This document shows positions 1 to 64,000 of a stretch of DNA of 64,000 nucleotides, piece after piece. The notes beneath the pieces are model-generated. The model was not told the origin of the DNA. It was given only the letters and a program-made list of their open reading frames with translations, and made no database searches. The stretch comes from Promethearchaeota archaeon Loki_b32. Lineage in GTDB: Archaea > Asgardarchaeota > Lokiarchaeia > Sigyniarchaeales > SOKP01. Location: positions 64,001 to 128,000 of the forward strand of contig NJBH01000008.1 of NCBI GenBank assembly GCA_005223125.1. The letters run 5' to 3'. The position numbers were made by a program, and so were the translations under genes. Within the stretch, counting starts at the first letter, position 1; the number at the start of each line of letters is the position of its first letter.

Positions 1-1
1 A

Positions 2-556
2 GAGATTCCTGGAGTTAAAAATGTATCCTTTGGAACTGGTGAGGGAGAACAGGATATGATGTCCAATTTTCAACCTCCCCCAGGGATGCCTAATATTGAT
101 CCGGCGATGATCCAAGCACGAATGCGAGAAGTATTATCTGACCCTAAGAAATTAATCATGGCATGGAAGCGTATGCCAATGGCTGCTGGATTGTTTCTAA
201 ATGCCCCCTTAGCAATGAAGAAACAAATTGCAAATATGTTTGATGATAAGCTCTTAGAAGAAGTTCCAGATACAATTAAAGAAGAGATAATTAAAATAAA
301 GAAGGGGGAATTTAAAGAAGAGGAAGAACAATTGGAACCTTCTATATCGATCTCATGTGAGAGTGGGGGAAAACAATTGCCATTAATAATTCAAAAAATT
401 AATGAAAATGACATTAAGATAAAAAACGTGAATATGCATCAACCTACTTTAGAAGATGTATTTTTACATTATGTTGGATCGGCAATTCGGGAAGAATCTT
501 CAAATTTTTCTAAGGATGTAAAAAAAATAATTCAAATGAAACAATTAAGGAAGTGA
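2..556 (+). CDS. C-terminal part of an ABC-2 (DrrA-like) exporter ATP-binding subunit; 5' end lies outside the window
   Basis: Frame is open from position 2. C-terminal 'PTLEDVFLHYVG' motif typical of DrrA/NodI-type ATPases. Directly upstream of an ABC-2 permease. Confidence 0.8.
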   Translation, partial: EIPGVKNVSFGTGEGEQDMMSNFQPPPGMPNIDPAMIQARMREVLSDPKKLIMAWKRMPMAAGLFLNAPLAMKKQIANMFDDKLLEEVPDTIKEEIIKIKKGEFKEEEEQLEPSISISCESGGKQLPLIIQKINENDIKIKNVNMHQPTLEDVFLHYVGSAIREESSNFSKDVKKIIQMKQLRK

Positions 557-561
557 GGTAG

Positions 562-1347
562 ATGTCTGATTTAAATATTGTAAAATCAAAAGTAAATTAT
601 AACGCAGTGTGGATATTAGCGAAAAGAGAGTTAATGAGTTTCTGGAGAAACAAATCAAGAGTAATATCATCGATAGCCCAAGGTTTATTATTTCTCTTCG
701 TATTTGGGGCAGGATTCTCTCGAATTGACATAGTTATTGATGGTAGTAATATTGACTCGAGAGCATTTACCGCTTCAGGAATCGCAGCAATGGTTATCTT
801 ATTTACGGGCATTTTTGGTGGTATGTCAATTTTTCGAGATAAAATGTTTGGATTCATGAAAGAGTTAATGGTAGCACCAGTAAGTCGCAGAACCCTGATG
901 TTAGGAAGAACTGTAGGTATTGCTTTACAAACTATGTTACAAGTCCTAATAATCATAGGATTAAGTGTTGCAATAGGATATTTTGGTTATGACCTTAGTT
1001 TAATATGGCGCGTAATGTTGATTTTGCCCGTAGCTTTTTTATCAAGTCTTGGAATCGTAGGGATAGGCTTAACAATAAGTACTCGCTTAAACGACATGCA
1101 ATCTTTTGGATTGATACAAACATTTATAGTAATGCCGATGATGTGGCTTTCGGGAGCCTTAATCCCACTTCCTATACAGATTACAATGTTTAATCCTTTC
1201 ACATATAGTGTGGATCTATTCCGGTTTGTTTTAGTAGGCGTATCGTATTTTCCATTTTGGATTGATATTCTAGTTGCAGCGATCTTTGGAGCAGTTTTAA
1301 TATTAATAGGAGCTCAATCATTTAATAAAATGGAAATAAGCCAATAA
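562..1347 (+). CDS. ABC-2 type exporter permease
   Basis: About 6 TM segments; 'RDKMFGFMKELMVAPVSR', 'LSGALIP' and 'NPFTYSVD' motifs. Confidence 0.9.
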   Translation: MSDLNIVKSKVNYNAVWILAKRELMSFWRNKSRVISSIAQGLLFLFVFGAGFSRIDIVIDGSNIDSRAFTASGIAAMVILFTGIFGGMSIFRDKMFGFMKELMVAPVSRRTLMLGRTVGIALQTMLQVLIIIGLSVAIGYFGYDLSLIWRVMLILPVAFLSSLGIVGIGLTISTRLNDMQSFGLIQTFIVMPMMWLSGALIPLPIQITMFNPFTYSVDLFRFVLVGVSYFPFWIDILVAAIFGAVLILIGAQSFNKMEISQ

Positions 1348-1409
1348 TTAATATTCTTTTTATTTAGGATTAGAAATTAATAGCAAAAGTAATAACGGTT
1401 AATTGTAAA

Positions 1410-3176
1410 ATGAATTCTGCTCGAATGATTTTCAAGTACTGGCTAAAATCTAGAAAAATTTTTATTTTAGAATTTATATTTTTATTATTTTCTACAACTT
1501 GCTATACCATCACACCAATCTTTATCGGGAGAATGGTTGGAGGATTAGATCCAAATCTTCCAACAAGTACAAATGTTATAGGGATTGTTTTTAATTTTGC
1601 AATGGTATTAGTATTCGCATCATTACGTTATTTTTTTAATAGGTTTGCTCGACTCAATGGAGCAGAAGTCTCATCAAGAGCAGTCTATTATTTACGTACT
1701 GATATTAGTAATGCAATTTATCGCCAATCTTTTTCTTATTTTGATAAAACTGAAACTGGGCAATTAATTTCCCGAGCTACAAGTGATATTGAAGAAACTC
1801 AACAAATATTTGGTATGGGATTGACCCTAGGTTTGCAATCCATTCTTCAGATTGGTGGAATCATCGTTGGATTTTTTATTTTTAGTATTGAATTATCCTT
1901 TCTTTTAGGAGTAGCTATTTTTCTATCTCTTTTGTTATCATACTATATTGCTAAGAAATTAAAACCAATCTTCTTGGAAACAAGAGAAAGTTTTGGTGAT
2001 TTAACTAACACAATAAGAGAAAATATTGTTGGTGCTCAAGTTGTACGAATTTTTAGTACTCAAAATAAAGAACTTCAAAAGTTTAAAAGAAATAATGAAA
2101 GGTTTTATCGAGCAAGTGTCGATTCTGTAAAATATAATTCATTTTATATGCCATATATTTATGTCATAATGGGTGTTATAACAATTTTTACTTTATTTAT
2201 AGGGGGTATTAGATTTATTAATGGAACAATGAATTTAGACACAATTATTACTTTACTTTCTTATGTTGCAGCTCTAGGATTTCCTTTAATGGCTTTAGGG
2301 CAAATTATGCTAGCTTACATTCAAGCAGATGCCGCTCTTACTCGTGTAAGAGAAGTATTGGAATCTAGTCCGGATATAGAAGATTTACCAGATGCAATGC
2401 AAATTTCAATTTTAAAAGGAGATATTGAATTTGAAAATGTTTCTTTTGGATATACCTCAGATCATAGAATATTAAAGAATATATCATTTTCTATTGCTGC
2501 AGGAAAAAAACTTGCGATTTTAGGTACAACAGGATCAGGTAAATCTACGATCATTAATTTAATCCCTCGTTTTTATGAATTAACTGAGGGAAGTATCAGA
2601 ATTGATCAACGAGATATAAAATATTATTTATTAAAGGACTTACGTAAAAATATTGGCATTGTCTCACAAGAGACCTTTCTTTTTAACAAAAGTATTGCTG
2701 ATAATATTGCCTATGGAAAAGAGGACGCAACAATAGATGAAATAATTAAAGTTGCCAAAATAGCTGATTTGCACGACTTTATTATTCAATTACCGAACGG
2801 ATATGATTCAACCGTAGGAGAAAGAGGGACGCGTTTATCGGGGGGACAAAAACAACGTTTATCTATAGCAAGAGCTCTTTTAATTAAACCTAAAATCTTG
2901 ATTCTTGATGATAGTACAAGTTCGGTTGATGTTGAAACCGAATATAATATACAACAAGCTTTAGCAAAAATAATGAAAGGGATAACAACTATTATTATTA
3001 CACAAAGAATTTCAACTATTAGAGGAGCAGATTGTATTTTAATTTTAGATAGGGGCCGCGTTGTAGGTTTTGGCACTCACAACGATTTAATTAACTCAAA
3101 TGTTTTATATAAACAAATGTATGAAACTTTATATCAAAAACAAATGTCGAAGGTTAAAAAAGGAGAGAGTGTATAA
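1410..3176 (+). CDS. Heterodimeric ABC exporter subunit (TMD+NBD) with degenerate catalytic residues
   Basis: Walker A GTTGSGKS, signature LSGGQ, Walker B ILDDS (D for the catalytic E), switch ITQR (Q for H). Confidence 0.92.
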   Translation: MNSARMIFKYWLKSRKIFILEFIFLLFSTTCYTITPIFIGRMVGGLDPNLPTSTNVIGIVFNFAMVLVFASLRYFFNRFARLNGAEVSSRAVYYLRTDISNAIYRQSFSYFDKTETGQLISRATSDIEETQQIFGMGLTLGLQSILQIGGIIVGFFIFSIELSFLLGVAIFLSLLLSYYIAKKLKPIFLETRESFGDLTNTIRENIVGAQVVRIFSTQNKELQKFKRNNERFYRASVDSVKYNSFYMPYIYVIMGVITIFTLFIGGIRFINGTMNLDTIITLLSYVAALGFPLMALGQIMLAYIQADAALTRVREVLESSPDIEDLPDAMQISILKGDIEFENVSFGYTSDHRILKNISFSIAAGKKLAILGTTGSGKSTIINLIPRFYELTEGSIRIDQRDIKYYLLKDLRKNIGIVSQETFLFNKSIADNIAYGKEDATIDEIIKVAKIADLHDFIIQLPNGYDSTVGERGTRLSGGQKQRLSIARALLIKPKILILDDSTSSVDVETEYNIQQALAKIMKGITTIIITQRISTIRGADCILILDRGRVVGFGTHNDLINSNVLYKQMYETLYQKQMSKVKKGESV

Positions 3177-3192
3177 ATAGGAGCTGATAAAA

Positions 3193-5412
3193 ATAAGTAA
3201 AGATGAACATAAAGGTAATGATGAAGAAGAAAAAGAGATTATAAAACCAAGTGCTAGTACACGTCATCGATTTTTGCTAGAAGGGGATAAATCGCCTTTA
3301 AATCATCCAAGAAAAGTATTATGGAGTTGGTTAATATCATATTTAAAGCCAATGAAATTGAAATTCTTGCTTTATTTTCTCTTTCTTTTAATAGGAACAA
3401 TTATCACAGCTCTAAGTCCTATTTTTTCAGCGAATATCATTGATAGAGGTATTGTCTTGAGGGATTTTTATTATATTAATATAATGAGTTCATTATATCT
3501 TTCATTAATCATTATTATGGCCATAACTAGTTATATTGCCCAGTATGGGATGGGAAAAATTTCTCAAAAAGTAACTTTACAAATTAGAAATGACCTTTTT
3601 TACAAATTACAGGATATGTCTTTAGGGTATTTTGATCAAAGATCTTCAGGAGAAATAATATCTATTATGACTAACGATGTTACATTACTAAATCAATTAG
3701 TAGGAGGTCAATTTGTGCAAATATTAACAAGTGCTGTTTCAATTGGATTAACCGTTGTTTTCATGTTTTTACTCAATCCTTTTTTAGCTTTAATCAGTTT
3801 AGTCATTTTTCCTTTTTTTTTCACAATTACTCACTTTTTCAAAAAAGTTGCCATTAGGTTATTTAAACAATCTAGAAAAACAATAGGAAAGGTAACTTCT
3901 TCAATCCAAGAGAATATTGAGGGTGCAAAAGTAGTTCAAGCATACGGTCAAGAAAAACGAGCATCAACTGAATTTGATCAAGCTAATACCGCAAATTATA
4001 ATATAATGGTTAAAATCCGAAAATATATGGCAACAATATTTCCTTTGATTACTCTCGTTACTACTATTCTTACCGCATGCATTTTATTAGCAGGAGGGTT
4101 TGTATCGTTAGGGAACGTCTCGATTTTTGGATTTACAGTAACTGTAGGTGTTCTTAGTGCCTTTATCACGATTTTGGGCCAGTTTTTTCGCCCTTTTATG
4201 TCAATAATGCAGATTCAGCAGATTATTGAGTCATCAATGGCAGCTAGTGATCGAATCTATACTTTATTAGAAGAAGAAGTTGAAATTCCAGATTCAGTTA
4301 ATCCAGAGATATTTAATCAAATAAACGGTGCGATAGAATTTAACAATATTAGTTTTGGATATTCATTCAATAACAATAATGGTAATAAAAAAGCAACTAA
4401 AGAAAAATCTTTATTTAAACATACGAAATTAAATAATGCTTTGCCACCAGAAACTATACTAAAAATGGTTAAAGTTTTGGAACGCTCTCTTCAGTCTAAG
4501 ACAGGTTTTCAACAGAGTACTGGAATGGGAGGTGGTGGAAATGGATTGATGGGTGGTGATATGAAGCAATCGTCACCTCAATCAATACTGCAAATGCTAG
4601 CAAATATATCTCTCCCTCCTGAGATTATGGATGTTATTCCAAAAATTGTAAAAGATGCTATTGACGAACAAAAAGTACTTATTCAACATAAAAAATCTAA
4701 GGGTTTTGTCTTAAAGGATCTTTATTTAAACGTATCTCCTGGTACCACTCTTGCAATTGTAGGAGAGACAGGAGCAGGAAAGACTACATTGATTAAATTA
4801 ATTGCCCATTTCTATGATATTAGTGAAGGAGAGATCCTTATTGATGGGATTGACATTGGAAAAGTTCGTAAAAAAGATTTGAGAGATAAAATAGGTATTG
4901 TCCCACAAGATGCATTTCTTTTTACAGGAACTATTCGTGAAAATCTTCTATATGCTTATGATAATTATACTCCAGAACTAGAGGAAAAGATGATTCAAGT
5001 CTCAAAATTTTTAGGATTACATAATTTTATTGATACTTTGCATAAGAAATATGATACAAAACTAAAAGAAAATGGCAGTAATATCTCAATCGGACAAAGA
5101 CAATTAATTGCCTTTGCTCGAGCTTTGATAACTGATCCAAAGATTCTAGTTCTAGATGAGGCAACATCTTCAGTGGATCCTTATACAGAAACATTGATTC
5201 AAGATGCGTTAAACAAGGCGCGTAAAGGCCGTACAACAATAATTATTGCTCATCGTCTTTCAACAATTAAAAACGCTGATCTTATAATTGTTTTAAATGC
5301 TGACGAGAAAGGAATAATAGAACAAGGGGACCATGAAAGTTTATTAGCTTTAAACGGTAAATATAAACGTCTTTTAGAAATGCAACGCCGAGATATTGAA
5401 ATTAGTGATTGA
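3193..5412 (+). CDS. Heterodimeric ABC exporter partner subunit (TMD+NBD) with a ~110-aa NBD insertion; start uncertain (ATA 3193 or TTG 3274)
   Basis: GETGAGKT, ISIGQ, VLDEA and AHR motifs. Frame open from 3181. AGGAGCTGATAA precedes ATA at 3193. Confidence 0.88.
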   Translation: MSKDEHKGNDEEEKEIIKPSASTRHRFLLEGDKSPLNHPRKVLWSWLISYLKPMKLKFLLYFLFLLIGTIITALSPIFSANIIDRGIVLRDFYYINIMSSLYLSLIIIMAITSYIAQYGMGKISQKVTLQIRNDLFYKLQDMSLGYFDQRSSGEIISIMTNDVTLLNQLVGGQFVQILTSAVSIGLTVVFMFLLNPFLALISLVIFPFFFTITHFFKKVAIRLFKQSRKTIGKVTSSIQENIEGAKVVQAYGQEKRASTEFDQANTANYNIMVKIRKYMATIFPLITLVTTILTACILLAGGFVSLGNVSIFGFTVTVGVLSAFITILGQFFRPFMSIMQIQQIIESSMAASDRIYTLLEEEVEIPDSVNPEIFNQINGAIEFNNISFGYSFNNNNGNKKATKEKSLFKHTKLNNALPPETILKMVKVLERSLQSKTGFQQSTGMGGGGNGLMGGDMKQSSPQSILQMLANISLPPEIMDVIPKIVKDAIDEQKVLIQHKKSKGFVLKDLYLNVSPGTTLAIVGETGAGKTTLIKLIAHFYDISEGEILIDGIDIGKVRKKDLRDKIGIVPQDAFLFTGTIRENLLYAYDNYTPELEEKMIQVSKFLGLHNFIDTLHKKYDTKLKENGSNISIGQRQLIAFARALITDPKILVLDEATSSVDPYTETLIQDALNKARKGRTTIIIAHRLSTIKNADLIIVLNADEKGIIEQGDHESLLALNGKYKRLLEMQRRDIEISD

Positions 5413-5509
5413 ATGCTAATTTCTTAATATTTTATGTACTTTATCTTTAGAATTTTTAATAAATCTAAATTAGAATCTTTCTTTTAATCTATATCATAAA
5501 TTATTAAAT

Positions 5510-6313
5510 TTGGTGATTAAAATTCCATATTTCGAATATTCAGGAAAACAAATTTTTTACCAGATTAAAGATAATAATTCTCAAAACACGCTTGTTTTTA
5601 TACATGGGGCAGGAGAAAATTCAAATATTTGGGAGAATCAATTTTATTTAAATATAGAATATAATATTATTGCAATTGATTTACCTTCTCATAATAAATC
5701 TAACTCATTTCCAGAATTATCTTTGGATTTATATGTCGACGTTGTTAAGAAGCTCGTTGATTCACTGAAACCTAAAAATCTAATTTTAGGGGGACATTCT
5801 ATGGGAGGAGTTGTTATACAGGAATATTATTTTAGATATCCAAATGATGTCACTGCTTTAATTCTTTGCTCAACAGGAGGCAAAATGCGAGTAGGTCAAT
5901 TAATCTTTAATTCAATAAAACCTAATTACCAAGAGTATTTGAACTATTTAAAAGTAGGATTTTTCTATAAGAAAACTTCTAAAAAATTAATTGAAAACGT
6001 GATTTTGGAGACTTCTCAAATAGATCCAGATGTGACTTATAGGGATTTTAAAATTTGTGATGCTTTTGATACATTAGATAAAACAAGTTCCATTGAAATC
6101 CCATGCTTAATTATTTGCGGGAAGGCCGATCAACTCACACCTGTAAAATATTCACAATTTTTTCATGATAAAATCATTAACTCAAAACTATGTATTATTG
6201 AGAAAGCAGGTCATGGTGTTATGTTAGAAAAACCAAGGGAAGTAAATACTGCAATCGAGAGTTTTATTAATATAGAGAGTTTCATTGATAATTATTTAGA
6301 GAATAATGATTAG
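5510..6313 (+). CDS. Alpha/beta hydrolase
   Basis: HGAG, nucleophile elbow GHSMGG, 'GKADQLTP' and 'AGH'. Confidence 0.9.
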   Translation: MVIKIPYFEYSGKQIFYQIKDNNSQNTLVFIHGAGENSNIWENQFYLNIEYNIIAIDLPSHNKSNSFPELSLDLYVDVVKKLVDSLKPKNLILGGHSMGGVVIQEYYFRYPNDVTALILCSTGGKMRVGQLIFNSIKPNYQEYLNYLKVGFFYKKTSKKLIENVILETSQIDPDVTYRDFKICDAFDTLDKTSSIEIPCLIICGKADQLTPVKYSQFFHDKIINSKLCIIEKAGHGVMLEKPREVNTAIESFINIESFIDNYLENND

Positions 6314-6332
6314 ATGCTAGGAAATTTAGTAT

Positions 6333-6533
6333 CTATTTCCTTCCAATTCCAAAAAGATGGCCTTTATGTAGAAATGCTTTGGTTATTTTCGCACCAGCAT
6401 CAAGTAATTCCTGCTTACATTCTTCCTCTGTATAAAACTCTATCTCCTTGTAAATATAGTTCACCCATTTAATAAATGGATTTAAAATTCCATGGTTAAT
6501 ATCTGGTATTGGTACAAATCCATGAATAATCAC
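6333..6533 (-). pseudogene. Short ORF, possibly a C-terminal remnant of a SAM methyltransferase
   Basis: 'FYTEEECKQELLDAGAK...LFGIGRK' resembles class I methyltransferase C-termini; no N-terminal part is present. Confidence 0.3.
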
Positions 6534-6658
6534 AATTCCATTTATTTAATGGATGTGTGAAATAAAATAGAATCCTTATTAAGATATAATAGAAGCTTTT
6601 AATTTTATTATTTATATAAATTTTATTTAATAAGTAAAAATTCTATTTACTTTTAGGT

Positions 6659-7456
6659 ATGCGCGAATATACATATGGTCCATTTCAATCAAGGCGATTA
6701 GGACTTTCGCTTGGTGTAAATGTTTTAGCTAACTATAAGTTGTGTACATTCAATTGCGTATATTGTGAAATTGGTTTAACTGAAAAAAATAATTTAGTTT
6801 CTCCTAAGCATAGGATAAATTTGCCACCATCACCACATTTTAATAAAGAGTTAAAATCTATTTTAAGATATGTTCCACATTTAAACTCGATCACATTTGG
6901 CTATAACGGAGAACCTACTCTGAATGAAAATCTATTAGATTTCTTAAAAATTGCTACGATTGTGAGAAAAGAACTAGATTGGATAGGTGAAAAACCAATT
7001 CTTACATTATTTACAAATTCAAGTACATTATATTTCGATGAGATTAGAGAGAGAGTTAACAAATTTGAGTTAGTATTAGCAAAATTCGATGTTGCAAATG
7101 ATCAGGATTTTGAGAGAACAAATCGTCCACATTATGAAACACAAAGTATAGAATCTATAATTGAGTCTTTAATAAAATTGAAAAGAGAAATGCCTAAAGA
7201 ACATAAATTAGCGATTCAAAGTTTAATCTTTAATTCATATAAAAAAGATTTTATTTCAAATAATAATTCCAGAAATGTTCTCGATTTGGCGTATGCTTTA
7301 AAAAGGATAAAACCGGACATTGTGCAAATTTATTCTAATGCAAGAATTCCCGCTGAATATTTTGTTTTCGCTATTGACGACGAAAGGAAAAGAGAGATCG
7401 CATCGATCTTTAAAGAGATAATCGATAATGAAAAAACTGAAATATTAATTTATTAA
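6659..7456 (+). CDS. Radical SAM protein
   Basis: 'YGPFQSRRLGLSLGVN', CxxxCxxC (CTFNCVYC) and GEPTL. Confidence 0.92.
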   Translation: MREYTYGPFQSRRLGLSLGVNVLANYKLCTFNCVYCEIGLTEKNNLVSPKHRINLPPSPHFNKELKSILRYVPHLNSITFGYNGEPTLNENLLDFLKIATIVRKELDWIGEKPILTLFTNSSTLYFDEIRERVNKFELVLAKFDVANDQDFERTNRPHYETQSIESIIESLIKLKREMPKEHKLAIQSLIFNSYKKDFISNNNSRNVLDLAYALKRIKPDIVQIYSNARIPAEYFVFAIDDERKREIASIFKEIIDNEKTEILIY

Positions 7457-7561
7457 TTCATAGAAAGACTTTTATTTCTATAATAATATTTTGAAGTATT
7501 CGAAATCTTAATATTATTCAGAGGTTAAGGAAAACACAGAAAAATTGAATGTGAGATAATA

Positions 7562-8566
7562 GTGGATGAAAAATTTATTGCTGGAGTAGATATTGGAGGT
7601 ACTTGGGTTCGAGTTGCTATCTGTACAGCAGATTTAAATGAAAAAAATATTAAAAAAAGAATTACAGCAACATTAAAGGAAAATGAATATTCAATTAGTA
7701 ATTCAGTATGCCAAATTTTATCGGAGTTACTATCTGAAAACAATATTACAAAAGAACAGATTTTAGGAATAGGGATTGCTACCGCAGGTCCTTTAAACAT
7801 GGAAAAAGGAGAGGTTTTTAATAATGCTAATCTCGGATTTAGAGTAATTCCCCTAAAAGAACCAATTAAAGAGAAATTTCCTGAAAATCCTGTATATTTT
7901 ATTAATGATTGTAATGGGAGTGTTTTAGGTGTACATTTCTTTGAAGCCGAAGACTATGAGAAAGACAATTTAGTATATATAACTATGTCTACTGGTGTTG
8001 GAGGAGGCGTTATTTGTAATGGACATTTATTATTAGGAAAAGAAGGGAATGCAGCAGAAATAGGACACACATTAGTTGAACCAAAAAGTAAAGCTCAGTG
8101 CAATTGTGGTGCGCATGGGTGCTGGGAAGCTTTTAGTTCTGGAACAGGTGTTCGAAACAGAGCATTAGATGCATTACGAGAAGGAAAACTTAATGCAGGT
8201 ATATTGATGAGCATTGTAGAAAAAGATAAATCGAGGATAACAGCTAAAGAGATTTTTCAAGCTGCAAGAGAAGGCGATGAATTATCTAAAAAGATAGTTA
8301 ATTATTGTGTTTTCTATACCAAAGTAGGAGTTGGTATAGTAAATAATTATTATGATTGTACATCTATTTATTTTGGAGGAGCAATGATGAAAGATAAAGA
8401 ACAGATAATTCCTCAAATAATTAGACAATTTGAGAGAGATCCCATTAAATTTACAAGCAATCATCCCCCAAAAATAAAATTAACAAAATATAAGGATGAA
8501 ATTGGATTAAGAGGTGCTTTAGCTCTCGTTAAATACAAAATTGAAAACAATATAATAATTTCCTAA
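7562..8566 (+). CDS. ROK family sugar kinase (glucokinase-like)
   Basis: DIGGT, NDCN, STGVGGG, EIGH and CNCGAHGCWE. Confidence 0.92.
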   Translation: MDEKFIAGVDIGGTWVRVAICTADLNEKNIKKRITATLKENEYSISNSVCQILSELLSENNITKEQILGIGIATAGPLNMEKGEVFNNANLGFRVIPLKEPIKEKFPENPVYFINDCNGSVLGVHFFEAEDYEKDNLVYITMSTGVGGGVICNGHLLLGKEGNAAEIGHTLVEPKSKAQCNCGAHGCWEAFSSGTGVRNRALDALREGKLNAGILMSIVEKDKSRITAKEIFQAAREGDELSKKIVNYCVFYTKVGVGIVNNYYDCTSIYFGGAMMKDKEQIIPQIIRQFERDPIKFTSNHPPKIKLTKYKDEIGLRGALALVKYKIENNIIIS

Positions 8567-8582
8567 TTAAGACAGAAATAAG

Positions 8583-10013
8583 ATGGAAGTAAGGAACTTA
8601 ATCTTTACATTGAGTGGAATTAGAGGATTAGCCAATAAAGACCTTAATTTTAATACCGTTAAAAAAATCGCAATCGCCTATGGGGAATGGTTTAACAATA
8701 AAGATAGGAAAATTATCATAGGTCGAGATACTAGACCAAGCGGGACCCTTATTGAACGAGCAATAATTGAGGGCCTAATTATATCAGGTTTTAAAATAGT
8801 AAATCTGGGAATATGCCCTACACCAGTAATTATTCATACTAAAAACAAATTAAATTTGCACGGAGGCATCATTATAACTGGCTCTCATAACCCTCAAGAA
8901 TGGAATGGGTTAAAACTACTATCTACTAAAACATTTTTAGATAATAATGATTTAGAAATTATCTCCAACCATTTAAAAACTATTGATTTGAATTCTTATA
9001 AAACTGCACTATCAGATTCAGAAAACAGTGTAAAAAGTCTGAATCCTATTACAAATTATGTTCAAGATTTGCTTAATTATATTGATTACAGAGAAGTAAA
9101 GAGCCATAATAATCTCAAGATAGTTATTGATACAGGAGCAGGAGCCGGGAAATTAGTAACACCTAAAGTTTTAAGCGAATTGGGATGTGATATAAAACTT
9201 ATTAACGATGAGTTACTTGTAAATGAAGACTTTCCACGAGAAATTGAACCCATAAAGCGTAACCTCACAGATTTGATAATGGAAGTATGGCAAGGGAAGT
9301 ATGATATTGGATTTGCTCATGATACAGATGCAGATAGGTTAGCAATTATTGGAGAAAATGGAGTTTGTTACCCAGAAGATATTGGATTAGCGCTAATTAC
9401 AGAATATTATTTAAAAAACCAAGAAGATAGTAATAAAGAAATAAGTTTTGTAACTAATTTGGCATCTTCATTAAGGTTTGAAGCGATTGCTGAAAAATAT
9501 AATGCTAAGGTTATTAGAACCCCCATAGGAGAGAGATTTCTTACCCAAGAAATGGATAATTTATTATTGAAATCATCAAAGAACCAACTAGTTTTTGGTG
9601 GAGAGGGGTCATGTGGAGGTTTTATGTTTCCATATTTCAACAATACGAGAGATGGAATTTTTGCTGCAGCAAAAATAGTAGAAATTTTGGTGAAAACAGG
9701 AGAAAAAGTATCTAATTTAGTAGCAGAATTACCTAAATATTATTCACATCGAATAAAAATTAATATTAAAAATTTAGATCCCAATTTAATTATTAACAAA
9801 TTAAAAAATGAGTTGATTAATGAAGGGGAACATGTAGAGCAAATTAATAATGATCTTAGATTTGGTCAAGGAAAAGATTGGTTTGTTCTCATTCATCCCT
9901 CAAATACAGAGTCAGTAATTAGGATTATAAGTGAAGCAAAAAGGGAATCACTAGCAAGAGTTTATTGTGAAGCAACATCTGAACTTGTGAAACTAGTGAT
10001 CGATAGCATGTAA
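8583..10013 (+). CDS. Phosphohexomutase (PMM/PGM/GlmM family)
   Basis: SGIRG, GRDTR, TGSHNP, DTDADR and GGEGS. Confidence 0.92.
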   Translation: MEVRNLIFTLSGIRGLANKDLNFNTVKKIAIAYGEWFNNKDRKIIIGRDTRPSGTLIERAIIEGLIISGFKIVNLGICPTPVIIHTKNKLNLHGGIIITGSHNPQEWNGLKLLSTKTFLDNNDLEIISNHLKTIDLNSYKTALSDSENSVKSLNPITNYVQDLLNYIDYREVKSHNNLKIVIDTGAGAGKLVTPKVLSELGCDIKLINDELLVNEDFPREIEPIKRNLTDLIMEVWQGKYDIGFAHDTDADRLAIIGENGVCYPEDIGLALITEYYLKNQEDSNKEISFVTNLASSLRFEAIAEKYNAKVIRTPIGERFLTQEMDNLLLKSSKNQLVFGGEGSCGGFMFPYFNNTRDGIFAAAKIVEILVKTGEKVSNLVAELPKYYSHRIKINIKNLDPNLIINKLKNELINEGEHVEQINNDLRFGQGKDWFVLIHPSNTESVIRIISEAKRESLARVYCEATSELVKLVIDSM

Positions 10014-10207
10014 TAGGGTTTTAGTTTTTTTTTAAACTTGGAATGTACTAAAACTTCTCCTTTTAATTTTAAATTTAGTTGATTATTTTAGAATATCATT
10101 TAGTAATAGACCAATAGGGTTAAAACTTTACAATGTTTTAAAAAGATTTAATAGACCTTGAAGCATAATAGTATACATTAAAAAAAAAAATTAGTAGGGA
10201 CGATATT

Positions 10208-11506
10208 ATGGTAAATCGTAAACTTTTAGGATTAGTTATAGCTATTACTGTTGGAGTGGCAGGTTTGAGCATTGGTATATATTATATAATGACTTTAGAT
10301 TCTAAGACTCCTAGTTTATTTCAAACTGAATGGTCTCAAACATGGGGAGGCTCTTCTAGTGAAAATGTCTACGCAATGTATTTGGATTCGATGGATGATG
10401 TTCATCTTATAGGAACCACAGATAATTCAACTAAGAGATGCTTTTTGAAATATAATAGTTCGGGTATATTACAAATGTATAATCTAAGCTCAGGATATAT
10501 AAGTTCCGTAGCACATGAGGGTTTGAATTCTTATATTACGGAAGAAGATGTTGTTTATACAGAATTAGGGCCCATATATTCAACGGATTTATATAAATAT
10601 AATAATTCCGGTGGAATAATATGGAGTATAACAGATTTAAAAGAAGGGAGAGCAATATCTGATGTATTTGGTAATGTTTATCTTTCAGTTCAAAGTAATC
10701 ATAAAGTAATTATGGTAAAATTTAATAGTTCAGGAGATCTGCAATGGAATATTACCTGGAATTTAGTTAATTTTATTCATTCTTCCCAAAAGATAACTGA
10801 TTCAATAGGAAATTTTTATTTGGCTGGAGAAATAGATGTTTTTACAGACCCTTTTAATATATATCTAACTAAATTTAATAGTGCAGGAGATATGCAATGG
10901 ATACGAGCTTGGGGGGGGGGGGAAGACAATGTGGATTATCTTTACCAGATTGGAATAGATTCATTAGATAATATTTATCTTTCAGGAATGACTTTTGGAG
11001 TAAATGAATTATATTTAGTGAAGTACAATAGTGAAGGCACCTGGCAGTGGGAATACATTTGGAGTGCAGCAGATGATAGTGATGAACTAACTGCTATTCA
11101 TTTTGATTCATCCAATAATATATATATTACAGGAAGGAGAGGTGCACCCTCATCATGCGATGTTTCACTTATTAAAGTGAATGATTCAGGTAGCCTTCAA
11201 TGGATTCAATCATGGGGCGGAAGTGAGCATGAGGACCCTAGTATATTAACATTCGATTCTGAAGATAATGTATACGTCGGTGGAAGAACGACAAGTTTTG
11301 GCTCTGGATTGTATGACATTTTCTTGCTTAAATATAATTCAGCTGGAGATTTTGAAGGTGATTATATATGGGGTGGAAATGATATGGAAACTCTTAGAGG
11401 AGTGGTGCTAGATACTTCAGATAATATTTATTTAACAGGCACAACATCAAGTTTTGGAGCAGGACTAACCGATATTTTCTTAATAAAACTTACTGAAGAT
11501 GCTTGA
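10208..11506 (+). CDS. Membrane-anchored beta-propeller (SBBP-like repeat) surface protein, copy 1
   Basis: N-terminal TM segment; repeated 'DS.DNIYL.G.T.SFG.G..DIFL.KY.S.G..W' units; many NxS/T sequons. Confidence 0.85.
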   Translation: MVNRKLLGLVIAITVGVAGLSIGIYYIMTLDSKTPSLFQTEWSQTWGGSSSENVYAMYLDSMDDVHLIGTTDNSTKRCFLKYNSSGILQMYNLSSGYISSVAHEGLNSYITEEDVVYTELGPIYSTDLYKYNNSGGIIWSITDLKEGRAISDVFGNVYLSVQSNHKVIMVKFNSSGDLQWNITWNLVNFIHSSQKITDSIGNFYLAGEIDVFTDPFNIYLTKFNSAGDMQWIRAWGGGEDNVDYLYQIGIDSLDNIYLSGMTFGVNELYLVKYNSEGTWQWEYIWSAADDSDELTAIHFDSSNNIYITGRRGAPSSCDVSLIKVNDSGSLQWIQSWGGSEHEDPSILTFDSEDNVYVGGRTTSFGSGLYDIFLLKYNSAGDFEGDYIWGGNDMETLRGVVLDTSDNIYLTGTTSSFGAGLTDIFLIKLTEDA

Positions 11507-11523
11507 GCCTAAGTAATTTATTT

Positions 11524-11575
11524 TTTTATTTTTTTTATAATTTTTTCTGCTAACACTAACTCTGATAATTCTTTT
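11524..11575 (-). repeat. Displaced copy of the uvrC 3' tip
   Basis: ttttatttttttataattttttctgctaa-cactaactctgataattctttt matches 13272-13332 apart from a ~9-nt deletion. Confidence 0.8.
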
Positions 11576-11881
11576 TCAGTAAGATCTTAAAGATAAAGGT
11601 ACTAAAAATATAAGAATTTAAGTGTAACTTTCATAGCTCTTGGATGTATAATCGTAATATTTGCATTATTATCGAGGATAAAGAGTGAAAACTTATAATT
11701 AATTCTGCTTTTTTTTTAACTTGGAATGTTCTAAAACTTCTCTTTTTAATTTTAAATTTAATTAGAATATATTTAGTAATAGACTCAATAAGGTTAAAAC
11801 CTTACAATGTTTTACAAAGATTTAATAGACTTTGATGTATAATAGTATACATTAAAATAAAAAGTTAGTAGGGCCGAAATT

Positions 11882-13198
11882 ATGGTAAATCGTAAACTTT
11901 TAGGATTAGTTATAGTCATTGCTGTTGGAGTGGCAGGTTTGAGCATTGGCATATATTATATAATGACTCTAGATTCTAAGGGTCCTGAAGATACTGAAGA
12001 ACCCCCTAGTTTATTTCAAACTAAATGGAATCAAACATGGGGAGGATCTTATAGTGAAAATGTCTATAGAATGTATCTAGATTCATTAGATGATATTTAT
12101 CTTATAGGAACCACAGATAGTTCGACTAAGAGATGCTTTTTGAAATATAATAGTTCGGGTATATTACAAAGTTATAATCTAAGCTCAGGAGATATAGATT
12201 CTATTGCACATGAGGGTTTGAATTCTTATATTACGGAAGAAGAAGCTGTTCTTACACCATTTGGACCAAAATATTCAACAGATTTATATAAATATAATAA
12301 TTCCGGTGGAATATTATGGAGTATAACAGATTTAAAAGAAGGGAGAGCAATATCTGATTCGTTCGGTAATGTGTATCTTTCAGTTCCAAGTAATTATAAA
12401 GTAATTATGGTAAAATTTAATAGTTCAGGAGATTTGCAATGGAATATTACCTGGAATTCAGTTGACTTTATTGTTTCTTCCCAAAAGATAACTGATTCAA
12501 TGGGAAATTTTTATTTGGCTGGAGAAATAGACGTTGGTTCCGGTTTTTTTAATATATATCTAACTAAATTTAATAGTTCAGGAGATCTGCAATGGGAACA
12601 AACTTGGGGTGGAAGCAATGTGGATTATCTTTATCAGATTGGAATAGATTAATTAGATAATATCTATCTTTCAGGGATAACTTTTGAAGTAAATAATTTA
12701 TATTTAGTGAAATACAATAGTGAAGGCACCTGGCAGTGGGAATACATTTGGAGTGCAGCAGATTATAATGATGAACTAACTGCAATCGCTTTTGATTCAT
12801 CTAATAATATATATCTAACGGGACTTAGAGGAACCGCCTCGTCATTCAATGTTTCACTTATTAAAGTTAATGATCAAGGTAGCTATCAATGGATTCAATC
12901 ATGGGGCGGAAGTGAGCGTGAGGAACCTAGTATATTAATATTCGATTCTGAAGATAATGTATACGTTGGTGGAACAACGACAAGTTTTGGTGCTGGAGGG
13001 CATGATATTTTCTTGATTAAGTATAATATAATGGGATATTTTCAGGGTGAATATATATGGGGGGGAAATGTTACAGAAATTCTCCGTATGATTGCATTAG
13101 ATTCTTTAGAAAATATATATCTAACTGGCATAACTAATAGCTTTGGAGCAGGAGAGTATGACATTTTCCTAATAAAACTTACTCAAAATGTATCCTAA
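11882..13198 (+). pseudogene. Beta-propeller surface protein, copy 2, interrupted by an in-frame TAA at 12650-12652
   Basis: Paralog of 10208-11506. TCA (Ser) in copy 1 is TAA here. ORFs 11882-12652 and 12707-13198 share one frame. The upstream ~180 bp is also duplicated. Confidence 0.85.
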
Positions 13199-13268
13199 TC
13201 AATAGATTTTGCAATTTAAGTTTCAGAATAATCATTTTGATACTTAGTAAATAAATATCAATAAATTA

Positions 13269-15092
13269 TCATTTTATTTTTTTTATAATTTTTTCTGCTA
13301 AGTTTTTTCCCACTAACTCTGATAATTCTTTTGAGGAAGCTTTTTTTATATTAGCTACACTTCCAAAGTGATTCAATAATTTATTTCTAGTAACAGGCCC
13401 AACTCCTTCGATTTCATCCAATATTGACCCCGTAATTCGCTTTTTTCTTTGTTTTATCTGAAGCTTAACAGCAAAACGGTGTGCTTCATCTCTGACTCTT
13501 TGAAATAATTTTAAAATAGATGAGTTTGATGGTAAAATTAATGTCTCCTTCATATTAGGCATGTATATTTCTTCATATTTTTTAGCTAATCCAATAATGG
13601 GTATATTAAGGCTTAATTCTTCTAATATCGATAAACCCGCATTTAATTGCCCTCTTCCCCCGTCAACTAAGATTAGATCGGGTAATTCTAAGTTTCTATC
13701 TAAAAGCATGCTATATCGTCTTCCAATCACTTCTTTCATCATGGCAACATCATCAGGTGTTGATTTAGAACGAATTTTAAAATGCCTATAATTTTTATTA
13801 TACGGTTTTCCTTCAAGAAAATAGATCATTGATCCAGTTGCGTCTTTTCCCTCTATGTTTGAAATATCAAATCCTTCAATAACTCTCGGTAATTTTGGTA
13901 AATTCAAAACTTCTTTGATTTCTTCAAGCAATTTTTCTCTAAACTCTTTATCATTCATTTGAATTTCTTCCATCTGTACTAGTTGCTCAACCATTACCTT
14001 AGCATTTTTATTAGATATTCTTAGTAAACTTATTTCATTTTCACTACTTGGAGTTTTTATTTGTATTTCTTCATTAATATCTTTTAAAAAAGCGGCAAGT
14101 AGCCTAAATCTATTATTCATTTCTGGAATAATTACAATATCAGGTAATTGTGACTTAAAATTTTGATAATATTGTTCTAAAATTGAATTTAATATCTCAT
14201 TCTTCTGAATCAATTTCTCGCGTAAATCAAAAGTAAATGAGCTTTTATTTATAATCCTGCTTTCTCTGATATGGATGATAACCATAGCCATATATTTTTC
14301 ATTATTAAAAAAACCAACTATATCCTTGTTTTCCTCATGACTCATTAATACATGTTGTCGATCAGTAGCATGATCGATATCTTCTAATTTATCCCTCCAG
14401 AAAGACGCTGATTCAAAATCCTGGTTTTTAGATGCAAGGTACATTTTTTCTGATAATTGATTTTTCAACTCATCAGTTTCTCCTTTTAAAAATAATTCGA
14501 TTTTCTTAATATTTTCACGATATTCTTCTTTAGTAATTGTGGTAATACATGGACCAGGACAAAGTTTTAATTGATAATACAAACATGCTCTCTTTTTTTT
14601 TTTAACAGGCTTTTTACATGAACAATAAGGGAAGATTTTTCTTAGATCTCTAAGTATTCTAATTATTTCTTTTTTATCTGTATAAGGCCCTAAAAATATA
14701 TTATCTTTAGAATACTTTTCTGGATTTCTAAGTACACGGATCCTTGGAAAATCTTCAGAGTAAAAAAATGCCACCCAAGGATACGTCTTAGAATCCCTCA
14801 TGATTACATTAAAGCGAGGGAGATGTTTTTTAATTTGAATATTTTCTAAAATTAGAGCTTCTTTCTCATTTTCAGTTACAATAAATTCAATAGAATGTAT
14901 CAGTTTTACTAGTTCTTTAATTTTCACTTCATAATATGGATCTGTAAAACTTGTTTTTAAGAAATATTGATTGACTCTCTTCTTGAGACTTATAGCTTTT
15001 CCTATGTAAATAATTGAACCTTTTTTATCAGTAAATAAATAAACTCCTGATTCATTTGGTAAACTCTTTCGTTGTAAGTCTAAATCCTTCAT
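13269..15092 (-). CDS. uvrC: Excinuclease ABC subunit C
   Basis: GIY-YIG domain (GVYLF...IYIGKA), UVR domain, EGFDISN, LILVDGG, RDEAHRFA and a C-terminal HhH. Confidence 0.97.
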   Translation of the reverse strand: MKDLDLQRKSLPNESGVYLFTDKKGSIIYIGKAISLKKRVNQYFLKTSFTDPYYEVKIKELVKLIHSIEFIVTENEKEALILENIQIKKHLPRFNVIMRDSKTYPWVAFFYSEDFPRIRVLRNPEKYSKDNIFLGPYTDKKEIIRILRDLRKIFPYCSCKKPVKKKKRACLYYQLKLCPGPCITTITKEEYRENIKKIELFLKGETDELKNQLSEKMYLASKNQDFESASFWRDKLEDIDHATDRQHVLMSHEENKDIVGFFNNEKYMAMVIIHIRESRIINKSSFTFDLREKLIQKNEILNSILEQYYQNFKSQLPDIVIIPEMNNRFRLLAAFLKDINEEIQIKTPSSENEISLLRISNKNAKVMVEQLVQMEEIQMNDKEFREKLLEEIKEVLNLPKLPRVIEGFDISNIEGKDATGSMIYFLEGKPYNKNYRHFKIRSKSTPDDVAMMKEVIGRRYSMLLDRNLELPDLILVDGGRGQLNAGLSILEELSLNIPIIGLAKKYEEIYMPNMKETLILPSNSSILKLFQRVRDEAHRFAVKLQIKQRKKRITGSILDEIEGVGPVTRNKLLNHFGSVANIKKASSKELSELVGKNLAEKIIKKIK

Positions 15093-15253
15093 AAATAAAA
15101 AATGTTAGTGAGAATTATGATATAATAGTTTGATGAATTTTTTATTTCAATTATTATAAGAATAAATCAAATATTAAAAATCAAAGAGAGTAAATGTTAT
15201 TTACGATTAATAAATATTAGAAAATAAATGAATTTCTAATATAAAAAAAATTT

Positions 15254-15451
15254 ATGTTAAATATGGTAAATATTAGAATTTGTCCAAAATGCAAAAAACC
15301 TACGCTAAGAACTGCCACGAATGTTAGTGGTGGGATAGCTCCAAATTTATACGAGTGTAGAGATGAAAAATGTGGTTATATTGGTGGTTTTTATGTTGAA
15401 GTTGATTCTGAAGATTATCAATTAGATCAAGATGAAAACTCTCTAGAATAA
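15254..15451 (+). CDS. Small zinc-ribbon protein
   Basis: CPKC...YECRDEKCGY; acidic tail. Confidence 0.65.
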   Translation: MLNMVNIRICPKCKKPTLRTATNVSGGIAPNLYECRDEKCGYIGGFYVEVDSEDYQLDQDENSLE

Positions 15452-15530
15452 TTAATTTTAGTATAATATTATATTTTAACAATAAATAATTCGATTATCT
15501 CTAAGAAATAATAGTAAATATGAATTTATA

Positions 15531-16463
15531 ATGAAAAAATTGTTAGAAGATGCCCAAAAGATTAAATCCTTAGAGATTCAAGGCGCCAGTAATGTTGCCA
15601 TGAGTGCTATTGAATTTCTAAGTAATTATGCTAAGAGATTAAATTGTGAGAATATCGAGAGATGTTTTGAGAATCTTTACAAAGCAAAAGATATTCTAAT
15701 TGATACAAGACCGACAGAACCAGCTATGAAAAATGGCTTGAAATTTATTATAAATAAATTAGAACAAGAAAAAGAAAGCATTATCCCAAACTATATTTCT
15801 GATATTATTGAAAAGTATAAGAATCTTTATAATGAATTGCTCCAAAATTCGAAGAAAAGAATTGCAGAAATAGGAGCTCGACGTTTTCCTTCTTCTGGTC
15901 AAAAATTTAATGTTATGACTCACTGTCACTCAAGTTTAGTTACTGGGATTCTTTTAGAAGCTAAGAGACAAGGTAAAGACTTTAAAGTGATTAATACTGA
16001 AACACAACCTCGATTACAAGGTAGGAAAACTGCAAAAAAATTATTAAATGCAAATATTGAAGTTATTCATGTGGTCGATAGTGCCATGAGATGGGCTGTA
16101 AGACATTATCAGGTTAACATGATTATAATAGGTGCTGATAGTATAACTTCTGAGGGAACAATTATCAATAAAATAGGATCACGACTACTCGCTTTAGTAG
16201 CCCATGAAGAGCATGTCCCATTTTATGTTGCATCTCCCTTATTAAAGTATAATCCGGAAACCAATCTTGGTTTATTAGAAACCATTGAAATGAGAGATCC
16301 TCGAGAAATATGGAATGATCCACCAGAAGGAATTGAAATTTTAAATCCGGCATTTGAAACTGTAAGTAGAAGGTATATAGATGGTTTAATCACAGAAGCA
16401 GGTATATTTGCTTCGAGTCATGTTCCAAACTATTTTGCTAAAACTTATCCAGAAATGGTTTAA
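15531..16463 (+). CDS. Ribose-1,5-bisphosphate isomerase (eIF2B-like family)
   Basis: IQGA, TRPTEP, MTHCHS, ETQP, GADSI, NKIGS and NPAFE; adjacent to Rubisco. Confidence 0.85.
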   Translation: MKKLLEDAQKIKSLEIQGASNVAMSAIEFLSNYAKRLNCENIERCFENLYKAKDILIDTRPTEPAMKNGLKFIINKLEQEKESIIPNYISDIIEKYKNLYNELLQNSKKRIAEIGARRFPSSGQKFNVMTHCHSSLVTGILLEAKRQGKDFKVINTETQPRLQGRKTAKKLLNANIEVIHVVDSAMRWAVRHYQVNMIIIGADSITSEGTIINKIGSRLLALVAHEEHVPFYVASPLLKYNPETNLGLLETIEMRDPREIWNDPPEGIEILNPAFETVSRRYIDGLITEAGIFASSHVPNYFAKTYPEMV

Positions 16464-16475
16464 CTGAAATAAAAA

Positions 16476-17756
16476 TTATTGTATCTTCCATTTTCCAATA
16501 GCTTTCGCTAATTCGGGATTTTTTTTTGCATGTTCATCTAAGGATGACCCCATTAGAATAGCATCAATTGCTTGTCTAATAGCTTTCGCACCCGCTTCTG
16601 TTCCATCAGGATGTCCATGACAACCTCCACCAAACTGATAAACCATATCTTTTCCTAAAATTTGAATTAAATCAGGAATGTGAAGTGGGCTTAAACCTCC
16701 AGAAGCTACGGGTAACGTAGGTTTAATATCCCCCCAATCTTGATCAAGCATAGAGTCATTATTATCAGAAATCTTCTTTGCAGTCAGAACCTCATTGCAT
16801 TCTAATACTTCTCTTTTTCCACCCTCCATTTTCCCCACAACTGTTCCAGTATGAAGTTGATCCATGCCAATTAATCTCATTATTTTAGATAGGGCTAACA
16901 TCGTCATTCCATGCTTTTTATTTCGAGTTAATGCTGCATGCATTGCTCTATGAGCGTGAATAACTATGTTTTTATCATCTAAATAATCTCTAATTTCCTG
17001 TAAAGCCGAAAATCCGACTGTAAGAATATCTACCATTACATATTCTCCTCCATTTTCAATGACAAAATCTGCACGGTTTTTCATAATACTAAGAGGTGCT
17101 GTTATGTTGGGCATGTAAAACTTCCTTTCTCCCGTTTCATTTTCCATTTTATCCCGAGTTTTTAAAGTTTCCATGACTCTTTTCTCGAACTTGTTAAAAG
17201 TCATACTCGTTAAATTTTCATCATCCTTAACAATATCTAATCCACCAATCCATGCATCTCCACATATTTTTGCATGTTCAACTTCATTCAATCCTACTTT
17301 AGGTTTCACAATTGTACCAAGAAGTGGTCTATCCTTCACTTTAGTTAATTTTCTAATTCCTTCAATTCCATATTTAGGTCCCTTATATGTATTAACAATA
17401 TCTTTAGGAAAACAAATATCTAATAATCTTAACGATTTTAATACCTTCATTCCATAAATATTTCCCGCAATAGCGCTTAGAATCTGTGGTAAATTATTTG
17501 CTTCAAAAAGCTCTTTTGTGTAAGCAATCTTAATTATTTTTTTTTCTGGATTAATATAAAAAGTTGAAGGCTTAAGTCTTTTAGCTATATCAGCAGAAAG
17601 TGTTGCTATTTCTGTCCAAGTGCCAATTGAACTTTCTTTTGCTATTTCTTCTGAAGCATGTTGTATATTTTTACATTCTGGCGAAATTTCTACATAATAC
17701 ATTGCGATTAAATCATTTTCGTTTGGCTGGTAGGCCAAATTTACGTAATCCACCAA
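16476..17756 (-). CDS. rbcL: Form III ribulose-1,5-bisphosphate carboxylase
   Basis: ESSIGTW, KPKVGL, KDDE, HRAMH, loop 6 GKMEG, ASGG and QFGGG all intact. Confidence 0.95.
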   Translation of the reverse strand: MVDYVNLAYQPNENDLIAMYYVEISPECKNIQHASEEIAKESSIGTWTEIATLSADIAKRLKPSTFYINPEKKIIKIAYTKELFEANNLPQILSAIAGNIYGMKVLKSLRLLDICFPKDIVNTYKGPKYGIEGIRKLTKVKDRPLLGTIVKPKVGLNEVEHAKICGDAWIGGLDIVKDDENLTSMTFNKFEKRVMETLKTRDKMENETGERKFYMPNITAPLSIMKNRADFVIENGGEYVMVDILTVGFSALQEIRDYLDDKNIVIHAHRAMHAALTRNKKHGMTMLALSKIMRLIGMDQLHTGTVVGKMEGGKREVLECNEVLTAKKISDNNDSMLDQDWGDIKPTLPVASGGLSPLHIPDLIQILGKDMVYQFGGGCHGHPDGTEAGAKAIRQAIDAILMGSSLDEHAKKNPELAKAIGKWKIQ

Positions 17757-17899
17757 ATTAAATCACTAATTATCCTACTAATTTAAAATTTATAAAACTA
17801 TACTGAAATTTCCTAAGAAGAAATTCAAATATTGAATTATTATATTAAAATCATAAAAAATTAATAATATTTTTAATTACTTTATAGTGTGATGAAACT

Positions 17900-18205
17900 A
17901 TGAGTGAAGTAAAATCTTTCACAATCAACGTAAAGGATTTAAGTTTTAAAAGTGAACAACATGTTCTCGATTTAATTAGATTCTTATCTGAAGCGTTACC
18001 TCAGATAACCCTTGACAGAAACGGAAATGATATTAATGTAGAAATGCCAAACAAATTATCTAAAAGAACATTGAAGCTCAGAATCAAAAAATTTTTACAT
18101 AAAAAAGGATTATATAATGACTACAGACCAATATCTTATAAAACCGCTGAAACTGAAGGATATATTGTGAAGGAAAAGAAATTAGTTGAGCTAAGCTATT
18201 ATTAA
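17900..18205 (+). CDS. rpl22e: Ribosomal protein eL22 (L22e)-like
   Basis: 'F.I...' start and 'SKRTLKLRIKKFLHKKGL..YR' match the L22e core motif. Confidence 0.75.
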   Translation: MSEVKSFTINVKDLSFKSEQHVLDLIRFLSEALPQITLDRNGNDINVEMPNKLSKRTLKLRIKKFLHKKGLYNDYRPISYKTAETEGYIVKEKKLVELSYY

Positions 18206-18256
18206 TTCTTATCCTTTTTCGAATATAATTATATAATTTAAAAAATATATTTAGAC

Positions 18257-19231
18257 GTGCCTTTAGAAGAAATTAGCTTTAATATTTCTATTAATTCTAT
18301 AGATGAATTAACATGTTGTCTAAGTCTAGCTAGTTTATTAGAAATATCTGGTTGGCCTAAACCGGGAAATGTTCACCGCACTGAGGATTTTGAAAATACA
18401 AGATTTGAACATTTTTTAGCAGGAATAGCAGCAATTCAGCCAATTTTTAGGGAATTTTGTCAGAGAATTTTTCAATTCTCATTCAGAAATAAGAAGGAAT
18501 ATAGTCAAATAGAATTAGGTTACTTTTACAAGAAAGCTACTAAAAGTATGATGAAGTGGCAAAAGGGAGGAAACGTTTTATTAGGGCATATATTAATTTT
18601 AGCACCACTGGCAGCTGCGTCAATAATTTGTTTAAAAACGGGTAAAATTAGGATTACTGACTTAAAATATTACCTCAATAAAGTTATTGAGAACTCTTCC
18701 ATAAGCGATACTGTAAATTTATATGAAGCTATTCGGTTATCTAATCCTGGAGGCTTAGGAAAAATTGAAAAATATGATATTAATGATGAAAATTCACTCA
18801 ACGAAATAATCAAAGATAACATAAATTTAAAAAAAATATTTGAACTTTCAAAAGAATATGATTTGATAAGCTTAGAATATTCAACAGGTTTCAATATTAT
18901 TATTAATGAAGGTTTGCCATATTTTTTTACAACATTCAGTCAATGCAATGATATCAATACTGCTACTGTCAATACTTATCTAAAACTATTGTCTGAATAT
19001 CCAGACACATTAGTTATAAGAAAATCTGGATTAGACGCGGCTACCCATATCTCAAAAATGGCATCAAATATCTTAGAAAATGGAGGTATTTCGTCCTATA
19101 AAGGGTTAAAATTGGCTTTAGATTTAGATACAGAACTCCAAGAGAAAAAGGGAAAATTAAATCCAGGTACTATAGCAGATCTCATTTCTGGTGTAATATT
19201 TTGCGCATTACTTTTTGGTTTAAGATTTTGA
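18257..19231 (+). CDS. Triphosphoribosyl-dephospho-CoA synthase (CitG family)
   Basis: LLE...PKPGNVHR, GGNVLLG, PDTLVIRK and LNPGTIADL. Confidence 0.88.
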   Translation: MPLEEISFNISINSIDELTCCLSLASLLEISGWPKPGNVHRTEDFENTRFEHFLAGIAAIQPIFREFCQRIFQFSFRNKKEYSQIELGYFYKKATKSMMKWQKGGNVLLGHILILAPLAAASIICLKTGKIRITDLKYYLNKVIENSSISDTVNLYEAIRLSNPGGLGKIEKYDINDENSLNEIIKDNINLKKIFELSKEYDLISLEYSTGFNIIINEGLPYFFTTFSQCNDINTATVNTYLKLLSEYPDTLVIRKSGLDAATHISKMASNILENGGISSYKGLKLALDLDTELQEKKGKLNPGTIADLISGVIFCALLFGLRF

Positions 19232-19313
19232 ATTCAAAAAAGTTATTTGGTAAATTTAATTTGTTATTCTTAAGAGGAGTTAATTTATAATTTCAGATTG
19301 GGTTTAATAGATT

Positions 19314-19664
19314 ATGGAATTCTGCGATGAATGTGGGGGAATGATGTTACCCTCAAATTTAGATGGACAAAAGGTATTTAAATGCAAGTGTGGAGCAACT
19401 AAACCATTTTCAGAAGAAAAATCTGTGGCGTATAAGGTGACTACTAAAATTGAACATCCCATTAGAAATGAAGTTACAAACCTAACTGAAGTTATAAACT
19501 GGAAAGAAAAGAATTTGAGAAGCACAATTAAAGATTTTAAATGTCCTCGATGTGGCTATACGAAAGCGCACCTAGAAACAAGGCAAACACGTAGTGCTGA
19601 TGAGGGAATGACTCATTTTATAATTTGTTTAAAATGCGGTAAAATGAAGAAAATTGGCAGCTAG
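19314..19664 (+). CDS. tfs: Transcription factor S / RpoM family
   Basis: FCDECG zinc ribbon; C-terminal CPRCG...QTRSADEG...CLKC. Confidence 0.9.
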   Translation: MEFCDECGGMMLPSNLDGQKVFKCKCGATKPFSEEKSVAYKVTTKIEHPIRNEVTNLTEVINWKEKNLRSTIKDFKCPRCGYTKAHLETRQTRSADEGMTHFIICLKCGKMKKIGS

Positions 19665-19665
19665 C

Positions 19666-19962
19666 TTATAAAAATAGTTTATCAATTATTTCTTCTTCTT
19701 CAATATTCCTTAGAAAGGCGATTTTAATTAGCTTATCTTTACTTTTTAAACCAGAGATTATATGAATTTGATTTGATGAAATACTTAACTTTTTTCCTAT
19801 AAGGGCTATTAATTCTTTATTTGCTTTATTTTGGACAGGTTTAGATTTTAGATATATTGTTAAAACATCCCCATTGTTAATTATTTTCTGACTTCTAGAA
19901 TTTGCCTTAACATTCAGTCTTAATACAAAATTAGTATTTGAGCGCTGTTCCAAAAATTTCAT
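19666..19962 (-). CDS. DUF167 (YggU/UPF0235) protein
   Basis: VKANS...PVQNKANKEL...GLKSKDK. Confidence 0.85.
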   Translation of the reverse strand: MKFLEQRSNTNFVLRLNVKANSRSQKIINNGDVLTIYLKSKPVQNKANKELIALIGKKLSISSNQIHIISGLKSKDKLIKIAFLRNIEEEEIIDKLFL

Positions 19963-19990
19963 TGTTTAAAATTATGTTATTCATTTTAAA

Positions 19991-21370
19991 TCATATAAAA
20001 TCATCTACTCTCATTTTTAAAAGATTATAGGATGGTTTTGATAATCTAATTCCTCCAGCTAACTTATGACCTCCCCCTACACCTCCTAATTCTTTTTTTA
20101 TAGTAGAAATAATCTTATTTACCCCAAATCCTTTATTGTTTTCTAAATATGTCCTTGAACAGCGAATACTTAATTTGATTGTACCGGATTTTTTCTCAGG
20201 ACCTCCAAGAAATAAGATTTTATTTGGGTCAAATAGTTCGTTAACCGCACTAAAACTAGCTGTATCTGACCAATTACTCGGTGGAATTTTTCCTTTTACT
20301 TCCAAGAAAAGTGCTTTTTCAGTTTCATAATGAGGAGATTCGATTGATAAAGTTCTTAAATTTTTAGAAAGATTCTCTATATATTCATAAAATATACTTT
20401 TAGCATAACGTGTTGTTGATTTTAATTGAATCATTGAAATCGCAGCACTAATATTCTTAAAACATAGAATATTCAATAAAAGCGCATGTTCAAAAGCAAA
20501 TTTCAATACTCCTAATTTTTGGGGTAATATTGCATAATGACCATAACTATCAATATTAGCGTTTCTTTGAATTTGTTGGATTTCTACACTTGTTAAATCA
20601 GCAACTTTAGTCTTAGGATTAATGTTTATCGAATTTAAAAATGAAGTGACCTCTTGATCCACTATTCCTCCAAATCGTCTAAGAAAGGGTAATATACTAT
20701 ATTTCAAACCATTCCTTATTGATTCATGCATACTTCCAAATAAAATTAAACCTTCTTTATCTTCAAGAAGTTCTTCACTAATTAATTCTTCATACACTTC
20801 CCGGTTAAATGATTTTAATTGATCCATTGGTTTTAGTGAATCTCCAGCAATTCCTAGTACTGTTAACCACCCTTGTTTCACTATAGAAGGTTTTACCTGC
20901 TTAGCAAACATATATGTTAGAGTTGCTCCAGCAATATGTTCTAAACCATCATAGCCATAAATAGTTGGATTAATAAAAAATAAATTTTCAGGAAATTCAT
21001 TGTTTTGGATGTCATCTTCTACTTCATGATGATCAAGAATGAAAAAGATTTCTTTTCTATTTTTAATAATCGGGATTAATTCTTTTAAATTTGAGCCTAC
21101 ATCTGTAAAGATGAATGCATTTTTATCTGTTTGTCTACTTGAAAGAATACCTTTTAGGTAATTATTCCAAGAAACAGATCGATTATAAATAAAATAATCA
21201 TAATCTAAATGCATTTTATATAATAAATTTTGGACCAGATGAAGACAGCTAATTCCATCAGCATCATTATGAGAAATGGTTACAACATGATTAAAGGAAC
21301 GATCGACAAATTGATCTATAGCATTGTTAAAATCTTCCAAGAATTTAGTTTTATTAGGTTTAGTGGTCAT
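19991..21370 (-). CDS. DHH-family phosphoesterase (RecJ/GAN/Cdc45-like)
   Basis: HNDADG, TDVG, DHH, GIAGD and DHHA1 GGGHKLAGG. Confidence 0.88.
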   Translation of the reverse strand: MTTKPNKTKFLEDFNNAIDQFVDRSFNHVVTISHNDADGISCLHLVQNLLYKMHLDYDYFIYNRSVSWNNYLKGILSSRQTDKNAFIFTDVGSNLKELIPIIKNRKEIFFILDHHEVEDDIQNNEFPENLFFINPTIYGYDGLEHIAGATLTYMFAKQVKPSIVKQGWLTVLGIAGDSLKPMDQLKSFNREVYEELISEELLEDKEGLILFGSMHESIRNGLKYSILPFLRRFGGIVDQEVTSFLNSININPKTKVADLTSVEIQQIQRNANIDSYGHYAILPQKLGVLKFAFEHALLLNILCFKNISAAISMIQLKSTTRYAKSIFYEYIENLSKNLRTLSIESPHYETEKALFLEVKGKIPPSNWSDTASFSAVNELFDPNKILFLGGPEKKSGTIKLSIRCSRTYLENNKGFGVNKIISTIKKELGGVGGGHKLAGGIRLSKPSYNLLKMRVDDFI

Positions 21371-21651
21371 TTATATCATTACATTCTGCATATTTAGATA
21401 CTATTTTGTCGATAAATTGATTAAAAATTAATGTCCAATATAAAATTTAATAGAAAACAAAGGTTCAAAACGTTGTAATTAATCTTATCTTATTTTGAAA
21501 TCTAATAAATTCCAAATAAATTCTATAATTATAAATATTCCGATTTCATTTAGGAATTTTAAGGAAAATTAGTTAGTGCTTAAAACCTATAGAAAAATTA
21601 TTTAATTTAAATTAATTTTCTGTTCTAAATACTAATATTATCTCATTTATA

Positions 21652-23337
21652 ATGATAAATAAAAAACGGAATTATACTATTAAATTCTTACTAGTTTTAG
21701 TAGCAATTTTTTTCATCTCAATTCCGTTAATGTTAGGAGACTTAAAATCCGACTTCAATACCGTACTTTATGATCCTAACCCTAAAATAAGCGATTTCTC
21801 CAAGGATGATTTTAATGCATTACTTACTGAAGAAAAACAAGGACTTGGAAATATATCTATATATGATATTGATTTTAGTGATTTAGAGATGGGATTTATT
21901 ACTTATAATGAAATGTATCCTCTAATTGGGGAAGATATTTTTTCAAAAAATTTGAATATAACCCAGCTTAATATGCAATTCAATGAAACTATAGACCCTG
22001 CAATAGTAGATAATTTGAATGAAAATATAACAGATAGCAATAGTATAACAGTGAAATTAAATGAAAGTTTGTTTGTTGAATACAATGATCTAACGGAAGG
22101 TTATTTAATTTATCTTCCTCGTTTAGTTCCTTGCGATTTATTACAATTTTCTGTTAATAATGGTACTGATAACTTTGAATTAATTGAAGAAACTGATTAC
22201 ACAGTTGATAAAGATAATTTCATTGTATTTAGTTATGAATCCTATTTTAATATATCTGTGACTACAAATTTCACAATGTATCTTATCTGGGAATATACTT
22301 TAGAATTAACTGATTGGAGTTTAAGTCAGATAATTGGGGATGAAGAATTAATAATTGAGGATGAAGAACAAGATTTTACTACTGATTTTAATTATTATTT
22401 TATTTTAACAGGGAAAACATATAATGAATCTATTCCAATTCCTGGCGAACCTATTTTCGCAGATAATATAGATATTGCCTTAACTATTAATCATCCAGAT
22501 AAGGATTTATTTACTAACCATATTCTTGAATTAAATAACGAAACTGTGGATATTGCTGGTCACTTAAATCCAGATGATACAATTGATGTATACTTGGCAG
22601 ATCACTTTTCCGGAGAACTAAGTGAATTTTCTTTGAATTTTACAATTCCATTTACATTTAAATTTATCGAACCTGTTGGGGAAACATGGGCAATAGACAG
22701 ACTTGTAGAAATGAATAATATCCGCCAGCGTATTTATTTAGCATCAATAATAAATGGCCCTCAACATATTTATTTCAAAAATCTATCATTTTATGAGCCT
22801 ACAATTTATGCTGATCAAATTTTAAGCAACACTTCTTTATTTGAAAGAGATTTCACATATTTCTTTTTGAATACGACTCTGACAGGAAGATATGGAATAA
22901 AAGTTAGTGTTCCTTATCTGATTGTTGGAGAAACTTGCCCTTTTATAATTAAATATAAACCGACCCAAACTCTAAGAGTTGTTGTATTAGATAATATAAA
23001 AATGCCACTTGTAGGAGCAGATGTTAAAGTATACTATTTTGATCAAGAATATGGAACGTATGTATCTAAAGATAAAGTTCAACCAATCAGTCCAGGCAAG
23101 ACCAATGAAAATGGTGAAATTGTATTATTGCATGTTCCTGCTGGAAATTATACAATTAGAGTTTATCACAGCGGAAGATTCCTAAAAGAATCTACTTGCA
23201 GTACTTATAATTATAGAAATTATATCACTACAAATTATCCTCATTTTCCTTTATGGATAATAATATTTGGAATTACAAATGGAATCATTCTAATATTTGG
23301 ATTAATTTTTTATTCAAAATATAAGAAAATGCGATAA
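21652..23337 (+). CDS. Cell-surface glycoprotein with a prealbumin/carboxypeptidase-regulatory-like domain and C-terminal TM
   Basis: N-terminal hydrophobic segment, many sequons, 'GADVKV...TNENGE...GNYTIRV', C-terminal TM with basic tail. Confidence 0.7.
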   Translation: MINKKRNYTIKFLLVLVAIFFISIPLMLGDLKSDFNTVLYDPNPKISDFSKDDFNALLTEEKQGLGNISIYDIDFSDLEMGFITYNEMYPLIGEDIFSKNLNITQLNMQFNETIDPAIVDNLNENITDSNSITVKLNESLFVEYNDLTEGYLIYLPRLVPCDLLQFSVNNGTDNFELIEETDYTVDKDNFIVFSYESYFNISVTTNFTMYLIWEYTLELTDWSLSQIIGDEELIIEDEEQDFTTDFNYYFILTGKTYNESIPIPGEPIFADNIDIALTINHPDKDLFTNHILELNNETVDIAGHLNPDDTIDVYLADHFSGELSEFSLNFTIPFTFKFIEPVGETWAIDRLVEMNNIRQRIYLASIINGPQHIYFKNLSFYEPTIYADQILSNTSLFERDFTYFFLNTTLTGRYGIKVSVPYLIVGETCPFIIKYKPTQTLRVVVLDNIKMPLVGADVKVYYFDQEYGTYVSKDKVQPISPGKTNENGEIVLLHVPAGNYTIRVYHSGRFLKESTCSTYNYRNYITTNYPHFPLWIIIFGITNGIILIFGLIFYSKYKKMR

Positions 23338-23751
23338 GGCTTTTGATTGTTATCTTTTGTGATAATATAGATGATCATTAATAAAAAACTTGCTGTCGTT
23401 AAATATACTATTATACATACAAACTTATTTTTGTAATACGAAATTAAACATAAAAAATAGGAATGGAAAAGAAAAAGTGGCAAGAGATTTAAACAGAAAG
23501 GTTCTTTTTACACTTTATTTTGGGATTTCTGGTGATACCTTACAATTTAGTTCAATAAGAGAAGCTTCAGGAGATGGAATGGCTCATGTTTACTCAATAC
23601 GATTAGAACTATCTCTTCTTTCAAACAAAATATGTCTATAGCTAAACAGCATAGTAATTATTGAACCAAATTTAACAAAAAGTCTAATCCAATTTTTATC
23701 ATAATCAAAATTAAATTTTGAGAAAAGAGATTAAAGTGTGAAATTGAAATA

Positions 23752-23898
23752 ATGAGAAAAGGATCTACGTTTGTATGGAAGTACTTCATCATATGTTTTG
23801 CAATATCCACATTTATACTGGTACCTATTGGAACTGTCTATGCGCAAGAGAGAACACTCTACTATATCGGGTATGATTATAAGGAGCTGATAATATGA
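23752..23898 (+). pseudogene. Signal-peptide-only remnant of a secreted precursor
   Basis: Translates MRKGSTFVWKYFIICFAISTFILVPIGTVYAQE..., similar to the 25461 N-terminus (TFFIIPTALAQE). Upstream 23610-23690 duplicates 25336-25415. Confidence 0.6.
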
Positions 23899-24389
23899 AT
23901 GAAAAGGAAAATAATGTGAAAGAAATGAATAAGGAAGAAAACCATAGGAGTTTTTGGAAAAAGTTTAATGAAAAATGGTTATGGGTTAATATCGGTAGTT
24001 ATATAGTTGGAACAATATTACCTTGGTGGTTATTTTTTATCGGTATTACAAACTTGATGACAGTAATCTTTTTAACAATATCAACCCTACTAATTATACC
24101 TTTGATGTATTACTTTTTCAATTACTTTAGAAAATCAAAGCACCAAACGATTATTATCAAAATAATGTTGGTTGGATGCGGCGGATTTAGTTTAGGTATT
24201 TTTATCTGGTTTTTTATTGGTTATACATTTATTATGGCTCCTTGGGCACCTTTAAATAATTTAACTGGTGTCCTAAGACAAAGAATTTTTCTTCTACTTC
24301 TGATATTTTCATGGGGACTTGCTGCATATATAATGTATAGAATAGGTAAAAAAAGAGATTGGAGACCACCCTCCCATTTAATAAATTAA
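23895..24389 (+). CDS. 4-TM membrane protein, immunity-like paralog 1
   Basis: Shared motifs WLWV, RKSK, GG..LG, WAP and GKKRDWRP. Confidence 0.8.
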   Translation: MNEKENNVKEMNKEENHRSFWKKFNEKWLWVNIGSYIVGTILPWWLFFIGITNLMTVIFLTISTLLIIPLMYYFFNYFRKSKHQTIIIKIMLVGCGGFSLGIFIWFFIGYTFIMAPWAPLNNLTGVLRQRIFLLLLIFSWGLAAYIMYRIGKKRDWRPPSHLIN

Positions 24390-24733
24390 GTAATTTTCTT
24401 TTTTTAATTCAAAAATTTTAAGATAAATTTGTAATACAAAAATAAGAAAGTGTAGAAGAAGGCAAAAAAAATCATCAAGAAAATGACAAATACAGATAGA
24501 AAATATTTTGAGGAAATAGAAAAGTTTGTCGATATTTTTAAGGAAATAAATCCAACAGTGATTGTTATTGAAGATATTAGTAAGAAAAAAGAAAAAATAA
24601 CATTTCTTAAAAGAAAAAATGATTGAATTATTAAAAGAGAGGAAAGGAACAAAATTTTTAGGTGAAATTAAAAATATCAGAAGGCAAAACTTTTTGGTTG
24701 TTGTTAATGATATGATTATAAGGAGCGGATATT

Positions 24734-25204
24734 ATGAATGAAAAGGAAATTAATGTGAAAGAGAGGAATAAGAAAGAAAACCAGAAGAGTTTCTGGAAAA
24801 ATTTTAAAGAGAATTGGTTATGGGTTACAATCGGGTTTTACATAGGTATAACATCAATGGGCTGGATTGAGTATTTCAGAGGATGTTTTTCTTTAATAGA
24901 AGTAGTTCTTCCCACTTTCATAGGTCCCATTTTTCTATTCGGTATCTTCTATATTAGAAAATCAAAGGATCAAAAAGTGATAATGCGATTGATAATAGTA
25001 ATTGGTGGTGGCTTAGCTTTAGGATTTCCGATATTCATGTCCGTCAATTATATTCTTTTTGTTACATCTTGGGCTCCTTTTCATGAGATTAACGCCATAT
25101 TACGAAGAATACTTACCATCTTGGTTATATTATTATCATATGGTGGAGCAGCATACATAATGGACAAATTAGGTAAGAAGCGAGACTATAGACCGTTTTT
25201 ATAA
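24734..25204 (+). CDS. 4-TM membrane protein, immunity-like paralog 2
   Basis: Same motif set; ends GKKRDYRPFL. Confidence 0.8.
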   Translation: MNEKEINVKERNKKENQKSFWKNFKENWLWVTIGFYIGITSMGWIEYFRGCFSLIEVVLPTFIGPIFLFGIFYIRKSKDQKVIMRLIIVIGGGLALGFPIFMSVNYILFVTSWAPFHEINAILRRILTILVILLSYGGAAYIMDKLGKKRDYRPFL

Positions 25205-25460
25205 TCTTAGAAATTATAAATAAACTTTTTTTTTTTTCAAAATATTTTAAACTAAATTTTTTTTTTTAATAAAATGAGAGACTCCTAGAAAAAGTCTTAA
25301 ACCTACCGCGACAGATGAAGATTAGGAATCAGGAATATCTCTTCTTTCAAACAAAATATTTATATAGCTAAATATCATAGTAATTACTGAAACAAACTTT
25401 ACAAAAAAGTCCAAAACAAAAATTAAAAAAAGTAAATTAAAATAAAGAGGCGAAACTAGG

Positions 25461-26879
25461 ATGAAGAAGAAATTAAAGATTAAATTTATATCAGCGATTA
25501 TTATTGGAATTATTCTATTACCTACTTGTACATTCTTCATAATCCCAACTGCTCTTGCTCAAGAGAATTCCTTTCAAAACATCTCAGTTCAAGAAGCATA
25601 TACAATGATAAAAAAGGAGGAAAATACTGAAAATCTTGTTATTTTAGATGTTAGAGATACAACCGAATTTAACTTAGGTCATTTATACGATTCTATTCTA
25701 ATACCTCTCAATGACCTTGAAGCAAGAATCGGTGAACTTGAAGATTATAAGACTTCTGAGATAATAATTTACTGTAAATCTGGTTATCGAAGTCAACAAG
25801 CAAGTGAAATTTTAGGTGAATATGGTTTTACAAAAGTATATAATATGCTTGGTGGCATTTTAGCATGGATTGATGCTGATTATCCAATTTGGACAACTTC
25901 ACATCATATTACAGTAGATGAAATAACCGATAAAAAATTTGAATTATTAATAGAACCATTTCTTTTACATTATAAAGGTTGTTCAACATGCACTGAGAAT
26001 CAAGAATGTCCTATTGAGAGTGAATCAATAAGTATAACATCTGAAACATTAGAACAAGGAGAAGATCAAATAGTTATTCTCAAAAAATATGAATTTAATG
26101 GAACAGTCTATGAATTTATTCATACTCATACTATTTTATGGAGTTATGATAAATTTACTAGTAATTATAATAAATCTGCTTACTTCATTTCAACAGAAAT
26201 TACTTCAGAAAATTTCTATTTGCAATATTATCAATTAGAATACGTAATATACCATAAGAACTATAACTTAACGATTTATACTCACCTTGAACCTTTAAAT
26301 TCAGAGATTTATAATAGTTCATTTACATATATAAAATATACTCCTGCTAACGGAAAAGCTATAACTTCAATGGAGTTTGTGCAATTCAATATGTCTGTTA
26401 TATTATCCCAACAATACGACATTTTAGCGGATATCGCGGAAGAAATGGCAGAAATATATAAAAAATCAGAAGATTTAGACCTAATGGAACTATATTATGG
26501 TTATACCAATATGGGAGAAGGAATTGGATCTCTTTCTGAATTAGTAAAAGAATGGCTTGGAGAATATGATTATCAAATTCTTGAAAGTGATGCAGTGTTA
26601 TACGATTACAGAGTACCCCCCATTAATGGTGGTGACCCTCCACCTCCACCTCCACCTCCACCTCCACCTCCACCTCCGCCTCCACCACCACCACCACTAC
26701 CATCTTTGTTAACATGTATTATTTGTATTGCGGGTTGTGAGCTAGCGGTTTTAGCAGGATGCATTATTGCATGCATTATCTATATCCCATTTTGCCCTGT
26801 TTGCGTAGTGGTAGTGGAATTATGGGAATTATTTGACCTAGGTTGTGGTTATGTTTGTGAATATATTGGTGCTTGTTAA
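25461..26879 (+). CDS. Secreted precursor: signal peptide + rhodanese + spacer + polyproline + 10-Cys halocin-C8-like C-terminus
   Basis: ALA/QE signal cleavage site; LDVR...YCKSGYRS rhodanese; ~20 Pro; hydrophobic C-terminus with 10 Cys ending CEYIGAC. Confidence 0.75.
   Translation: MKKKLKIKFISAIIIGIILLPTCTFFIIPTALAQENSFQNISVQEAYTMIKKEENTENLVILDVRDTTEFNLGHLYDSILIPLNDLEARIGELEDYKTSEIIIYCKSGYRSQQASEILGEYGFTKVYNMLGGILAWIDADYPIWTTSHHITVDEITDKKFELLIEPFLLHYKGCSTCTENQECPIESESISITSETLEQGEDQIVILKKYEFNGTVYEFIHTHTILWSYDKFTSNYNKSAYFISTEITSENFYLQYYQLEYVIYHKNYNLTIYTHLEPLNSEIYNSSFTYIKYTPANGKAITSMEFVQFNMSVILSQQYDILADIAEEMAEIYKKSEDLDLMELYYGYTNMGEGIGSLSELVKEWLGEYDYQILESDAVLYDYRVPPINGGDPPPPPPPPPPPPPPPPPPPPLPSLLTCIICIAGCELAVLAGCIIACIIYIPFCPVCVVVVELWELFDLGCGYVCEYIGAC
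26637..26696 (+). repeat. (CCTCCA)n/(CCA)n microsatellite encoding polyproline
   Basis: About 20 consecutive CCN codons. Confidence 0.95.
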
Positions 26880-26913
26880 CGGATTGGTATTTGTTCTTAA
26901 TAAACTTTAAGGA

Positions 26914-27363
26914 GTGGTTATATTGAAGCTGAAAGAAAAAATCAAGAACTTTTGGAATGAGTTTAAAAAGCATTGGTTATGGGTTAATATTGGTGCATAT
27001 ATGATGATAACGATGATAAATTGGACAGGATTTTTCCTTGGCTCTATAAAATTTGAGATAGCCCTCTTAATTACACTTATATACCCCTTAATAATTCTTA
27101 CTATCTTTTACATAAGAAAATCTAAATTTGAGACAACCATTTATAAGATAGTATGGATTGTATGTGGGGGTATAGCTCTAGGATTTCCAATATGGGGTAT
27201 AATTTTTTTCGTCCTTATTGGAGCTCCTTGGGCTCCTTTATATGAAGCACATAATATTTTAAGAGGAAGCATTTCAATCCTGATTCTGGTACCAGCATAT
27301 GGTGTGGCAGCGCATTTAATGTACAAATTAGGTAAGAAGCGAGACTATAGACCGTTTTTATGA
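26914..27363 (+). CDS. 4-TM membrane protein, immunity-like paralog 3 (candidate cognate of 25461); true start may be TTG 26923
   Basis: Same family; directly follows the Cys-rich precursor; its 3' end plus ~35 nt downstream is nearly identical to 25165-25240. Confidence 0.8.
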   Translation: MVILKLKEKIKNFWNEFKKHWLWVNIGAYMMITMINWTGFFLGSIKFEIALLITLIYPLIILTIFYIRKSKFETTIYKIVWIVCGGIALGFPIWGIIFFVLIGAPWAPLYEAHNILRGSISILILVPAYGVAAHLMYKLGKKRDYRPFL

Positions 27364-27717
27364 TCTTAGAAATTATAAATAAACTTTTTTTTTTCAAACT
27401 CTATCTGGGCAGTACTTCTATACTCTATCTGGGAAATGGTGAAAAGATGCCTATTATTTTACGAAATTAAAGAAATTAAACACTCTGTTAATCTATCAAA
27501 TGTAATAAATTCGGAAATTGTGCTTCATTTTTTAGCGAAAATCTCTAATACTCTCATATTATATGAAACTAAACAAGAGATAACGCAGTCTAGTGGTTCA
27601 AATAGTCGTGAGGAAGTAATTCAGTCTTTACAAAATATTTTTATTCAAGTGGATCCTTCACTAAAACTTGTTAAAGGAAAGATAAGAGAAATTTTTTTGT
27701 CATATTCTTCTTAAAGA

Positions 27718-29289
27718 TTAATTATTATCAACAGTTTCTCCATATCCAATTAACCGATAACGTCTATTTATTATTCTCGAAATTGCAAAGATAAAATCTT
27801 CTGCAGGACATATTGGAGGATTTAATTTAATGATAACACTGTCTTTTAAAATTTTAGTTACTGTTCCTCCTGTTTTTTCTGTACCAACGACTAATAATAA
27901 TTTTTCATTATGCTTAAGCGAATGTACTCTGAGCATCTGCTCGGAGCCAATCACCCTATCTAATAGGTTCACTTTAAATTCAATTTCATGAAGGATTTCA
28001 GGTAATGTATCTGGTTTTCCGACTAGGTTCCCTATTAAATGATCACCCTTAGTTAAAGCAGGATCTAAGTTAGTTCCTAAACCTATAAGCCCTCCAGGTT
28101 TTGCGTTATCTAGTAGGTTACTCCCTTGACTAATACTAACAACAGTAGATTTTAAAGGAATGTATTCATCTTTCACCCTTAAACCCGGTCGAATTTCTAT
28201 TTGATCTCCAATTTTAATCATTCCTTTTAACACTGAACCACCAATTACCCCACCCTTTAAATCACTTATTTCTTTCCCAGGTCTATTAATATCAAAAGAT
28301 CGTGCAATTAAAAATTGAAATTCGCCTTCAGGAAGTTTGGGGGATGGAATAATTTCTTCAAATGCTCTTATAATTAAATCTATATTTGCTCCAAATACAG
28401 CGGAAATTGGTATTATTGGAGCGTTTTCAGCAATAGTTCCCTTAATAAATTCTTTAATTTGTTGGTAATTTTCTAATGCTTGTTCTCGTGAAACCGCATC
28501 AATTTTATTTTGAATGATGATGATATTTTTTATTCCAGCAATGTGTAATGCTTCTAAATGTTCCCTCGTTTGTGGTTGAGGACATCGCTCATCAGCCGCA
28601 ATTAATAAGCAAGCTCCATCCATTAATGAGGCCCCACTTAACATTGTTGCCATAAGAATTTCATGACCAGGAGCATCAACAAATGAAATATTCCTTCTAA
28701 ATTCTAATTGTTCTTTACATTGTGGGCATAAGTAACGGGGTTGTCCTTTTTCCCTTGACTTCTCCGCTAGATAATATGTTATATATTCATCACAATTCGG
28801 ACAATATAAAATTGTGGCATTAGAATACCCTAATTTTATTGAAATTCCTCTTTCTTGCTCTTCAGAGTGTCTATCTGTCCAATCTCCTGTTAATGTTTTC
28901 ACTAATGTAGTTTTTCCGTGATCCACATGACCTACTAAACCTATATTACATTCAGCTTGTTTTTTTATTAATTCTTTAATATTTGAAGCTTTAGTTTTAG
29001 ATTTTGGTTTTGGTTTAGGTTTAGATTTTGGTTCTAGTTCTGGTTTTACTTTAGAAATAACTTTTACTTTAGATTTTGGCTCTTCTTGAGCACCAATTTC
29101 TTGATATAATTTCTTTGCATTAGTAATATATTTCTTTGCAGTAGCAGCACCCACACCTTTAATCTTTAACTTTATTAATTCATCAGGATTAACATTAGCT
29201 AATTTTGCAATGCTATCTATCCCTGCAGCTTTCATTTTATCTGCAGTAGCTTTTCCGATGCCAGCAATATCTGTTAAATCATATGACAT
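27718..29289 (-). CDS. eif2g: Translation initiation factor aIF2 gamma with an N-terminal HhH domain
   Basis: NIGLVGHVDHGKT, RGISIKLGY, DAPGHE, QPQTREH, NKID and RSFDINRPG; N-terminal tandem HhH (GIGKATA, GVGAATA). Confidence 0.95.
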   Translation of the reverse strand: MSYDLTDIAGIGKATADKMKAAGIDSIAKLANVNPDELIKLKIKGVGAATAKKYITNAKKLYQEIGAQEEPKSKVKVISKVKPELEPKSKPKPKPKSKTKASNIKELIKKQAECNIGLVGHVDHGKTTLVKTLTGDWTDRHSEEQERGISIKLGYSNATILYCPNCDEYITYYLAEKSREKGQPRYLCPQCKEQLEFRRNISFVDAPGHEILMATMLSGASLMDGACLLIAADERCPQPQTREHLEALHIAGIKNIIIIQNKIDAVSREQALENYQQIKEFIKGTIAENAPIIPISAVFGANIDLIIRAFEEIIPSPKLPEGEFQFLIARSFDINRPGKEISDLKGGVIGGSVLKGMIKIGDQIEIRPGLRVKDEYIPLKSTVVSISQGSNLLDNAKPGGLIGLGTNLDPALTKGDHLIGNLVGKPDTLPEILHEIEFKVNLLDRVIGSEQMLRVHSLKHNEKLLLVVGTEKTGGTVTKILKDSVIIKLNPPICPAEDFIFAISRIINRRYRLIGYGETVDNN

Positions 29290-29403
29290 GATAGTTAAAT
29301 TTTAGGTGTTATGACAGCTGAATATATTATTCCTAAGAAAAATTAAGAATTGATTTTTTATTAAATTAATCAATATATTTCATATTTTAACCAAAAAAAT
29401 CCA

Positions 29404-29622
29404 TTATGATGTTTCAATTGTCTTGATTCCACCAGGTTTTTTATCACGTTCTTTATAAGAAACTCTCAAAAGGCTATCTACATAAAATGTGGATAGTTTC
29501 TTACAAGATTTACAAACAATATATACTGGAGCAGGGTATTGTCTAGAATCAATATCATCCATCTCAATTCTAAACGTTATTTTCTCATTACAGATTGGGC
29601 AAAAATTAAATCTCAGAGGCAT
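29404..29622 (-). CDS. Small zinc-finger protein
   Basis: CPIC...CKSC. Confidence 0.6.
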   Translation of the reverse strand: MPLRFNFCPICNEKITFRIEMDDIDSRQYPAPVYIVCKSCKKLSTFYVDSLLRVSYKERDKKPGGIKTIETS

Positions 29623-29729
29623 AATTTAAAAACCTGATAATTTTCTAATATAATGGTTAGATTCTTATTTTTAAATTATTATTTCTAATAATAAATATAG
29701 AATTAATAATTTGTAACTATTGATAATAT

Positions 29730-31892
29730 ATGGTTAGGTTTTCTACTAAAAAATTTATCTACTTTTCAATCATCATTTTAACTCTCATTCCACTTGTCAG
29801 TTCAAGTCTAAGTTTTAGCTTCTCGAATTTAGAAAAGAATAATGTTTCGGAGGAAATTAGAGTTTCAAATGGAAACTTAGATTTGGATTTATCATTTCTA
29901 CCAGATATTGATTATTCTTCGTTAAATAATCTCTGGTATAACCATAAAATCGAAATGTTGATAATAACTCCAGATGGTTCTGCATTTGTCAACGCAATTC
30001 AACCATTAGCAGATTGGAAAAATGAGAAAGGGGTAAAAACAGTCATATTAAGCAATTACTCTTCATATGAAGGTGTGGATGATGCTGATAAAATTCGTAA
30101 TATGATTAAATCGTATTATGAAAAAGAAAATGTTAGATGGGTCCTTTTAGCAGGTGATGCTGGAAACGGAAAGAATGAGCTCCCGATTAGATATGTTTAT
30201 AATCCCGATGTTAGAAGCGTGGACCCACCTGAAAGTGAATCCATAGGAGATAATTATTTTAAACCTACGGATTTTTATTATGCGGATCTTACAGGTACTT
30301 GGGATAGCGATGAAGATGAAGTATGGGGAGAGGCACCAGAGTATAATGATTTTGGTTTAGATGAGATTTCATGGATCCCTGAGGTTTATGTTGGAAGATT
30401 ACCCGCAGGTAATTCCGTTGAACTTGAGACTATGGTAAACAAAACATTAAAATATGAAACTGATCCAGACGTAGATGATTGGATGAATAATATGCTCCTC
30501 GCTGGAGGTATTTCTGATACATTTTTTCAAGAGCCTCCAGATGGAGAAGATGAATCAAAACTAACTACATATATTTGGCAGAATTATGTTTTGTCAGAGA
30601 TGAACTTTACCCATTTATGGAGATCGACATATTATATACCTCCTGATCCTAAAGAACCATTAAATTCAACAAGTTTCATAGATCAATTTAATTTAGGTTA
30701 TTCAACGGTAATTTTTGCGGGTCATGGAGAATATTCTAGATATTTAGATCAATCTGGTACAATATATACCAATAATGATGCTCAAAATGCATTAAATACT
30801 AATAAACCTTCATTAGTCTATGGAGATGCATGTACTACATCTAGCTATGATTATAACAATAATAGTATTGGAGAATATTTAATCAAAAAAAAAGATGCTG
30901 GAGCAATTGGATATATCGGAGGTTTAAGAGTAACATGGTACCACGTGAATGATGACAACCTAGAGAAATTGAATCGTGGAAACGCGAAGCTTTTTTGGAA
31001 AGAATTTTTTGAAGGAAAAAAGTTTCAACAAGGAAGAGCTCTATATGATTCTAAAGTTGCATATATAAATAGTGACTATTATAAAGGAGGAGAAGGAGCA
31101 ACATATAAGGAATGGGAACGTAAAAATCTATTAACATACTGTCTTTTGGGTGATCCAGAACTTGATATTTATACCAATAAACCAAAATTGGCATTAAATC
31201 CTTTTACTGAAAATATTTATGAAGGCCAATTAGTTTCTACATCGATAAAGGATATCAATGGTAAAAACATTCCTTACGCAAGAGTTCACTTAAAATCATC
31301 TGATGGTAAATATTATACAGCATATGCAGATGAACGTGGTTTAGTGAGATTCCGTCTTCCTGCTCAAGCAACTGAATTTTATAATGTAACTATTACAGGA
31401 CATAATTTAGTTCCAACACATTTCAATTTTACTACAATTCCAGATAATTACGACCCTCAATTACTCAGATTAGACGTAATTCCTGAGAAACCTTCATCAT
31501 CTAACAAAATAAATTTTAGTATTGAAACTTATGATAATATGTCTGGAATAGAAAGTGTATATTTAGTATTATCAAAAGACAACTTTACTACTTACTCATA
31601 TTATGAATCAACAAATAGCTATGAAGAAAATAATGATGTATTTACAATCACTACTGACAGATTAACTTCGGGTGAATATTCCTATTGTATTGTTTCAAGA
31701 GACTATGCAAACAATACAAATGTGTTTTATAATTCAGGATTCACTTTTTCTCTATTAAAACCTATGATAGATTATATATTTATTTCATTTAGTGTTATGA
31801 TTGTTGCAATCATAGGAATCTCTGTTTTCAGTCTCTTCAAAGGTTTACAAAGATATTCTCGTGTTGTCAAAGAGATTGAAAAATTAACGTAA
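29730..31892 (+). CDS. C25 (gingipain-family) cysteine peptidase, membrane anchored
   Basis: WKNEKG, LLAGD, TDFYY, VGRLP, catalytic GHG and DAC, LLGDP; C-terminal TM. Confidence 0.9.
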   Translation: MVRFSTKKFIYFSIIILTLIPLVSSSLSFSFSNLEKNNVSEEIRVSNGNLDLDLSFLPDIDYSSLNNLWYNHKIEMLIITPDGSAFVNAIQPLADWKNEKGVKTVILSNYSSYEGVDDADKIRNMIKSYYEKENVRWVLLAGDAGNGKNELPIRYVYNPDVRSVDPPESESIGDNYFKPTDFYYADLTGTWDSDEDEVWGEAPEYNDFGLDEISWIPEVYVGRLPAGNSVELETMVNKTLKYETDPDVDDWMNNMLLAGGISDTFFQEPPDGEDESKLTTYIWQNYVLSEMNFTHLWRSTYYIPPDPKEPLNSTSFIDQFNLGYSTVIFAGHGEYSRYLDQSGTIYTNNDAQNALNTNKPSLVYGDACTTSSYDYNNNSIGEYLIKKKDAGAIGYIGGLRVTWYHVNDDNLEKLNRGNAKLFWKEFFEGKKFQQGRALYDSKVAYINSDYYKGGEGATYKEWERKNLLTYCLLGDPELDIYTNKPKLALNPFTENIYEGQLVSTSIKDINGKNIPYARVHLKSSDGKYYTAYADERGLVRFRLPAQATEFYNVTITGHNLVPTHFNFTTIPDNYDPQLLRLDVIPEKPSSSNKINFSIETYDNMSGIESVYLVLSKDNFTTYSYYESTNSYEENNDVFTITTDRLTSGEYSYCIVSRDYANNTNVFYNSGFTFSLLKPMIDYIFISFSVMIVAIIGISVFSLFKGLQRYSRVVKEIEKLT

Positions 31893-31904
31893 ATAATAGG
31901 ATTC

Positions 31905-32462
31905 TCAACTTTTGTTAATTTTATCATGTTTCAAATCTAGTAGATATAAGATTGAACTTATGGTCCCAAATATACCTTGAATAATCAAAGCTAAAGCAAT
32001 TAAAAATATTGCTAAGAAATCTTTGAATACAAACAAAAAAACAATGATAAAGATTCCTACTATTGTAAATTTTAATACTGACGATAATTCGCTAAACACA
32101 ATTTTCCATTTTTTCGATTTTTCCAATCTTGATTTAATTTCTTTCTGATAACTTTCTTCTCCCACTTCCTTAATATACCAACTTCCTTCTATATTATTAG
32201 CAAATAAAAAGATACTCCACCATAATATGAAAAAGCTAAAGTAAAAATCCAGTGAACCTAATATAACAATTGGTATCTGCATTAGAATCATTCCACGCCA
32301 CCCTATCTTACGAGCCAATTTGTTAGTCTCAAGTTTTAATTCTTTAGTAACATATCTCGTACTTAATATGTCAAGCAATCTACCAATAATCGTTATAAAA
32401 GCATTTATTATAAATTGATACCATTCTACATTTTGGAGTATTAATTGAAATATCAATACCAT
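31905..32462 (-). CDS. Hypothetical membrane protein
   Basis: Several TM segments; 'LDILST...ETN' motif. Confidence 0.7.
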   Translation of the reverse strand: MVLIFQLILQNVEWYQFIINAFITIIGRLLDILSTRYVTKELKLETNKLARKIGWRGMILMQIPIVILGSLDFYFSFFILWWSIFLFANNIEGSWYIKEVGEESYQKEIKSRLEKSKKWKIVFSELSSVLKFTIVGIFIIVFLFVFKDFLAIFLIALALIIQGIFGTISSILYLLDLKHDKINKS

Positions 32463-32579
32463 CTACACCCCCTTGTTTATTCCTTTTAAATTTAACGTTT
32501 AAAAGCAAAAATTTTAATTATTAGCGTTTATTATTCCTATTTACTTGTAACCATATAAGTAGGTATTTTCTTATAAAAT

Positions 32580-32607
32580 AACCGATACTTATAAAATGGT
32601 TATATAA
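32580..32607 (+). promoter_or_regulatory. Candidate BRE/TATA promoter for the 5S precursor
   Basis: ACCGATAC-TTATAAAA lies about 25 nt upstream of the start of the leader stem (~32612). Confidence 0.45.
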
Positions 32608-32649
32608 TGGTGCTAATAACCATATAAATTAAAAGCAACTCGCTTAGTG

Positions 32650-32805
32650 CCGGAAGTTAAACTTGTATGCGTTGTAGATAGTACTGTAGTTGCGATCTAT
32701 GGGAAACTACAAACTGTAAATTTGTTTACGGTCATGGTTTACGAGGAAAATACCCGGTCCCATCCGAAAAACCAGCTAATTTCGAGATGGTTCGGGAACC
32801 CGGAA
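32650..32805 (+). rRNA. rrf: 5S rRNA gene, circularly permuted (3' half 32656-32720, linker TTTG, 5' half 32725-32768 plus 32799-32805), with a 30-nt intron
   Basis: The reassembled sequence has all five 5S helices. It also has loop C CCGAAC, the helix III AA bulge (CCGGAAGUUAA), loop E UAGUA/GAA and a GCGA loop. Length is 116 nt plus a 4-nt linker. Confidence 0.85.
32769..32798 (+). other. Putative BHB/BHL-type intron in 5S loop C
   Basis: UCCG/CGGG 4-bp helix, AAA bulge, AACCA/UGGUU inner stem; removal restores CCCAUCCGAAC. Confidence 0.7.
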
Positions 32806-32917
32806 ATGCTATTTTATGTGGTTATAGTGTTTTCCATTTTTAGATTCCTCTAAAAATAAGTTTTTATATTATTAATTATATGCTTAATTAATACGGAATA
32901 ACTCTTGTAGTGATACC

Positions 32918-33460
32918 TTGCCAAAAAAGTGGAAAGTCGTTCTCAAAACAATTGGAAGAAAGTGGTTTCTAATTCTTTTAGTGATTATCATCATTGTTGT
33001 TATATACAGTCCAATAGCAGCAATTTGGATGACCGGTATCACCTTAATTTTATTTCTTTTATCCTATATTCCAAGATTGTTTTTCAAAAATAAACTCCAT
33101 AAATTTTTGAAGAAATACTATAAAATTGAAGATAATTTAATTGCAAGAAAGTTTAAAAAACCACTCGAGAAAATCCAAGATGAATTGTTTGAGTTATCAC
33201 AAAATCAGGAGAAGAAAAGCTGGTTAATTACTTTTTTAAATAAACAGTATGTTTTCTATCATCAAGAAACCATTGAAAAATTCAAGGAAGTATATAATAA
33301 AGGTTATACTGAGAAAGAAATTCTTGATAGTTTGAAAGACTTTAAGGTTAATACTAGAGCAGAAATTAAAATAATCAAGGAAACCCTTGTTAAGCTTGAA
33401 AGACTTAGTGAGAGAGAAATCTCTGTAAAAGAACACAAAGAGAAACAAAGATTTGCCTAA
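32918..33460 (+). CDS. Hypothetical protein with 2 N-terminal TM segments
   Basis: 180-aa ORF; hydrophobic hairpin followed by a soluble domain. Confidence 0.7.
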   Translation: MPKKWKVVLKTIGRKWFLILLVIIIIVVIYSPIAAIWMTGITLILFLLSYIPRLFFKNKLHKFLKKYYKIEDNLIARKFKKPLEKIQDELFELSQNQEKKSWLITFLNKQYVFYHQETIEKFKEVYNKGYTEKEILDSLKDFKVNTRAEIKIIKETLVKLERLSEREISVKEHKEKQRFA

Positions 33461-33533
33461 TTGAAATATTCTGAAAACTAATTGTTTAGAATTAAAAAAA
33501 AAGTATAAAAAAGTAAAATAATAATAATATAAT

Positions 33534-33827
33534 TTAGTCTACTTCTCCAAAATCTAGATCAAAACTGAAATGCTTTCGAATTGGTTTCTTTACATTCCAA
33601 ACACATTTTAAACCTTTTTCAAACTGGACAAGATCTCCTTTCTTAAATTCAATTTTTTCTCCGGTATCCGAATCAATGACTTCCACTTCTCCATCTAAAA
33701 TATAGCAGGTTTCAGTATCACTATAGGACCAATCGAACTCACTGACTTCTTTACTCCATGTTCCCCAAGATTTAACTTTTAGATTCGTTAATTCTTCCTC
33801 AGTTGGAATTTTCTTCTTCATCTTCAT
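33534..33827 (-). CDS. Cupin (DUF861/EutQ-like)
   Basis: W.TW...F.W.Y...ETCYILDG...GDLV.F.KGL.C.W. Confidence 0.9.
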   Translation of the reverse strand: MKMKKKIPTEEELTNLKVKSWGTWSKEVSEFDWSYSDTETCYILDGEVEVIDSDTGEKIEFKKGDLVQFEKGLKCVWNVKKPIRKHFSFDLDFGEVD

Positions 33828-34133
33828 TATAATTCACATTTATGTTTATCTATAAATTTATCAAAAAAAAGACTGGTAGAATTTATTATACCTCCATTAA
33901 TTAAATTTATTTTCAAAATCTTTTTTAATTATTTAAATTTGAAAAAAACAATAAAAAACAAAAATAAAAAATTATTATTCAATTCAATTAGTTTCAAAAT
34001 ATCGTTTCAAAAAAGAATATTAATTCGTTTTAAGATTATAATTATAACATAAAATTTAATAATCTCAGAAAAAAAGCTCTATGTAATTAAAACTTAAAAA
34101 CAATAGCCCATAAACGGGAAAGAGAATACCATA

Positions 34134-34655
34134 ATGCCACAAAAGTTCATTCTTAAGATCCTTACGGCAGGGGAAGGAGGAGTGGGGAAAACAACACTAC
34201 TCCATAGGTATGTAGAGGGGAAATTTTCAGCTGAAACTAAAATGACAATTGGTGTAGAGTTTTTCTTGAAAGAGACGCAAATTGACTCGAATCACTGCAC
34301 TCTACAACTCTGGGATTTTGGTGGTCAAGAGCGGTTTAGATTTTTACTTGAAAGTTACGTATTAGGAGCAAAAGGAGCACTTCTCATGTTTGACCTCACA
34401 AGGTTAATGAGTCTTGAAAATTTGCAGCAATGGATTAACATTGTTCGGAAAGGTGATCCAAATCTTCCTGTTCTCTTTGTAGGTACAAAATTGGATTTAA
34501 CCGATGAGATCCAGATAGATGACGATTATGCTATGTCTTTTTTAAATGAATTTAACTTGATTGATTATATAAAAATCTCTTCAAAAACGGGCGAAAATGT
34601 TGGTACAGTTTTTGAAATGTTAACAAGAAATATATTAGAGCGCCAAGCCTATTGA
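34134..34655 (+). CDS. Rab-like small GTPase
   Basis: GEGGVGKT, TIGVEF, WDFGGQE, TKLD and SSK. Confidence 0.93.
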   Translation: MPQKFILKILTAGEGGVGKTTLLHRYVEGKFSAETKMTIGVEFFLKETQIDSNHCTLQLWDFGGQERFRFLLESYVLGAKGALLMFDLTRLMSLENLQQWINIVRKGDPNLPVLFVGTKLDLTDEIQIDDDYAMSFLNEFNLIDYIKISSKTGENVGTVFEMLTRNILERQAY

Positions 34656-35095
34656 AATCCAAGAATAGTGTAGTGGTTATCGATTCTAATTTTATATTAC
34701 TTCCTTTTCAGTTTAAAATAGATTATTTTAACGAAATAAGATTAAAGCTTGAAGGAAAATTGAAATTTATCATATATCAACAAATTTTAAACGAATTAGA
34801 TGCAAAAAAAAGAAGAGAATCCAAAGCTACTAAATTTGCATCGTTTCTTGAATCGGGTTTATTATACTTAGAAAGGAACAAAGAGAAATATGACATTGAA
34901 ATAATGGAAGATATCAAAAATGATAACGAGACTACTGATGATTTTATACTAAGATTGTCAGTAAAGCTTAAGAATGTAGGTCAAACTGTTTATTTAGCAA
35001 CTAATGATTCAGAATTGCGTAAAAAAGCAAAAAGAATAAGGATTGGAATAATTTTTTTAAGACAAAAGAAATATTTGTCTTTTGAAAGAGCTTAA
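34652..35095 (+). CDS. PIN-domain protein (Fcf1/Utp24-like)
   Basis: IDSNF...EL...TDD...ATND.EL...LRQKK. Confidence 0.85.
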   Translation: MKSKNSVVVIDSNFILLPFQFKIDYFNEIRLKLEGKLKFIIYQQILNELDAKKRRESKATKFASFLESGLLYLERNKEKYDIEIMEDIKNDNETTDDFILRLSVKLKNVGQTVYLATNDSELRKKAKRIRIGIIFLRQKKYLSFERA

Positions 35096-35214
35096 AAAAA
35101 ATATAAAATAATTAGTACATATTAAAGTTTTAACTAAAAATATTAATACATATTTAACCCTATATTAACCAATAATCGAGGTTTTATATTTATTTACTGA
35201 TTTGATGGAGAAGA

Positions 35215-35730
35215 ATGTCCAAAGCGATATTATTAAAGATTATCACGGCAGGAGATGGTGGTGTTGGCAAGACAACACTCCTTTATCGATATATAGAAGG
35301 GAGATTTCTAGCTAATACGCGTATGACTATTGGTGTGGAATTCTTTCTCAAAGAGCTTAATATAGAAGGAAAAAAAATATTACTCCAAGTTTGGGATTTT
35401 GGTGGACAGGATCATTTCAGACCTCTATTAAAGAATTATGCTGTGGGAGCAAGAGGAGCATTACTACTTTTTGATCTCACCAGACCATCAAGTTTAGAAC
35501 GAATTGAGCAATGGGTTGATATTTGCAGAGGGGGGACTCAAGAGATTCCTATCATTTTCTTAGGAACAAAATTAGATCTAGAAGATCAAATAACAATATT
35601 CGATAGTTTTGCTTTGAAATTTAAGGAACAATATGGTTTTTTTGATTATTTAAAGATTTCTTCGAAAACTGGAGAAAATGTTAATTTAGCATTTGAACTA
35701 TTGGCAAGAGAACTTGTAAAAGACTTATAA
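35215..35730 (+). CDS. Rab-like small GTPase
   Basis: GDGGVGKT, TIGVEF, WDFGGQD, TKLD and SSK. Confidence 0.93.
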   Translation: MSKAILLKIITAGDGGVGKTTLLYRYIEGRFLANTRMTIGVEFFLKELNIEGKKILLQVWDFGGQDHFRPLLKNYAVGARGALLLFDLTRPSSLERIEQWVDICRGGTQEIPIIFLGTKLDLEDQITIFDSFALKFKEQYGFFDYLKISSKTGENVNLAFELLARELVKDL

Positions 35731-35761
35731 ATAATAGTACAATAAGCCAAAATTTTGATTT

Positions 35762-36949
35762 CTATAATCTATTTATAACAATATTTCTAATATATTCATT
35801 ACTTAAATTGACAGGATTATTTTTTAAACTAGTTTTTTCTACGATTTTCTCAATATCTTCATATGTAATCCCATATTTACCTAACCGATTAATTTTTAAT
35901 TTATCTGTCCATTTTTCAAGCGTTTCTATTAACATTGAGCAAAATTCATTTATTTTTCCTTCCTCTAAATGATATTTACCTTTCAATAAGGCTCCTATTT
36001 TAGCATATTTTTTTAATCCTTTTCTACCACCAGATTCTTGTTTTTGGAGCATTTCAATATTAATTTTAGTTGCTTCAGAGAGAAGAGTACCACACACTAC
36101 CCCATGAGGAATTTTGTACATTCCTCCGATTGGAGAAGCTAAACCATGGACAATTCCTAATCCTGCATTAGCAAGAGTAATTCCAGACAGTAATGAGCCA
36201 TAAGCCATTGCTGCTCTAATACTTACATCCGATGATCCAGTTGAGCACGCTAATAAAAGATTTTCACCTATATATTTCATACCATTATAAGCTAAAGTGT
36301 CTGTAATCGGGTTTCTTTTTGAAGAAACATATGCTTCAAGTAATTGTGTGAAAGCATCCATTCCACAAGCTGCGGAAATTGATGGTGGGCATGAAATCAT
36401 CAGTTGGGGATCTATAATTGCTACATCAGGAATTAGATTATCATGACGAAGTGATTTTTTAAATCCATCGGGACCTACTTCACTAATTACAGCGTTTTTT
36501 GTTGCTTCACTTCCAGTTCCGGATGTAGTGGGAATTGCTATATAGGGAACTTTTATCCCATCATGACTTTTTTCTCCAATACCTTCAAGATAATTTTTAA
36601 TAGAATTATTTTTAGGTAGCATAGCGGAAATTGCTTTTCCTGCGTCAATAACACTTCCCCCTCCAATCCCAACAACTAAATCAAAACGTTTATCTCTAAA
36701 TTTTGCTGTAGCTTCATCTACTAGTGATGGAGATGGTTCACTATAAATAGAAGTTGATGAGAAATTAATTGATTTGTTCTCTAATATTGAAGTAATATCA
36801 TCCCATTTACCTGATTTTTTAAGTGAATTCCCGCCAATTATAAATAGTACATTTTTTCCGAATTTTGGAATAATATTATAAAGTTCATTTAATTTACCAG
36901 CACCAAAAATAATGTATGGGATTCTAGCAAAACTGAAAGATGGAATCAT
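35762..36949 (-). CDS. Iron-containing alcohol dehydrogenase
   Basis: GGGSVID, PTTSGTGSE, DAFTQ, GIVHG and HG. Confidence 0.93.
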   Translation of the reverse strand: MIPSFSFARIPYIIFGAGKLNELYNIIPKFGKNVLFIIGGNSLKKSGKWDDITSILENKSINFSSTSIYSEPSPSLVDEATAKFRDKRFDLVVGIGGGSVIDAGKAISAMLPKNNSIKNYLEGIGEKSHDGIKVPYIAIPTTSGTGSEATKNAVISEVGPDGFKKSLRHDNLIPDVAIIDPQLMISCPPSISAACGMDAFTQLLEAYVSSKRNPITDTLAYNGMKYIGENLLLACSTGSSDVSIRAAMAYGSLLSGITLANAGLGIVHGLASPIGGMYKIPHGVVCGTLLSEATKINIEMLQKQESGGRKGLKKYAKIGALLKGKYHLEEGKINEFCSMLIETLEKWTDKLKINRLGKYGITYEDIEKIVEKTSLKNNPVNLSNEYIRNIVINRL

Positions 36950-37085
36950 AACATTTACCTTTTATCTTTTTGTTAATTCGTGAAAATCATATATTAAACT
37001 ATAAATCTCTTTATAATAGGTAAGATTTATAATTTACTCTAGATATTTTGTTTTATAACACAACTTCGACCTTTAGTGATCTACA

Positions 37086-37427
37086 ATTAAAAAAGTACAT
37101 GAAAAAGATTTTGACTATAGAGGTGGAAATTCTGGAGTGAAATATTTAATGAGAGGCCCGCCAGCATCTATTGATTGGGGGATTATTTTACTCAAACCGG
37201 GCGAACTTATGGGAGATAAAGCACACGGTCATAATATTCTTGATGAAACATTTTACTTCGTAGAAGGTGATGGCGTTATGATAATTGATGATAAAGAATA
37301 CAAAGCAATGCAAGGAAGTGTGTTTTTGTGTGAACCAAAAGAAATGCACAACATTAGAAATGATTCAGACAAACCAATAAAAGTCGTATTTATTAAATCT
37401 ATATATGAACCAAATGATAAAATCTAA
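37086..37427 (+). CDS. Cupin-domain protein, probable ATT start
   Basis: H.H...ETFYF.EG and HNIRN. The family-like N-terminus KKVHEKDFDYRGGNSGVKYLMRGP extends upstream of GTG 37137. Confidence 0.8.
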   Translation: MKKVHEKDFDYRGGNSGVKYLMRGPPASIDWGIILLKPGELMGDKAHGHNILDETFYFVEGDGVMIIDDKEYKAMQGSVFLCEPKEMHNIRNDSDKPIKVVFIKSIYEPNDKI

Positions 37428-37449
37428 AATAATAAAAGAGAAATAAAGT

Positions 37450-37839
37450 ATGGCAAAAAAAAAAGCAAAAAAAAAAGGAAAAGGAAAAAGGAGAACTGGT
37501 CCTTATGTCCCACCTGTAGTAACCCGCGTTAAATTCCCTAGCAAACGGTTAGGTGAAATGTTTGGACGAATAGTAGGGGTTCTTGGAAATGATCGTATGG
37601 AGGTTTTCTGCGAGGATGGAAAGCATCGAATGGGTAGAATCCGGGGAAAAATAAAGAAAAGGGTTTGGATAAGGGTTGCAGATCTTGTGATAGTGAATCC
37701 GTGGGACTGGGAGACAGAAATACCAGGCAAGATGGGGAAATGCGAGATATCTTGGAGATATATGAAGCATGAAATTTCTTGGCTTGAACGAAGAGGTAAA
37801 ATACCCGAGATTTTAAATATAAATAATATACCTTTTTAG
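37450..37839 (+). CDS. eif1a: Translation initiation factor aIF1A
   Basis: LGNDRM.V.C.DG..R...IRGK.KKRVWI...D.V.V.PW...RY. Confidence 0.95.
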   Translation: MAKKKAKKKGKGKRRTGPYVPPVVTRVKFPSKRLGEMFGRIVGVLGNDRMEVFCEDGKHRMGRIRGKIKKRVWIRVADLVIVNPWDWETEIPGKMGKCEISWRYMKHEISWLERRGKIPEILNINNIPF

Positions 37840-38010
37840 TTAAAAGAATATTTTACAAAGCACAATCACAAATTCAATAAAAAAAGGATATAGAATTATT
37901 TCAGTAGAAAAAGTAAAATTTTTTAATTTTGTATACTATTTTTAATATATACTTATTTTCCAAAAAAAAATTTAAAAATACCCAAATTCAAATAGGATTC
38001 GTGAAATATA

Positions 38011-38766
38011 TTGGCAGATCAAGAAGAAGATCCAGATAGAAGCAAGAGTGAAGTTGTTGATATTACAGAGGTTACCGTTAAAGGGGAAGATAAAGAAGAC
38101 CATACTACCACTTTATTTGCTGTAAGGACAACGATAAATCAAGAAAGTAATATTTTAAAACAAATATTTTATAGATTTAAAATTCTTGATGTAATTCCTG
38201 ACATAAGAGCAATGCTCATAAGCCCCTTGTTGCCAGGATATGTATTTTTCGAAGCTCCTCAGAAACGTAGCGTACAGATAGCAGTTCAGGGAATTCCTCA
38301 TATTAAAGGACGAATCGTGCAAAATATCAAACTTATAGAACTTAAACATGTACTTTTACCAAGAAGTGTGACCGAGTATTTAGAAGAAGGTGATACCGTA
38401 GAAATAATCAGCGGGGTATTTGAAGGATCACGAGCACTCGTAATGCGTATGCCTCACGACACAAGCTCGAGTGAGGAAGTTGTCGTAAGGCTTTTGCAAG
38501 AAGAAACACCAATTACTATAAAAATTCATGGAGATTATTTAAAATTAGTTGAGAAGAAGAAGCCAATAGATGAGCCAATTCCAAAAGTAAAGGCATCAGT
38601 TGATACTACAACAGATATGGAAAAAGCAATAAGTTTCGAAGATGAACTTGAAGAATTCGAGGAAGAAATTTCTGAAAGTTATAAAAGCGATGAGATCGAA
38701 GAATATACTGATGATGAAGAAGAATTAGAGGAAGAAGATGAGTGGGCAAAATTCGATGGATTTTAA
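38011..38766 (+). CDS. spt5: Transcription elongation factor Spt5 with acidic extensions
   Basis: NGN domain (FAVRTT..QE...PGYVFFEA) plus KOW (GDTVEIISGVFEG). Confidence 0.9.
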   Translation: MADQEEDPDRSKSEVVDITEVTVKGEDKEDHTTTLFAVRTTINQESNILKQIFYRFKILDVIPDIRAMLISPLLPGYVFFEAPQKRSVQIAVQGIPHIKGRIVQNIKLIELKHVLLPRSVTEYLEEGDTVEIISGVFEGSRALVMRMPHDTSSSEEVVVRLLQEETPITIKIHGDYLKLVEKKKPIDEPIPKVKASVDTTTDMEKAISFEDELEEFEEEISESYKSDEIEEYTDDEEELEEEDEWAKFDGF

Positions 38767-38938
38767 ATTAATTTTACATATTTTTTGTGTCAATTAATTA
38801 CAGATTTAAGATATTTTTATCATATGTTTGTTGCGTCTTCCTTAAGAAACGGATTAATAAAAGAATTTTTATAGATAGACTTTTATTAACGTTATAAAAG
38901 CGTTATATAAACAATCTATTAAATATAATTTCAGTAAA

Positions 38939-39691
38939 ATGATAAAAAACATCTTCATAATGAAAGGGAACACTGGTGAATTAATCTTCTATAAAACTTA
39001 TGAAGATATTTTTAACGTTAAGCTAACGAGCAGTTTCCTAAGTGCAATTTTCTCATTTGTAAAGCAAACATTAAAAACTGAAGCTTTATCTGAAATTGAA
39101 GTTGGACTTTTCAGATTTATTTTTGAGATTGAAAAAATAGGAAAGGATGAATTACTATTTGCTCTCTTTAGTGATCGTACAGATAATCTTGTTGAACTTA
39201 GAAATCAGTTGAGAGAAATTAAGAATCAGTTTATTAATAAGTATGATCTTACCTTACTCACTGATAACTTTGATGGAGAAATTTCAAAATTCTTTGAATT
39301 TGAAAAGAATATAGATGCTATTATGGAAAATCATGGCCAGCTAGTCTCAAATGAAATTAAAAAAGACCTTTTAAGTGTTTTTAATGAATTGCATACATTT
39401 TCTTCTTTTGTAGTATCATCTGCTCTATTAACACAGACAGGTAGGGTGATTGTATCCTCTTTAGAACCAAATATTTTATCTGAAATTATTAGACTTCTAG
39501 AAGGCAGATTTATATCTGGAAATTTTAGAGTAAATGAACTTATTTCCTTAGAAAATTTTGGTGTGCTTTCTTTAGTGGGAATTGATGAGCACTTTATATC
39601 AGTAATTCAATTCAAAAGTAATTGTCCATTCGAGACAGGATTGGTAATCTCAAAAAGATTTTCAAATAGGATACATAAATTAATTTGTTAA
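38939..39691 (+). CDS. Longin + roadblock/GAF-like two-domain protein
   Basis: Longin-like 'IFIM...G..IF...LTSSFLSAIFSF...FDG....F..F' followed by roadblock-like 'SALLTQTGRVIVSSL'. Confidence 0.7.
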   Translation: MIKNIFIMKGNTGELIFYKTYEDIFNVKLTSSFLSAIFSFVKQTLKTEALSEIEVGLFRFIFEIEKIGKDELLFALFSDRTDNLVELRNQLREIKNQFINKYDLTLLTDNFDGEISKFFEFEKNIDAIMENHGQLVSNEIKKDLLSVFNELHTFSSFVVSSALLTQTGRVIVSSLEPNILSEIIRLLEGRFISGNFRVNELISLENFGVLSLVGIDEHFISVIQFKSNCPFETGLVISKRFSNRIHKLIC

Positions 39692-39876
39692 ATTTAATGA
39701 TCCATTTTGGTCAGTAACTGATCATTATTATTCATTTCACAAAAAGATTTTTTAAAAAATGTAATATTTTGAATATCGTATATTCGTTTTCCAAAAATTA
39801 AAAAGCATATACACTTTTTCCCTAGTATAATTAATTATCTTATTAATATCAAATATTAAAAAGTGGGGTAAAATTT

Positions 39877-41160
39877 ATGCCAAAGTTTATGAATCAAGCT
39901 ATTAATGATGAAATACTCGATAAACTGAGCCTTAAAAATCGATATTCCTTTGTGAATAATAACTTAATGGCTTTACTTTCACCGGAGCAGTTCAATCACT
40001 TTAAAAAAGTTCAAAAATTCTGCATGAGGTTTGAGAAAAAGAATGAAATCACTCATGGTCCTGAAGAAGACGTATATGATTGGATTCCTACTTTCGGAGC
40101 TGAAGGTTATATCACAAGAGCGCATAACTTTGAGATGATCGATGTAGAATATGAAAATTATGGTGCTGTAGCGGATTTTCTTAGATATATTGCTATAGAT
40201 AATTTTGATCCTCAGTTTGCTATGGGTAGTGGAGCTACAGTTTTAGCTATAAATCCTATTTATGATCATCATGAAAACATTCCCGGTAGACTTGAAGCGC
40301 TAAAAGATTTGGTTACAGGTCAATCACCAGGATGTATTTGTATTACTGAGCCTGAAAGAGGCTCAGACGCCGTTCACCAATTAACCACCTGTGACGAACA
40401 GGAAGATGGAAGTTATATCTTAAATGGGGAGAAAATTTATAACACAAATGCTCCTAAATCCAAATGGGCTGTTGTATACGCCACCGCTGAAGCGAATAAT
40501 GGAAATTTAATGGCTCAATTTTTAGTTAATACCAATTGGGAAGGATGGAATTGCGAAAGAGTCGGAATACCTTACGTTGATAAGCTTTATCTTGGTCATG
40601 AATATTTAGAAAATTTAAGGGTACCAAAGGAATATATATTAGGACCTGTTGGTAAAGGGAGAGAACATCTTTTTGAAGGATTGGTTCCAGAAAGAATTGG
40701 GATTGCTTGCGGAGCTATATCACAATGCTGGGGTGCTGTATCTCATGCGGCTATTTATGCTAATATGAGAAGGCAATTTGATCAGGAAATATTGAAATTC
40801 CAAGGTGTTGGATTTCTTTTAACAGACCTCTGGGCAAAGACGACGAATTTAACCTTAGGTTTACTTAAATTTTGCGAAGAGTATGATAAGAAGATGGAAA
40901 AGTTCGAAGGTCATATCCCAGCTAACATTTCTAGAGCATTAGTTGCATCCGCAAGTCAATTTAAATATCATTGCACAAACCTTTCTAAAGAAATCTGTTA
41001 TGAAGCTGCCAATTTAATGGGTGGTGCAGGACTCTCTGATAACACATTAATGAACGATTATGTGAACATCTCTAGAATTCAAGAAATTGTCGGAGGTTCA
41101 AGACAAATTCAGCAATACATTATGTCAATGGCGTTAAGGCAGCTATTCAAAATGCTTTAG
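39877..41160 (+). CDS. Acyl-CoA dehydrogenase, paralog 1
   Basis: ITEPERGSD, LNGEKIYNTNA, RRQF...FQGV and MGGAG. Confidence 0.93.
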   Translation: MPKFMNQAINDEILDKLSLKNRYSFVNNNLMALLSPEQFNHFKKVQKFCMRFEKKNEITHGPEEDVYDWIPTFGAEGYITRAHNFEMIDVEYENYGAVADFLRYIAIDNFDPQFAMGSGATVLAINPIYDHHENIPGRLEALKDLVTGQSPGCICITEPERGSDAVHQLTTCDEQEDGSYILNGEKIYNTNAPKSKWAVVYATAEANNGNLMAQFLVNTNWEGWNCERVGIPYVDKLYLGHEYLENLRVPKEYILGPVGKGREHLFEGLVPERIGIACGAISQCWGAVSHAAIYANMRRQFDQEILKFQGVGFLLTDLWAKTTNLTLGLLKFCEEYDKKMEKFEGHIPANISRALVASASQFKYHCTNLSKEICYEAANLMGGAGLSDNTLMNDYVNISRIQEIVGGSRQIQQYIMSMALRQLFKML

Positions 41161-41325
41161 ATTTCGGTTGATTTTGCTAATTTTCAACACAAACTATTTT
41201 TTCTTTTTTTTTAATTTATAGAATTATTTTTTATTTTTCGATTTCAGGATAAAAATTTAGAATCTGTTTAATAATTATTCTATAAAACAAGAATTGTTTA
41301 TAATTAAAATTGGTTTTCTAATACT

Positions 41326-41790
41326 ATGAAAGAAAAAGATTCTCTAGTTATAAATTTTGGAGAGGCACATTCTGTTAACAGAGGTGTTCGTGTTTGTCTT
41401 AATGTAATAAAGCCTTGTTATAATCTTGGATGGTTTCCTTATAATAGCTTGACTTGGTCATTCTGTTATCGAGAGGAGATATCTAAATATATATGCGCTC
41501 TTTTCAATAGAGATTGTTCTGTATTTTATTTATCAGCTGAGTTGACAAAAAATTCTCCTTTAATCACAAAACCTCCAAAAGAATTAAAAGAAGATTTTCA
41601 GGATCCATTTTATAAAAAAACATTTTTTAGGAGAAGAAGGATTACTCCAAGAGGATACTCTAAACCATGTCATCAACTAGAGTTTTGCCCCTACAACTCT
41701 TTAACCGATGCTCTTTCACAGTCTAAAAAGATTACTGAATTTACTTGCAAGTTATTTAATAAAGAATGTCCTGTTAAATATCTTGGATAG
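41326..41790 (+). CDS. Hypothetical protein with two Cys-rich internal repeats
   Basis: KPC..L...PYNSLT...C.LFN..C.V.YL occurs twice. Confidence 0.7.
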   Translation: MKEKDSLVINFGEAHSVNRGVRVCLNVIKPCYNLGWFPYNSLTWSFCYREEISKYICALFNRDCSVFYLSAELTKNSPLITKPPKELKEDFQDPFYKKTFFRRRRITPRGYSKPCHQLEFCPYNSLTDALSQSKKITEFTCKLFNKECPVKYLG

Positions 41791-41932
41791 GATGATTCTG
41801 AGAAGGAATACCTCGAGACAGGAATAACTCCAATTTATTAAAATTTTTTAATCTATTTTCATCTACTTGTTTTTTTTAAGAAAGGAAAAAAAATATCAAA
41901 AAAGAAAGAAAATTAAAAAGTATTCTATTATT

Positions 41933-43231
41933 CTATGAAACAGACATCTTGTACAATGTTCTCAATGAAAGAGACATGATATATTGCTGTATCTGTCTCG
42001 AACCTCCTAATATTTCCTGAATCCGAGAAATATTTAAATAATCCTGCATTAATGTATTGTCACATAAGCCTGCCCCTCCCATAAGGTTAGCAGTTTCATA
42101 GCAAACTTCTTTTGAAAGTGCTGTAGCTTGATATTTAAATTGGCTTGCAGAAGCAACCATTGCTTGAGAAATATTACGAGGTATATCTCCTTCAAATTTC
42201 TTGAATTTCTCATCAAAACCCTCACAAAATTTAAGCAAACCAAAGGTTAGATTTGTTGTTTTTGCCCATAAATCTGCAAGTAAAAACCCTACACCTTGGA
42301 ATTTCAATATTTCCTGATTAAATTGCTTTCTCAAGTTTGCATAAATTACCGCATGAGATACAGCACCCCAACATTGGGCAATCGCTCCACAAGCAATCGC
42401 AATTCTTTCCGGGACAAGCCCTTCAAAAAGATGTTCTCTACCTTTTCCAACGGGTCCTAATATATATTCCTTTGGTACTTTTAGATTATTAAACTTCTCT
42501 CTACCTATAAATATTTTAGGAGTCCAAGGTACTCCAACTCGTTCGCAACTCCATCCTTCCCAATTGGTATTTATTAAGAATTGAGCCATCATATTTCCAT
42601 TATTCGCTTCAGCGGTAGCATAAGCGACAACCCATTTGGATTTTGGAGCATTTGTATTAAATATTTTCTCTCCATTTAAGAGATAACTTCCATCTTCCTG
42701 TTCCTCGCACGTGGTTAACATATGAACCGCATCTGAGCCTCTTTCAGGTTCAGTAATAAGAATTGCGCTTGGTGATTGACCTGTAACCAAATCTTTTAGC
42801 GCTTCAAGTCTAACTGGTATGTGTTCATGGTGATCATAAATAGGATTTATAGCTAAAACTGTAGCTCCACTACCCATAGCAAACTGTGTATCAAAATTAT
42901 CTATAGCAATATATCTAAGAAAATCTGCAGCTAATCCCCACTCAGGATAATCTAAATCAATCATTTCAAAAGTATGTTGTCGAGTGATGTATCCCTCTGC
43001 TCCAAATGCAGGAATCCAGTCATATATGTCTTCTTCAGGACCGTGAGTGATTTCATTTTTTTTCTCAAATCTTAGACAAAAACGCTGAACTTTCCGAAAA
43101 AAATTAAATTGTTGTTGAGATAATATTGGAGTCAAATTATTATTAACGAAAGAATATCGATTTTTAAGGCTCAATTTCTCAAGAATCTCATCATTTATTA
43201 CTTGGGTCTTAAATTTTTGCTTTTCTGCCAT
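41933..43231 (-). CDS. Acyl-CoA dehydrogenase, paralog 2
   Basis: Same motifs as paralog 1. Confidence 0.93.
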   Translation of the reverse strand: MAEKQKFKTQVINDEILEKLSLKNRYSFVNNNLTPILSQQQFNFFRKVQRFCLRFEKKNEITHGPEEDIYDWIPAFGAEGYITRQHTFEMIDLDYPEWGLAADFLRYIAIDNFDTQFAMGSGATVLAINPIYDHHEHIPVRLEALKDLVTGQSPSAILITEPERGSDAVHMLTTCEEQEDGSYLLNGEKIFNTNAPKSKWVVAYATAEANNGNMMAQFLINTNWEGWSCERVGVPWTPKIFIGREKFNNLKVPKEYILGPVGKGREHLFEGLVPERIAIACGAIAQCWGAVSHAVIYANLRKQFNQEILKFQGVGFLLADLWAKTTNLTFGLLKFCEGFDEKFKKFEGDIPRNISQAMVASASQFKYQATALSKEVCYETANLMGGAGLCDNTLMQDYLNISRIQEILGGSRQIQQYIMSLSLRTLYKMSVS

Positions 43232-43424
43232 ATTTATTCATCCCTTAATATATTTATTTTGATTTTAATTTTATAAAATAGAATTTCAAATTAATTATAA
43301 ATTTATAGTCCATAATAAGGTTCATCCAAATTCTTTAAATATTTTTATTTTCATTTGATTGAAAAATAAAATTAATATGAAATATATTATGAAAATACAA
43401 TAAAAACAAAGGAAGTATAAAAAA

Positions 43425-44711
43425 ATGGAAAAACGATTTGAAACTCAAGTTATAAATGATAAGATTTTAGAAAAATTAAATCTTGCCAACAGGTATAAAT
43501 ATCTCAATGAAAATCTATTTTCAATTCTTTCTGATGATCAATTTACCTTTTTAAAAGAAGTTCAAGGCTTTTGTTTAAAATTTGAAAAAGAGAATAGTAT
43601 AACACATGGACCAGATGAGGATATTTACGATTGGTATCCCTCCTTTGGGGATCAAGGATATATAACTCGTCAACATAATTTTGAATGCATTGATTTGAAT
43701 TATAAAGAATATGGAATGGCTATGGATTTTATGAGAATATTAGCAATGGATTTTTTTGATCCTCAATTTACTATGGGAAGTGGAGCTACTGTTATTTGCA
43801 TTAATCCTATCTATGAACATCATGAAAACATACCTATAAGATTAGAAGCTTTAGAGGAAATGGTGAGAGGAAAATCACCAGGATGTTTATTAATTACCGA
43901 ACCTGAGAGGGGTTCAGACACCGTTCACATGTTAACAACCTGTGAGGAGCAGGAAGATGGTAGTTTTATCTTAAATGGGGAGAAGATTTTTAATACCAAT
44001 GCGCCAAAGTCAAAATGGGCGGTCGCTTATGCTACAGCAGAAAAAAACAATGGCAATTTGATGGCTCACTTCTTAATAAATACCAATTGGGAAGGATGGA
44101 ATTGCAAACGAGTTGGAATACCATGGACTCCTAAATTATACCTGGGAAAAGAAAAATTAGAAAACTTGAAAGTTCCAAAGGAATATGTACTTGGTGGAAT
44201 AGGGAAAGGAAGGGAACACCTTTTTGAAGGCTTAGTACCTGAGAGAATTTCAATAGCAGTGAGAGGAGTAAGTGAGAGTTGGGGGGCATTAGCACATGCC
44301 ATTATCTATGCTAATTTGAGAAAACAATTTGATAAAGAAATCCTACTTTTCCAAGGAGTAGGGTTTACTTTGACAGATCTTTGGGCAAAAACCACAGCGC
44401 TTACTCATGGAATTTTAAAGTTCTGTGAAATCTATGATACCAAAATGGAAAAGTATGGAGGTAAGCTACCTGAAAACATATCACGTGCGATGGTTGCCTC
44501 AGGAAGTCAATATAAATATAATTGTGCTTTGTTATCTAAAAAAGTGTGTTATGAAGCAGCTAACCTCATGGGAGGAGCTGGTCTATGCGATAACACGTTG
44601 ATGCAAGACTATCTAAATATATCAAGAATTCAGGAAATTATTGGGGGATCTAGACAGATACAAAATTTCATTATGTCAAGAAACTTAAGAAATCAATTTA
44701 AGAATTTGTAA
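43425..44711 (+). CDS. Acyl-CoA dehydrogenase, paralog 3
   Basis: Same motifs as paralog 1. Confidence 0.93.
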   Translation: MEKRFETQVINDKILEKLNLANRYKYLNENLFSILSDDQFTFLKEVQGFCLKFEKENSITHGPDEDIYDWYPSFGDQGYITRQHNFECIDLNYKEYGMAMDFMRILAMDFFDPQFTMGSGATVICINPIYEHHENIPIRLEALEEMVRGKSPGCLLITEPERGSDTVHMLTTCEEQEDGSFILNGEKIFNTNAPKSKWAVAYATAEKNNGNLMAHFLINTNWEGWNCKRVGIPWTPKLYLGKEKLENLKVPKEYVLGGIGKGREHLFEGLVPERISIAVRGVSESWGALAHAIIYANLRKQFDKEILLFQGVGFTLTDLWAKTTALTHGILKFCEIYDTKMEKYGGKLPENISRAMVASGSQYKYNCALLSKKVCYEAANLMGGAGLCDNTLMQDYLNISRIQEIIGGSRQIQNFIMSRNLRNQFKNL

Positions 44712-44781
44712 GATTACATTAAAAAATTAGAAGAATTAAAAAGAATAAAACAAAATAAAAGATTTAAACTTGGATATAAGT

Positions 44782-44994
44782 TTATTCTTCTTCCTCTTCT
44801 GTTCCCATTAATTGTTCGACTTTATCCTCGAGGGCTTCAACTTTTTGTTCAAGTTCCTCGATTTTTTTTTTAGTCTCGCATGTTGCACATCCATCATCTT
44901 CGCCACATTGTGGGAGAGTATCACATACTTCTTGAAGTCCATCCATTTCTTCTAATAACTTATCAACTTCTTCTTGCAATTCATCAATACTCAA
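44782..44994 (-). CDS. Small acidic coiled-coil protein with a central 4-Cys loop
   Basis: Heptad helices flanking CDTLPQC...CATC; SD-like AAGGTG upstream. Confidence 0.65.
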   Translation of the reverse strand: MSIDELQEEVDKLLEEMDGLQEVCDTLPQCGEDDGCATCETKKKIEELEQKVEALEDKVEQLMGTEEEEE

Positions 44995-45116
44995 ATTTCA
45001 CACCTTAATTTTTTTAAGAAAATAAGGACATTATTATTTAATTTTTTTTGGTTTAAAAACTTAAATTAATACGAGACTATTATTTTAAATAATTTTCAAA
45101 ATTATTATAAGAAAAA

Positions 45117-46112
45117 ATGGGAGAACAAAAGAAATTTGAAGAATTAATTCAAAATTTAACTGATAAAAGTACCTTAAATCGAGCAGAATCAATTTCAAAT
45201 AATCTTGTAAGGTTTTTAATGATAGATAAAGAAATTGGCTTAATAAAAGCGGAGGTACAAGGGAATTCATTAATTCCCTATAAACTTGATGTTAATATTT
45301 CTCAGAAAAACTTATATGATGTTATTTATCATGATTGTCCAGATTATCTAGCCCGTAAGAAACCAAATAATAAATTTTGTAAGCATATTGTGAAATTTTT
45401 TTATCTTTTAAACAATAAAGATTCAGAGTTTGCTATATATTTACTAAATAAATTCAATTCTAAAATCTCTGAGCAAGCTCAACAGAAAAAAATTGATTAT
45501 CAAGATCTTAACCATTTTGTAAATGAAGATCTTAAAAACCAATTAGAGTTTGACTATAAGGGGTTTGATTTCTTTTTCGATATTTCTGAACTTGAAGATT
45601 CAGCGAGAGAAATCTTGAAATTAATTTTAAGAGAAGCAAAGAAATTGCCCGCAGCATTGAGAGGATATCATGGGGGGTATGAAGGAGGTTTATTTGATCA
45701 TATTTTACTGGTAACAAATTATACATATAACTTAGGTAAATCTAAAGAATATAATGTTGATATTAAAAAAGCAATTTTAACTGCTATTTACCATGATTTT
45801 GGAAAAATATCATATTATTCTTATAAAAAAAAGAAAATTGAATCAAAGATCATGGTATCGCGAGATGAATTGGACATAATACATGAAGATATTGTTAGAA
45901 AGTTCAAATATGAAGGGAGAGATTATCATGTTGAAGAAGCATTAGCAGTTCTTAAAAGAAACATCCACGTTTTGTTTTTTGATGATGAGATGTATCAAGC
46001 GATAATATTCCATCACGGTCAATGGAGCAAATATTATCCAATAGATATGAATGAACTGGCAACTTTAGTACATAGAGCAGATATGATCGCAAGCCAGACT
46101 CATTTTGTATAG
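45117..46112 (+). CDS. SWIM zinc finger + HD-domain hydrolase
   Basis: HDCPD...CKH; YHG.YEGGL.DH, HDFGK, HHG and ADM.AS. Confidence 0.82.
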   Translation: MGEQKKFEELIQNLTDKSTLNRAESISNNLVRFLMIDKEIGLIKAEVQGNSLIPYKLDVNISQKNLYDVIYHDCPDYLARKKPNNKFCKHIVKFFYLLNNKDSEFAIYLLNKFNSKISEQAQQKKIDYQDLNHFVNEDLKNQLEFDYKGFDFFFDISELEDSAREILKLILREAKKLPAALRGYHGGYEGGLFDHILLVTNYTYNLGKSKEYNVDIKKAILTAIYHDFGKISYYSYKKKKIESKIMVSRDELDIIHEDIVRKFKYEGRDYHVEEALAVLKRNIHVLFFDDEMYQAIIFHHGQWSKYYPIDMNELATLVHRADMIASQTHFV

Positions 46113-46152
46113 TCTTAACTCTTTAAAAAAGGAAGGAATAGTGAGAATCTAT

Positions 46153-46833
46153 TTAATGCTCTTGTGTTTCTTTTAGTGTCTCTAGAATTTCAGAAATTTC
46201 TTCTTTTTTGCGATATTTTTTGACTATTTTTTTATAACTTTTAACTGATTTTTTGATTAGTTCTAGAGTCTCTTTTGGTACATTTTCTTCAGGAATTTCA
46301 AGATCCTGTATCATAAAGTCTAAACCAACAGTTAATTTATAATTTTGTTCAAAACTTTTTTTTGTAAATGTTCTAATTAAGGATGATTTTCCTACAGCAG
46401 CAGCTCCAGCTAATAAAATCTTAAATCTGAAATGGTTAGAATCGACAATTTCTCCAAGCCGGGGTTTTAAATCTAACAATGCTGTAATAGCTAATCTATA
46501 AAAAAGTCTCTCTACGTTTTTATTTTCTAACGCAGATGTTTCTAAATATTCAAATAAGTAATATTGATTTACTTTTTGAATAATTTTTTTTCTTGGAATC
46601 GTCTCTCCTATGCTTTCTTTTAAATCAGTTTTATTTCCAACTAAAAAAATTGGTATATTACCAGATTGCTCTCGGAGTTCATTGAAATAATCATCAATTT
46701 CATCAAATGTATCAGGGCGACTTAAATCAAAAATCAGACCGACTGCAGCAATACCTTTAAAAAAATCGGTTTTAAAGAAGTTAAACCGTTCTTGTCCTCC
46801 AGTATCCCATAGTGATAAAGTAATTTTTAACAT
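46153..46833 (-). CDS. Circularly permuted Rab-like small GTPase
   Basis: Motif order WDTGGQE (G3), NKTD (G4), ETSA (G5), GAAAVGKS (G1), TVGLDF (G2); GAGGT SD upstream. Confidence 0.85.
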   Translation of the reverse strand: MLKITLSLWDTGGQERFNFFKTDFFKGIAAVGLIFDLSRPDTFDEIDDYFNELREQSGNIPIFLVGNKTDLKESIGETIPRKKIIQKVNQYYLFEYLETSALENKNVERLFYRLAITALLDLKPRLGEIVDSNHFRFKILLAGAAAVGKSSLIRTFTKKSFEQNYKLTVGLDFMIQDLEIPEENVPKETLELIKKSVKSYKKIVKKYRKKEEISEILETLKETQEH

Positions 46834-46859
46834 ATTTAGGTTCCTACCTCATTGATGTC

Positions 46860-47564
46860 TCATGATTCCCAAATAGCAATATATTCATCTAAAATTTTAT
46901 ATACATTATTAAATCCCATAACTTTATAAAATTCTTTAAGGCTTTTTTCATCAAGATTCCATTGTGATCTCATTTGAAAAGAATTAATACCATCGTTATC
47001 TAACAATAAAAAATCAATGATTTTCAATAAAGGTTTCGGCAAGTGTTTACCGAAAAATATAACAATTTTAAATAATTTATCACGAGCAGAGATTTCTTTT
47101 GGGTTTATTACATATGGCTCACATACAACAATTTTATTTGCAATCTTTTTAGCTATATTAATTAAATCAATATGTTTAGGGTAAATATGATGCAATATAT
47201 CACAAAGTACAATTACATCCTTCTTTTTCCCTTGATAATCTTGAAAATCAAAAATATTTTTATGACGCAAGATGATTTTGGTTAATTTTATATTTCTTTT
47301 TTTCAATTCTTTTTTTCTAATTCGTTTTAGAAAACGATGGTTAAGATCTGCTCCTTCATATTCTATTGCGGGATGCAAAAACCGCATTAGGTATCCTGTA
47401 CCGCATGGCAAATCTAAGACTTTCTTTGGCCCTTTACCTATAAAAGTTGCAATTGTGGAAAATTTTTTATCTTGATCATATAATCTACGAGTTACTGCGT
47501 TATAGAGCCACCCACTACGATACATTAAACTTCTAAAACCAGCAGTTTCTATTTTTAAAACCAT
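46860..47564 (-). CDS. Class I SAM-dependent methyltransferase
   Basis: VLDLPCGTG, GAD and DILHH. Confidence 0.85.
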   Translation of the reverse strand: MVLKIETAGFRSLMYRSGWLYNAVTRRLYDQDKKFSTIATFIGKGPKKVLDLPCGTGYLMRFLHPAIEYEGADLNHRFLKRIRKKELKKRNIKLTKIILRHKNIFDFQDYQGKKKDVIVLCDILHHIYPKHIDLINIAKKIANKIVVCEPYVINPKEISARDKLFKIVIFFGKHLPKPLLKIIDFLLLDNDGINSFQMRSQWNLDEKSLKEFYKVMGFNNVYKILDEYIAIWES

Positions 47565-47627
47565 CCTTAATATTACAATATTAACGTGAGATTTAAGTTT
47601 ATAATAAAAAAAAAGGAATTTTTAGAT

Positions 47628-49670
47628 TTAGGGTGGTGAAAGTAAATTCATTTTGTTTTCGACATCTGTGTTTAATTCTTTGATTTTTTTTTCTAATATT
47701 TTAAGTTCTTTTTTGATTTCTTCAAACCTGCTTTCTTGAGTGTTCAATTTTTTTATATATCTTTCTTTTAATGAAATGGATTGACTATCTTCCCCTAAAA
47801 CCGAGATATTTTCTCTAAGTCTTACTTGTTCATCAGTCATTATGTCCCTTTCTTCATTTAGTTTATCATCTTTAGCTCTTAAATCATTTAATGTTTGAAT
47901 TAATCCCGCAATTTCCTTTAATTTGGTTTCTAGATCTGGATCAATGAATTTTTGTTTTACATAAAAACCTACTCGTTTTAGAAGATCTTCTTTGTTAAAG
48001 TTCCATATATAATTACTTGAGTAATTTTCTCTTTGTTCTTTTAATTTAAAAACTACCGCATCCTTAGGTTTTAAGGTTAATTTGAATCGCCAGTAATTAG
48101 TAGTTTCTTCGGGTTCAACTGGTTTTTCTATAACTTTATATTCATATGTCTTAGGATGATCAAGATAAAGCTCCTTTTCTTGCTCAGTTTTATTTTTGAT
48201 CTTATAAGTGGTCGTCATGTTTGTGTAATAATATTCATAAGAGTAACCGCTGCCAAATGTAACTCTATGTACACTTAAGTTTTCAGATTCTTGTTCATGA
48301 GTGATAATTACTGCTTGTTCTATTGCATAGTTTAACAATCTCGTATCTCCTTTATTTAAGAAGGGAATAATTGCTTCTCCAGCAAGATTATCATCGTAAA
48401 TGATTGTAGCAGGTCCTGTTTCTAGTGTTAAATTAGTATTATTGGTAATTTCTAAACATGCATTAGGATTTTTATCGTGGTCGTTTTTATTGTATAAAAG
48501 AATTCTATTTGATTTAATCGACTCTGTAAGGATTGGAACTAAAGCAGATTGTTTTCTTTTGATTGTTACTGGATTTGAAATATTATATTCAAACAACTCT
48601 CCTAAATCTTTTGTTTGGGTTTTAACTTGAGATTTCACTTTATCGTAGATTTCTGTATCAGACATAACACTTTGCATGCGTCCAAATCCGCCACCTGCTG
48701 GAGCAGGAGGAGGGCGGGCACTTTTACTCATAGTTCTAGCTCTTTTTTTGGATGGTATTGCCTCCATTTCTGCCATTGCATAATCATCAAATTTATCCAT
48801 TTCTAAACCCTCTTCAATCTCTGTTGGTCTAGCACTTAAAATTTTTGGTGGTTGAATAACAGGGCGCTGAATGAATATCGGCCTATAAAAGGCGTAAATG
48901 AAGCTTACTGGAAGACCTGCAACTAGACTTAATTCAATATCTTCCCAATCCTGGTTAGTCGTATTTTCGATGAGACTCCAACCAGAAAGTAGACATTTTT
49001 GCTCTAATTCTTGTTGTTTACTCATAATCAATCGATAAGATGTTTTCCAGATTGGACTTTCACGAATATAAGATACAAAAATGTTTCTTTCAGCAGCATC
49101 ATCTCCACCAGACTCACAATTTATTATAATTTTTTTTGCATCCTTTTTTTTCCCAGCAATTACGGTGTCTAGGAAGAATTTCAAATCTTTTTTAATCTCT
49201 TCATTTAATATTTCAAGAGATTTAATTTCTGAGAAGTTATATTTGGCAATCAAATCATCTTCTTGTAATAAAATCAATAATTTCTCGGTAATTTTTTCGA
49301 CCTTACTCAATTTTTCTACAAATTCTATTCCCATTATCTTTCCTGAAACTTTTTTAGCACCACCTATGGTTAAATTTACATCAGCTCCTTTAATTTGTGT
49401 TATAAGAGAGGAAAAAGAATCCCTATCAGGAATATTTAGCATAATAGATTTTAACAATTGAGAAGTTTCTAAAGCAGCATCATAAGAAATCGATGAAACG
49501 TATCCCTTTTCGCTTGTATCTAGCACAAAAAGTGATTTTAATATATCATTCATTTCATCAATCTTAAATTCAAGTTCAAATTTCCCAGTACCTTTTAAGA
49601 TACCTTCAAGAATGTAATAGGATACGCCGTGTTTAAATATAATTACTCTTTTTACATTTATTTTTGACAT
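47628..49670 (-). CDS. DUF4139-like protein
   Basis: RV..FKHGV.Y, NDILKSL, P.WK.SYRL, EN.T..DW....LSLVAG.P and GELFEY; C-terminal coiled coil. Confidence 0.8.
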   Translation of the reverse strand: MSKINVKRVIIFKHGVSYYILEGILKGTGKFELEFKIDEMNDILKSLFVLDTSEKGYVSSISYDAALETSQLLKSIMLNIPDRDSFSSLITQIKGADVNLTIGGAKKVSGKIMGIEFVEKLSKVEKITEKLLILLQEDDLIAKYNFSEIKSLEILNEEIKKDLKFFLDTVIAGKKKDAKKIIINCESGGDDAAERNIFVSYIRESPIWKTSYRLIMSKQQELEQKCLLSGWSLIENTTNQDWEDIELSLVAGLPVSFIYAFYRPIFIQRPVIQPPKILSARPTEIEEGLEMDKFDDYAMAEMEAIPSKKRARTMSKSARPPPAPAGGGFGRMQSVMSDTEIYDKVKSQVKTQTKDLGELFEYNISNPVTIKRKQSALVPILTESIKSNRILLYNKNDHDKNPNACLEITNNTNLTLETGPATIIYDDNLAGEAIIPFLNKGDTRLLNYAIEQAVIITHEQESENLSVHRVTFGSGYSYEYYYTNMTTTYKIKNKTEQEKELYLDHPKTYEYKVIEKPVEPEETTNYWRFKLTLKPKDAVVFKLKEQRENYSSNYIWNFNKEDLLKRVGFYVKQKFIDPDLETKLKEIAGLIQTLNDLRAKDDKLNEERDIMTDEQVRLRENISVLGEDSQSISLKERYIKKLNTQESRFEEIKKELKILEKKIKELNTDVENKMNLLSPP

Positions 49671-49766
49671 AAAATTATTATAACGTATTAAAAATTTAAA
49701 TCTTGATGATTATCCACAAAAAAAAAGGTATTAGAAAATCTGTTAAAAAGATAGACTTTGTTTTTC

Positions 49767-49905
49767 CTAAATACTTCTTTTTAAAATTTTCAATATGTCC
49801 CCTTCCAAAGTAGAAGAATACTCCGAGTTTTCCACTATAATACCTAAATATTCACCAGCATCATTAAAGAAATAAAAAGATGGAATTGCCTTCAAATCAA
49901 ACTTA
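49767..49905 (-). repeat. Direct-repeat copy of the thioredoxin gene 3' end (left island boundary)
   Basis: 139 bp with 5 mismatches against 62786-62924. Confidence 0.95.
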
Positions 49906-50441
49906 AATAATTTTAGTTACCATGTAAATTCTAACGGATGATATGAAGTGTTTGTCGTTATTTCTATTCGATACAAGCATTTTACTATCCTTTAGTATGC
50001 CTTTTTTCCTTTATTCTTTCCCAAAATTAAATGAAAAGCACTTTGATTTATTCTTAATCAAATAATCTCGCTATTTTTTATCCCTTTTTTTACTATCTCA
50101 TCGTAATATCCATCATAATATCATAGACTTGTACTTGTACTAGAACTAGTAAAATTACATAGATGCTCGACTAAGGGATTTAAATTGATTGATTAGATGG
50201 ATGAGAAACAATTACGTGCATTTTAGCAGTTAATAAGGGAAAAAATGACCGATTACTCGGTCAGCAGTTATTCAGCTCCCCTAGGAGCGAAATTAAGATT
50301 TCTTTGCGGGTTCATGTTTTTTTTCTTTTTTTTTTTCTTTTTTTAACATTATCGGAAAAGATTCTATTTTTTTAGGTAAATTTTATTTTTATAGAAAAAC
50401 TCACCTTAATTCAGATAAATTTTTCTGATAAATTAGACTAA

Positions 50442-52073
50442 TTGATCGTAATGAAACATGACACAAAAATGACTAGAATAAAAACTGTTGTTTCGAGATT
50501 TTGTCCCAAAATTTTAAGGAAAATGAGCGATTACAACAAAGATACTAAAATTAAGCAAATTGAACCAGGTGAATCAGTAGTAGAGATGCAGGGGATCACA
50601 AAGCGATTCCCGGGTGTGTTAGCTAATGATACTATTAATTTTGAGCTGAAAGCGTGTGAAGTTCATGCTTTGCTTGGAGAAAACGGTGCAGGCAAAACAA
50701 CCTTAATGAATATCTTATACGGACTCTATCGATTTGATTCAGGTGAAATTAAAATTCAAGGAGTCCCGGTTCACCTAAGATCGCCAAAGGACGCCATTGC
50801 AATTGGAATTGGAATGGTTCACCAGCACTTCACACTAATACCGACAATGACAGTTGCAGAGAATATTATTCTGGGGGTCAAGTCTTCCAAAGGACCTCTT
50901 TTGAATCTCGCTGAAGCCGAGAAGCAAATCATCGAGCTCTCAAAAACCTACAATCTAGAGGTTGACCCCAAAGCAAAGGTAGAACAGCTCCCAATGGGTA
51001 TTCGCCAACGAGTTGAGATAATAAAAACTCTATACCGTGGTGCACGGATACTTATTCTCGATGAACCGACCTCAGTTCTCACTCCTATGGAAATCGACGA
51101 TTTTTTTGACGCTCTGAAATCCATGGTAAAAGAAGGGTTGACTGTTGTCTTTATAACTCATAAGTTACCCGAAGTGTTTGCCATAAGTGACCGTGTCACA
51201 GTCCTCAGACGTGGACGTTTTGTTGAGACAGTTGAGACCAAACTAACTAACCCAATGGACCTTTCGATAAAAATGGTCGGAAGAGAGATCCATTCAGGGC
51301 AGGAGAGGGTTGATATCAAACCTGGTAAGGTTGTTCTTGATGTTCAGGGTCTTAAAACCATGAATGACAAAGGTCAAGAAGCCCTCAAGGGTATTTCTTT
51401 CTCAATTCACGAGGGTGAGATACTGGGAATTGCAGGGATCTCAGGAAATGGTCAGAAGGAGCTCGCAGATGTACTCTCTGGTATGAGACCATCTACAGAT
51501 GGCACGATTCGGTTTCTGAAGCAAGATGTAACCAATTACACCCCAAAGAAATTAATCGAAATAGGTATAGGGGACATCCCTGAGGATCGGGCAGGCACTG
51601 GTCTTCTGATGAACTTTTCCATCGCGGAAAACTTGATTCTAGAGTCCCATGCTAAGACTCCATTCTCACATCGATCGTTCTTGAATAAAGACGAAATCCG
51701 AAAGTATGCAGAAAAAATTATCCAAGAATATGACATTGACACACCAAGTCCTAATGTTCCACTAAGAAACCTGTCAGGTGGTAACCTCCAGAAGGTTCTC
51801 TTAGCAAAAGTTCTCTCTAGAGATCCAAAATTGCTTATTTTAGCTCAACCTACAGCTGGATTAGACGTTAGAGCAACAGAATTCATATCTAAAAAGATAT
51901 TGGAGGAGAGAGAAAGACAAGTGGCCATTTTACTCATCTCTGAGGACTTAGAAAGAATTATGACCCTGAGTGATCGCATCGCAGTCATCTATGAGGGTAA
52001 AATTGTAGGGATAGTTCCTACTGCTGATGCAAAGATCAGTGAAATTGGTCGGATGATGACTGGTGTTGTATAG
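50442..52073 (+). CDS. Nucleoside/sugar (CUT2, NupA-like) ABC ATPase with tandem NBDs; true start probably ~50523
   Basis: GENGAGKT, MVHQHF, LDEPT, GISGNGQ and LSGGNLQK. Confidence 0.92.
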   Translation: MIVMKHDTKMTRIKTVVSRFCPKILRKMSDYNKDTKIKQIEPGESVVEMQGITKRFPGVLANDTINFELKACEVHALLGENGAGKTTLMNILYGLYRFDSGEIKIQGVPVHLRSPKDAIAIGIGMVHQHFTLIPTMTVAENIILGVKSSKGPLLNLAEAEKQIIELSKTYNLEVDPKAKVEQLPMGIRQRVEIIKTLYRGARILILDEPTSVLTPMEIDDFFDALKSMVKEGLTVVFITHKLPEVFAISDRVTVLRRGRFVETVETKLTNPMDLSIKMVGREIHSGQERVDIKPGKVVLDVQGLKTMNDKGQEALKGISFSIHEGEILGIAGISGNGQKELADVLSGMRPSTDGTIRFLKQDVTNYTPKKLIEIGIGDIPEDRAGTGLLMNFSIAENLILESHAKTPFSHRSFLNKDEIRKYAEKIIQEYDIDTPSPNVPLRNLSGGNLQKVLLAKVLSRDPKLLILAQPTAGLDVRATEFISKKILEERERQVAILLISEDLERIMTLSDRIAVIYEGKIVGIVPTADAKISEIGRMMTGVV

Positions 52074-52163
52074 GGTAGGGTCCACTGATGATAATCTTGA
52101 TCATTGTATGGGGGAACCTTGTTAATATTTTTGAGGACTGAGATTAGATGAGGACAATCCACT

Positions 52164-53186
52164 ATGACTGATTCGGAGTCGCCCTATTATCGTTCAAGTC
52201 ATCATGCTAAATCTTTGTACTTGAATGCTCAATCAATAGGCCTGTCTGCTGATGACAGGATTCAAATACAAGGCAAAATTGGTCTGATACATAGTATATT
52301 CCAGCGCGTAATCAACATCACCGTGTTGGAGAACCGATTGATCAGTTTGGTTGGACAAGAGGTAGGACAAGGACCGTTGAATATACTTGTGAACATTCCT
52401 AATCATATCAATCTGTCAACAATCGGGATAAAGAGGGGTGATATCGTAACACGAGTCGGTGAGTCAATAGTTATAGGTGAGAATGTTATTGTGATATCAA
52501 CCCAGTGGACTGAACTATGGGAGCCAAAGAGAAAATTTCCAGCTAGTCTGCAACCCCTTAAGACAATTATGGCAAACATAGAGATTATGAGAGATATTGC
52601 CCTTGCTTCTGATCACCTCAGTGGTTTAGGTGAATTAATTCCTTTCACCCACATTAACGGTCTTAAAGATTCCAAAACTGAAAAATTAGGTTCTGTTTCT
52701 CATTTGGCGTTACCTCATATTTCATCAATGCTCAAGGCAATAAAATCTGGTCATTCCCACGACATAATACGAATTACCAAACATCTTGTAGGATTGGGTC
52801 CAGGACTAACTCCTGCTGCTGATGATATGCTTCTCGGGTTAATGATTAGTATGTTGTATATTTCAGAAAACTTTAATGAAACGAGTATTGATGTCAAGAA
52901 AATCAATAAGGATATTATATCCATCATTTCAAGGAGGACTACAATTATAAGCGAAGAGTTCTTAAGAGAAGCTTCAGTTGGAAAAGTAAATGAAGCTGTC
53001 GCCTCTCTTATGGAGAATTTGTTGACTTCAAGACAAAGAGAGTTAGAGAATTCTGTTAGAAACATCTTGGATTTAGGTGGTACGTCTGGCACAGATACTG
53101 TGTTTGGAGTCATCCTAGGGTCACATTTAATGCTGATCGACATATACTATAATAGTAATAAAAATGAGGGTATTTTTCGCTTGTAG
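52164..53186 (+). CDS. DUF2877 / YlbF(AllH)-like protein
   Basis: HSIF..VINI, LVGLGPGLTPAADD, RTT.IS and G.TSG.D. Confidence 0.88.
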   Translation: MTDSESPYYRSSHHAKSLYLNAQSIGLSADDRIQIQGKIGLIHSIFQRVINITVLENRLISLVGQEVGQGPLNILVNIPNHINLSTIGIKRGDIVTRVGESIVIGENVIVISTQWTELWEPKRKFPASLQPLKTIMANIEIMRDIALASDHLSGLGELIPFTHINGLKDSKTEKLGSVSHLALPHISSMLKAIKSGHSHDIIRITKHLVGLGPGLTPAADDMLLGLMISMLYISENFNETSIDVKKINKDIISIISRRTTIISEEFLREASVGKVNEAVASLMENLLTSRQRELENSVRNILDLGGTSGTDTVFGVILGSHLMLIDIYYNSNKNEGIFRL

Positions 53187-53491
53187 TTTTCGTATCTTTT
53201 CCAAAGTCTCAATACAAACTTGAATCCCCTTTTGATCTGGATTTACAATCATCCCATGTGCATTTTTACTTTTTTTTAGTTGAATTATTTCAGCATCGGT
53301 ATATTCGTTCCAATTATTTATAGGAAATATATGTATGCGCTCGCGGTTGATTCTAGGACTTTTGAAGTATATTGATTTTTTTCTTTTTTCTTTCACGAGA
53401 AAATATTTCCAAAATTTAATCCATCAATCCCATAAGAAAGAGGTTGACATATGATATCACTGTTTCTTTTTAATTAATTAATTAGAAAAAA

Positions 53492-54397
53492 TTATTTTTT
53501 AAAATGTGTACCGGTCTTTCCAAGGAGGGCATCTTGGATATGATCAATCGAGGTAATGATCGCTTGAGCGCCGCCTTGTTCAATAAAATTGACACACGCT
53601 TGGACTTTCGGTCCCATGCTTCCTTTCGGAAATTGCCCTTCGTCCAAAAATTTTGTTGCTTCGGGGATGGTCAATGAATCGACAAATTTTTCATCCGGTT
53701 GCATGAAATTGATGGCAACTTTTTCTACATCTGTGGCTATCAAGAGGATATCGGCCCCGATCTGTTCCCCGAGTTTGGCGGTAGCTAAATCTTTATCAAT
53801 AACCGCTTCGACTCCGTGAAGACGTTCATCCTTTTTATACACAGGGATTCCTCCCCCGCCACATGCGATGATAATAAACCCTTCTTCCATTAAATGCTTA
53901 ATTTCTCGCCATTGGTAGATTTTAATGGGTTTCGGTGATGGTACCACTCGGCGCCACCCCCGTGACGTGTTGACAAATCCCGGACGGGGATCTGGATAAG
54001 CAGGTCCAACAGGTTTTGTGGGGTTCTCAAATGCCGGATCATCTTTTTTTACCGAGGTATAAGTAAGCACCGTGAGAAAAAGTTTGTCATCGGATATACC
54101 TAGGCGCATTAGCTCTTCGTCCAGGGTGGATTCAATCATATACCCCATTTGACCTTGTGTCTGCGCCCCGATGATGGATAACGGCATTTTTGGGACCTCA
54201 TCACATGCTTCTTGTTGTAATAGTAAAGCCCCCGATTGAGGTCCATTCCCGTGAGTTATCACGATGCTGAATCGTTTCGAGAGTTCGGCAATGGAAGCAA
54301 CAGGTTTTCGAATGTTGGCAAATTGCTCTTCTGCTGTGCCTGCTTGGCCTTTTTGGATGAAGGCGTTCCCACCCAATGCGATGATTAATTTTTGCAT
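53492..54397 (-). CDS. arcC: Carbamate kinase
   Basis: ALGGNA, THGNGPQ, PTKPVG, RRVVPSP, EAVIDKD and GSMGPK. Confidence 0.95.
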   Translation of the reverse strand: MQKLIIALGGNAFIQKGQAGTAEEQFANIRKPVASIAELSKRFSIVITHGNGPQSGALLLQQEACDEVPKMPLSIIGAQTQGQMGYMIESTLDEELMRLGISDDKLFLTVLTYTSVKKDDPAFENPTKPVGPAYPDPRPGFVNTSRGWRRVVPSPKPIKIYQWREIKHLMEEGFIIIACGGGGIPVYKKDERLHGVEAVIDKDLATAKLGEQIGADILLIATDVEKVAINFMQPDEKFVDSLTIPEATKFLDEGQFPKGSMGPKVQACVNFIEQGGAQAIITSIDHIQDALLGKTGTHFKK

Positions 54398-54405
54398 TAT
54401 TTTCC

Positions 54406-54582
54406 TCAGCTTCCTTCCAATTTTTCTAGGAATTTGAGGATATCAAGGTCGCCTCCAGCAGGAGGTCGCCAATTTACATGGATTACATCCACATTCTGTT
54501 TCTCCAAATCATCAGCAAACATTTCGATTCCAATATTGATGACCTTGAGTTCCTTGCTAAAAAGTTTTTCTTTCTCAGTCAT
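54406..54582 (-). CDS. Small FdrA-associated protein (58 aa), not in the ORF track
   Basis: MTEKEKLFSKELKVINIGIEMFADDLEKQNVDVIHVNWRPPAGGD...; start overlaps the fdrA stop (TAATG); GGAGG SD upstream. Confidence 0.85.
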   Translation of the reverse strand: MTEKEKLFSKELKVINIGIEMFADDLEKQNVDVIHVNWRPPAGGDLDILKFLEKLEGS

Positions 54583-56156
54583 TAGAACACCTCCTCAAAA
54601 AGTTTATCTTGTATAGCACCTCTAGTCGCAATTAGTGCTGCCAATCTGGCTGCTTGTGCGTTACTGGGCATAATTATCACACCTACATCCTCCAGAAGCT
54701 TATATTGTTTATCAAATTCTTGATGATCAAGGGATGTACCCACGATGGAAGCCATGACAGACAAGTACCTCCCGTTACGTTCAGCATATGCTTTTACTTC
54801 TTGTATGGGTGATATGAGTTCGGCTGCGGGGTTATCATGAGACCCATACCCTAGAACGACATCCAAGAGAATAACAGCGGTCTCAGGGTCATTTCCTTCT
54901 TTGATTATTCTTTGATTACGGAGTGTGTAATCAATCATTGGGTGTGGTCTACCAATTACGAATTCTTCCGCACCCATGTCCACACAAGTATGGTTCTTGC
55001 TTAAAGTTGAATCTTCTAGCATCAAATGAGGTTTCAGGGGTGAATTGGAGAAAATTTCTCCGAGCAGAGGTGTTATAAGAATCAACGTTTCATAGGAGAG
55101 AGTTCCACCTGTATAAAGACCCCGTACGAAGTTCTGATTAGCAACCAATCTATCCCATTCAGATCGGGCGATAGAAAGAATTTCTTCTCTTGAAGCAGTA
55201 AATATATTTTTTATTACTTGTTTTCCTTGTACAAGAGCACAAGCTGTGGTGGCTGCATCTTCTAATGTTTTGGCGGCAGTATAACCTTGATTTTCAATAT
55301 CACCACCAAGAAAATTCACTATTACTGGCTTACTGGATTGACGTGCGATTTTTAGTACTTTTTCACTAATCTCTTGATTGGGTGGCTTAGAAATGAGAAC
55401 GATAACTTTGGTTTCATCATCTTGTTCTAGGCGTTTTATGCCTTCAATCATCATGATGCCTCCTACAGTTTTTGAGAGGTCATTTCCACCAATTCCAATT
55501 GCTTGGGATATACCAAAACCCTCATTATGTATCAGAGTGGAAACCTGTTGCAATCCTGTTCCAGCTGCTGCTACTATTCCAATATTCCCTTGATTAACGA
55601 CATTCCCAAAGCCCAAGACTATATTATTGATAATTGCAGTCCCACAGTCAGGACCCATGACCAAGAGACCTTTTTCCAGAGCTAATTGTTTGAGCTCTAA
55701 TTCATCTTCAAGAGATACATTACTGCTGAAGATAAAAACATTAAGTCCTTTTCTAAGTGCTTTCGACGCTTCTCTCTTGGCATATACCCCCGGTACTGAT
55801 ATAATTACTAGATTTGCGTCACGCATATTTCTAAGTGCGGAATCAAGTGTCTTGGGGACTATTTTATTCTTATCTTTTGAAACTCGATTTGTAAGGAGCC
55901 TGTCAACTTCAGAGAGCGCATGAGCCATGCTTTTTTCATCTTGAGTATCTAGAGCTATCACTAGGTCGTTTGGACTTGCCTTTCTGGCATCTTCGGTTAG
56001 AAGATTCAAGGCATTCAGAAAATTCTTGTTGGTAGGTGTGCCCATGACAACACCAGCTTGTAACACCCCATCGAGCTCAGTAACTTTGTTAGATAGTCTC
56101 ATTAGAATCACAGAGTCTCGATACGTGTCTTTACGAATAATTACAGTTACAGTCAT
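54582..56156 (-). CDS. fdrA: FdrA (AllF)-family protein
   Basis: YRDSVILM, ISVPG.YA, MGPDCGT, ISKPP, GGTL, GRPHPMID and LLDVVLGYG. Confidence 0.93.
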   Translation of the reverse strand: MTVTVIIRKDTYRDSVILMRLSNKVTELDGVLQAGVVMGTPTNKNFLNALNLLTEDARKASPNDLVIALDTQDEKSMAHALSEVDRLLTNRVSKDKNKIVPKTLDSALRNMRDANLVIISVPGVYAKREASKALRKGLNVFIFSSNVSLEDELELKQLALEKGLLVMGPDCGTAIINNIVLGFGNVVNQGNIGIVAAAGTGLQQVSTLIHNEGFGISQAIGIGGNDLSKTVGGIMMIEGIKRLEQDDETKVIVLISKPPNQEISEKVLKIARQSSKPVIVNFLGGDIENQGYTAAKTLEDAATTACALVQGKQVIKNIFTASREEILSIARSEWDRLVANQNFVRGLYTGGTLSYETLILITPLLGEIFSNSPLKPHLMLEDSTLSKNHTCVDMGAEEFVIGRPHPMIDYTLRNQRIIKEGNDPETAVILLDVVLGYGSHDNPAAELISPIQEVKAYAERNGRYLSVMASIVGTSLDHQEFDKQYKLLEDVGVIIMPSNAQAARLAALIATRGAIQDKLFEEVF

Positions 56157-56168
56157 ATTATAATACCT

Positions 56169-57113
56169 TCATTTTCTCCAATACGGGACAGTTAGTGCAG
56201 ATGGAGCTTTTGTTGTCCCTCTAAATAGTACAATTACTACTAAGGCCACAAGATAGGGCATAATCAAGACTAAGTAGTTCCAATTGCTTGGGATATAACC
56301 CCCGCCTATTAGATTAGCCGCTACAGAATATCCTAAGCCAAATATCAGACTACCCAAAATGGCTCTGTAAGGACTCCAGCGTGAAAAAATTACAACAATT
56401 ATGGCGATCCAGCCACGTCCTCCTGCAATACCGCTATCATAAAGCCCTAGGTATCCCAATGATAGATATGCACCAGCCAAACCTGCCATTGCCCCGCTAA
56501 AAATGTCACAAAGATGTCTAATCAGGTTAACATTAATACCAGCCGCATCACACGCTTCAGGATTCTCTCCAACCGCTCTGATTTTGAGACCCAACGTAGT
56601 TTTGTATAGGATCAACCCGAAAACAATCGCTAGGAAGTAGGCGAGATAGACAAATGCATTATGTTGAAACAAAATCTCCCCAAGCACAGGAATATCGCTC
56701 AGAAAAGGGATATAGATAGAGGGTAGGGTAGTTACAATTGGAACTGTTTTTTTAAGGACAATATTATAAAGAAAGTTAGCTAAACCAGCAGCTAAGGACA
56801 GGATTAGTAATCCAGCTATCAATTGATTGACTCTCATTTTGACACAGGTAAGGCTATGAATCAATCCAACACCTGCACCCGAAACAATAGCTGCAAGTGT
56901 GCCTAAGATGTAATCCCCAGTTTCGAAAGTTACCCACAAACCGACGAAAGCCCCGAGCGTGATTATTGCCTCGAGCCCTAAGTTGATTACTCCTGCTCGC
57001 TCATTATAAACTTCGCCAATGGAAACAAAGAGAATCGTAACTGAAAGTAAAACACCTCCTGCAAGGATCGATGTAATAAATTCTATCATGATGATTTCCT
57101 CGTAGTCATCCAT
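56169..57113 (-). CDS. Nucleoside-type ABC permease (NupC-like)
   Basis: ERAGVINLGLE, RAVGENP and GRGWIAI. Confidence 0.9.
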   Translation of the reverse strand: MDDYEEIIMIEFITSILAGGVLLSVTILFVSIGEVYNERAGVINLGLEAIITLGAFVGLWVTFETGDYILGTLAAIVSGAGVGLIHSLTCVKMRVNQLIAGLLILSLAAGLANFLYNIVLKKTVPIVTTLPSIYIPFLSDIPVLGEILFQHNAFVYLAYFLAIVFGLILYKTTLGLKIRAVGENPEACDAAGINVNLIRHLCDIFSGAMAGLAGAYLSLGYLGLYDSGIAGGRGWIAIIVVIFSRWSPYRAILGSLIFGLGYSVAANLIGGGYIPSNWNYLVLIMPYLVALVVIVLFRGTTKAPSALTVPYWRK

Positions 57114-58108
57114 TTTTGAACTATCAAGACAGTGAGCACTAGCACTGCCACCATAATGAAAATGATATCAACAGGGATTCCTGCCCCCCGCTGCATAGAT
57201 TCTCCTCCGATTTGTAGAACTGCAAAGAAGAAAGCAGCAAAAATTACACCAATGGGATGAAAGATTCCCAAAGCTGCTACTGCTATTCCTTGAAAGCCAA
57301 AACCAGGAGAAAAACCCCTAATCAAGTAATGATGTACACCAAATACTTCCAGTACCCCTGCTATTCCAGCTATTCCCCCACTTAGCAGTCCTGCAGTAAT
57401 CACAACCCTTGTTACGTTAACCCCTCCATGTTCGGAAGCCCTTGGATTTTGTCCAACAGCTCTAATTTTATATCCTATTGTTGTTTTATACATAATTATA
57501 TAGATAATCAAAGCTATAATGACCACTAGAAAGATACCTACATGAAGCCTGTATTTGGGATCTAACAAAGGCAACCAAGTTGACTCTGGAAGGAAAGGTG
57601 TTCTTGGATTGAACGTATTTGGATCCTTGAGCGGCCCAATAGTGAGCCAAGCGATTACAAACATCGCAATGAAGTTCATAACAACAGTTGGAAATATTTC
57701 GTTAATTCCCAGCTTGGTCTTCATGATAAGTGGGATTGCCAACCATAACACACCTCCCATGAAACCTGCAATAAATATCAATGGTAGTGCGATAAAGCTA
57801 GGTACTATTTCCATCCTAGCACCAATCAAATACGCTAGAAGCCCACCAATGTAGAGCTGCCCCTCGACACCTAAATTCATGAATCGAGCTTTGAGAGCAA
57901 TCAGGAAAGCCAATGCGGTCAGTAGTAGCGGAATAAAGCGGATTAGCGTTTCACTAATGCTATTGGGTCTACCAAAAGCACCGGTAGGTATTGATACTAA
58001 AGCGCTGATAGGATCGTAGCCCAACAATAGTAGGGTGACAGAGAAGACAAGTATGGCCAAAAACAATCCAATTGGATAAGATAAGTAATTTTGGTATTTC
58101 TTCACCAT
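57086..58108 (-). CDS. Nucleoside-type ABC permease (NupB-like)
   Basis: NLGVEGQ, NEI, RAVGQNP and GFQGIAVA. Confidence 0.9.
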   Translation of the reverse strand: MVKKYQNYLSYPIGLFLAILVFSVTLLLLGYDPISALVSIPTGAFGRPNSISETLIRFIPLLLTALAFLIALKARFMNLGVEGQLYIGGLLAYLIGARMEIVPSFIALPLIFIAGFMGGVLWLAIPLIMKTKLGINEIFPTVVMNFIAMFVIAWLTIGPLKDPNTFNPRTPFLPESTWLPLLDPKYRLHVGIFLVVIIALIIYIIMYKTTIGYKIRAVGQNPRASEHGGVNVTRVVITAGLLSGGIAGIAGVLEVFGVHHYLIRGFSPGFGFQGIAVAALGIFHPIGVIFAAFFFAVLQIGGESMQRGAGIPVDIIFIMVAVLVLTVLIVQKWMTTRKSS

Positions 58109-58146
58109 ATAAAATCAGCCATTCTGTGTTCACAATCGTTGTTTTA

Positions 58147-59397
58147 CTATGTATACTTCTCAGCAAAGGCGACTAAAGCTCCTTTAAAACATTCCATCGG
58201 AGCGTCAGCCCTACCCCCTCCGATCATGGGGTGGCCACCGTCCTTGTGAGCCATACCAGTATTTATGATAGGTAATATTCCTGTTTCAACGACCTTCCTT
58301 ATGTCAATCCCCACAGGAACACCAATGAAATCAAGGTAAGGGATCTGAAATAGCGAGTCCTCTGTTTGGGTGATTTCATACATCTGTTTAGTGCGCTCAA
58401 TAGCATCTTCGAAATCTCTTCCTATGAATCTTGCGTGACCAGGGGCTGCTGGTGCTGCTAATCCTCCAAAACCTCTCGTTTCTGAGATGGCACTATCTCC
58501 AAGGTCTAATGTAGAGTCTTCTTGTCGATATCCAGGGAAGGTATACCCAATTATCGTCCCCGCAGGCCCAGTAAACCATTCATTCCCAAGTCCGCTGACT
58601 TGAATACCAAAATCCACTCCATTTCTGGACATTGCACTTACTATTGTACTGTACTTGATGTTCTTGGCTGGATCCATCATTGCCTTGCAGGATGCCATCA
58701 TCAGGTTTCCTCCATACCAGCGTCCTTGGTGGGTGTTGAAGTACTCCCCAACTTGAGCAAGAGTATCTTTATCGAAATCTGTCTTCACAATATGTGGTAG
58801 AAGACCACTCACAAAGACACACCTAGTACCATCTAACTTGCCATGAAGCTCATCACCCATCTGTATGCCGGTTGCAAGTATTTCCTTAAGGTTAATCCCA
58901 CCCGCCTCCTTGATAGTTGCTTTCAATACTGGTGCAAGTGTATTTCGTACAAAATCAAGCTCGTCGATTGTCTCATACTTATTACCGAAAGCTGTCAAAC
59001 TTGTTTGTTGAAGGCAATAAGAAGTGTTACCATGCACCGGATTCTTAACTACAAGAACTGGAAGGGATGCCGATGTAGCTCCGCACATTCCGCTAACTGC
59101 ATCGTAGTTGTGGTTGGGTTCGATTGTAACTTCTCCAGTTTCAGCTAGTCTTGCAGCTTTTTCAGGTGTGTCAGCTAATCCTTCATACATTATCAGATTT
59201 GTAATTGCATATTTCTGTGTATGACACATCCTTTCCCACTCAATTGGTGGTCCTGCATGTGTAAATAAATCACTCTTAAAACCTGGGATAATTTTACCCG
59301 CAGATTCAATATCAACGAGGTTACATTCAGCGGATAGTATCCTCTTGACTGCCTCTTCATTCGCTTCTTCAATTTTGGAACTTATCGAATTTGTCAT
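58147..59397 (-). CDS. DUF1116 / YlbE(AllG)-like protein
   Basis: HAGPPI.W, MGDELH, RNG..FGI, D.GDSAI.E and P.INTG.AH. Confidence 0.92.
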   Translation of the reverse strand: MTNSISSKIEEANEEAVKRILSAECNLVDIESAGKIIPGFKSDLFTHAGPPIEWERMCHTQKYAITNLIMYEGLADTPEKAARLAETGEVTIEPNHNYDAVSGMCGATSASLPVLVVKNPVHGNTSYCLQQTSLTAFGNKYETIDELDFVRNTLAPVLKATIKEAGGINLKEILATGIQMGDELHGKLDGTRCVFVSGLLPHIVKTDFDKDTLAQVGEYFNTHQGRWYGGNLMMASCKAMMDPAKNIKYSTIVSAMSRNGVDFGIQVSGLGNEWFTGPAGTIIGYTFPGYRQEDSTLDLGDSAISETRGFGGLAAPAAPGHARFIGRDFEDAIERTKQMYEITQTEDSLFQIPYLDFIGVPVGIDIRKVVETGILPIINTGMAHKDGGHPMIGGGRADAPMECFKGALVAFAEKYT

Positions 59398-59478
59398 TTC
59401 AAATCATTACTCTTATAATTGTGATTTTATCAATCAACTATTTTATAATATTTATATTTTTTTAGTCGATTCCAAGGT

Positions 59479-59590
59479 TAATAGAAATGATCGATGATTA
59501 ATAAATATCATGATTAATAAATGATCGTTGACTAATAGATATGATCAATGATTAATAAATGATCAATAGAAAAGATTAATAGAAATAATA
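59479..59590. repeat. Degenerate tandem repeat in a divergent promoter region
   Basis: About 5 units of TAATA(G)A(A/T)ATGATC(G/A)(A/T)TGA(T/C). Confidence 0.75.
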
Positions 59591-59603
59591 GGATAGATAA
59601 AAA

Positions 59604-60845
59604 ATGAAATTAAAAATAAATATGAAGTGGAGATTCCCCATAATCGTCATGACGGTAATACTTGTGCTTTCAATGGTGGTCCCAAATACAACAGTGATCA
59701 CAAATGACGAAGTACAAACTGAGACACCTTTCACTCCGAGGCCCAGTATAGGACCACCATATAAGGCTGCTCTCATGGTAGGTGGAGATGAAACCGACCT
59801 GGGATTCTCTTGGGTGGCAATACAAGGTATGTACGCACTGGAGTCCATTTATGGTTGGAATATAAGCATATCACGCCAAGTAGCATTTAACGATCAGTAT
59901 GGTGTAGCTAGTTTTTACGGTGCTGAAGGATATGATGTGGTTTTCATGGTGGGAGGTCAATTCATATCAACTTCCTACTTCTCGGGGGTTGCTGAACTAT
60001 ACAATGAAACCTTATTTGTTCAGATACCCGGTCTTAACCCATACGCACCTGTACCAGATAATGTTGTGGGTCTTCATCCCGCTTTCCAGACAGAAGGTCA
60101 CTACCTAGCTGGAGTACTTGCAGGGTTGATGACAGAAACCAATAATCTGGGAGTAGTTTTTGGAGAATGGTATGAATACCTGTCAATGGAATTCTATGCT
60201 TTTAAAGCTGGCGTTGAGAGTATTAACGATGTCGCTTGCGTGTTTGCTAGAGTTGCTTATGATTGGGGTGATGCTGCGCTTGGTAAACAGATCACGGAAG
60301 CGCTAATAGAACAAAAAAATGTTGATATTGTTGTCCAGGTAGCTGATACAACCGGAAGAGGAGTTATCGCTGCTTGCATAGAGACTGATATTGCAGTAAT
60401 CGGAACGGTTGCTGATCAATATAGCTTAGCACCTTTAAACACAATGACTAGTATTGGGATGGATACACAACGCTTGATGGAGATAGTCGTGCAGAGAATC
60501 GAGAATGGAACAGCCATGTCAGTTCTGGGTAATACATCTTGGGAATTAAATATTGGTAACTACCTATATCCTTACCATCATTATAATGATACAATCCCTC
60601 AGTCAGTGAAAGATCAAGTTGATGAAGCCAAAGCCGGTATTGCTAATGGTACAATCATAGTCCCCCAAATATGGGTAGAGGGATCAGACCCCCCAGTAGA
60701 TCCTACAGACTGCCCCACAGCTGGCGACGATGTGATACCTGGATTCCCCCCTTTTTACTTAGCGTTAGCGTTTGCAACAACGCTTGGTGTGATGCTGCTA
60801 TTGGTAAACAAATCACGGAGAATCGTTAATAAACGCAAATCTTAA
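59604..60845 (+). CDS. BMP-family ABC substrate-binding protein with an IPGF-TM-basic C-terminal anchor
   Basis: D.GF, YLAG.LAG.MT, F.AG, W.D...G and GV..A motifs; C-terminal IPGF followed by TM and basic tail. Confidence 0.9.
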   Translation: MKLKINMKWRFPIIVMTVILVLSMVVPNTTVITNDEVQTETPFTPRPSIGPPYKAALMVGGDETDLGFSWVAIQGMYALESIYGWNISISRQVAFNDQYGVASFYGAEGYDVVFMVGGQFISTSYFSGVAELYNETLFVQIPGLNPYAPVPDNVVGLHPAFQTEGHYLAGVLAGLMTETNNLGVVFGEWYEYLSMEFYAFKAGVESINDVACVFARVAYDWGDAALGKQITEALIEQKNVDIVVQVADTTGRGVIAACIETDIAVIGTVADQYSLAPLNTMTSIGMDTQRLMEIVVQRIENGTAMSVLGNTSWELNIGNYLYPYHHYNDTIPQSVKDQVDEAKAGIANGTIIVPQIWVEGSDPPVDPTDCPTAGDDVIPGFPPFYLALAFATTLGVMLLLVNKSRRIVNKRKS

Positions 60846-60902
60846 TTCCGCTCCTACGGAGCTGAATGCCTAATTTGACTGATTAAATCGGTTTTTTTTT
60901 TT
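60837..60902 (+). terminator. Double hairpin plus T-run after the BMP gene; inverted copy at ~50240-50301
   Basis: GCTCC-TAC-GGAGC, then GACTGAT-TAA-ATCGGTT, then poly-T. Confidence 0.6.
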
Positions 60903-61038
60903 ACTTTTTTGTTAACTCGCTATTTGATTTCTAGTTATCCTTGAGCAATGAACTCATTCAATTGCTATCTCAAAGTTAAATACTAATTGCTCCGTAATCG
61001 TTTCTTAAGACTTGGACTAAGACTAGTATATATCGTGA

Positions 61039-61365
61039 TTGCCCAACGTCTCTACTATGGGAGTTAAATCACCATTTAATCTTGTAGGAAAAACTACATT
61101 GCAAATATGTATAAAAGATTTGATGAATGTAAACTCAAGGAAAATTGCTATCATTCGATCAATTATTGGCACAAATGGGGCAGGAAAAACTACCCAACTT
61201 GATACATAAGTTAAAAAATTAACTCAAAAAATCTTAACTGAAAAATGTGTGTATCTGTTTTTTGATTTCAAATATATTTCCAATTCAGAAGAAGAATTTT
61301 GACCAATTTTCTTTCAAAGTTTTTATGAAAAAATCCATAAAAAAAATCTTTTGTATAATTTATGA
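61039..61365 (+). pseudogene. Degraded P-loop ATPase remnant
   Basis: IRSIIGTNGAGKTTQ followed by in-frame TAA and TGA stops with a protein-like continuation (CVYLFFDFK). Confidence 0.6.
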
Positions 61366-61521
61366 TCTTTAATTCCAAGGAAAAAATTACTTGATTAATG
61401 CATAGTCATAGTCATCATAAAAAAACATAAAAAAATCATTTGAGTAAATATTTACCTTTTGTCCTAATAAAATCAAAAAGAATAAAAGTGTCAATTATTT
61501 TATTATATAAGAAATATCACA

Positions 61522-62652
61522 TTGATAAAAAATTGGTTTCATAAGAGTGATGCAATGCGCTTAATAGAACAGAAAAGAAAAGACAGTATATACCTTTATT
61601 TTTTAGCTAAAGGGCAAAGAAAATATTTAGGAAAACCTGATAAGATAAATCAAGAAAAAGCAAAAGAAGCATTAATTCTTCTTGATACTCAAATTACGGA
61701 GTATAAATCTTTTCGAAACAAAATTGAAAAATATCTCTATGGAAAACACGAAATTGAAATCAAAGATTCTGAATATAAAATGATCTTTTTTGACATGGAT
61801 GGAGTTTTGTTTGAGAAACCATGGCAAGAAAGTAAAAGTAGAAAGGTTGCTATTAGTTCATGGGATCTCCTTTTCAAAAAATTAGGACAATACGATATAT
61901 ATGAGGCGCTTAAGAAAAATTTTGAAAATGGTCTTTATGGTGACGATGTTGACAGCTATGTAAAATGGAAAGAAGCTACTTGTAAAACCTTGAAAATCAT
62001 ACCGTTGAAGGAGAAAACTTTCCAAGAAGTGATTGACAGTCGAATTTTATCTCGAGGTGCTAAAGAATTATTTCAAATATTGAAAAAAAGTAAGATTAAA
62101 ACAGCTATAATTACAGGTAGTTTCTATAGGCTTGCACAAAGAGCACAAAAAGAATTAGATGAAGTCAATCATGTCAGGGCTCATTGTCGATTGTTTTTTG
62201 ATGACAACGGTTTATTAAAAAGATGGGAGCTAAATAAAACTGATTATAACCATAAGATAGAAATTATGGAAGAACTTGCTTTGAAAGAGGGAATTATTGA
62301 TAAAAATGGGCATCCTGATCTTAATCAATGTGTATATGTTGGAGATGATGTTAACGATCTAGAAGCTTTTGGAGCAGCTGGGCTGGCAATTGCGTTTAAT
62401 TCACAAAAAAGTATCGTTAAGAAAGCCGCTGATATAATAATAGTAGGTGGAGACTTAACTGAGATTCTTTCTCCTCTTTTCGATTTTGAAATGGATAAGG
62501 AAAAAATATCATTTTATGTATCAAAAGATGTAAAAGATGAATGGCTAAATTTTGCTAAGACCAAAGATTACTCTACGTTACCTGATTTTATTATGAAAAT
62601 TATTGAATTCTACATTAAAGAAGAAAGAGCTTCCTTAAAGAATATAGAATAA
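61522..62652 (+). CDS. HAD phosphatase (SerB-like) with N-terminal extension and C-terminal ribbon-helix-helix-like segment; likely start ATG 61555
   Basis: FDMDGVL, ITGS, K and VGDDVNDL; C-terminal 'KISFYVSKDVKDEW..FA......L.DFI...I'. Confidence 0.82.
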   Translation: MIKNWFHKSDAMRLIEQKRKDSIYLYFLAKGQRKYLGKPDKINQEKAKEALILLDTQITEYKSFRNKIEKYLYGKHEIEIKDSEYKMIFFDMDGVLFEKPWQESKSRKVAISSWDLLFKKLGQYDIYEALKKNFENGLYGDDVDSYVKWKEATCKTLKIIPLKEKTFQEVIDSRILSRGAKELFQILKKSKIKTAIITGSFYRLAQRAQKELDEVNHVRAHCRLFFDDNGLLKRWELNKTDYNHKIEIMEELALKEGIIDKNGHPDLNQCVYVGDDVNDLEAFGAAGLAIAFNSQKSIVKKAADIIIVGGDLTEILSPLFDFEMDKEKISFYVSKDVKDEWLNFAKTKDYSTLPDFIMKIIEFYIKEERASLKNIE

Positions 62653-62785
62653 GACCCCTCTCTTTGAGGAGTAGCACGAGAAATTTATTCGTTAAAAATA
62701 ATCTAGTCTTTTTAATCGATCTAGATGAGGGCTTAGAAATTCTCGAATTATCGACTGGAGAACCAACTCGTAATCAAAGTTTTTT

Positions 62786-63292
62786 CTAAATACTCCTTTT
62801 TAAAATTTTCAATATGTCCTCTTCCAAAGTAGAAGAATACTCCGGGTTTTCCACTATAATACCTAAATATTCACCAGCATCATTAAAGAAATAAAAAGAT
62901 GGAATTGCTTTCAAATCAAATTTAGGATCAATCGCTTCTGGAGGTGAACGATTTTTATGCCATATGGTTTCTCCGGGTTTATGTAAAGCATTTACCATTA
63001 TACCATATAGAATTTGTAAACCAACTTCTTCTGTATTAAGAAACTTTACTATTTTTATCATTCTAGGTACATTTCTAGAACAATCAGGACACCAATCGGC
63101 ACCTAGAGCAATTATTTTTAATTTTTCTTTCTTATTCTTTAACAAGTTTTTAATATCATTAAGTGTATCTGATTTTGGTTCATAACTTTCATAGACTCTT
63201 TTTATTTTGTCTCCATAGATTTTCAAGTACTCATCAGGGGTCATAGTTGGAGATACTAAGTCACTCCATTTTAAATCAAATTTTGAGTTCAT
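62786..63292 (-). CDS. Thioredoxin-family protein
   Basis: ADWCPDC and cis-Pro motif AIPSF. Confidence 0.88.
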   Translation of the reverse strand: MNSKFDLKWSDLVSPTMTPDEYLKIYGDKIKRVYESYEPKSDTLNDIKNLLKNKKEKLKIIALGADWCPDCSRNVPRMIKIVKFLNTEEVGLQILYGIMVNALHKPGETIWHKNRSPPEAIDPKFDLKAIPSFYFFNDAGEYLGIIVENPEYSSTLEEDILKILKRSI

Positions 63293-63560
63293 AATTAATA
63301 TTGAAATTGCTTATTTTAAAAAAATTGTTTTAATGAATAATAAACTTTAGCCGATTAAATTTTAATAAAGAAAAATAAATATTAAAAAAAATAAATAAAT
63401 TAAAAATGAATTTTTCTTTATTAATTAAGATTTTTCTAATAATATTATTGAAAGAATTATTCAATAAATTTCATGAGTAGGATCCTATAACAGGATTACC
63501 TAGTGTAAATAAAATAAAATTTTTAAATTTGTGATGAAAGAGATTATTAGAATTTAGTTT

Positions 63561-63998
63561 TTATTTAATTTTAATGAATAATTTATGCATATAATCCTTA
63601 AATCCTTGTTTCTTCCAGAAAGAGGAAGATTCTGGATTATTTGGTACAATACTAAGTTCTACTCTTTCTAATCCTAAATTTTTGAACCATTTGAGAGATT
63701 CTTGCCATAATTTTTTCCCAATACCTTTTTTTCTATGTTTCAAGGCAACAAATATATCATAAATGGCCCCATATTTCTCTAACAAATAAACTGGGGGATA
63801 ATGATCTATTTTAGCAATAGTATATCCAATTATTTTTTCATCCTCTATTGCTACGAATATTGTTGCTTCTTCAGATTTAATTAATTCTGTGACAAAGGAT
63901 TTAAAGTTTATATGACCATCTTCCCTCCTAGTAAAAAAAGAATCTATATTTGAATGATGATCACTAAGTTCTTTCCATAATTTTACAATTTCAGAAAC
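63561..63998 (-). CDS. GNAT acetyltransferase; 5' end lies outside the window
   Basis: Frame open to the window end; DIFV...HRKKGIG and N..S..FWKKQGF. Confidence 0.88.
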   Translation of the reverse strand, partial: VSEIVKLWKELSDHHSNIDSFFTRREDGHINFKSFVTELIKSEEATIFVAIEDEKIIGYTIAKIDHYPPVYLLEKYGAIYDIFVALKHRKKGIGKKLWQESLKWFKNLGLERVELSIVPNNPESSSFWKKQGFKDYMHKLFIKIK

Positions 63999-64000
63999 AA

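Follow-up and report, generated by a model that had tools for sequence, protein, structure and literature searches.

The gene pair at 25461-27363 of the window (the whole stretch of DNA that was analysed, 64,000 nucleotides in length) is, on balance, likely to be a single allelic form of an effector-immunity system that is polymorphic among Promethearchaeota (Asgard). In this family, a Sec-exported conserved carrier ends in the junction motif ILESxAxLxD and continues into a Gly/Pro linker. Behind the linker, there is an exchangeable, very hydrophobic, acidic, and Cys-rich cassette of 55-105 aa with its own small multi-pass membrane gene directly downstream. Spare cassettes that are silent and 5'-truncated occur as well, and some partner genes stand alone. 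The idea of a toxin and its immunity gene, which had been raised in the preliminary description, gains strong comparative support: a conserved N-terminus with unrelated C-termini, a co-varying downstream gene, and orphans, which are comparative hallmarks of polymorphic toxins, were all found by sequence comparison. The features of the gene pair are as follows.

25461..26879, + strand: main gene, 472 aa, with signal peptide, rhodanese, conserved beta/alpha body, Gly/Pro linker, and Cys-rich hydrophobic tail
25599..25874, + strand: rhodanese domain, aa 47-138 (Pfam PF00581, E 2e-16)
25893..26606, + strand: conserved body domain, aa 145-382, with a CxxC-x5-C loop at aa 174-183 and the junction motif ILESxAxLxD at its end
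26607..26705, + strand: variable Gly/Pro linker (NGGD and 20 Pro), the recombination breakpoint zone
26706..26876, + strand: variable tail cassette, aa 416-472 (57 aa), with 10 Cys, 5 acidic residues, and zero Lys/Arg
26914..27363, + strand: cognate 4-TM partner TM4c, candidate immunity gene, with likely start TTG 26923

Architecture of the main protein

The elements that had been listed in the preliminary description (signal peptide, rhodanese with the CKSGYRS loop, NGGD, Pro run, and a hydrophobic C-terminus with 10 Cys) were all found again in 25461-26879. The N-terminus reads as a Lys-rich start that is followed by a hydrophobic core and by ALA at aa 31-33. No twin-Arg (Tat) motif was seen on reading this N-terminus, and the export signal is of the Sec type as judged from its sequence.

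Rhodanese is the only family that was returned by Pfam for the whole main protein. The top structure match of this domain is 3gk5 (Z 17.6, rmsd 1.4, 100 residues aligned). The catalytic Cys105 (codon 25773-25775) heads the six-residue loop C105-K-S-G-Y-R-S and is invariant among the 50 sequences compared. The rhodanese is probably active, and the strictly kept catalytic Cys suggests that the body serves as an enzyme in its own right, which counts against the effector-immunity reading.

The region that had been described as a spacer of ~240 aa is present. However, it is a conserved folded domain instead of a spacer, and its AF2 model (pLDDT >90) exhibits an 8-stranded sheet and two long helices. 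No solved structure matches the body domain alone (Foldseek E >0.03; VIA best Z 6.3, below noise), and the weak matches are curved sheets such as porins and SRPBCC/START-like folds. The rhodanese is also the sole match in the fold search with the whole model. The residues 151-472 gave zero family matches at E up to 10, and the search of ten longer relatives against Pfam and NCBIfam gave nothing besides rhodanese. The carrier is a rhodanese that is joined to a novel beta/alpha domain. In the linker, NGGD (aa 389-392) is followed by exactly 20 consecutive Pro (aa 393-412), and the coding sequence of this Pro run, nt 26637-26696, is a (CCTCCA)n repeat. No known toxin domain or protease site was identified in the main protein.

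Composition of the tail and comparison with halocin C8

The window tail starts with CxxC, ends with C-x3-G-x-C, and is 80% hydrophobic. Three helices are predicted for it, and it is single-copy within its own genome. The composition of tails in the family was drawn from 52 non-redundant tails of relatives. On average, a tail is 77 aa long and 74% hydrophobic and contains 11.5 Cys, 4.2 Asp+Glu, and 0.37 Lys+Arg, and the number of Cys ranges from 8 to 18. An even number of Cys is present in 44 of the 52 tails and in ~21 of 25 classes. The Cys richness is not due to chance because it recurs across these 52 non-redundant tails. At least 25 unrelated classes were identified among them, with lengths of 55-105 aa across classes, and all are Cys-rich, hydrophobic, and almost devoid of Lys/Arg. 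The searches of the ESM Atlas with the tail and with the 4-TM protein gave nothing informative.

The archaeal anchor signature, which consists of one hydrophobic helix and a C-terminal Lys/Arg cluster, is absent from the window tail. The neighbouring exported proteins of the window end in anchors of the ..YSKYKKMR type. An archaeosortase-type sorting signal (PGF-CTERM type) was rejected because the tail has no basic cluster.

The tail had been likened to halocin C8, which has 10 Cys. The reading that the tail is a divergent true homolog of halocin C8, with a halocin_C8_dom peptide that is cleaved from its precursor, is extremely improbable. Both peptides are C-terminal, hydrophobic, acidic, Cys-rich, and ~55-76 aa in length, and both are carried on a larger exported archaeal precursor (ProC8 of Natrinema in the case of halocin C8). 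However, the profile TIGR04449 (NCBIfam halocin_C8_dom) matched neither the tail alone nor aa 151-472 at E up to 10. The six-frame search with this profile at the same threshold gave matches in 0 of 5 genomes (the own genome and four family-bearing relatives), whereas the control genome of Haloferax volcanii was matched. The HalI immunity domain (Pfam PF22862; Hac8_like_N/HalI) is also absent from the main protein. ProC8 is exported through the Tat pathway, and the immunity protein HalI is formed by its own N-terminal part (10.64898/2026.07.27.741052). In contrast, the main protein has a Sec signal and a rhodanese body, and its immunity candidate is a separate membrane protein. The kinship was rejected at the HMM level, and the resemblance to halocin C8 is, as far as the sequences tell, one of style (hydrophobic, acidic, Cys-rich, C-terminal) and not of family.

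Exchange of tails and partner genes among relatives

The relatives of the main protein keep the N-terminus while their C-termini are swapped. The alignments of 35 close homologs and of >100 clusters at 50% identity end at ~aa 382. Different tail classes were found in 25 of the 30 pairs with bodies that are at least 70% identical, and a shared tail class was found in 17 pairs with bodies that are <45% identical. The class of the window tail is also present on the body of P0050, where the body is 38% identical, the tail is 57% identical, and all 10 Cys are in register. The close relative L111 is 96% identical to the window at the nucleotide level up to 26672, within the Pro linker, and is unrelated beyond this position. 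The breakpoints of five other relatives are located between 26593 and 26689. Orphan cassettes that consist of a 5'-truncated tail gene and its partner were found in L023, L030, L123, L157, and L160, where L160 has a full gene and two orphan tail/partner pairs. P0098 and P0146 are further orphan cassettes, and they begin at the Met that is equivalent to aa 304 of the window protein. A diversity-generating retroelement was considered as the source of variation; discrete unrelated classes with recombination breakpoints were seen, not point mutagenesis.

The 4-TM gene that had been reported next to the main gene was found at 26914-27363 with a corrected start codon. The start is probably TTG 26923 behind AAGGAG (26909-26914), which gives 146 aa and not 149 aa. 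TM4c is closest to the partner of a related tail in G053/L020 (55% identity). A 2-6-TM ORF (65-227 aa) is present on the same strand at most 200 nt downstream in 45 of the 63 tail-bearing genes, and several of the remaining genes stop near a contig end. The tail identity tracks the partner identity (partial Mantel r = 0.64, p = 2e-4, n = 28), where the p-value is optimistic because related sequences are not independent, and the comparison of tail identity with body identity gave rho = 0.03. The partner tree also follows the tail class, and the linkage between the C-terminus and the downstream membrane gene holds. These comparisons show that recombination at the junction moves the cassette and its partner as a unit. 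Co-variation would also be expected of any pair of proteins that interact within the membrane.

These findings bear on the reading that the main protein is an ordinary surface sulfurtransferase, where the tail would be an unusual two-helix anchor, the partner would be an assembly or sulfur-relay protein, and the variability would come from weak constraint. This reading is improbable. It agrees with the invariant catalytic loop of the rhodanese and with the order of signal peptide, globular domains, stalk, and hydrophobic C-terminus. It also agrees with the strongly conserved motifs of the 4-TM family (YIRKSK, PWAPL, and GKKRDxRP), which suggest a common activity, and with some longer relatives (P0052, P0059, P0064, and P0084), where a ~180-aa domain comes after an internal Cys-rich module. 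A structural membrane hairpin fits the internal module better than a released peptide. However, drift does not yield tails of one class that are 57% identical with Cys in register on bodies that are 38% identical, nor sharp breakpoints between strains that are 96% identical. Drift yields neither 5'-truncated spare cassettes nor partner genes in genomes without the enzyme, and the tails have no Lys/Arg cluster like that of the neighbouring anchored proteins.

Two further 4-TM paralogs are located upstream of the main gene. The features of this region are as follows.

23610..23681, + strand: direct repeat copy 1, ~72 nt, which bounds the insert that holds TM4a and TM4b
23895..24389, + strand: orphan 4-TM paralog TM4a, 164 aa, of the same type as the partners of class-1 tails (GCFGGDPxWDC...GCC)
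24687..24733 (47 nt), + strand: short scar, which matches ~24 nt at the 3' end of a class-1 tail ORF and the pre-partner spacer
24734..25204, + strand: orphan 4-TM paralog TM4b, 156 aa, from the ORF list, paralog comparison, and partner tree
25336..25407, + strand: direct repeat copy 2, in the leader upstream of the main gene

The two direct repeats are 89% identical. L111 has one copy of the repeat and is without 23682-25327 of the window. TM4a is 73-87% identical at the nucleotide level to the gene behind the class-1 tails of L113, L114, and L116, and it is the sister of the class-1 partner of L149 in the tree (64% identity). The own genome yielded no class-1 tail. The scar was identified from the match between 24687-24839 of the window and 6297-6449 of L114 (80%), where the tail gene of L114 ends at 6320. 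The tblastn search of the intergenic stretches in 23338-25460 of the window gave no remnants of tail genes, and the nucleotide-level trace is the 47-nt scar. The search of Pfam and NCBIfam with the three 4-TM paralogs returned no family.

The family is patchily distributed. Among 400 genomes of the phylum, 19 have it, and so do, in addition to the window genome, 4 of the 53 other genomes of the genus. The contigs of Ga0209977 and Ga0209986 give a hint that different cassette classes are present side by side, and replace one another, in one sediment population. Partner genes also occur without a body gene (26/135 genomes versus 13/135; for genus g12, 12/42 versus 1/42). In five genomes with a completeness of 99-100%, diverged partners are arranged in tandem, with 2-TM types beside 4-TM types, and no body domain is present.

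These arrays are of use in weighing non-lethal recognition of self and non-self. The tail would then be a membrane identity tag that has to bind the resident partner, in the manner of IdsD and IdsE of Proteus, and governs fusion, adhesion, or cooperation of Asgard cells instead of killing. This is an unlikely explanation, to which the polymorphism, co-variation, and orphan cassettes apply equally. The tails appear to resemble membrane helices, a Pro-rich stalk and an exported body would be fitting for surface display, and a toxin domain is not recognisable in the protein. However, arrays of several partners without a body or tail gene resemble protective immunity genes and are less expected of identity partners. 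The conserved and probably active rhodanese also has no evident role in recognition.

Proposed action and known systems

Under the effector-immunity reading, the tail may be a membrane-acting toxin like the pore-forming or ionophoric bacteriocins. The membrane partner would neutralise the cognate tail within the membrane, and TM4a and TM4b may guard against the tails of neighbours. The rhodanese in cis and the CxxC loop could mature the Cys-rich tail, for example by using sulfane sulfur to make disulfides where the habitat is anoxic. DsbA, DsbB, and VKOR were not detected in the own genome, which is 95.5% complete. The tail could reach another cell by cleavage, vesicles, or cell contact. A C-terminus as hydrophobic as this should be halted in the membrane of the producer during Sec export; together with the Pro-rich stalk, this makes the protein resemble a common anchored surface protein of archaea.

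No synteny was conserved around the family loci except for the partner gene, and no secretion genes are conserved nearby. The genes for a C25 peptidase, a 561-aa exported protein, and aIF2-gamma near the locus are not syntenic with the family elsewhere; therefore, a dedicated protease is not indicated.

We also considered, as a rather doubtful extension, an Asgard weapon system in which the rhodanese and the CxxC loop staple the peptide with sulfane-sulfur disulfides and the peptide kills or marks neighbours that have no matching immunity gene. The oxidative folding would then be independent of Dsb enzymes and oxygen, and the dozens of cassette classes would be the record of an arms race between the archaea that are most closely related to eukaryotes. 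If the tails are toxic, they would represent a new class of disulfide-rich membrane-active archaeal peptides, possibly with sulfur-driven disulfide formation without oxygen or Dsb enzymes, and their confirmed toxicity would make them a new kind of archaeal weapon. They would also give the first handle on competition or kin discrimination in archaea of the Loki type, where cell-cell contacts are central to ideas on the origin of eukaryotes. The family offers a compact two-gene module with dozens of natural cassette/partner pairs, and the controls of cognate versus non-cognate specificity are built in.

A role of the rhodanese in maturing the Cys-rich cassette is suggested by analogy with the periplasmic rhodanese PspE of E. 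coli, which can replace DsbA for disulfide formation (Chng 2012, as cited in PMC5403849). PspE is likewise an exported single-domain rhodanese with one catalytic Cys. However, PspE stands alone, whereas the rhodanese of the main protein is fused to the body and the Cys-rich cassette.

The locus is similar to the bacterial polymorphic toxins (CdiA/CdiI, Rhs, and MafB), which were defined by Zhang, Aravind, and colleagues, in its conserved N-terminal carrier, sharp junction motif, unrelated C-terminal cassettes with their own downstream immunity gene, 5'-truncated orphans, and stand-alone immunity genes. However, the carrier here is a small Sec-exported rhodanese protein instead of a filament, a YD shell, or a secretion-system substrate. 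The cassettes are short Cys-rich hydrophobic peptides instead of enzymes, the partners are all membrane proteins, and the host is an Asgard archaeon.

Membrane toxins with 2-4-TM immunity proteins encoded next door include the pore-forming colicins with Cai and Cei, the ionophore CdiA-CT(EC93) with CdiI, and the T6SS effector Tme with Tmi. These toxins share with the locus a hydrophobic helical module in the membrane and a cognate immunity protein of 2-4 TM encoded beside it. However, they exhibit no sequence similarity or detectable fold similarity to the tails, which are far more hydrophobic and have 8-18 Cys. In IdsD/IdsE of Proteus mirabilis, two membrane proteins have polymorphic hydrophobic regions and define self by their cognate binding, and IdsD is delivered by the type VI secretion system. 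Unlike the locus here, IdsD/IdsE has neither a Cys-rich module nor a rhodanese.

The literature searched gave no description of such a system in Asgard archaea, and the supplementary tables of Makarova et al. 2019 (mBio, PMC6509191) may list the family. Polymorphic toxins in archaea are described as predicted and uncharacterised (Makarova 2019, as cited in PMC8416519). The organisation of VARTIG from Thermococcales has been likened to polymorphic toxin systems by its authors (PMC8416519). Both VARTIG and the main protein are exported archaeal proteins with a recombining hypervariable C-terminus and variable downstream genes. However, VARTIG proteins are large and vary in an Ig domain, whereas the variation here lies in a hydrophobic, Cys-rich peptide that is paired one-to-one with a membrane protein.

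The main gene, its protein and the adjoining partner gene

The source of the window is a metagenome-assembled genome of Promethearchaeota (Asgard, Loki-type) with ~30% G+C, a size of 4.13 Mb and a completeness of 95.5%. The preliminary description reported an ORF with a Cys-rich tail and a 4-TM gene behind it. This observation is correct, since all parts were found again in that order by sequence reading and Pfam.

Features of the main gene and of the 4-TM genes upstream of it
23895-24389: 4-TM paralog TM4a, upstream of the main gene
24734-25204: 4-TM paralog TM4b, upstream of the main gene
25461-26879, + strand: main gene, ORF of 472 aa
N-terminus: Sec-like signal peptide by sequence reading (Lys-rich start, hydrophobic core, no twin-Arg), ALA at aa 31-33
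aa 47-138: rhodanese domain (Pfam E 2e-16), loop C105-K-S-G-Y-R-S
Behind the rhodanese domain, reaching to aa 382: conserved region
aa 393-412: exactly 20 Pro after NGGD, encoded by (CCTCCA)n
C-terminus: tail of 57 aa with 10 Cys, five acidic residues and zero Lys/Arg, CxxC at its start and C-x3-G-x-C at its end

The region between the rhodanese domain and the linker had been regarded as a 240-aa spacer. It is instead a well-conserved domain that AlphaFold2 folds into an antiparallel sheet of eight strands and two long helices (pLDDT >90), and solved structures gave no match to it (Foldseek E >0.03; best Z 6.3). For the tail, the model has three helices at pLDDT ~70-82. The rhodanese Cys (C105) is invariant in 50 sequences, and the CxxC-x5-C loop (aa 174-183) is nearly invariant. 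The Pro run is encoded by a near-perfect hexanucleotide repeat at 26637-26696 and linker length differs greatly from relative to relative, with anything from 0 to ~20 Pro or with runs of Gly; therefore slippage in the repeat may tune the length of the stalk.

The 4-TM gene that is the partner of the main gene begins 35-44 nt 3' of it, behind an AAGGAG site, and its start is likely TTG 26923. No terminator was found in the spacer by sequence reading and a bacterial-type scan. Most variable positions of the 4-TM family are in the TM helices, and its loops keep the motifs YIRKSK, PWAPL and GKKRDxRP.

The kinship with halocin C8 that had been proposed was rejected by HMM search. The tail and aa 151-472 match nothing in Pfam or NCBIfam, which includes halocin_C8_dom (TIGR04449), even at E 10. 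The six-frame search with TIGR04449 of the own genome and four family-carrying relatives also gave zero matches at E 10, and the control genome set responded. ProC8 is exported by the Tat pathway and has its immunity protein, HalI, as the N-terminal part (preprint 10.64898/2026.07.27.741052), whereas the window protein has a Sec-type signal and a rhodanese as its N-terminal part; the HalI domain was not found in it with Pfam and NCBIfam.

Tail classes and their partners

The 35 close homologs identified by word-index search are all ~450-480 aa with a rhodanese domain. The exhaustive HMMER search gave well over 100 clusters at 50% identity, and nearly all alignments end at residue 380-390. The body is 50-89% identical in the alignment, and the sequence past the motif ILESxAxLxD cannot be aligned between many members. 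From ~70 loci gathered from genomes and metagenomes, 52 non-redundant tails were obtained that form at least 25 classes, each well conserved internally, so the homologs keep the N-terminus and swap C-termini, as the preliminary description had proposed to check. These tails share one style (mean 77 aa, 11.5 Cys, 74% hydrophobic residues; Lys+Arg 0.37 and Asp+Glu 4.2 on average), and the number of Cys is even in 44 of 52 tails and ~21 of 25 classes. The window tail class is also present on the database protein P0050, where the body is 38% identical and the tail 57% identical without gaps, with ten of ten Cys in register. One family member (L025 7580-8973, genome G032) comes as two overlapping ORFs of 143 aa and 329 aa, divided where the rhodanese domain ends. 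It is probably a frameshifted copy, and a 3-TM gene still lies behind it.

Among 63 tail-bearing genes, 45 are followed within 200 nt by the start of a same-strand ORF of 65-227 aa with 2-6 predicted TM segments. Several of the others stop near a contig end. The partners differ by tail class; examples follow.

Partners by tail class
Class 1 (GCFGGDPxWDC...GCC): 4-TM, ~152-178 aa
Class 2 and class 4: 2-TM, 65-78 aa
Class 3: ~104-109 aa

Tail identity follows partner identity when body identity is controlled (partial Mantel r 0.64, permutation p 2e-4, 28 non-redundant pairs), the p-value being optimistic because the sequences are related; the pattern is also visible case by case. Body identity is uncorrelated with tail or partner identity (rho ~0.03). 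The tail classes differ in 25 of 30 body pairs that are at least 70% identical, and 17 body pairs below 45% identity have a tail class in common. The maximum-likelihood tree of the 4-TM family also groups partners by the class of the preceding tail. The suspected linkage between the tail and a downstream membrane gene holds. Two 239-aa database proteins (P0190, P0204) join partner-family 4-TM sequence to ArsR/HTH-type domains (PF13412, PF01022, PF12840), either as a real fusion or as a gene-calling artefact.

Breakpoints, orphan cassettes and partner-only arrays

The relative L111 is 96% identical to the window in DNA over the upstream gene (22050-23681) and the main gene to nt 26672, inside the Pro-linker repeat. 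Past this position, L111 has a class-15 tail, and all of its downstream DNA is unrelated to the window. In five other relatives (body 86-92% identical), similarity ends between 26593 and 26689. The breakpoints fall within or just 5' of the Pro repeat. The stretch 23682-25327 with both upstream 4-TM genes is absent from L111 and is flanked by a direct repeat of ~72 nt (23610-23681 and 25336-25407, 89% identical).

TM4a shares 73-87% DNA identity with the gene behind class-1 tails in three relatives (L113, L114, L116) and is the sister of a class-1 partner in the tree (64% identity); the class-1 tail query found no such tail in the own genome. The 47 nt just 5' of TM4b match the end of a class-1 tail gene and its spacer, and look like the scar of an earlier cassette.

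Several loci contain 5'-truncated ORFs in which only the last 80-90 body residues remain, joined to another tail; the membrane gene belonging to that tail comes next.

Orphan cassettes
L023, L030: class 5
L123: class 2, 5' of a full class-17 gene
L160: full gene and partner, then two orphan/partner pairs
L157: orphan cassette
P0098, P0146 (database proteins): start exactly at the Met equal to window aa 304; body part ~90% identical, tails of class 1 and class 15

In the taxonomic family, the 4-TM profile matches 26 of 135 genomes vs 13 of 135 for the body domain; in genus g12 the numbers are 12 and 1 of 42. Five g12 genomes (99-100% complete) carry 4-TM genes, in which the whole-protein profile found rhodanese matches only and no body domain. 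Their partner genes are diverged paralogs arrayed in tandem, with no tail gene present. In genome G112, a class-4-type 2-TM partner adjoins two different 4-TM partners. Such clusters of unrelated partner families in effector-less genomes look like orphan immunity islands, and a partner that served only as an assembly factor of the rhodanese protein would hardly account for them.

Readings of the system and its surroundings

These results show a system built of modules: an exported carrier that is conserved, a recombining junction, and exchangeable Cys-rich hydrophobic cassettes matched one to one with membrane partners, besides silent spare cassettes and partner genes that stand alone. This is the architecture that defines polymorphic toxin-immunity systems. 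The cassette would damage membranes and the partner would block its cognate cassette inside the membrane. This toxin reading has two rivals, a system for non-lethal recognition like IdsD/IdsE and a surface sulfurtransferase with an odd anchor. Against the toxin reading, a tail so hydrophobic should remain in the membrane of the producer during Sec export, and some longer relatives carry the Cys-rich module internally, with another domain behind it. With its Pro stalk, a membrane-retained protein resembles an anchored surface enzyme. The sulfurtransferase rival accounts poorly for the behaviour of the cassettes.

The even Cys counts point to disulfide-stapled helices, as does the CxxC/CxxxC spacing that recurs on predicted helices. 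DsbA, DsbB and VKOR were not detectable in the own genome at its 95.5% completeness, and an exported rhodanese can substitute for DsbA in E. coli (Chng 2012, as cited in PMC5403849). In view of these points, we propose that the tail would be matured in cis by the invariant rhodanese Cys and the CxxC-x5-C loop, with sulfane sulfur, speculatively, as the oxidant.

Full-text literature searches, with the Makarova 2019 survey outside their scope, gave no paper that connects polymorphic toxins with rhodanese and Asgard archaea. According to PMC8416519, such toxin systems are predicted in archaea but uncharacterised there. The body domain, the tails and the partners are covered by no family model in Pfam or NCBIfam.

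Of 400 genomes from the phylum, 19 have the body domain; within the genus it is present in the own genome and in 4 of 53 others. The partner is the only conserved neighbour of the main gene. In genome G052, a 37-kb contig (C32; L028/L029) carries inverted, truncated rhodanese-body gene copies at both ends, which share 68-69% identity with the window where they match it. Probably the variable tails broke the assembly, as is typical of repeated or variable loci; the copies may also flank an invertible or mobile segment.

Two large exported proteins are encoded near the main gene, one of 561 aa with no family assigned (21652-23337, +) and a C25 (gingipain-type) peptidase (29730-31892, +; Pfam E 1.5e-60). 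Both C-termini exhibit a classical single TM helix and a Lys/Arg cluster, unlike the Cys-rich tail. The gene at 27718-29289 (-) encodes an aIF2-gamma-like GTPase of 523 aa, with an N-terminal extension of ~110 aa in which helix-hairpin-helix-like repeats (..IAGIGKATADKM.., ..IKGVGAATAKKY..) and a linker rich in Lys and Pro precede the GTPase domain. The G+C content rises from ~0.30 to 0.38-0.41 across ~10 kb at 50001-60000, which could be rRNA genes or foreign DNA.

Follow-up and report, generated by a model that had tools for sequence, protein, structure and literature searches.

Few genes are normally as easy to find as that of the universal 5S rRNA. Where, then, is the 5S rRNA of those Asgard archaea in which gene finders report none? 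For closed Asgard genomes, it has been stated that the 5S 'could not be predicted' (PMC8813620). We address this question at a locus of Promethearchaeota archaeon Loki_b32, within the 64,000-nt stretch of contig NJBH01000008.1 that was analysed (hereafter the window, to which all positions refer). A sequence-only reading of this DNA had proposed that positions 32612-32828 hold a circularly permuted 5S rRNA gene, restored by splicing at a bulge-helix-bulge (BHB) motif.

The two halves of a 5S rRNA are encoded in swapped order

Every coordinate and sequence given in that reading for 32612-32828 proved correct when re-read in the window. Between 32656 and 32805, the encoded RNA begins with the 3′ half of a 5S rRNA; the UUUG that caps helix I comes next, followed by the 5′ half, an insert of 30 nt and an exon of 7 nt. 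The features of the locus are:

32570-32579 and 32588-32597 (block 32570-32599), + strand: two TATA-box-like CTTATAAAAT repeats, from sequence
32616-32628, + strand: 5′ strand of a 13-bp outer processing stem, pairing with 32813-32825
32633-32645, + strand: small leader hairpin AAGC-AACUC-GCUU between the outer stem and the BHB motif, from sequence
32645-32649, + strand: 5′ strand (UAGUG) of the outer helix h of the terminal BHB motif, 5 bp with UGCUA at 32807-32811
32650-32653, + strand: leader strand (CCGG) of the 4-bp central helix H of the terminal motif, pairing with 32800-32803
32654-32656, + strand: 5′ bulge AAG, with a predicted cut after 32655, so that the product begins at G32656
32656-32720, + strand: 5S 3′ half (partial RF00001 alignment, HMM positions 47-115, covariation)
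32721-32724, + strand: UUUG tetraloop closing helix I at the place of the free termini of a normal 5S
32725-32768, + strand: 5S 5′ half (HMM positions 2-44, alignment with canonical 5S)
32769-32798, + strand: putative 30-nt BHB intron in loop C (BHB geometry, presence and absence in relatives)
32799-32805, + strand: 7-nt micro-exon CCCGGAA, the 3′ strand of helix III, between two predicted cut sites
32800-32811, + strand: trailer side of the terminal BHB motif (H strand CCGG at 32800-32803, bulge AAA at 32804-32806, UGCUA at 32807-32811)
32813-32825, + strand: 3′ strand of the outer processing stem, pairing with 32616-32628
32830-32841, + strand: T-runs TTTT and TTTTT, from sequence

The 3′ half comprises the last two pairs of helix III, the 3′ strand of helix II, helix V, loop E, helix IV, loop D and the 3′ strand of helix I. 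The 5′ half comprises the 5′ strand of helix I, loop A, helix II, loop B, the 5′ strand of helix III and loop C as far as CCGAA. Upstream, the second CTTATAAAAT repeat lies about 20-25 nt before the leader stem and is a putative archaeal promoter, and an AACCG..CTTATAAAATGG block upstream of the leader is conserved among relatives of the genus. The T-runs at 32830-32841 are likely to act as an archaeal terminator.

As encoded, the gene scores 18.1 bits with RF00001, against a cut-off of 38, and only the 3′ half aligns well, which bears out the expectation that standard 5S models would miss or split the locus. For comparison we used an HMM built from 11 canonical 5S genes of the sister family f2 (closed genomes with a canonical 5S appear to occur in the sister family). 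The reordered product matches this model with 54.0 bits (E = 2e-17) over HMM positions 4-114, whereas the DNA as encoded yields only two swapped pieces of 25.2 and 10.3 bits. The proposed identity and permuted order are thus upheld. Once reordered, the sequence can be aligned over its whole length with canonical 5S from the sister family, and the predicted fold of lowest energy is the three-way structure typical of 5S; fold and covariation together support a three-way junction in which helices I-V are accompanied by loop E (AGUA/GAA) and loop C (CCCAUCCGAAC). The predicted joined product is 120 nt long. The product put forward in the earlier reading had the right exon coordinates, but it dropped 32769-32798 without stating that this amounts to the removal of a 30-nt intron and leaves a 7-nt exon.

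The 5S helices covary strongly, a mark of selection. Among relatives, 94% of helix cells are paired, versus 32-47% when partners are slid, and 20 of the 30 helix pairs have changed on both sides; none of 500 shuffles reached the observed values. Helix I alone is 99.7% paired and contains 4 covarying pairs.

The permuted gene is the only archaeal 5S in the genome and is widespread in its family

An RF00001 search of this genome (G000) returned no other archaeal 5S besides the permuted locus. The assembly does hold one canonical copy, the linear 5S that the sequence-only reading had advised looking for. It lies on contig C68 (80.8 bits), 46 nt after a bacterial-type 23S, on a contig that also encodes LexA, MurF, PBP2 and a bacterial LysRS and that is missing from sister genomes. 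Contig C68 is a bacterial contaminant, and its 5S is therefore not the archaeon's own. The archaeon's LSU rRNA is present in the genome. In the 54 genomes of the genus, a canonical 5S was found in none other than G000.

We then searched with R1, a covariance model written in permuted order. One full-length copy per genome is found in 119 of the 135 genomes of the family, so that the gene order proposed for this locus recurs in its relatives. By Asgard family, R1 matches 24 of 25 genomes in f1 and all four in f8; in two families with canonical 5S it matches none (f12, 0/26; f17, 0/19), and there RF00001 finds a 5S in 26 of 26 and 17 of 19 genomes, respectively. Across the phylum, R1 and RF00001 are complementary. 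The closed genomes G006 and G023 also show the permuted order, as do more than 100 assemblies, and this repetition excludes a local misassembly, which had been named as a possible source of the swapped order.

Leader and trailer pair around a relaxed bulge-helix-bulge motif

A 4-bp BHB-like helix is by itself no evidence of processing, since such helices are common by chance in the AT-rich DNA of this locus: 371 position pairs within a 283-nt region are able to form one, and a loose de novo BHB finder returns hundreds of chance motifs per locus. We therefore relied on positional and junction tests. The terminal motif is more than a chance occurrence because it stands at the homologous position in 41 loci, is spread through the family, covaries and is accompanied by leader/trailer pairing.

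The same anatomy was found at the homologous place in all 41 loci examined, with helix H fully paired in 39 and an outer helix of at least 3 bp in 40 (1 bp in G031). Break points among related genomes are of three kinds, in the 3′ strand of helix III, in loop C or in loop B, and each is associated with a 4-bp helix and two 3-nt bulges. When a cut is placed after the second bulge base on each strand, the 41 loci give products of 119-122 nt, or of 150-151 nt when the intron is present. Here the trailer-side cut is predicted after 32805, inside the AAA bulge, and the rule gives the junction CCCGGAA+GUUAAAC. This sequence, which the earlier reading had predicted, is uninterrupted in the DNA of relatives with the type B gene; the predicted type A junction is thus uninterrupted type B DNA, and the converse also holds. 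A metagenome scan for the joined 31-mer, which is found in neither gene type, returned only canonical 5S genes of unrelated higher-GC archaea, on long DNA contigs.

The processing helices covary as well. In the outer stem, whose 13 bp include one G·U pair, relatives carry the compensatory variants ACCACAUAA/UUAUGUGGU versus ACCACAAAA/UUUUGUGGU, and also AGCCAC/GUGGCU; in most loci, leader and trailer pair more strongly than shuffled controls do (median z = -3.5). The terminal outer helix takes the forms GCG/CGC, ACA/UGU or a 10-bp GCACUAGA../..UUUAGUGC helix, and H appears as CCGG/CCGG, CUGG/CCAG, CUGG/UCAG and CCGA/UCGG. The covariation of H implies that the leader strand complements the trailer strand rather than copying it. 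The small leader hairpin has a homologue in type B relatives, GUAGC-AAUUC-GCUAC.

The inner helix h′ of a canonical hBHBh′ motif is absent at the terminal site in all loci (hp = 0), and we classify the motif, on its predicted pairing, as a non-canonical, relaxed BHB/BHL (hBH) form. The BHB-type motif proposed for the transcript ends thus stands as to position, 4-bp helix and bulges and lacks the inner helix, a relaxed form at which the reading had hinted. Relaxed motifs of this kind require a broad-specificity EndA. The genome encodes two EndA paralogues, one apparently without the catalytic His, which is consistent with a broad-specificity (αβ)2 enzyme, and one RtcB gene.

A 30-nt insert in loop C has the form of a BHB intron

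By its predicted fold, the segment 32769-32798 is a well-formed 30-nt bulge-helix-bulge insert. Its helix H pairs U32763-G32766 with C32793-G32796 (UCCG/CGGG), its bulges are AAA (A32767-A32769) and AAC (A32797-C32799), and a 5-bp inner helix joins A32770-A32774 to U32788-U32792. The ends of the insert coincide exactly with the predicted BHB cut sites. A contiguous outer helix is absent at this motif (h = 0), and the terminal CCGG/CCGG helix may supply it in trans. G000, G001 and G012 carry the insert, G018, G013, G019, G023 and G010 lack precisely this stretch, and its excision gives CCGAA+CCCGGAA, the uninterrupted sequence of the relatives that do not have it. Other genomes have analogous 30-nt BHB introns in loop D, where helix H shows a compensatory change from UUGC/GCGA to UUAC/GUGA. 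We found no report in the literature of an intron in any 5S rRNA gene.

Proposed processing of the transcript

We propose that 32616-32825 is the single functional 5S gene of this genome, encoded as a circular permutation. Transcription from the TATA-type promoter would yield an RNA with leader, 3′ half, UUUG tetraloop, 5′ half, 30-nt loop C intron, 7-nt exon and trailer. Leader and trailer would pair through the 13-bp outer stem, the 5-bp helix and the 4-bp CCGG/CCGG helix, presenting two 3-nt bulges in a geometry that EndA could cut, and a second, canonical bulge-helix-bulge motif would bracket the intron. EndA would cut each bulge after its second base. Pieces excised at a BHB carry ends that RtcB joins; ligation of A32768 to C32799 would remove the intron and ligation of A32805 to G32656 would heal the permutation, in an order that the model does not prescribe. 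The outcome would be an uninterrupted 5S of 120 nt in which helices I-V, loop C and loop E are all normal.

That a permuted, intron-bearing 5S gene is restored in this way, by EndA cleavage and RtcB ligation, to a 120-nt 5S is in our view likely. Judging from the encoded order, a normal 5S could be obtained from this gene only by cutting the transcript and rejoining it; the tRNA-splicing enzymes would most likely be responsible, and the product would probably be a 120-base ring. A 7-nt exon that needs ligation at both ends is unusual and counts against the proposed model.

Known systems and alternative explanations

The nearest archaeal analogue is the permuted SRP RNA gene of Thermoproteus tenax, whose RNA is closed into a circle where the same endonuclease cleaves it (Plagens et al., 2015, eLife, PMC4731332). 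In both cases the gene of an essential structural RNA, conserved universally, is circularly permuted, and no canonical gene is detectable. Unlike the SRP RNA gene, which is permuted in a few species, the present gene specifies 5S rRNA, in Asgard archaea, with a family-wide to phylum-wide spread, and is known from sequence; it also has several alternative break points and BHB introns inside the gene.

Permuted tRNA genes, as in Cyanidioschyzon merolae, likewise place the 3′ half first and carry a BHB-like leader/trailer motif. They have also been reported from Thermofilum pendens. In C. merolae the circle is an intermediate that RNase P and tRNase Z re-open at the acceptor stem, whereas helix I of the present 5S bears a tetraloop only and no known processing signal. 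The comparison raises the question of whether the 5S ring, too, is an intermediate only, opened afterwards by a cut within or close to the tetraloop of helix I to leave a linear 5S with conventional ends. We regard this as rather unlikely, though it deserves serious consideration. A passage of PMC4267664 cites permuted tRNA precursors as passing through a circular intermediate, and archaeal 16S and 23S circles are usually re-linearised (PMC12918454), but the SRP RNA remains circular (PMC4731332). The form of the cap also speaks against re-opening. In family f1, it is always a 4-nt loop (UUUG, UUCG, UUAG, UACG or UCCG), compact and stable in forms such as UUCG, UUUG and UACG, on a fully paired helix I of 8 bp (7 bp in one locus), and neither a spacer nor a flanking signal is present. 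In the two loci outside f1, the loop has 5 nt. In addition, an E. coli 5S engineered by Huang et al. in 2020 to have a capped helix I is reportedly tolerated, which again counts against re-opening.

Archaeal BHB introns and circular pre-16S and pre-23S RNAs share with the present gene the 4-bp helix with two 3-nt bulges and the comings and goings of mini-introns among relatives. In the 16S, 23S and tRNA cases, EndA cleaves and RtcB ligates, as we propose here. Alternatively, the insert could stay unspliced, as an expansion of loop C in a 150-nt 5S. Insertions in 5S rRNA exist in Halococcus, and the lack of a contiguous outer helix at the insert's BHB motif would fit such an outcome. We nonetheless consider it unlikely: the insert interrupts the most conserved loop, its ends match both predicted cut sites exactly, it comes and goes among near-identical relatives, and its 30 nt are also the length of the loop D inserts, which have full hBHBh′ motifs and the compensatory change in H. 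According to published work, 5S differs from 16S and 23S in not being processed via circularisation (PMC12918454).

The sequence-only reading knew of no described permuted 5S rRNA gene. A different kind is known from brown-algal mitochondria (Valach et al., 2014, PMC4267664); for the type described here, we too found no published account. As in the present case, helix I of the mitochondrial RNA is a closed hairpin and the termini lie elsewhere. There they fall at the three-way junction and the RNA is permuted and linear, without BHB motif or ligation (PMC4267664); here a splicing motif flanks the break, which lies in helix III or loop C. By the description in PMC4267664, from which we took this family, mtPerm-5S RNAs have termini at the three-way junction and stay permuted as final products, and the present gene falls outside that definition.

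These mitochondrial RNAs nevertheless raise the alternative of a linear permuted 5S made without ligation here as well, in which helix III or loop C would stay broken for good, helix I would be capped, and leader/trailer pairing would serve end trimming only. The leader of G000 reads CCGGAAG, and an RNA starting at 32650 would bring its own copy of the helix III 3′ strand. Such substitution fails in relatives, in which the leader is the complement of that strand (CUGG versus CCAG or UCAG in g13, g14, g15 and g22), and the g13 leader is unable to replace it. Close relatives, moreover, differ in their break points, which fall in the most conserved loop, yet the mature sequence deduced for them is the same, and BHB-excised pieces bear ends joinable by the RtcB that the genome encodes. 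We consider an unligated product quite improbable.

Finally, a dead retro-copy of a circular RNA or a misjoined contig, with the real 5S elsewhere, has next to no chance of being correct: the canonical 5S in the assembly is bacterial contamination, and the permuted locus is single-copy, covarying and present in 119 of 135 family genomes, closed chromosomes included. Pseudogene or retro-copy, misassembly and a second normal 5S were all rejected on these grounds.

To return to processing by EndA and RtcB, a wider reading would hold that throughout the family, and in several other Asgard families, a covalently closed, circular 5S is the only 5S of the ribosomes. The tRNA-splicing machinery would produce this ring from a permuted gene in which the break has shifted repeatedly during evolution (between helix III, loop C and loop B) and which has also acquired 30-nt introns in loops C and D, leaving here a 7-nt exon. 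We give this wider reading about an even chance.

A permuted, intron-bearing gene would explain why 5S is absent from gene-finder output in such Asgard genomes, and annotation pipelines, as well as genome-quality checks that require a 5S, need a model in permuted order. If our reading is true, a core component of the ribosome depends for its production on a splicing endonuclease and a ligase, and 5S joins the RNAs known to function as circles. Break points and mini-introns would then turn over among close relatives, providing a natural system, in archaeal relatives of eukaryotes, for studying the origin of permuted and split RNA genes.

Two further observations concern the window at large. It encodes Ras-family GTPases, and its aIF2-gamma gene, on the minus strand at 27718-29289, forms a single open frame in which the GHVDHGKT motif is intact and no BHB intron is present.

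Permuted order and identity of the 5S rRNA gene

The sequence-only reading had described a permuted 5S rRNA gene at window positions 32612-32828, and its description matches the sequence exactly.

Features of the permuted 5S locus (window coordinates)
32616-32628 with 32813-32825: leader/trailer stem, 13 bp
32645-32656: leader UAGUG-CCGG-AAG
32656-32720: 3′ half of the 5S rRNA (GUUAAAC, helix II 3′ strand, helix V, loop E, helix IV, loop D, helix I 3′ strand)
32721-32724: UUUG
32725-32768: 5′ half of the 5S rRNA, as far as loop C (..CCCAUCCGAA)
32763-32766 with 32793-32796: UCCG/CGGG helix of the bulge-helix-bulge (BHB) motif at the insert; bulges AAA and AAC; 5-bp inner helix AACCA/UGGUU
32769-32798: 30-nt insert
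32799-32805: CCCGGAA, after the insert
32800-32811: trailer CCGG-AAA-UGCUA

As that reading had anticipated in saying that standard 5S models would probably miss or split the gene, the window has no Rfam match at the gathering threshold, and a permissive scan with the Rfam 5S model RF00001 gives the raw locus 18.1 bits, from the 3′ half alone. The product was assembled in silico by joining 32725-32768, 32799-32805 and 32656-32720. It aligns over its whole length, with no rearrangement, to the canonical 5S genes of sister family f2, and at minimum energy it folds into the classic three-way junction. An HMM built from 11 canonical f2 5S genes matches this product over positions 4-114 (54.0 bits, E = 2e-17), but in the DNA as it stands it finds just two pieces in swapped order: positions 47-115 come out first (25.2 bits), then 2-44 (10.3 bits). 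The locus is a 5S rRNA gene in permuted order.

Two CTTATAAAAT boxes lie upstream of the unit, the nearer one ∼20-25 nt before the leader stem and inside a block conserved across the genus. T-runs are found 3′ of the trailer, and the adjacent ORFs have no relation to rRNA.

Covariation was assessed on the stretch of the gene left unbroken in almost every genome (39 loci, 36 distinct). The five helices are 94.0% paired, a value that falls to 32-47% when partners are slid by 1-3 columns; changes on both sides occur in 20 of 30 pairs, and none of 500 shuffles attains any of the observed pairing values. In helix I, a hairpin in this arrangement, pairing reaches 99.7% and four pairs covary. The hairpin is capped by a 4-nt loop at all loci of the window's family f1 (UUUG, UUCG, UUAG, UACG or UCCG) and by a 5-nt loop at the two loci outside f1.

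Distribution of permuted and canonical 5S genes

A search of relatives for the same gene order was fruitful: R1, a covariance model built in permuted order, yields one full-length match (83-118 bits) per genome in 119 of 135 family genomes, including the closed chromosomes G006 and G023. Across the phylum, R1 matches 24/25 genomes of f1, 4/4 of f8 and 3/5 of f13, and none of f2 (0/2), f12 (0/26) or f17 (0/19), while RF00001 finds 5S genes in 26/26 genomes of f12 and 17/19 of f17; the two models are complementary. Families f3, f4, f6, f10, f22 and f25 also have the permuted order, as judged by eye. Above its cut-off, RF00001 detects a 5S in none of the 53 other genomes of the genus and in no more than 2 of the 131 family genomes, both contaminants; canonical 5S genes occur in 12 of 14 genomes of f2. 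The "canonical" match in G114 follows the 3′ end of a 23S-like rRNA of bacterial layout, and this genome has its own permuted copy.

A normal 5S gene elsewhere in the assembly, which the sequence-only reading had listed as potential counter-evidence, does exist in the window's own genome (G000): a single canonical 5S (80.8 bits) on contig C68. The contig is, however, a 33-kb bacterial contaminant of the bin (stored loci L001, L004, L193 and L194). A bacterial-type 23S carrying a group I intron (L001 2054-2368, 65 bits) precedes its 5S by 46 nt, it also encodes LexA, MurF, a FemAB-family protein, PBP2 and a bacterial-type LysRS, and a counterpart of its 15-kb flank was found in none of five same-genus genomes, the near-identical G001 included. 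Bacterial 23S linkage, gene content and absence from same-genus genomes rule out this copy as the genome's own 5S. Left in place, it would let a 5S-based quality check pass falsely.

Because the canonical 5S is a contaminant and R1 and RF00001 are distributed as they are, two alternatives fall. Misassembly is ruled out by the recurrence of the order across the family, closed chromosomes included, and a dead copy by the family-wide conservation of a gene beside which the genome has only the contaminant's 5S. Judged by sequence, the permuted locus is a real, conserved and functional gene, and the sole 5S rRNA gene of the genome.

One further feature of C68 is unusual: residues 6-203 of a single 523-aa ORF (L193:1147-2718, +) make up a complete LexA repressor, and residues 215-518 a DNA cytosine-5 methyltransferase fused to it.

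Processing motif and break points

A 4-bp helix alone is worthless as evidence, because the 283-nt region of G000 holds 371 candidate position pairs for one and loose BHB-like motifs number hundreds per locus; position, consequence and covariation are what count. In 41 loci, the leader pairs with the trailer in an outer helix plus a 4-bp helix, each strand followed by three unpaired bases, which is the BHB topology of archaeal tRNA introns. The predicted cut, placed after the second unpaired base, would release 119-122 nt, or 150-151 nt in loci with a 30-nt insert. All four pairs of the short helix form in 39 of the 41 loci. Its leader/trailer sequences are CCGG/CCGG in 10 loci, CUGG/CCGG in 18, CUGG/CCAG in 5, CUGG/UCAG in 4 and CCGA/UCGG in 1; since it covaries, the leader strand is the complement of the trailer strand, not its degenerate duplicate. 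The outer helix ranges from GCG/CGC to a 10-bp GCACUAGA../..UUUAGUGC. Pairing in the long leader/trailer stem, for which covariation had been proposed as a check, is kept in relatives by compensatory changes and is stronger than in shuffled controls (median z -3.5). The terminal motif lacks an inner helix in every locus examined and is therefore a relaxed (BHL-type) substrate.

Three break points occur among relatives.

Break points of the permuted gene
Type A: after CCCGGAA, helix III 3′ strand; window, nine genus genomes among those examined, genera g13, g15 and g22
Type B: in loop C, between ACCCGGUC and CCAUCCGAA; most of the genus, g17 and g18
Type C: in loop B; family f3

Genus g14 contains both A and B. 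Type B DNA runs without a break through the predicted type A junction, CCCGGAA+GUUAAAC, intron-less type A DNA does so through the predicted type B junction, ACCCGGUC+CCAUCC, and mature sequences reconstructed from all types are colinear and near-identical. Of the arguments that sequence offers for healing of the break by ligation at precisely the predicted phosphates, this two-way match is the strongest.

The trailer of one type B locus of g14 (L067, genome G077) contains ..CUGGAAGUU.., which resembles the junction of the other break point and may be what is left of a terminally redundant form that linked types A and B.

Predicted introns in the 5S gene

The permuted gene is itself interrupted by a predicted BHB mini-intron. 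The insert at 32769-32798, present in G000, G001 and G012 and missing from G018, G013, G019, G023 and G010, is flanked by a canonical BHB motif, and cuts after 32768 and after 32798 would remove exactly 30 nt and restore CCGAA+CCCGGAA. A 7-nt exon, CCCGGAA, would be left between the second of these cuts and the one predicted after the trailer-side bulge bases AA. The insert motif has no outer helix of its own; we infer that the adjacent terminal CCGG/CCGG helix may supply it.

Other genomes carry a different 30-nt BHB intron in loop D, at GCGA|U. Its outer and inner helices are both complete, and a compensatory change turns UUGC/GCGA into UUAC/GUGA. Of the 119 family R1 matches, 19 span ∼132 nt and not 102, as expected for an insert of this kind. 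Loop D introns, seen in f1 loci such as L022, L023, L025 and L028 and in G053, G090 and G104, occur in about 19 of 119 genomes and comprise at least three unrelated sequences.

Proposed maturation

One RNA ligase RtcB and two paralogues of the splicing endonuclease EndA (∼200 aa, catalytic domains 37% identical) are encoded in G000.

EndA genes
L195:1165-1773, +, contig C18: paralogue 1
L196:1423-2040, -, contig C2: paralogue 2

Paralogue 2 seems to have no catalytic histidine in the aligned block (..FEKDSAKF.. vs ..GLEHSLFM..), which suggests a heterotetramer of catalytic and structural subunits; the pair is consistent with a broad-specificity (alpha-beta)2 enzyme. The junctions are restored exactly and the enzyme genes are present. 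Maturation almost certainly proceeds through splicing endonuclease and ligase: EndA would cut the transcript at the predicted sites and RtcB would ligate the ends, intron excision and healing of the permutation making two splicing events whose order we infer.

The 120-nt product may then stay a ring. Re-opening after circularisation, the fate of permuted tRNAs and of pre-16S/23S circles (PMC4267664, PMC12918454), argues against certainty on this point, but the invariably compact tetraloop on helix I and the circular SRP RNA of Thermoproteus (PMC4731332) favour the ring, making a circular end state plausible.

Permuted SRP RNA genes and permuted tRNA genes follow the same logic. As far as could be found, the RNA concerned (a 5S rRNA), the phylogenetic spread, the shifting break points and the introns within 5S are all new. 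Literature searches on permuted or circular archaeal 5S gave nothing of relevance. According to a recent paper, circles have no part in 5S processing, in contrast to that of 16S and 23S (PMC12918454), and in closed Heimdallarchaeum genomes 5S "could not be predicted", as their authors put it (PMC8813620). The earlier statement that no described permuted 5S was known needs qualification because of the "permuted" 5S of brown-algal mitochondria, a different, unligated arrangement (PMC4267664).

Neighbouring genes

Some 40 nt 3′ of the trailer, the block CTCTAAAAATAAGTTTTTAT (window 32840-32880), conserved at homologous positions across the genus, may be the promoter of a downstream 180-aa ORF (32918-33460), for which no Pfam match was found. 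The gene just upstream of the unit (29730-31892, +) encodes 720 aa and includes a gingipain-like peptidase C25 domain. The aIF2-gamma gene (27718-29289, -; 523 aa) encodes an N-terminal extension of ∼110 aa with a helix-hairpin-helix domain, and its P-loop GHVDHGKT is intact, so that this copy of the gene has no BHB intron there. At 34134-35730 (+), genes for two small GTPases of Ras/Rab type lie on either side of a PIN-domain gene, as is typical of Asgard genomes.

Follow-up and report, generated by a model that had tools for sequence, protein, structure and literature searches.

Loop C is among the most conserved parts of 5S rRNA, and 5S is the one rRNA for which we found no report of an archaeal splicing-type intron in the literature. 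The 5S gene of the Asgard archaeon Promethearchaeota archaeon Loki_b32 carries 30 nt within this loop, at a joint where insert-free relatives have no counterpart. The question raised by this locus is what these 30 nt are, and whether they would leave the transcript or stay with the mature RNA. BHB introns are known in archaeal tRNA, in 16S/23S rRNA (Thermoproteales and others; PMC6125680, PMC5829648) and in some mRNAs, circular 16S/23S intermediates are also known, and a permuted 23S has been described in Pyrococcus (PMC7758197). Our search of the literature returned no permuted or intron-containing archaeal 5S, and circular 5S only as low-level, unvalidated reads in Sulfolobus (PMC3326292).

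A circularly permuted 5S rRNA gene

The gene lies at positions 32656-32805 (+) of the window, by which we mean the whole 64,000-nt stretch of Loki_b32 contig NJBH01000008.1 that was analysed; all window features below are on this strand. It is circularly permuted. Read 5' to 3', it begins with GUUAAAC and continues through the 3' strand of helix II, loop E and helices IV/V to helix I. After helix I, whose two strands are linked by a UUUG loop, come loop A, the 5' strands of helix II and of helix III (the latter CCGG, 32754-32757), and loop C. Within loop C, UCCCAUCCGAA is followed by the insert (32769-32798), by CCCGGAA (32799-32805) and by the trailer, which starts at 32806. Exon 1 (32656-32768) is thus the permuted 5S body, running from GUUAAAC, the continuation of the helix III 3' strand, through loop C up to CCGAA. 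The 7-nt micro-exon CCCGGAA supplies the last base of loop C, the helix III 3' strand and the conserved AA bulge. The letters and coordinates given for this region by a first-pass annotation, including the extent of the 30-nt insert and the 7-nt CCCGGAA, are all correct.

The gene is flanked by sequences that can pair with each other. One half of a long outer processing stem (UAACCAUAUAAA, 32617-32628) pairs with 32813-32824 in the fold, and this stem is also found in homologues with its sequence altered. Between this stem and the gene lies the leader part of a circularisation motif (32645-32655), consisting of the outer helix strand UAGUG, a decoy CCGG (32650-32653) and the bulge bases AA, and the predicted 5' cut falls between 32655 and 32656. 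The trailer (32806-32824) contributes the third bulge base A, the outer helix strand UGCUA (32807-32811) and the 3' half of the outer stem (32813-32824), and the predicted 3' cut falls between 32805 and 32806. The locus therefore shares with permuted genes of the Thermoproteus SRP RNA type a 3' part that is encoded first, natural ends joined by a loop, and a predicted cut motif formed by leader and trailer.

Searching the window with Rfam gave no 5S match at the curated gathering thresholds. At relaxed E-value thresholds there was a partial match of 18 bits, limited to the 3' two-thirds; the match is partial and weak because the gene is permuted. We also noticed that an ORF of 68 codons (32647-32853, +) extends across the entire 5S gene and that the mature circle, predicted at 120 nt, has one frame free of stops. 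A search of a protein collection with the through-reading ORF returned no candidate homologues, and the open frame over the 5S gene is probably a coincidence. Upstream of the leader, at about 32540-32612, a long palindrome surrounds two TTATAAAA boxes. Its spacing is BHB-like, with an outer helix of 5-9 bp and 33-37 nt between the would-be cuts; it is present in many relatives about 160-185 nt upstream of the 5S anchor and covaries between gene types. It could be a DNA palindrome of the promoter region or a separate small RNA.

The permuted locus is the only 5S of this Asgard archaeon. It is kept in 50 of the 54 genomes of the genus and in 109 of the 135 genomes of the family, and compensating changes are seen in helices I, II and IV. 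The Loki_b32 assembly (71 contigs, 95.5% complete) contains no canonical archaeal 5S, and two single-contig (closed) genomes of the genus have the permuted locus and no other 5S. We rejected the sole canonical 5S in the assembly (80.8 bits, contig C68; L001, L005) as the 5S of the host, as it is of bacterial type and its neighbour is a 23S, likewise of bacterial type, that contains a group I intron; the archaeal 23S of Loki_b32 is on contig C48. Contig C68 is most likely contamination of the MAG, and this accounts for the only 'good' 5S match in the assembly. Among the family members scored, no 5S exceeds the Rfam cut-off, and the sister family has ordinary 5S genes of 50-68 bits. When rotated and spliced in silico, the Loki_b32 5S can be aligned over its full length with sister-family 5S (identity 79/114), and the alignment is gapless both at the intron site and at the rejoining site.

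Geometry of the loop C insert and the splicing enzymes

In order, the insert comprises the third base (A) of a 5' bulge, a hairpin AACCA-loop-UGGUU, the tetranucleotide CGGG and the first two bases (AA) of a 3' bulge. The hairpin stem has 5 bp, formed by AACCA (32770-32774) with UGGUU (32788-32792). The exon strand UCCG (32763-32766) pairs with the insert strand CGGG (32793-32796) to give a central helix of 4 bp. The 5' splice bulge is AA|A (32767-32769) and the 3' splice bulge is AA|C (32797-32799). Excision of 32769-32798 restores UCCCAUCCGAAC, closed by CCGG (32754-32757) and CCGG (32800-32803).

Four pairs of cuts would restore the identical product. Only the pair 32768/69 and 32798/99 yields a central helix with 4/4 pairs together with the 5-bp inner helix, and the other three leave 1-2 central-helix pairs each. 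The position of the cut inside the bulge was inferred from the cut rule and from insert-free homologues. A generic scan with the strict motif has a high background, about 5 matches per 370 nt in AT-rich DNA, and the cut pairs were therefore fixed by insert-free homologues and by shuffling. Of 20,000 composition-matched shuffles of the insert, 0.06% satisfied the rule at one or another of the valid cut pairs. For every insert family tested in this way, the rule held only at the cut pair that restores the sequence (p 0.0004-0.008).

The first-pass annotation had applied the BHB cutting rule to the insert, and the motif is canonical at one splice site. On comparison with the strict hBHBh' form, the 4-bp central helix is present, and so is a 3-nt 5' bulge next to an intron helix; the 5' site is thus canonical. 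The 3' site is relaxed, since AAC faces five unpaired bases (UCCCA) and the outer-helix count is 0. As the 3' site is not a clean bulge, we class the insert as relaxed HBh'/BHL and not as strict BHB. All the elements of this relaxed form were found, that is, a canonical bulge, a 4-bp helix, an intron helix, a second cut sited in a loop and an enzyme of the broad-specificity type. A strict 3' site would be obtained only if the leader CCGG (32650-32653) acted as an outer helix before circularisation. Neither the intron motif nor the circularisation motif appears in the minimum-free-energy fold of the precursor.

Removal of the insert restores a functional sequence, as judged by insert-free homologues, by a 27-mer found in other archaea and by the gapless alignment with the sister family described above. 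The restored loop sequence, as the annotation had given it, is identical to that of insert-free genes of the same genus. Its further suggestion, that a restored loop of 12 nt is a trait of eukaryotic length, does not hold, and we rejected the 'eukaryote-length loop'. Ordinary, unpermuted archaeal 5S genes contain the restored 27-mer letter for letter and so share the loop, and loop C has 12 or 13 nt within the genus and 13 nt in the sister family.

The genome encodes the enzymes that such an intron would need. Two EndA paralogues of about 200 aa each are present. In the alpha paralogue (L075:1165-1770), whose best alignment is with the alpha subunit of Aeropyrum pernix, the catalytic His is conserved, as is a lysine that lines up with K44 of the Crenarchaea-type specific loop. 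The beta-like paralogue (L076:1426-2040) has Ser in place of the catalytic His of Methanocaldococcus EndA and, as expected from its sequence, would be the structural beta subunit. RtcB is also encoded (L077). Introns of the HBh', hBH and BHL forms are removed by no enzymes other than (alpha-beta)2 and epsilon2, with help from the specific loop, which is conserved in TACK and Asgard archaea (PMC5829648).

Distribution and covariation of the insert and its relatives

Three layouts of the gene occur in the genus. Type B starts GGAA|GUUAAAC and ends ...UCCCAUCCGAACCCGGAA|N. In type A, the layout in this window, 30 nt separate CCGAA from CCCGGAA and the gene is otherwise as in type B. Type C, which has its permutation point in loop C, opens with GGAA|CCAUCCGAAC... 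and closes with ...ACCCGGUC|A. The insert-free type B genes of the genus read ...UCCCAUCCGAACCCGGAA, which is exactly the spliced product predicted for the gene in the window. The predicted pre-RNAs fall in length classes of 120-123, 150-153 and 180-181 nt.

Across the family, an insert at the loop C site was found in 19 of the 87 loci examined, in four genera and as 14 distinct sequences. It is 30 nt long in 18 of the 19 carriers and 31 nt in the remaining one (13 and 1 of the distinct sequences). The comparison of presence, length and covariation that the annotation had proposed thus gives a patchy occurrence, a length of 30 nt (once 31) and hairpin pairs that covary. The 4-bp/3-nt geometry recurs in homologues: the central helix has 4/4 pairs in 13 of the 14 distinct variants, and one C-to-U change preserves its pair. 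The inner helix has 2-9 bp in all variants and is maintained by unrelated sequences, among them AAUCA/UGGUU, AUCCA/UGGAU, AGUA/UACU, GGCU/GGCU, AGCU/GGCU and one 9-bp form. Among the nine distinct sequences of the genus, which derive from related genomes and are not independent, 98.3% of the cells are paired and three of the five inner-helix pairs have changed on both sides. The covariation score was reached by none of 500 shuffles, and pairing fell to 51-62% when the partner was slid by one column. The 4-bp/3-nt spacing and the CGGG-AA end are retained while the hairpin sequence is replaced.

Carriers and non-carriers interleave. L039, which has the insert, and L046, which does not, differ at 3 of 120 positions; L036, with the insert, and the type C gene L015, without it, show four differences, and the Loki_b32 gene is much farther from L039. 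Presence and absence among near-identical exons therefore point to repeated precise gain or loss, as for introns. Introns commonly behave in this way, expansion segments seldom.

The circularisation motif is kept as well. All 48 genus loci analysed show 4/4 pairing of the leader CCGG/CUGG with the terminal CCGG, followed by a 3-nt stretch on each strand. The outer leader/trailer helix has 3-8 bp and covaries, and in one genome it is replaced by a wholly different 15-bp helix. The inner helix is 0, and hence this motif is relaxed too. The CCGGAA copy in the leader varies (CUGGAC, CCGGAC, CCGGAU, UCGGAA). The 3' copy, CCCGGAA, is invariant in all type A and B loci of the genus and stands directly 3' of CCGAA in insert-free relatives. 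With drift confined to the leader copy, the 7-nt piece most simply ends up in the mature RNA.

In type C, which makes up about half of the genus (L011, L013-L021, L023-L028, L033, L037, L041, L042 and others), the permutation point has shifted by 14 nt, from helix III to loop C (UC|CC), and the leader has a matching new decoy, CUGG. Loci L148-L151 of genus g20 also have a moved permutation point, and in L068, from another family, it lies at loop B/helix III. As the permutation point differs among relatives, the position of the joint evolves.

Inserts of similar size occur elsewhere in the 5S genes of relatives. Loop D carries two or three unrelated families of 30-nt inserts, with a central helix UUGC/GCAG or UUGC/GUAG, an inner helix of 4-9 bp and an outer helix of 3-6 bp drawn from helix IV. 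The first family (L008, L034, L035, L044, L051) and the second (L033, L047, L049, L050, L052, L055) are strict hBHBh'; the third (L054) is relaxed, with an outer helix of 1 bp. Both a loop C and a loop D insert are present in L008 and L044, giving a pre-RNA of 180-181 nt. In L143-L145 of genus g20 the 5' strand of helix IV holds an insert of 29-30 nt that is strict BHB. The cut rule does not hold for inserts of about 30 nt in the loop capping helix I (L139-L141, genus g22), nor for a 31-nt insert in the 3' strand of helix II (L048, genome G069). These may be retained extensions or something else, and not every insert of about 30 nt is therefore demonstrably an intron. In L045 (genome G077), a 31-nt loop C insert follows UCCCAU, five bases upstream of the usual site. 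It contains a near-exact copy of the adjacent exon (GGAUAAUACCCGGUCCC), which makes up most of it, with 4/4 central pairs and an inner helix of 5, so that the 5' half of the rule holds, and from its sequence it looks like a young intron that arose by local duplication.

The 23S of Loki_b32 itself, on contig C48, has comparable inserts when defined relative to the 23S of the sister family. One of 30 nt (L004:2784-2813, -) interrupts the core at CUCUCUUA|AGGUAGCC and is strict, with outer, central and inner helices of 3, 4 and 3 bp. Another of 125 nt (L004:1964-2088, -), at GUCGUGAG|ACAGGUCG, has a central helix of 4, an inner helix of 10 and an outer helix of 0; this is the relaxed form without an outer helix and matches the loop C insert. 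The rule does not hold for a 31-nt insert farther along the same 23S. It is unlikely that inserts would be retained at such core positions of 23S, and both intron forms therefore appear to be used in this genome. Taken over several 5S sites and the 23S, and among unrelated sequences, the length of the short inserts is nearly constant at 30 nt, with 31 in three cases and 29 in one. In the whole genome (4.1 Mb) ARAGORN reported 23 tRNA genes, 12 of them flagged for introns, with intron placements that are unreliable; this suggests that many tRNA genes are disrupted beyond what ARAGORN can read.

Proposed processing of the transcript, alternatives and implications

Based on the anatomy of the insert, its exact boundaries, its covariation and distribution, the enzymes of the host and the strict BHB motifs of sister inserts in 5S genes and in the host's own 23S, the insert is most probably a relaxed BHB (bulge-helix-loop) intron, cut out and religated separately from the circularising cut 7 nt away. 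The first-pass reading of a 30-nt splicing-endonuclease intron in loop C with a 7-nt exon thus gains support from the boundaries, the covariation, the fixed length and the sister BHB inserts, all of which are features of sequence.

From the same features we infer the cleavage, ligation, order and circularity of the 5S transcript. In the transcript, a central helix of 4 bp would form between UCCG of loop C and CGGG at the 3' end of the intron. A 3-nt bulge between this helix and the intron hairpin would hold the 5' splice site AA|A, and the 3' splice site AA|C would fall in the three nucleotides that separate the central helix from the helix III CCGG. Both sites would be cut by the alpha-beta splicing endonuclease, and RtcB would join CCGAA to CCCGGAA. 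The second motif, formed by leader and trailer around CCGG, would be cut at GGAA|A, 7 nt downstream, and in the leader at GGAA|G, and joining of these ends would rebuild helix III and close the RNA into the 120-nt form. A circular product is the default expectation given the helix I cap.

The CCGG at 32800-32803 could take part in this in two ways. After circularisation it would pair with the helix III 5' strand, giving the bulge-helix-loop form. In the precursor it could instead pair with the leader decoy CCGG to give a compact tandem array, made up of the outer helix, AAA, CCGG/CCGG, AAG opposite AAC, UCCG/CGGG, AAA and the hairpin, in which all four predicted cuts would be AA|N. Four simultaneous cuts would leave a 7-mer held by 4 bp, and the two rounds should therefore be sequential, as the annotation had supposed. 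The 7-mer would then be covalently attached on one side throughout, and either order of the rounds would lead to the same 120-nt product. A scan of metagenome contigs for the restored 27-mer junction, which is common to the three layouts of the genus, found only canonical 5S genes of other archaea, the matches being long genomic contigs of GC-richer archaea.

An alternative for the 30 nt is that they are a retained expansion hairpin, so that the mature 5S keeps an extra stem-loop emerging from loop C. Insertions retained in the ribosomal 5S are known from the Halococcus literature, and the inserts of L139-L141 and L048, which break the cut rule, could be of this kind. Expansion segments drift gradually in length and sequence; the loop C insert is instead all-or-none, with a fixed length and exact boundaries, and its spacing and CGGG-AA end persist while the hairpin is replaced. 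Retention would also lock four highly conserved bases of loop C in a helix, yet the loop C exon bases are equally conserved in carriers and non-carriers, and inserts of the same size in the core of the organism's own 23S are strict BHB motifs. We consider a retained hairpin unlikely.

Far less probable is a one-step scheme that dispenses with the micro-exon, in which the 5S would end at CCGAA (32768), everything downstream would be trailer, and the leader CCGGAA would serve as the helix III strand. It draws on the fact that the leader has a second CCGGAA directly before GUUAAAC, which the minimum-free-energy fold pairs with the helix III 5' strand. This leader copy, however, is the one that varies, even at the conserved AA bulge, and when worked out by hand, cuts at 32649/32650 and 32768/32769 have no BHB-like geometry. 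The trailer moreover keeps its outer helix beside CCCGGAA as in insert-free genes, with compensating changes, and the product would go without a base C of loop C. On the geometry and the conservation of the two CCGGAA copies we rejected this scheme. It is more improbable still that the locus is a decaying pseudogene, with a working 5S in DNA that was not assembled. The assembly is in many contigs and short of complete, as would suit such a view, but the retention of the locus across genus and family, the compensating changes in its helices and the closed genomes that have nothing else all speak against it, and the one canonical 5S in the assembly adjoins a bacterial 23S on a contaminant contig.

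As a relaxed BHB intron, the insert can be placed among known systems. It resembles the relaxed (HBh'/hBH/BHL) introns of archaeal tRNA (PMC5829648) in having a 4-bp exon-intron helix, one clean 3-nt bulge and a loop-like second site, in being short and frameless, and in belonging to a host whose alpha-beta EndA keeps the specific-loop lysine. It differs from them in that the host RNA is 5S, a circularising endonuclease site lies 7 nt away and the leader may provide an outer helix. With the BHB introns of archaeal 16S/23S it shares the character of a splicing-endonuclease intron at a highly conserved rRNA site, the strict 30-nt insert in the organism's own 23S being an example, and it departs from them in its 5S host and its uniform length of 30 nt.

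The permutation has parallels of its own. To our knowledge there is no intron within a few bases of the junction in the Thermoproteus SRP RNA. The permuted SRP RNA of Thermoproteus is likewise a permuted ncRNA gene, with an endonuclease motif in leader and trailer and a need for cutting and end-joining, and parallels the permutation frame of the 5S, not the intron (PMC4731332). The permuted 5S rRNAs of organelles (PMC4267664) share the rearranged domain order; unlike the Asgard 5S, they stay permuted in the final RNA, are not rejoined, and have neither introns nor an endonuclease motif. The mechanism of the intron is a known one, and the novelty lies in the 5S host, in a 7-nt exon beside the circularisation joint and in a length that is uniformly 30 nt.

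If splicing does occur, this 5S would mature only after tRNA-type cutting and ligation had taken place at least twice, in order and within 40 nt, and one of these rounds would act on a 7-nt exon. The archaeal splicing endonuclease and RtcB would then have a wider range of substrates than is known at present, and the failure of gene finders to see 5S in these genomes would be accounted for in part. The analysis also provides practical rules for annotating permuted, insert-bearing 5S genes.

A wider reading, which we offer tentatively and consider possible though rather doubtful, is that the 5S of this family, already a back-to-front gene dependent on tRNA-type joining, has seen repeated invasion by uniform 30-nt mini-introns at four or more sites, and that the one sited 7 nt from the circularisation joint imposes ordered, multi-round splicing. 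The constancy of 30 nt could then reflect a measuring constraint of the machinery or templated gain, through local exon duplication as in L045 or through reverse splicing. If the insert is spliced, the family would offer many close alleles with and without introns, at several sites and of one length, which is rare material for tests of BHB intron gain and loss. If repeated colonisation by 30-nt mini-introns is true, these genes would be a live record of the birth and loss of BHB introns.

Follow-up and report, generated by a model that had tools for sequence, protein, structure and literature searches.

A circularly permuted Rab-like small GTPase conserved in one order of Lokiarchaeia, with a permutation probably independent of eukaryotic cpRAS

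The stretch of DNA analysed here (the window) comprises 64,000 nucleotides of a contig of Promethearchaeota archaeon Loki_b32, and carries on its minus strand an open reading frame for a small GTPase whose sequence motifs stand in a permuted order (Table 1). Translation of the frame yields the sequence quoted in the preliminary description, a protein without any cysteine, the tail included; the C-terminal Cys motif for geranylgeranylation, a feature of eukaryotic Rabs, is absent. It is the only permuted copy in this genome, which also encodes about 52 canonical small GTPases. The stop codon of the preceding gene ends at 46860, leaving 26 nt to the GTPase ATG, and a Shine-Dalgarno-like GAGGT lies in this gap. 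The open frame amounts to 231 codons in all, with only five free upstream of the ATG; loss of an N-terminal part, already considered unlikely in the preliminary description on account of the GAGGT and the short gap, is therefore excluded.

Table 1. Features of the permuted GTPase gene and its upstream neighbours (positions are those of the window).
Feature	Position	Strand	Basis
Circularly permuted Rab-like small GTPase, whole ORF, 226 aa + stop	46153..46833	-	conserved family; dN/dS vs orthologues
GAGGT, Shine-Dalgarno-like motif, 12 nt 5' of the GTPase ATG	46846..46850	-	sequence reading
Residues 1-120: β3, G3/switch II (DTGGQ, catalytic Gln14), β4-α3, β5 with G4 (NKTD), α4, β6 with G5 (ETSA), α5	46474..46833	-	Pfam Ras 47-157
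New linker from α5 to β1, residues 121-133, KPRLGEIVDSNH	46435..46473	-	alignments A1, A3; model
Residues 134-181: β1, P-loop G1 (GAAAVGKS), α1, switch I with G2 Thr168, β2	46291..46434	-	
C-terminal tail, residues 182-226, one long helix	46156..46290	-	model helix 187-225
Two co-directional genes upstream of the GTPase	46860..49670	-	Pfam; context conserved within genus only
SAM-methyltransferase-like gene, 234 aa, 26 nt upstream of the GTPase	46860-47564	-	Pfam
680-aa protein of no clear family; faint DUF4139 match, C-terminal coiled coil	47628-49670	-	

The G motifs follow one another as G3-G4-G5-G1-G2, every one present once: G3 at D10 (D10-TGGQ), G4 at N67 (N67-KTD), G5 at S100 (S100-A), G1 at G143 (G143-AAAVGKS) and G2 at T168. 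The protein opens with MLKITLSLWDTGGQERF, which contains strand 3 and G3, and passes through NKTD and ETSA; after a short linker, FKILLAGAAAVGKSS provides strand 1 and G1, and is followed by KLTVGLDF (G2 and strand 2) and a charged tail. The motif set of the Ras superfamily (GxxxxGK[ST], switch I Thr, DxxGQ, NKxD, SA[KL]) is thus complete, in permuted order. The Pfam Ras profile (PF00071) matches at E 1.4e-35 in two stretches, residues 3-115 corresponding to profile positions 47-157, and the P-loop part falls on the opening positions of other GTPase profiles. If residue 181 is connected to residue 1, G1 and G3 regain a spacing of 48, which is the value seen most often among the 52 canonical small GTPase ORFs of this genome; this puts the cut exactly in the β2-β3 turn, with no element doubled or missing. 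Motifs, Pfam stretches and restored spacing agree in this respect with the preliminary description, which had proposed a permuted Rab-like G domain broken at the β2-β3 hairpin and containing each element once. Its further proposal, that the two switches lie at opposite ends of the chain, holds for switch II, which is at the N-terminus, but switch I, though close to the end of the G domain, is followed by a tail of 45 residues.

The Rab-type VGLDF and WDTGGQERF can be read in the sequence while the remaining RabF-type positions diverge, and for this reason we call the protein Rab-like only. In the P-loop, Ala occupies the positions of both Gly12 and Gly13 of Ras, which could slow hydrolysis; P-loops of this Ala-Ala type are common in canonical Asgard paralogues. 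The relocated segment, residues 134-181, has 51% identity to the N-terminal part of a canonical paralogue encoded in the same genome (C30:24222). The linker that joins the two parts is itself conserved, R125, G127, E128 and D131 being invariant in alignment A1 and G127 present in 80 of the 80 rows of alignment A3.

An AlphaFold2 model built from 18 near-identical sequences had a pLDDT of 62 and was discarded; one built from 80 more diverse permuted sequences reached pLDDT 85.4 and pTM 0.81, and is uncertain only in switch II (residues 14-20) and switch I (161-170). Its secondary structure runs from β3 to α5, then through the linker, β1, α1 and β2 to a helix at 187-225. Foldseek and VIA are sequential aligners, in which no single match spans the whole permuted domain, and we therefore used two overlapping sets of matches. 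Rab, Rho and Ras structures (Rab23, RhoA, Rab3C etc.) align to model residues 1..120 with Z about 12 and rmsd 1.8-2.3 Å. Solved permuted GTPases—YlqF, YqeH, RsgA and the Lsg1 type—align to residues 14..179, crossing the α5-to-β1 junction; VIA-align gave Z 11.0 for YlqF 1puj (142 residues), 11.4 for YqeH 3h2y, 12.1 for chain Cd of the pre-60S ribosome structure 8pv1 (145 residues) and 11.2 for YjeQ 2yv5. Taken together, the two sets place every element of the model as in a normal G domain, so that a closed domain of six strands and five helices, completed by the C-terminal β1 and β2, is what is predicted in silico.

The gene belongs to a large family. A word-indexed search returned 335 clusters (90% identity) at E <= 0.001, of 207-277 aa, with identities of 74-98% in the best 120, and a profile search returned 381 clusters at E <= 1e-20. 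All aligned members begin Mxx[IV]TLS[LI]WD, with 1-3 residues before [IV]TLS[LI]WD, and all have the same motif order. Residues D10, G13, Q14, N67, K68, D70, S100 and A101, together with G143, G148, K149, S150 and T168, are invariant in alignment A1; among the 184 permuted members fetched, G4 and G5 are kept in every one and the G2 Thr motif in 181. The dN/dS ratio against orthologues is 0.09-0.16 (computable dS in eight of nine), and synonymous sites are nearly saturated. Among proteins of 397-2000 aa, the search gave no close tandem form from archaea. Tandem two-domain matches of the profile search were considered as possible intermediates and set aside; the one checked comes from a plant and has two G domains of Rab type. 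Among foraminifera, a Rab7-like transcript model of 243 aa (P0212; EukProt, Bolivina argentea) reads G3-G4-G5-G1 and was rejected as an archaeal relative, its source being a eukaryote transcriptome set; a chimeric or tandem transcript, and not a truly permuted gene, may be behind it.

In an even sample of the phylum, 18 of 201 genomes contain permuted copies, all of them in one Lokiarchaeial order, and the 163 genomes searched from the other 25 Asgard families gave none; in the genome searches only 8-19 of about 100 candidates per genome were scored, and weak copies could be missed. Across the order itself the family is present in 67 of 154 genomes. The window's genus accounts for most of these (49 of 53 genomes, the four misses being 58-88% complete), and the other genera vary: 5/5 in g3, 4/10 in g6, 1/42 in g4, 0/6 in g7 and 0/4 in g2. 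The sole g4 match (G099:C223:4342-4944), 79% identical to the window's copy, is cut by the end of a 4.9-kb contig and may therefore be bin contamination from the window's genus. Near-identical proteins from metagenome-assembled genomes (P0040, P0056, P0091, P0005 and P0055) were labelled Odin-, Thor-, Hod- and Hermodarchaeota by their submitters; these labels conflict with a one-order distribution and are probably unreliable, or the bins mixed.

The surroundings of the gene are conserved over a shorter range. Of seven loci in other genomes of the genus, six have the 680-aa protein, the methyltransferase and the permuted GTPase in this order, while the seventh retains the 680-aa gene and has no methyltransferase; in the window a gap of 63 nt separates these two upstream genes. 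The order is absent from the other three genera examined, where the upstream genes differ. The possibility that the 680-aa protein is the counterpart of a 917-aa upstream protein in another genus was rejected, the two being unrelated. A convergent HD-domain gene is present in six of the seven loci, with acyl-CoA-dehydrogenase-like genes beyond it in most. Since no partner gene is conserved beyond the genus among the loci examined, the neighbourhood gives no function.

Two further observations concern gene arrangement. Adjoining the HD-domain gene in the window are three paralogous genes of about 430 aa (39877-44711; two on the plus strand and one on the minus) whose sequences look like those of acyl-CoA dehydrogenases; across genera, no other neighbour of the permuted GTPase is as widely conserved as this block. 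Canonical small GTPase genes in the window's genome often stand head-to-tail in arrays of two or three, as at about 34134-35730 (+) in the window and on two other contigs (C50:2539-4460 and C49:43012-45900). The C50 array packs three genes into 2 kb, and some of the canonical genes nearest to the permuted one are among them.

A search covering 1.8 billion cluster representatives divided the permuted family into two subfamilies, A, to which the window's copy belongs (about 210-285 aa), and B (280-755 aa). Subfamily B proteins start with IWDLGGQERF, have TSAKTG at G5, and are extended by a spacer rich in Pro, a conserved domain that no Pfam family matches, and hydrophobic helices at the end. The long permuted relatives (P0137, P0141, P0142, P0149, P0150 and P0282-P0289 of subfamily B, and the locus L025:5986-7305) have in common a conserved C-terminal module of about 130 aa, which reads RKTTVFY..QMNP..NKLSV ... 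FPGC..VP..PLDARKD ... TPTKVVKQT before the hydrophobic helices; it has no match in Pfam, and its Atlas neighbours are only unnamed Promethearchaeota clusters. An Atlas search with the window's GTPase likewise gave only unnamed archaeal clusters, and its nearest canonical relatives in metagenomes are unnamed too.

The tail beyond β2 is amphipathic and very basic over residues 186-210, where the hydrophobic moment is 0.6-0.69 and stretches of 18 residues carry net charges as high as +10. In orthologues the same basic helix is followed by a spacer and then a transmembrane helix, whereas the window's copy, like many close relatives, ends after the basic helix. At the C-terminus, 36 of 168 members of subfamily A have a transmembrane helix, as do 14 of 16 of subfamily B; among them are three orthologues of the window's genus as well as those of the three other genera examined. 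With the anchor thus found on both sides of the deepest split in the family, the simplest reading of the short form is loss: the window's copy would have had a transmembrane helix and lost it.

The closest sequence relatives of the family are canonical Asgard Rab-like GTPases, such as the paralogue C30:24222 and the Thorarchaeota Rab of PDB 7EZB, the latter among the best PDB matches of the permuted protein. They have in common with it a P-loop of the GAAAVGK type and the absence of a C-terminal Cys for prenylation; they differ in having the G1-G5 order and a length of about 175 aa, whereas the permuted proteins have a basic helix, to which many of them add a transmembrane helix. Asgard Rabs have been described as without a membrane-anchoring extension (Tran et al. 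2024, PMC10933270). Word searches in the main papers on Asgard GTPases, that one included, found no mention of permuted small GTPases, and full-text literature searches found no description of them in Asgard archaea.

Permuted G domains are also found in YlqF-RbgA, YqeH and RsgA (YjeQ/YloQ), ancient and universal ribosome-assembly factors with extra RNA-binding domains. Their structures align with our model across the α5-to-β1 junction (Z 9-12 over 122-145 residues), but their motifs run G4-G5-G1-G2-G3, the break falling between G3 and G4, whereas G3 comes first in the protein described here; their identity to it is only 12-21%, and its scores against the NCBIfam YlqF and YqeH models are far below the cut-offs. 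The preliminary description had attributed this same G4-G5-G1-G2-G3 order to cpRAS, and had concluded that the break point in the Lokiarchaeial protein was new. That was mistaken: the cpRAS domain is defined precisely by the order G3-G4-G5-G1-G2 and a break in the β2-β3 turn, and has been regarded as eukaryote-specific (Elias and Novotny 2008, Biol Direct 3:21, PMC2430557). The archaeal family and cpRAS thus have an identical permutation and break within the same superfamily. cpRAS, however, derives from the Ras family and forms part of proteins about 900 aa long that also contain a VWA domain or a COG2373-like region; the archaeal family is Rab-like, with a basic helix or a transmembrane anchor and no Pfam domain other than the GTPase in its longer members, and its copy in the window is a stand-alone protein of 226 aa.

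Whether the two go back to one permutation event, by descent from Asgard archaea to early eukaryotes or by gene transfer, which would make the gene an archaeal cpRAS, was judged from several comparisons. Two Branchiostoma CPRas proteins, found among the longer relatives, are collinear with the archaeal protein through the junction at 29-31% identity, and a 2026 paper (PMC13393502) places CPRas 'potentially' in the last eukaryotic common ancestor; both points, like the identical order and break point, count in favour of a single event. Against it, each family is closer to canonical GTPases than to the other. When un-permuted, the window's protein has 45% identity (135 bits) to C30:24222 of its own genome and 32% (74 bits) to cpRAS, and many canonical GTPases are closer to cpRAS than the archaeal family is. 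The 60 best PDB sequence matches of the permuted GTPase are all Rabs, the Thorarchaeota Rab included (E about 1e-24 to 1e-21; about 90 bits), and those of cpRAS are H-Ras and R-Ras2 (E about 1e-48; 168 bits for H-Ras). The signatures follow suit, with TVGLDF and WDTGGQERF of Rab type in the archaeal family and the Ras-type switch I YDPTIEDSY in cpRAS. A maximum-likelihood tree calculated from 110 G domains, un-permuted or canonical, unites subfamilies A and B in a single clade (SH-aLRT 100) within a weakly supported group of canonical Asgard GTPases, and leaves cpRAS apart on a long branch. A tree uniting the archaeal family with cpRAS was nonetheless not rejected by the AU test (p 0.415, lnL difference 4.4) on a data set without canonical Ras references, so that independence is argued here from similarity ranks and signature motifs. 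The confinement of the family to a single Lokiarchaeial order, with 0 of 163 genomes positive in the 25 other Asgard families, also argues for a late, local origin. We consider a common event quite improbable: the archaeal permutation is most likely independent of that of cpRAS, and convergence, judged from these sequence comparisons, is strongly favoured rather than proven.

Two other readings were considered. The gene could be a decaying remnant, a strain-specific fragment of a tandem gene, or an artefact of assembly or annotation, giving no working protein; tandem arrays of canonical GTPase genes do occur in this genome, and multi-G-domain proteins turn up elsewhere among the profile matches. 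Yet order and termini are common to hundreds of independent assemblies, 49 of the 53 genomes of the genus have one copy each, dN/dS is about 0.1 with all catalytic motifs kept, the open frame stops five codons upstream of the ATG, and among longer proteins the search gave no close archaeal tandem form, the one tandem match checked being from a plant. We regard this reading as extremely unlikely. Relatives with the same order and N-terminus, of the kind that the preliminary description proposed to look for, number at least 380 clusters. A folded but inert pseudo-GTPase, serving as a nucleotide-independent scaffold, or a protein whose tail binds RNA, DNA or ribosomes, is somewhat less implausible, though still unlikely. 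The two Ala residues at Ras positions 12 and 13, the extremely Lys-rich tail, and the fact that the nearest junction-spanning structural matches are YlqF, YqeH, RsgA and Lsg1-type proteins of ribosome biogenesis all lean that way. Set against them are the invariance of Gln14, Thr168, the P-loop Lys-Ser, NKxD and SA under strong purifying selection, the occurrence of an identical P-loop in canonical paralogues, and the transmembrane helix that follows the same basic helix in orthologues and so places that helix at the membrane; YlqF-type proteins, at 16-21% identity and permuted differently, resemble the GTPase in fold alone. The Lys-rich helix by itself could equally bind nucleic acid or mediate coiled-coil pairing.

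Motif order, family conservation, purifying selection and the anchors of relatives, all of them in silico observations like the fold, lead us to think it likely that this is a functional permuted Rab-like GTPase of single Lokiarchaeial origin, probably apart from cpRAS, acting as a switch held at the membrane. The chain would run from strand 3 and switch II to helix 5, across the conserved linker of 13 residues into strand 1 and the P-loop, and on to switch I and strand 2, closing into an ordinary G domain that would bind and hydrolyse GTP as the canonical paralogues do. A canonical Asgard Rab-like gene would have been permuted a single time, in some ancestor inside one Lokiarchaeial order. 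The trimmed tandem duplication suggested in the preliminary description, with two neighbouring paralogues fused and cut back, is a plausible route, because the nearest canonical paralogues stand in head-to-tail arrays.

With the chain so permuted, the C-terminus no longer lies where helix 5 ends but at the tip of the interswitch hairpin. The tail of a canonical small GTPase leaves from the end of helix 5; here it would be attached at the interswitch hairpin beside switch I, and the nucleotide switch would sit at the cytoplasmic face of the cell membrane, with its tether close to its own switch regions. The window's copy, without a transmembrane helix, would bind the membrane peripherally through its cationic helix, and we infer both this binding and any coupling of switch to tail. 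That the purpose of the permutation is to weld the switch by its C-terminus to the basic helix and transmembrane anchor, close by switch I and strand 2, so that the nucleotide state is passed directly to the membrane tail, is a tentative idea that we think on balance doubtful; if true, it would amount to Arf-like logic reached by a different route, and the family would be the first among Asgard small GTPases to have its membrane anchor built in.

The topology itself is already known from cpRAS, and what is new is probably an independent, membrane-directed archaeal variant of it. The G3-G4-G5-G1-G2 permutation was once argued to be structurally forbidden and exists in eukaryotes (PMC2430557); the same break has very probably been reached a second time, in the archaeal lineage closest to eukaryotes, which would make the β2-β3 turn a recurrent and tolerated cut site of the G domain. 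A subfamily of small GTPases with transmembrane or cationic-helix tails bears, moreover, on how Asgard GTPases may make contact with membranes without prenylation.
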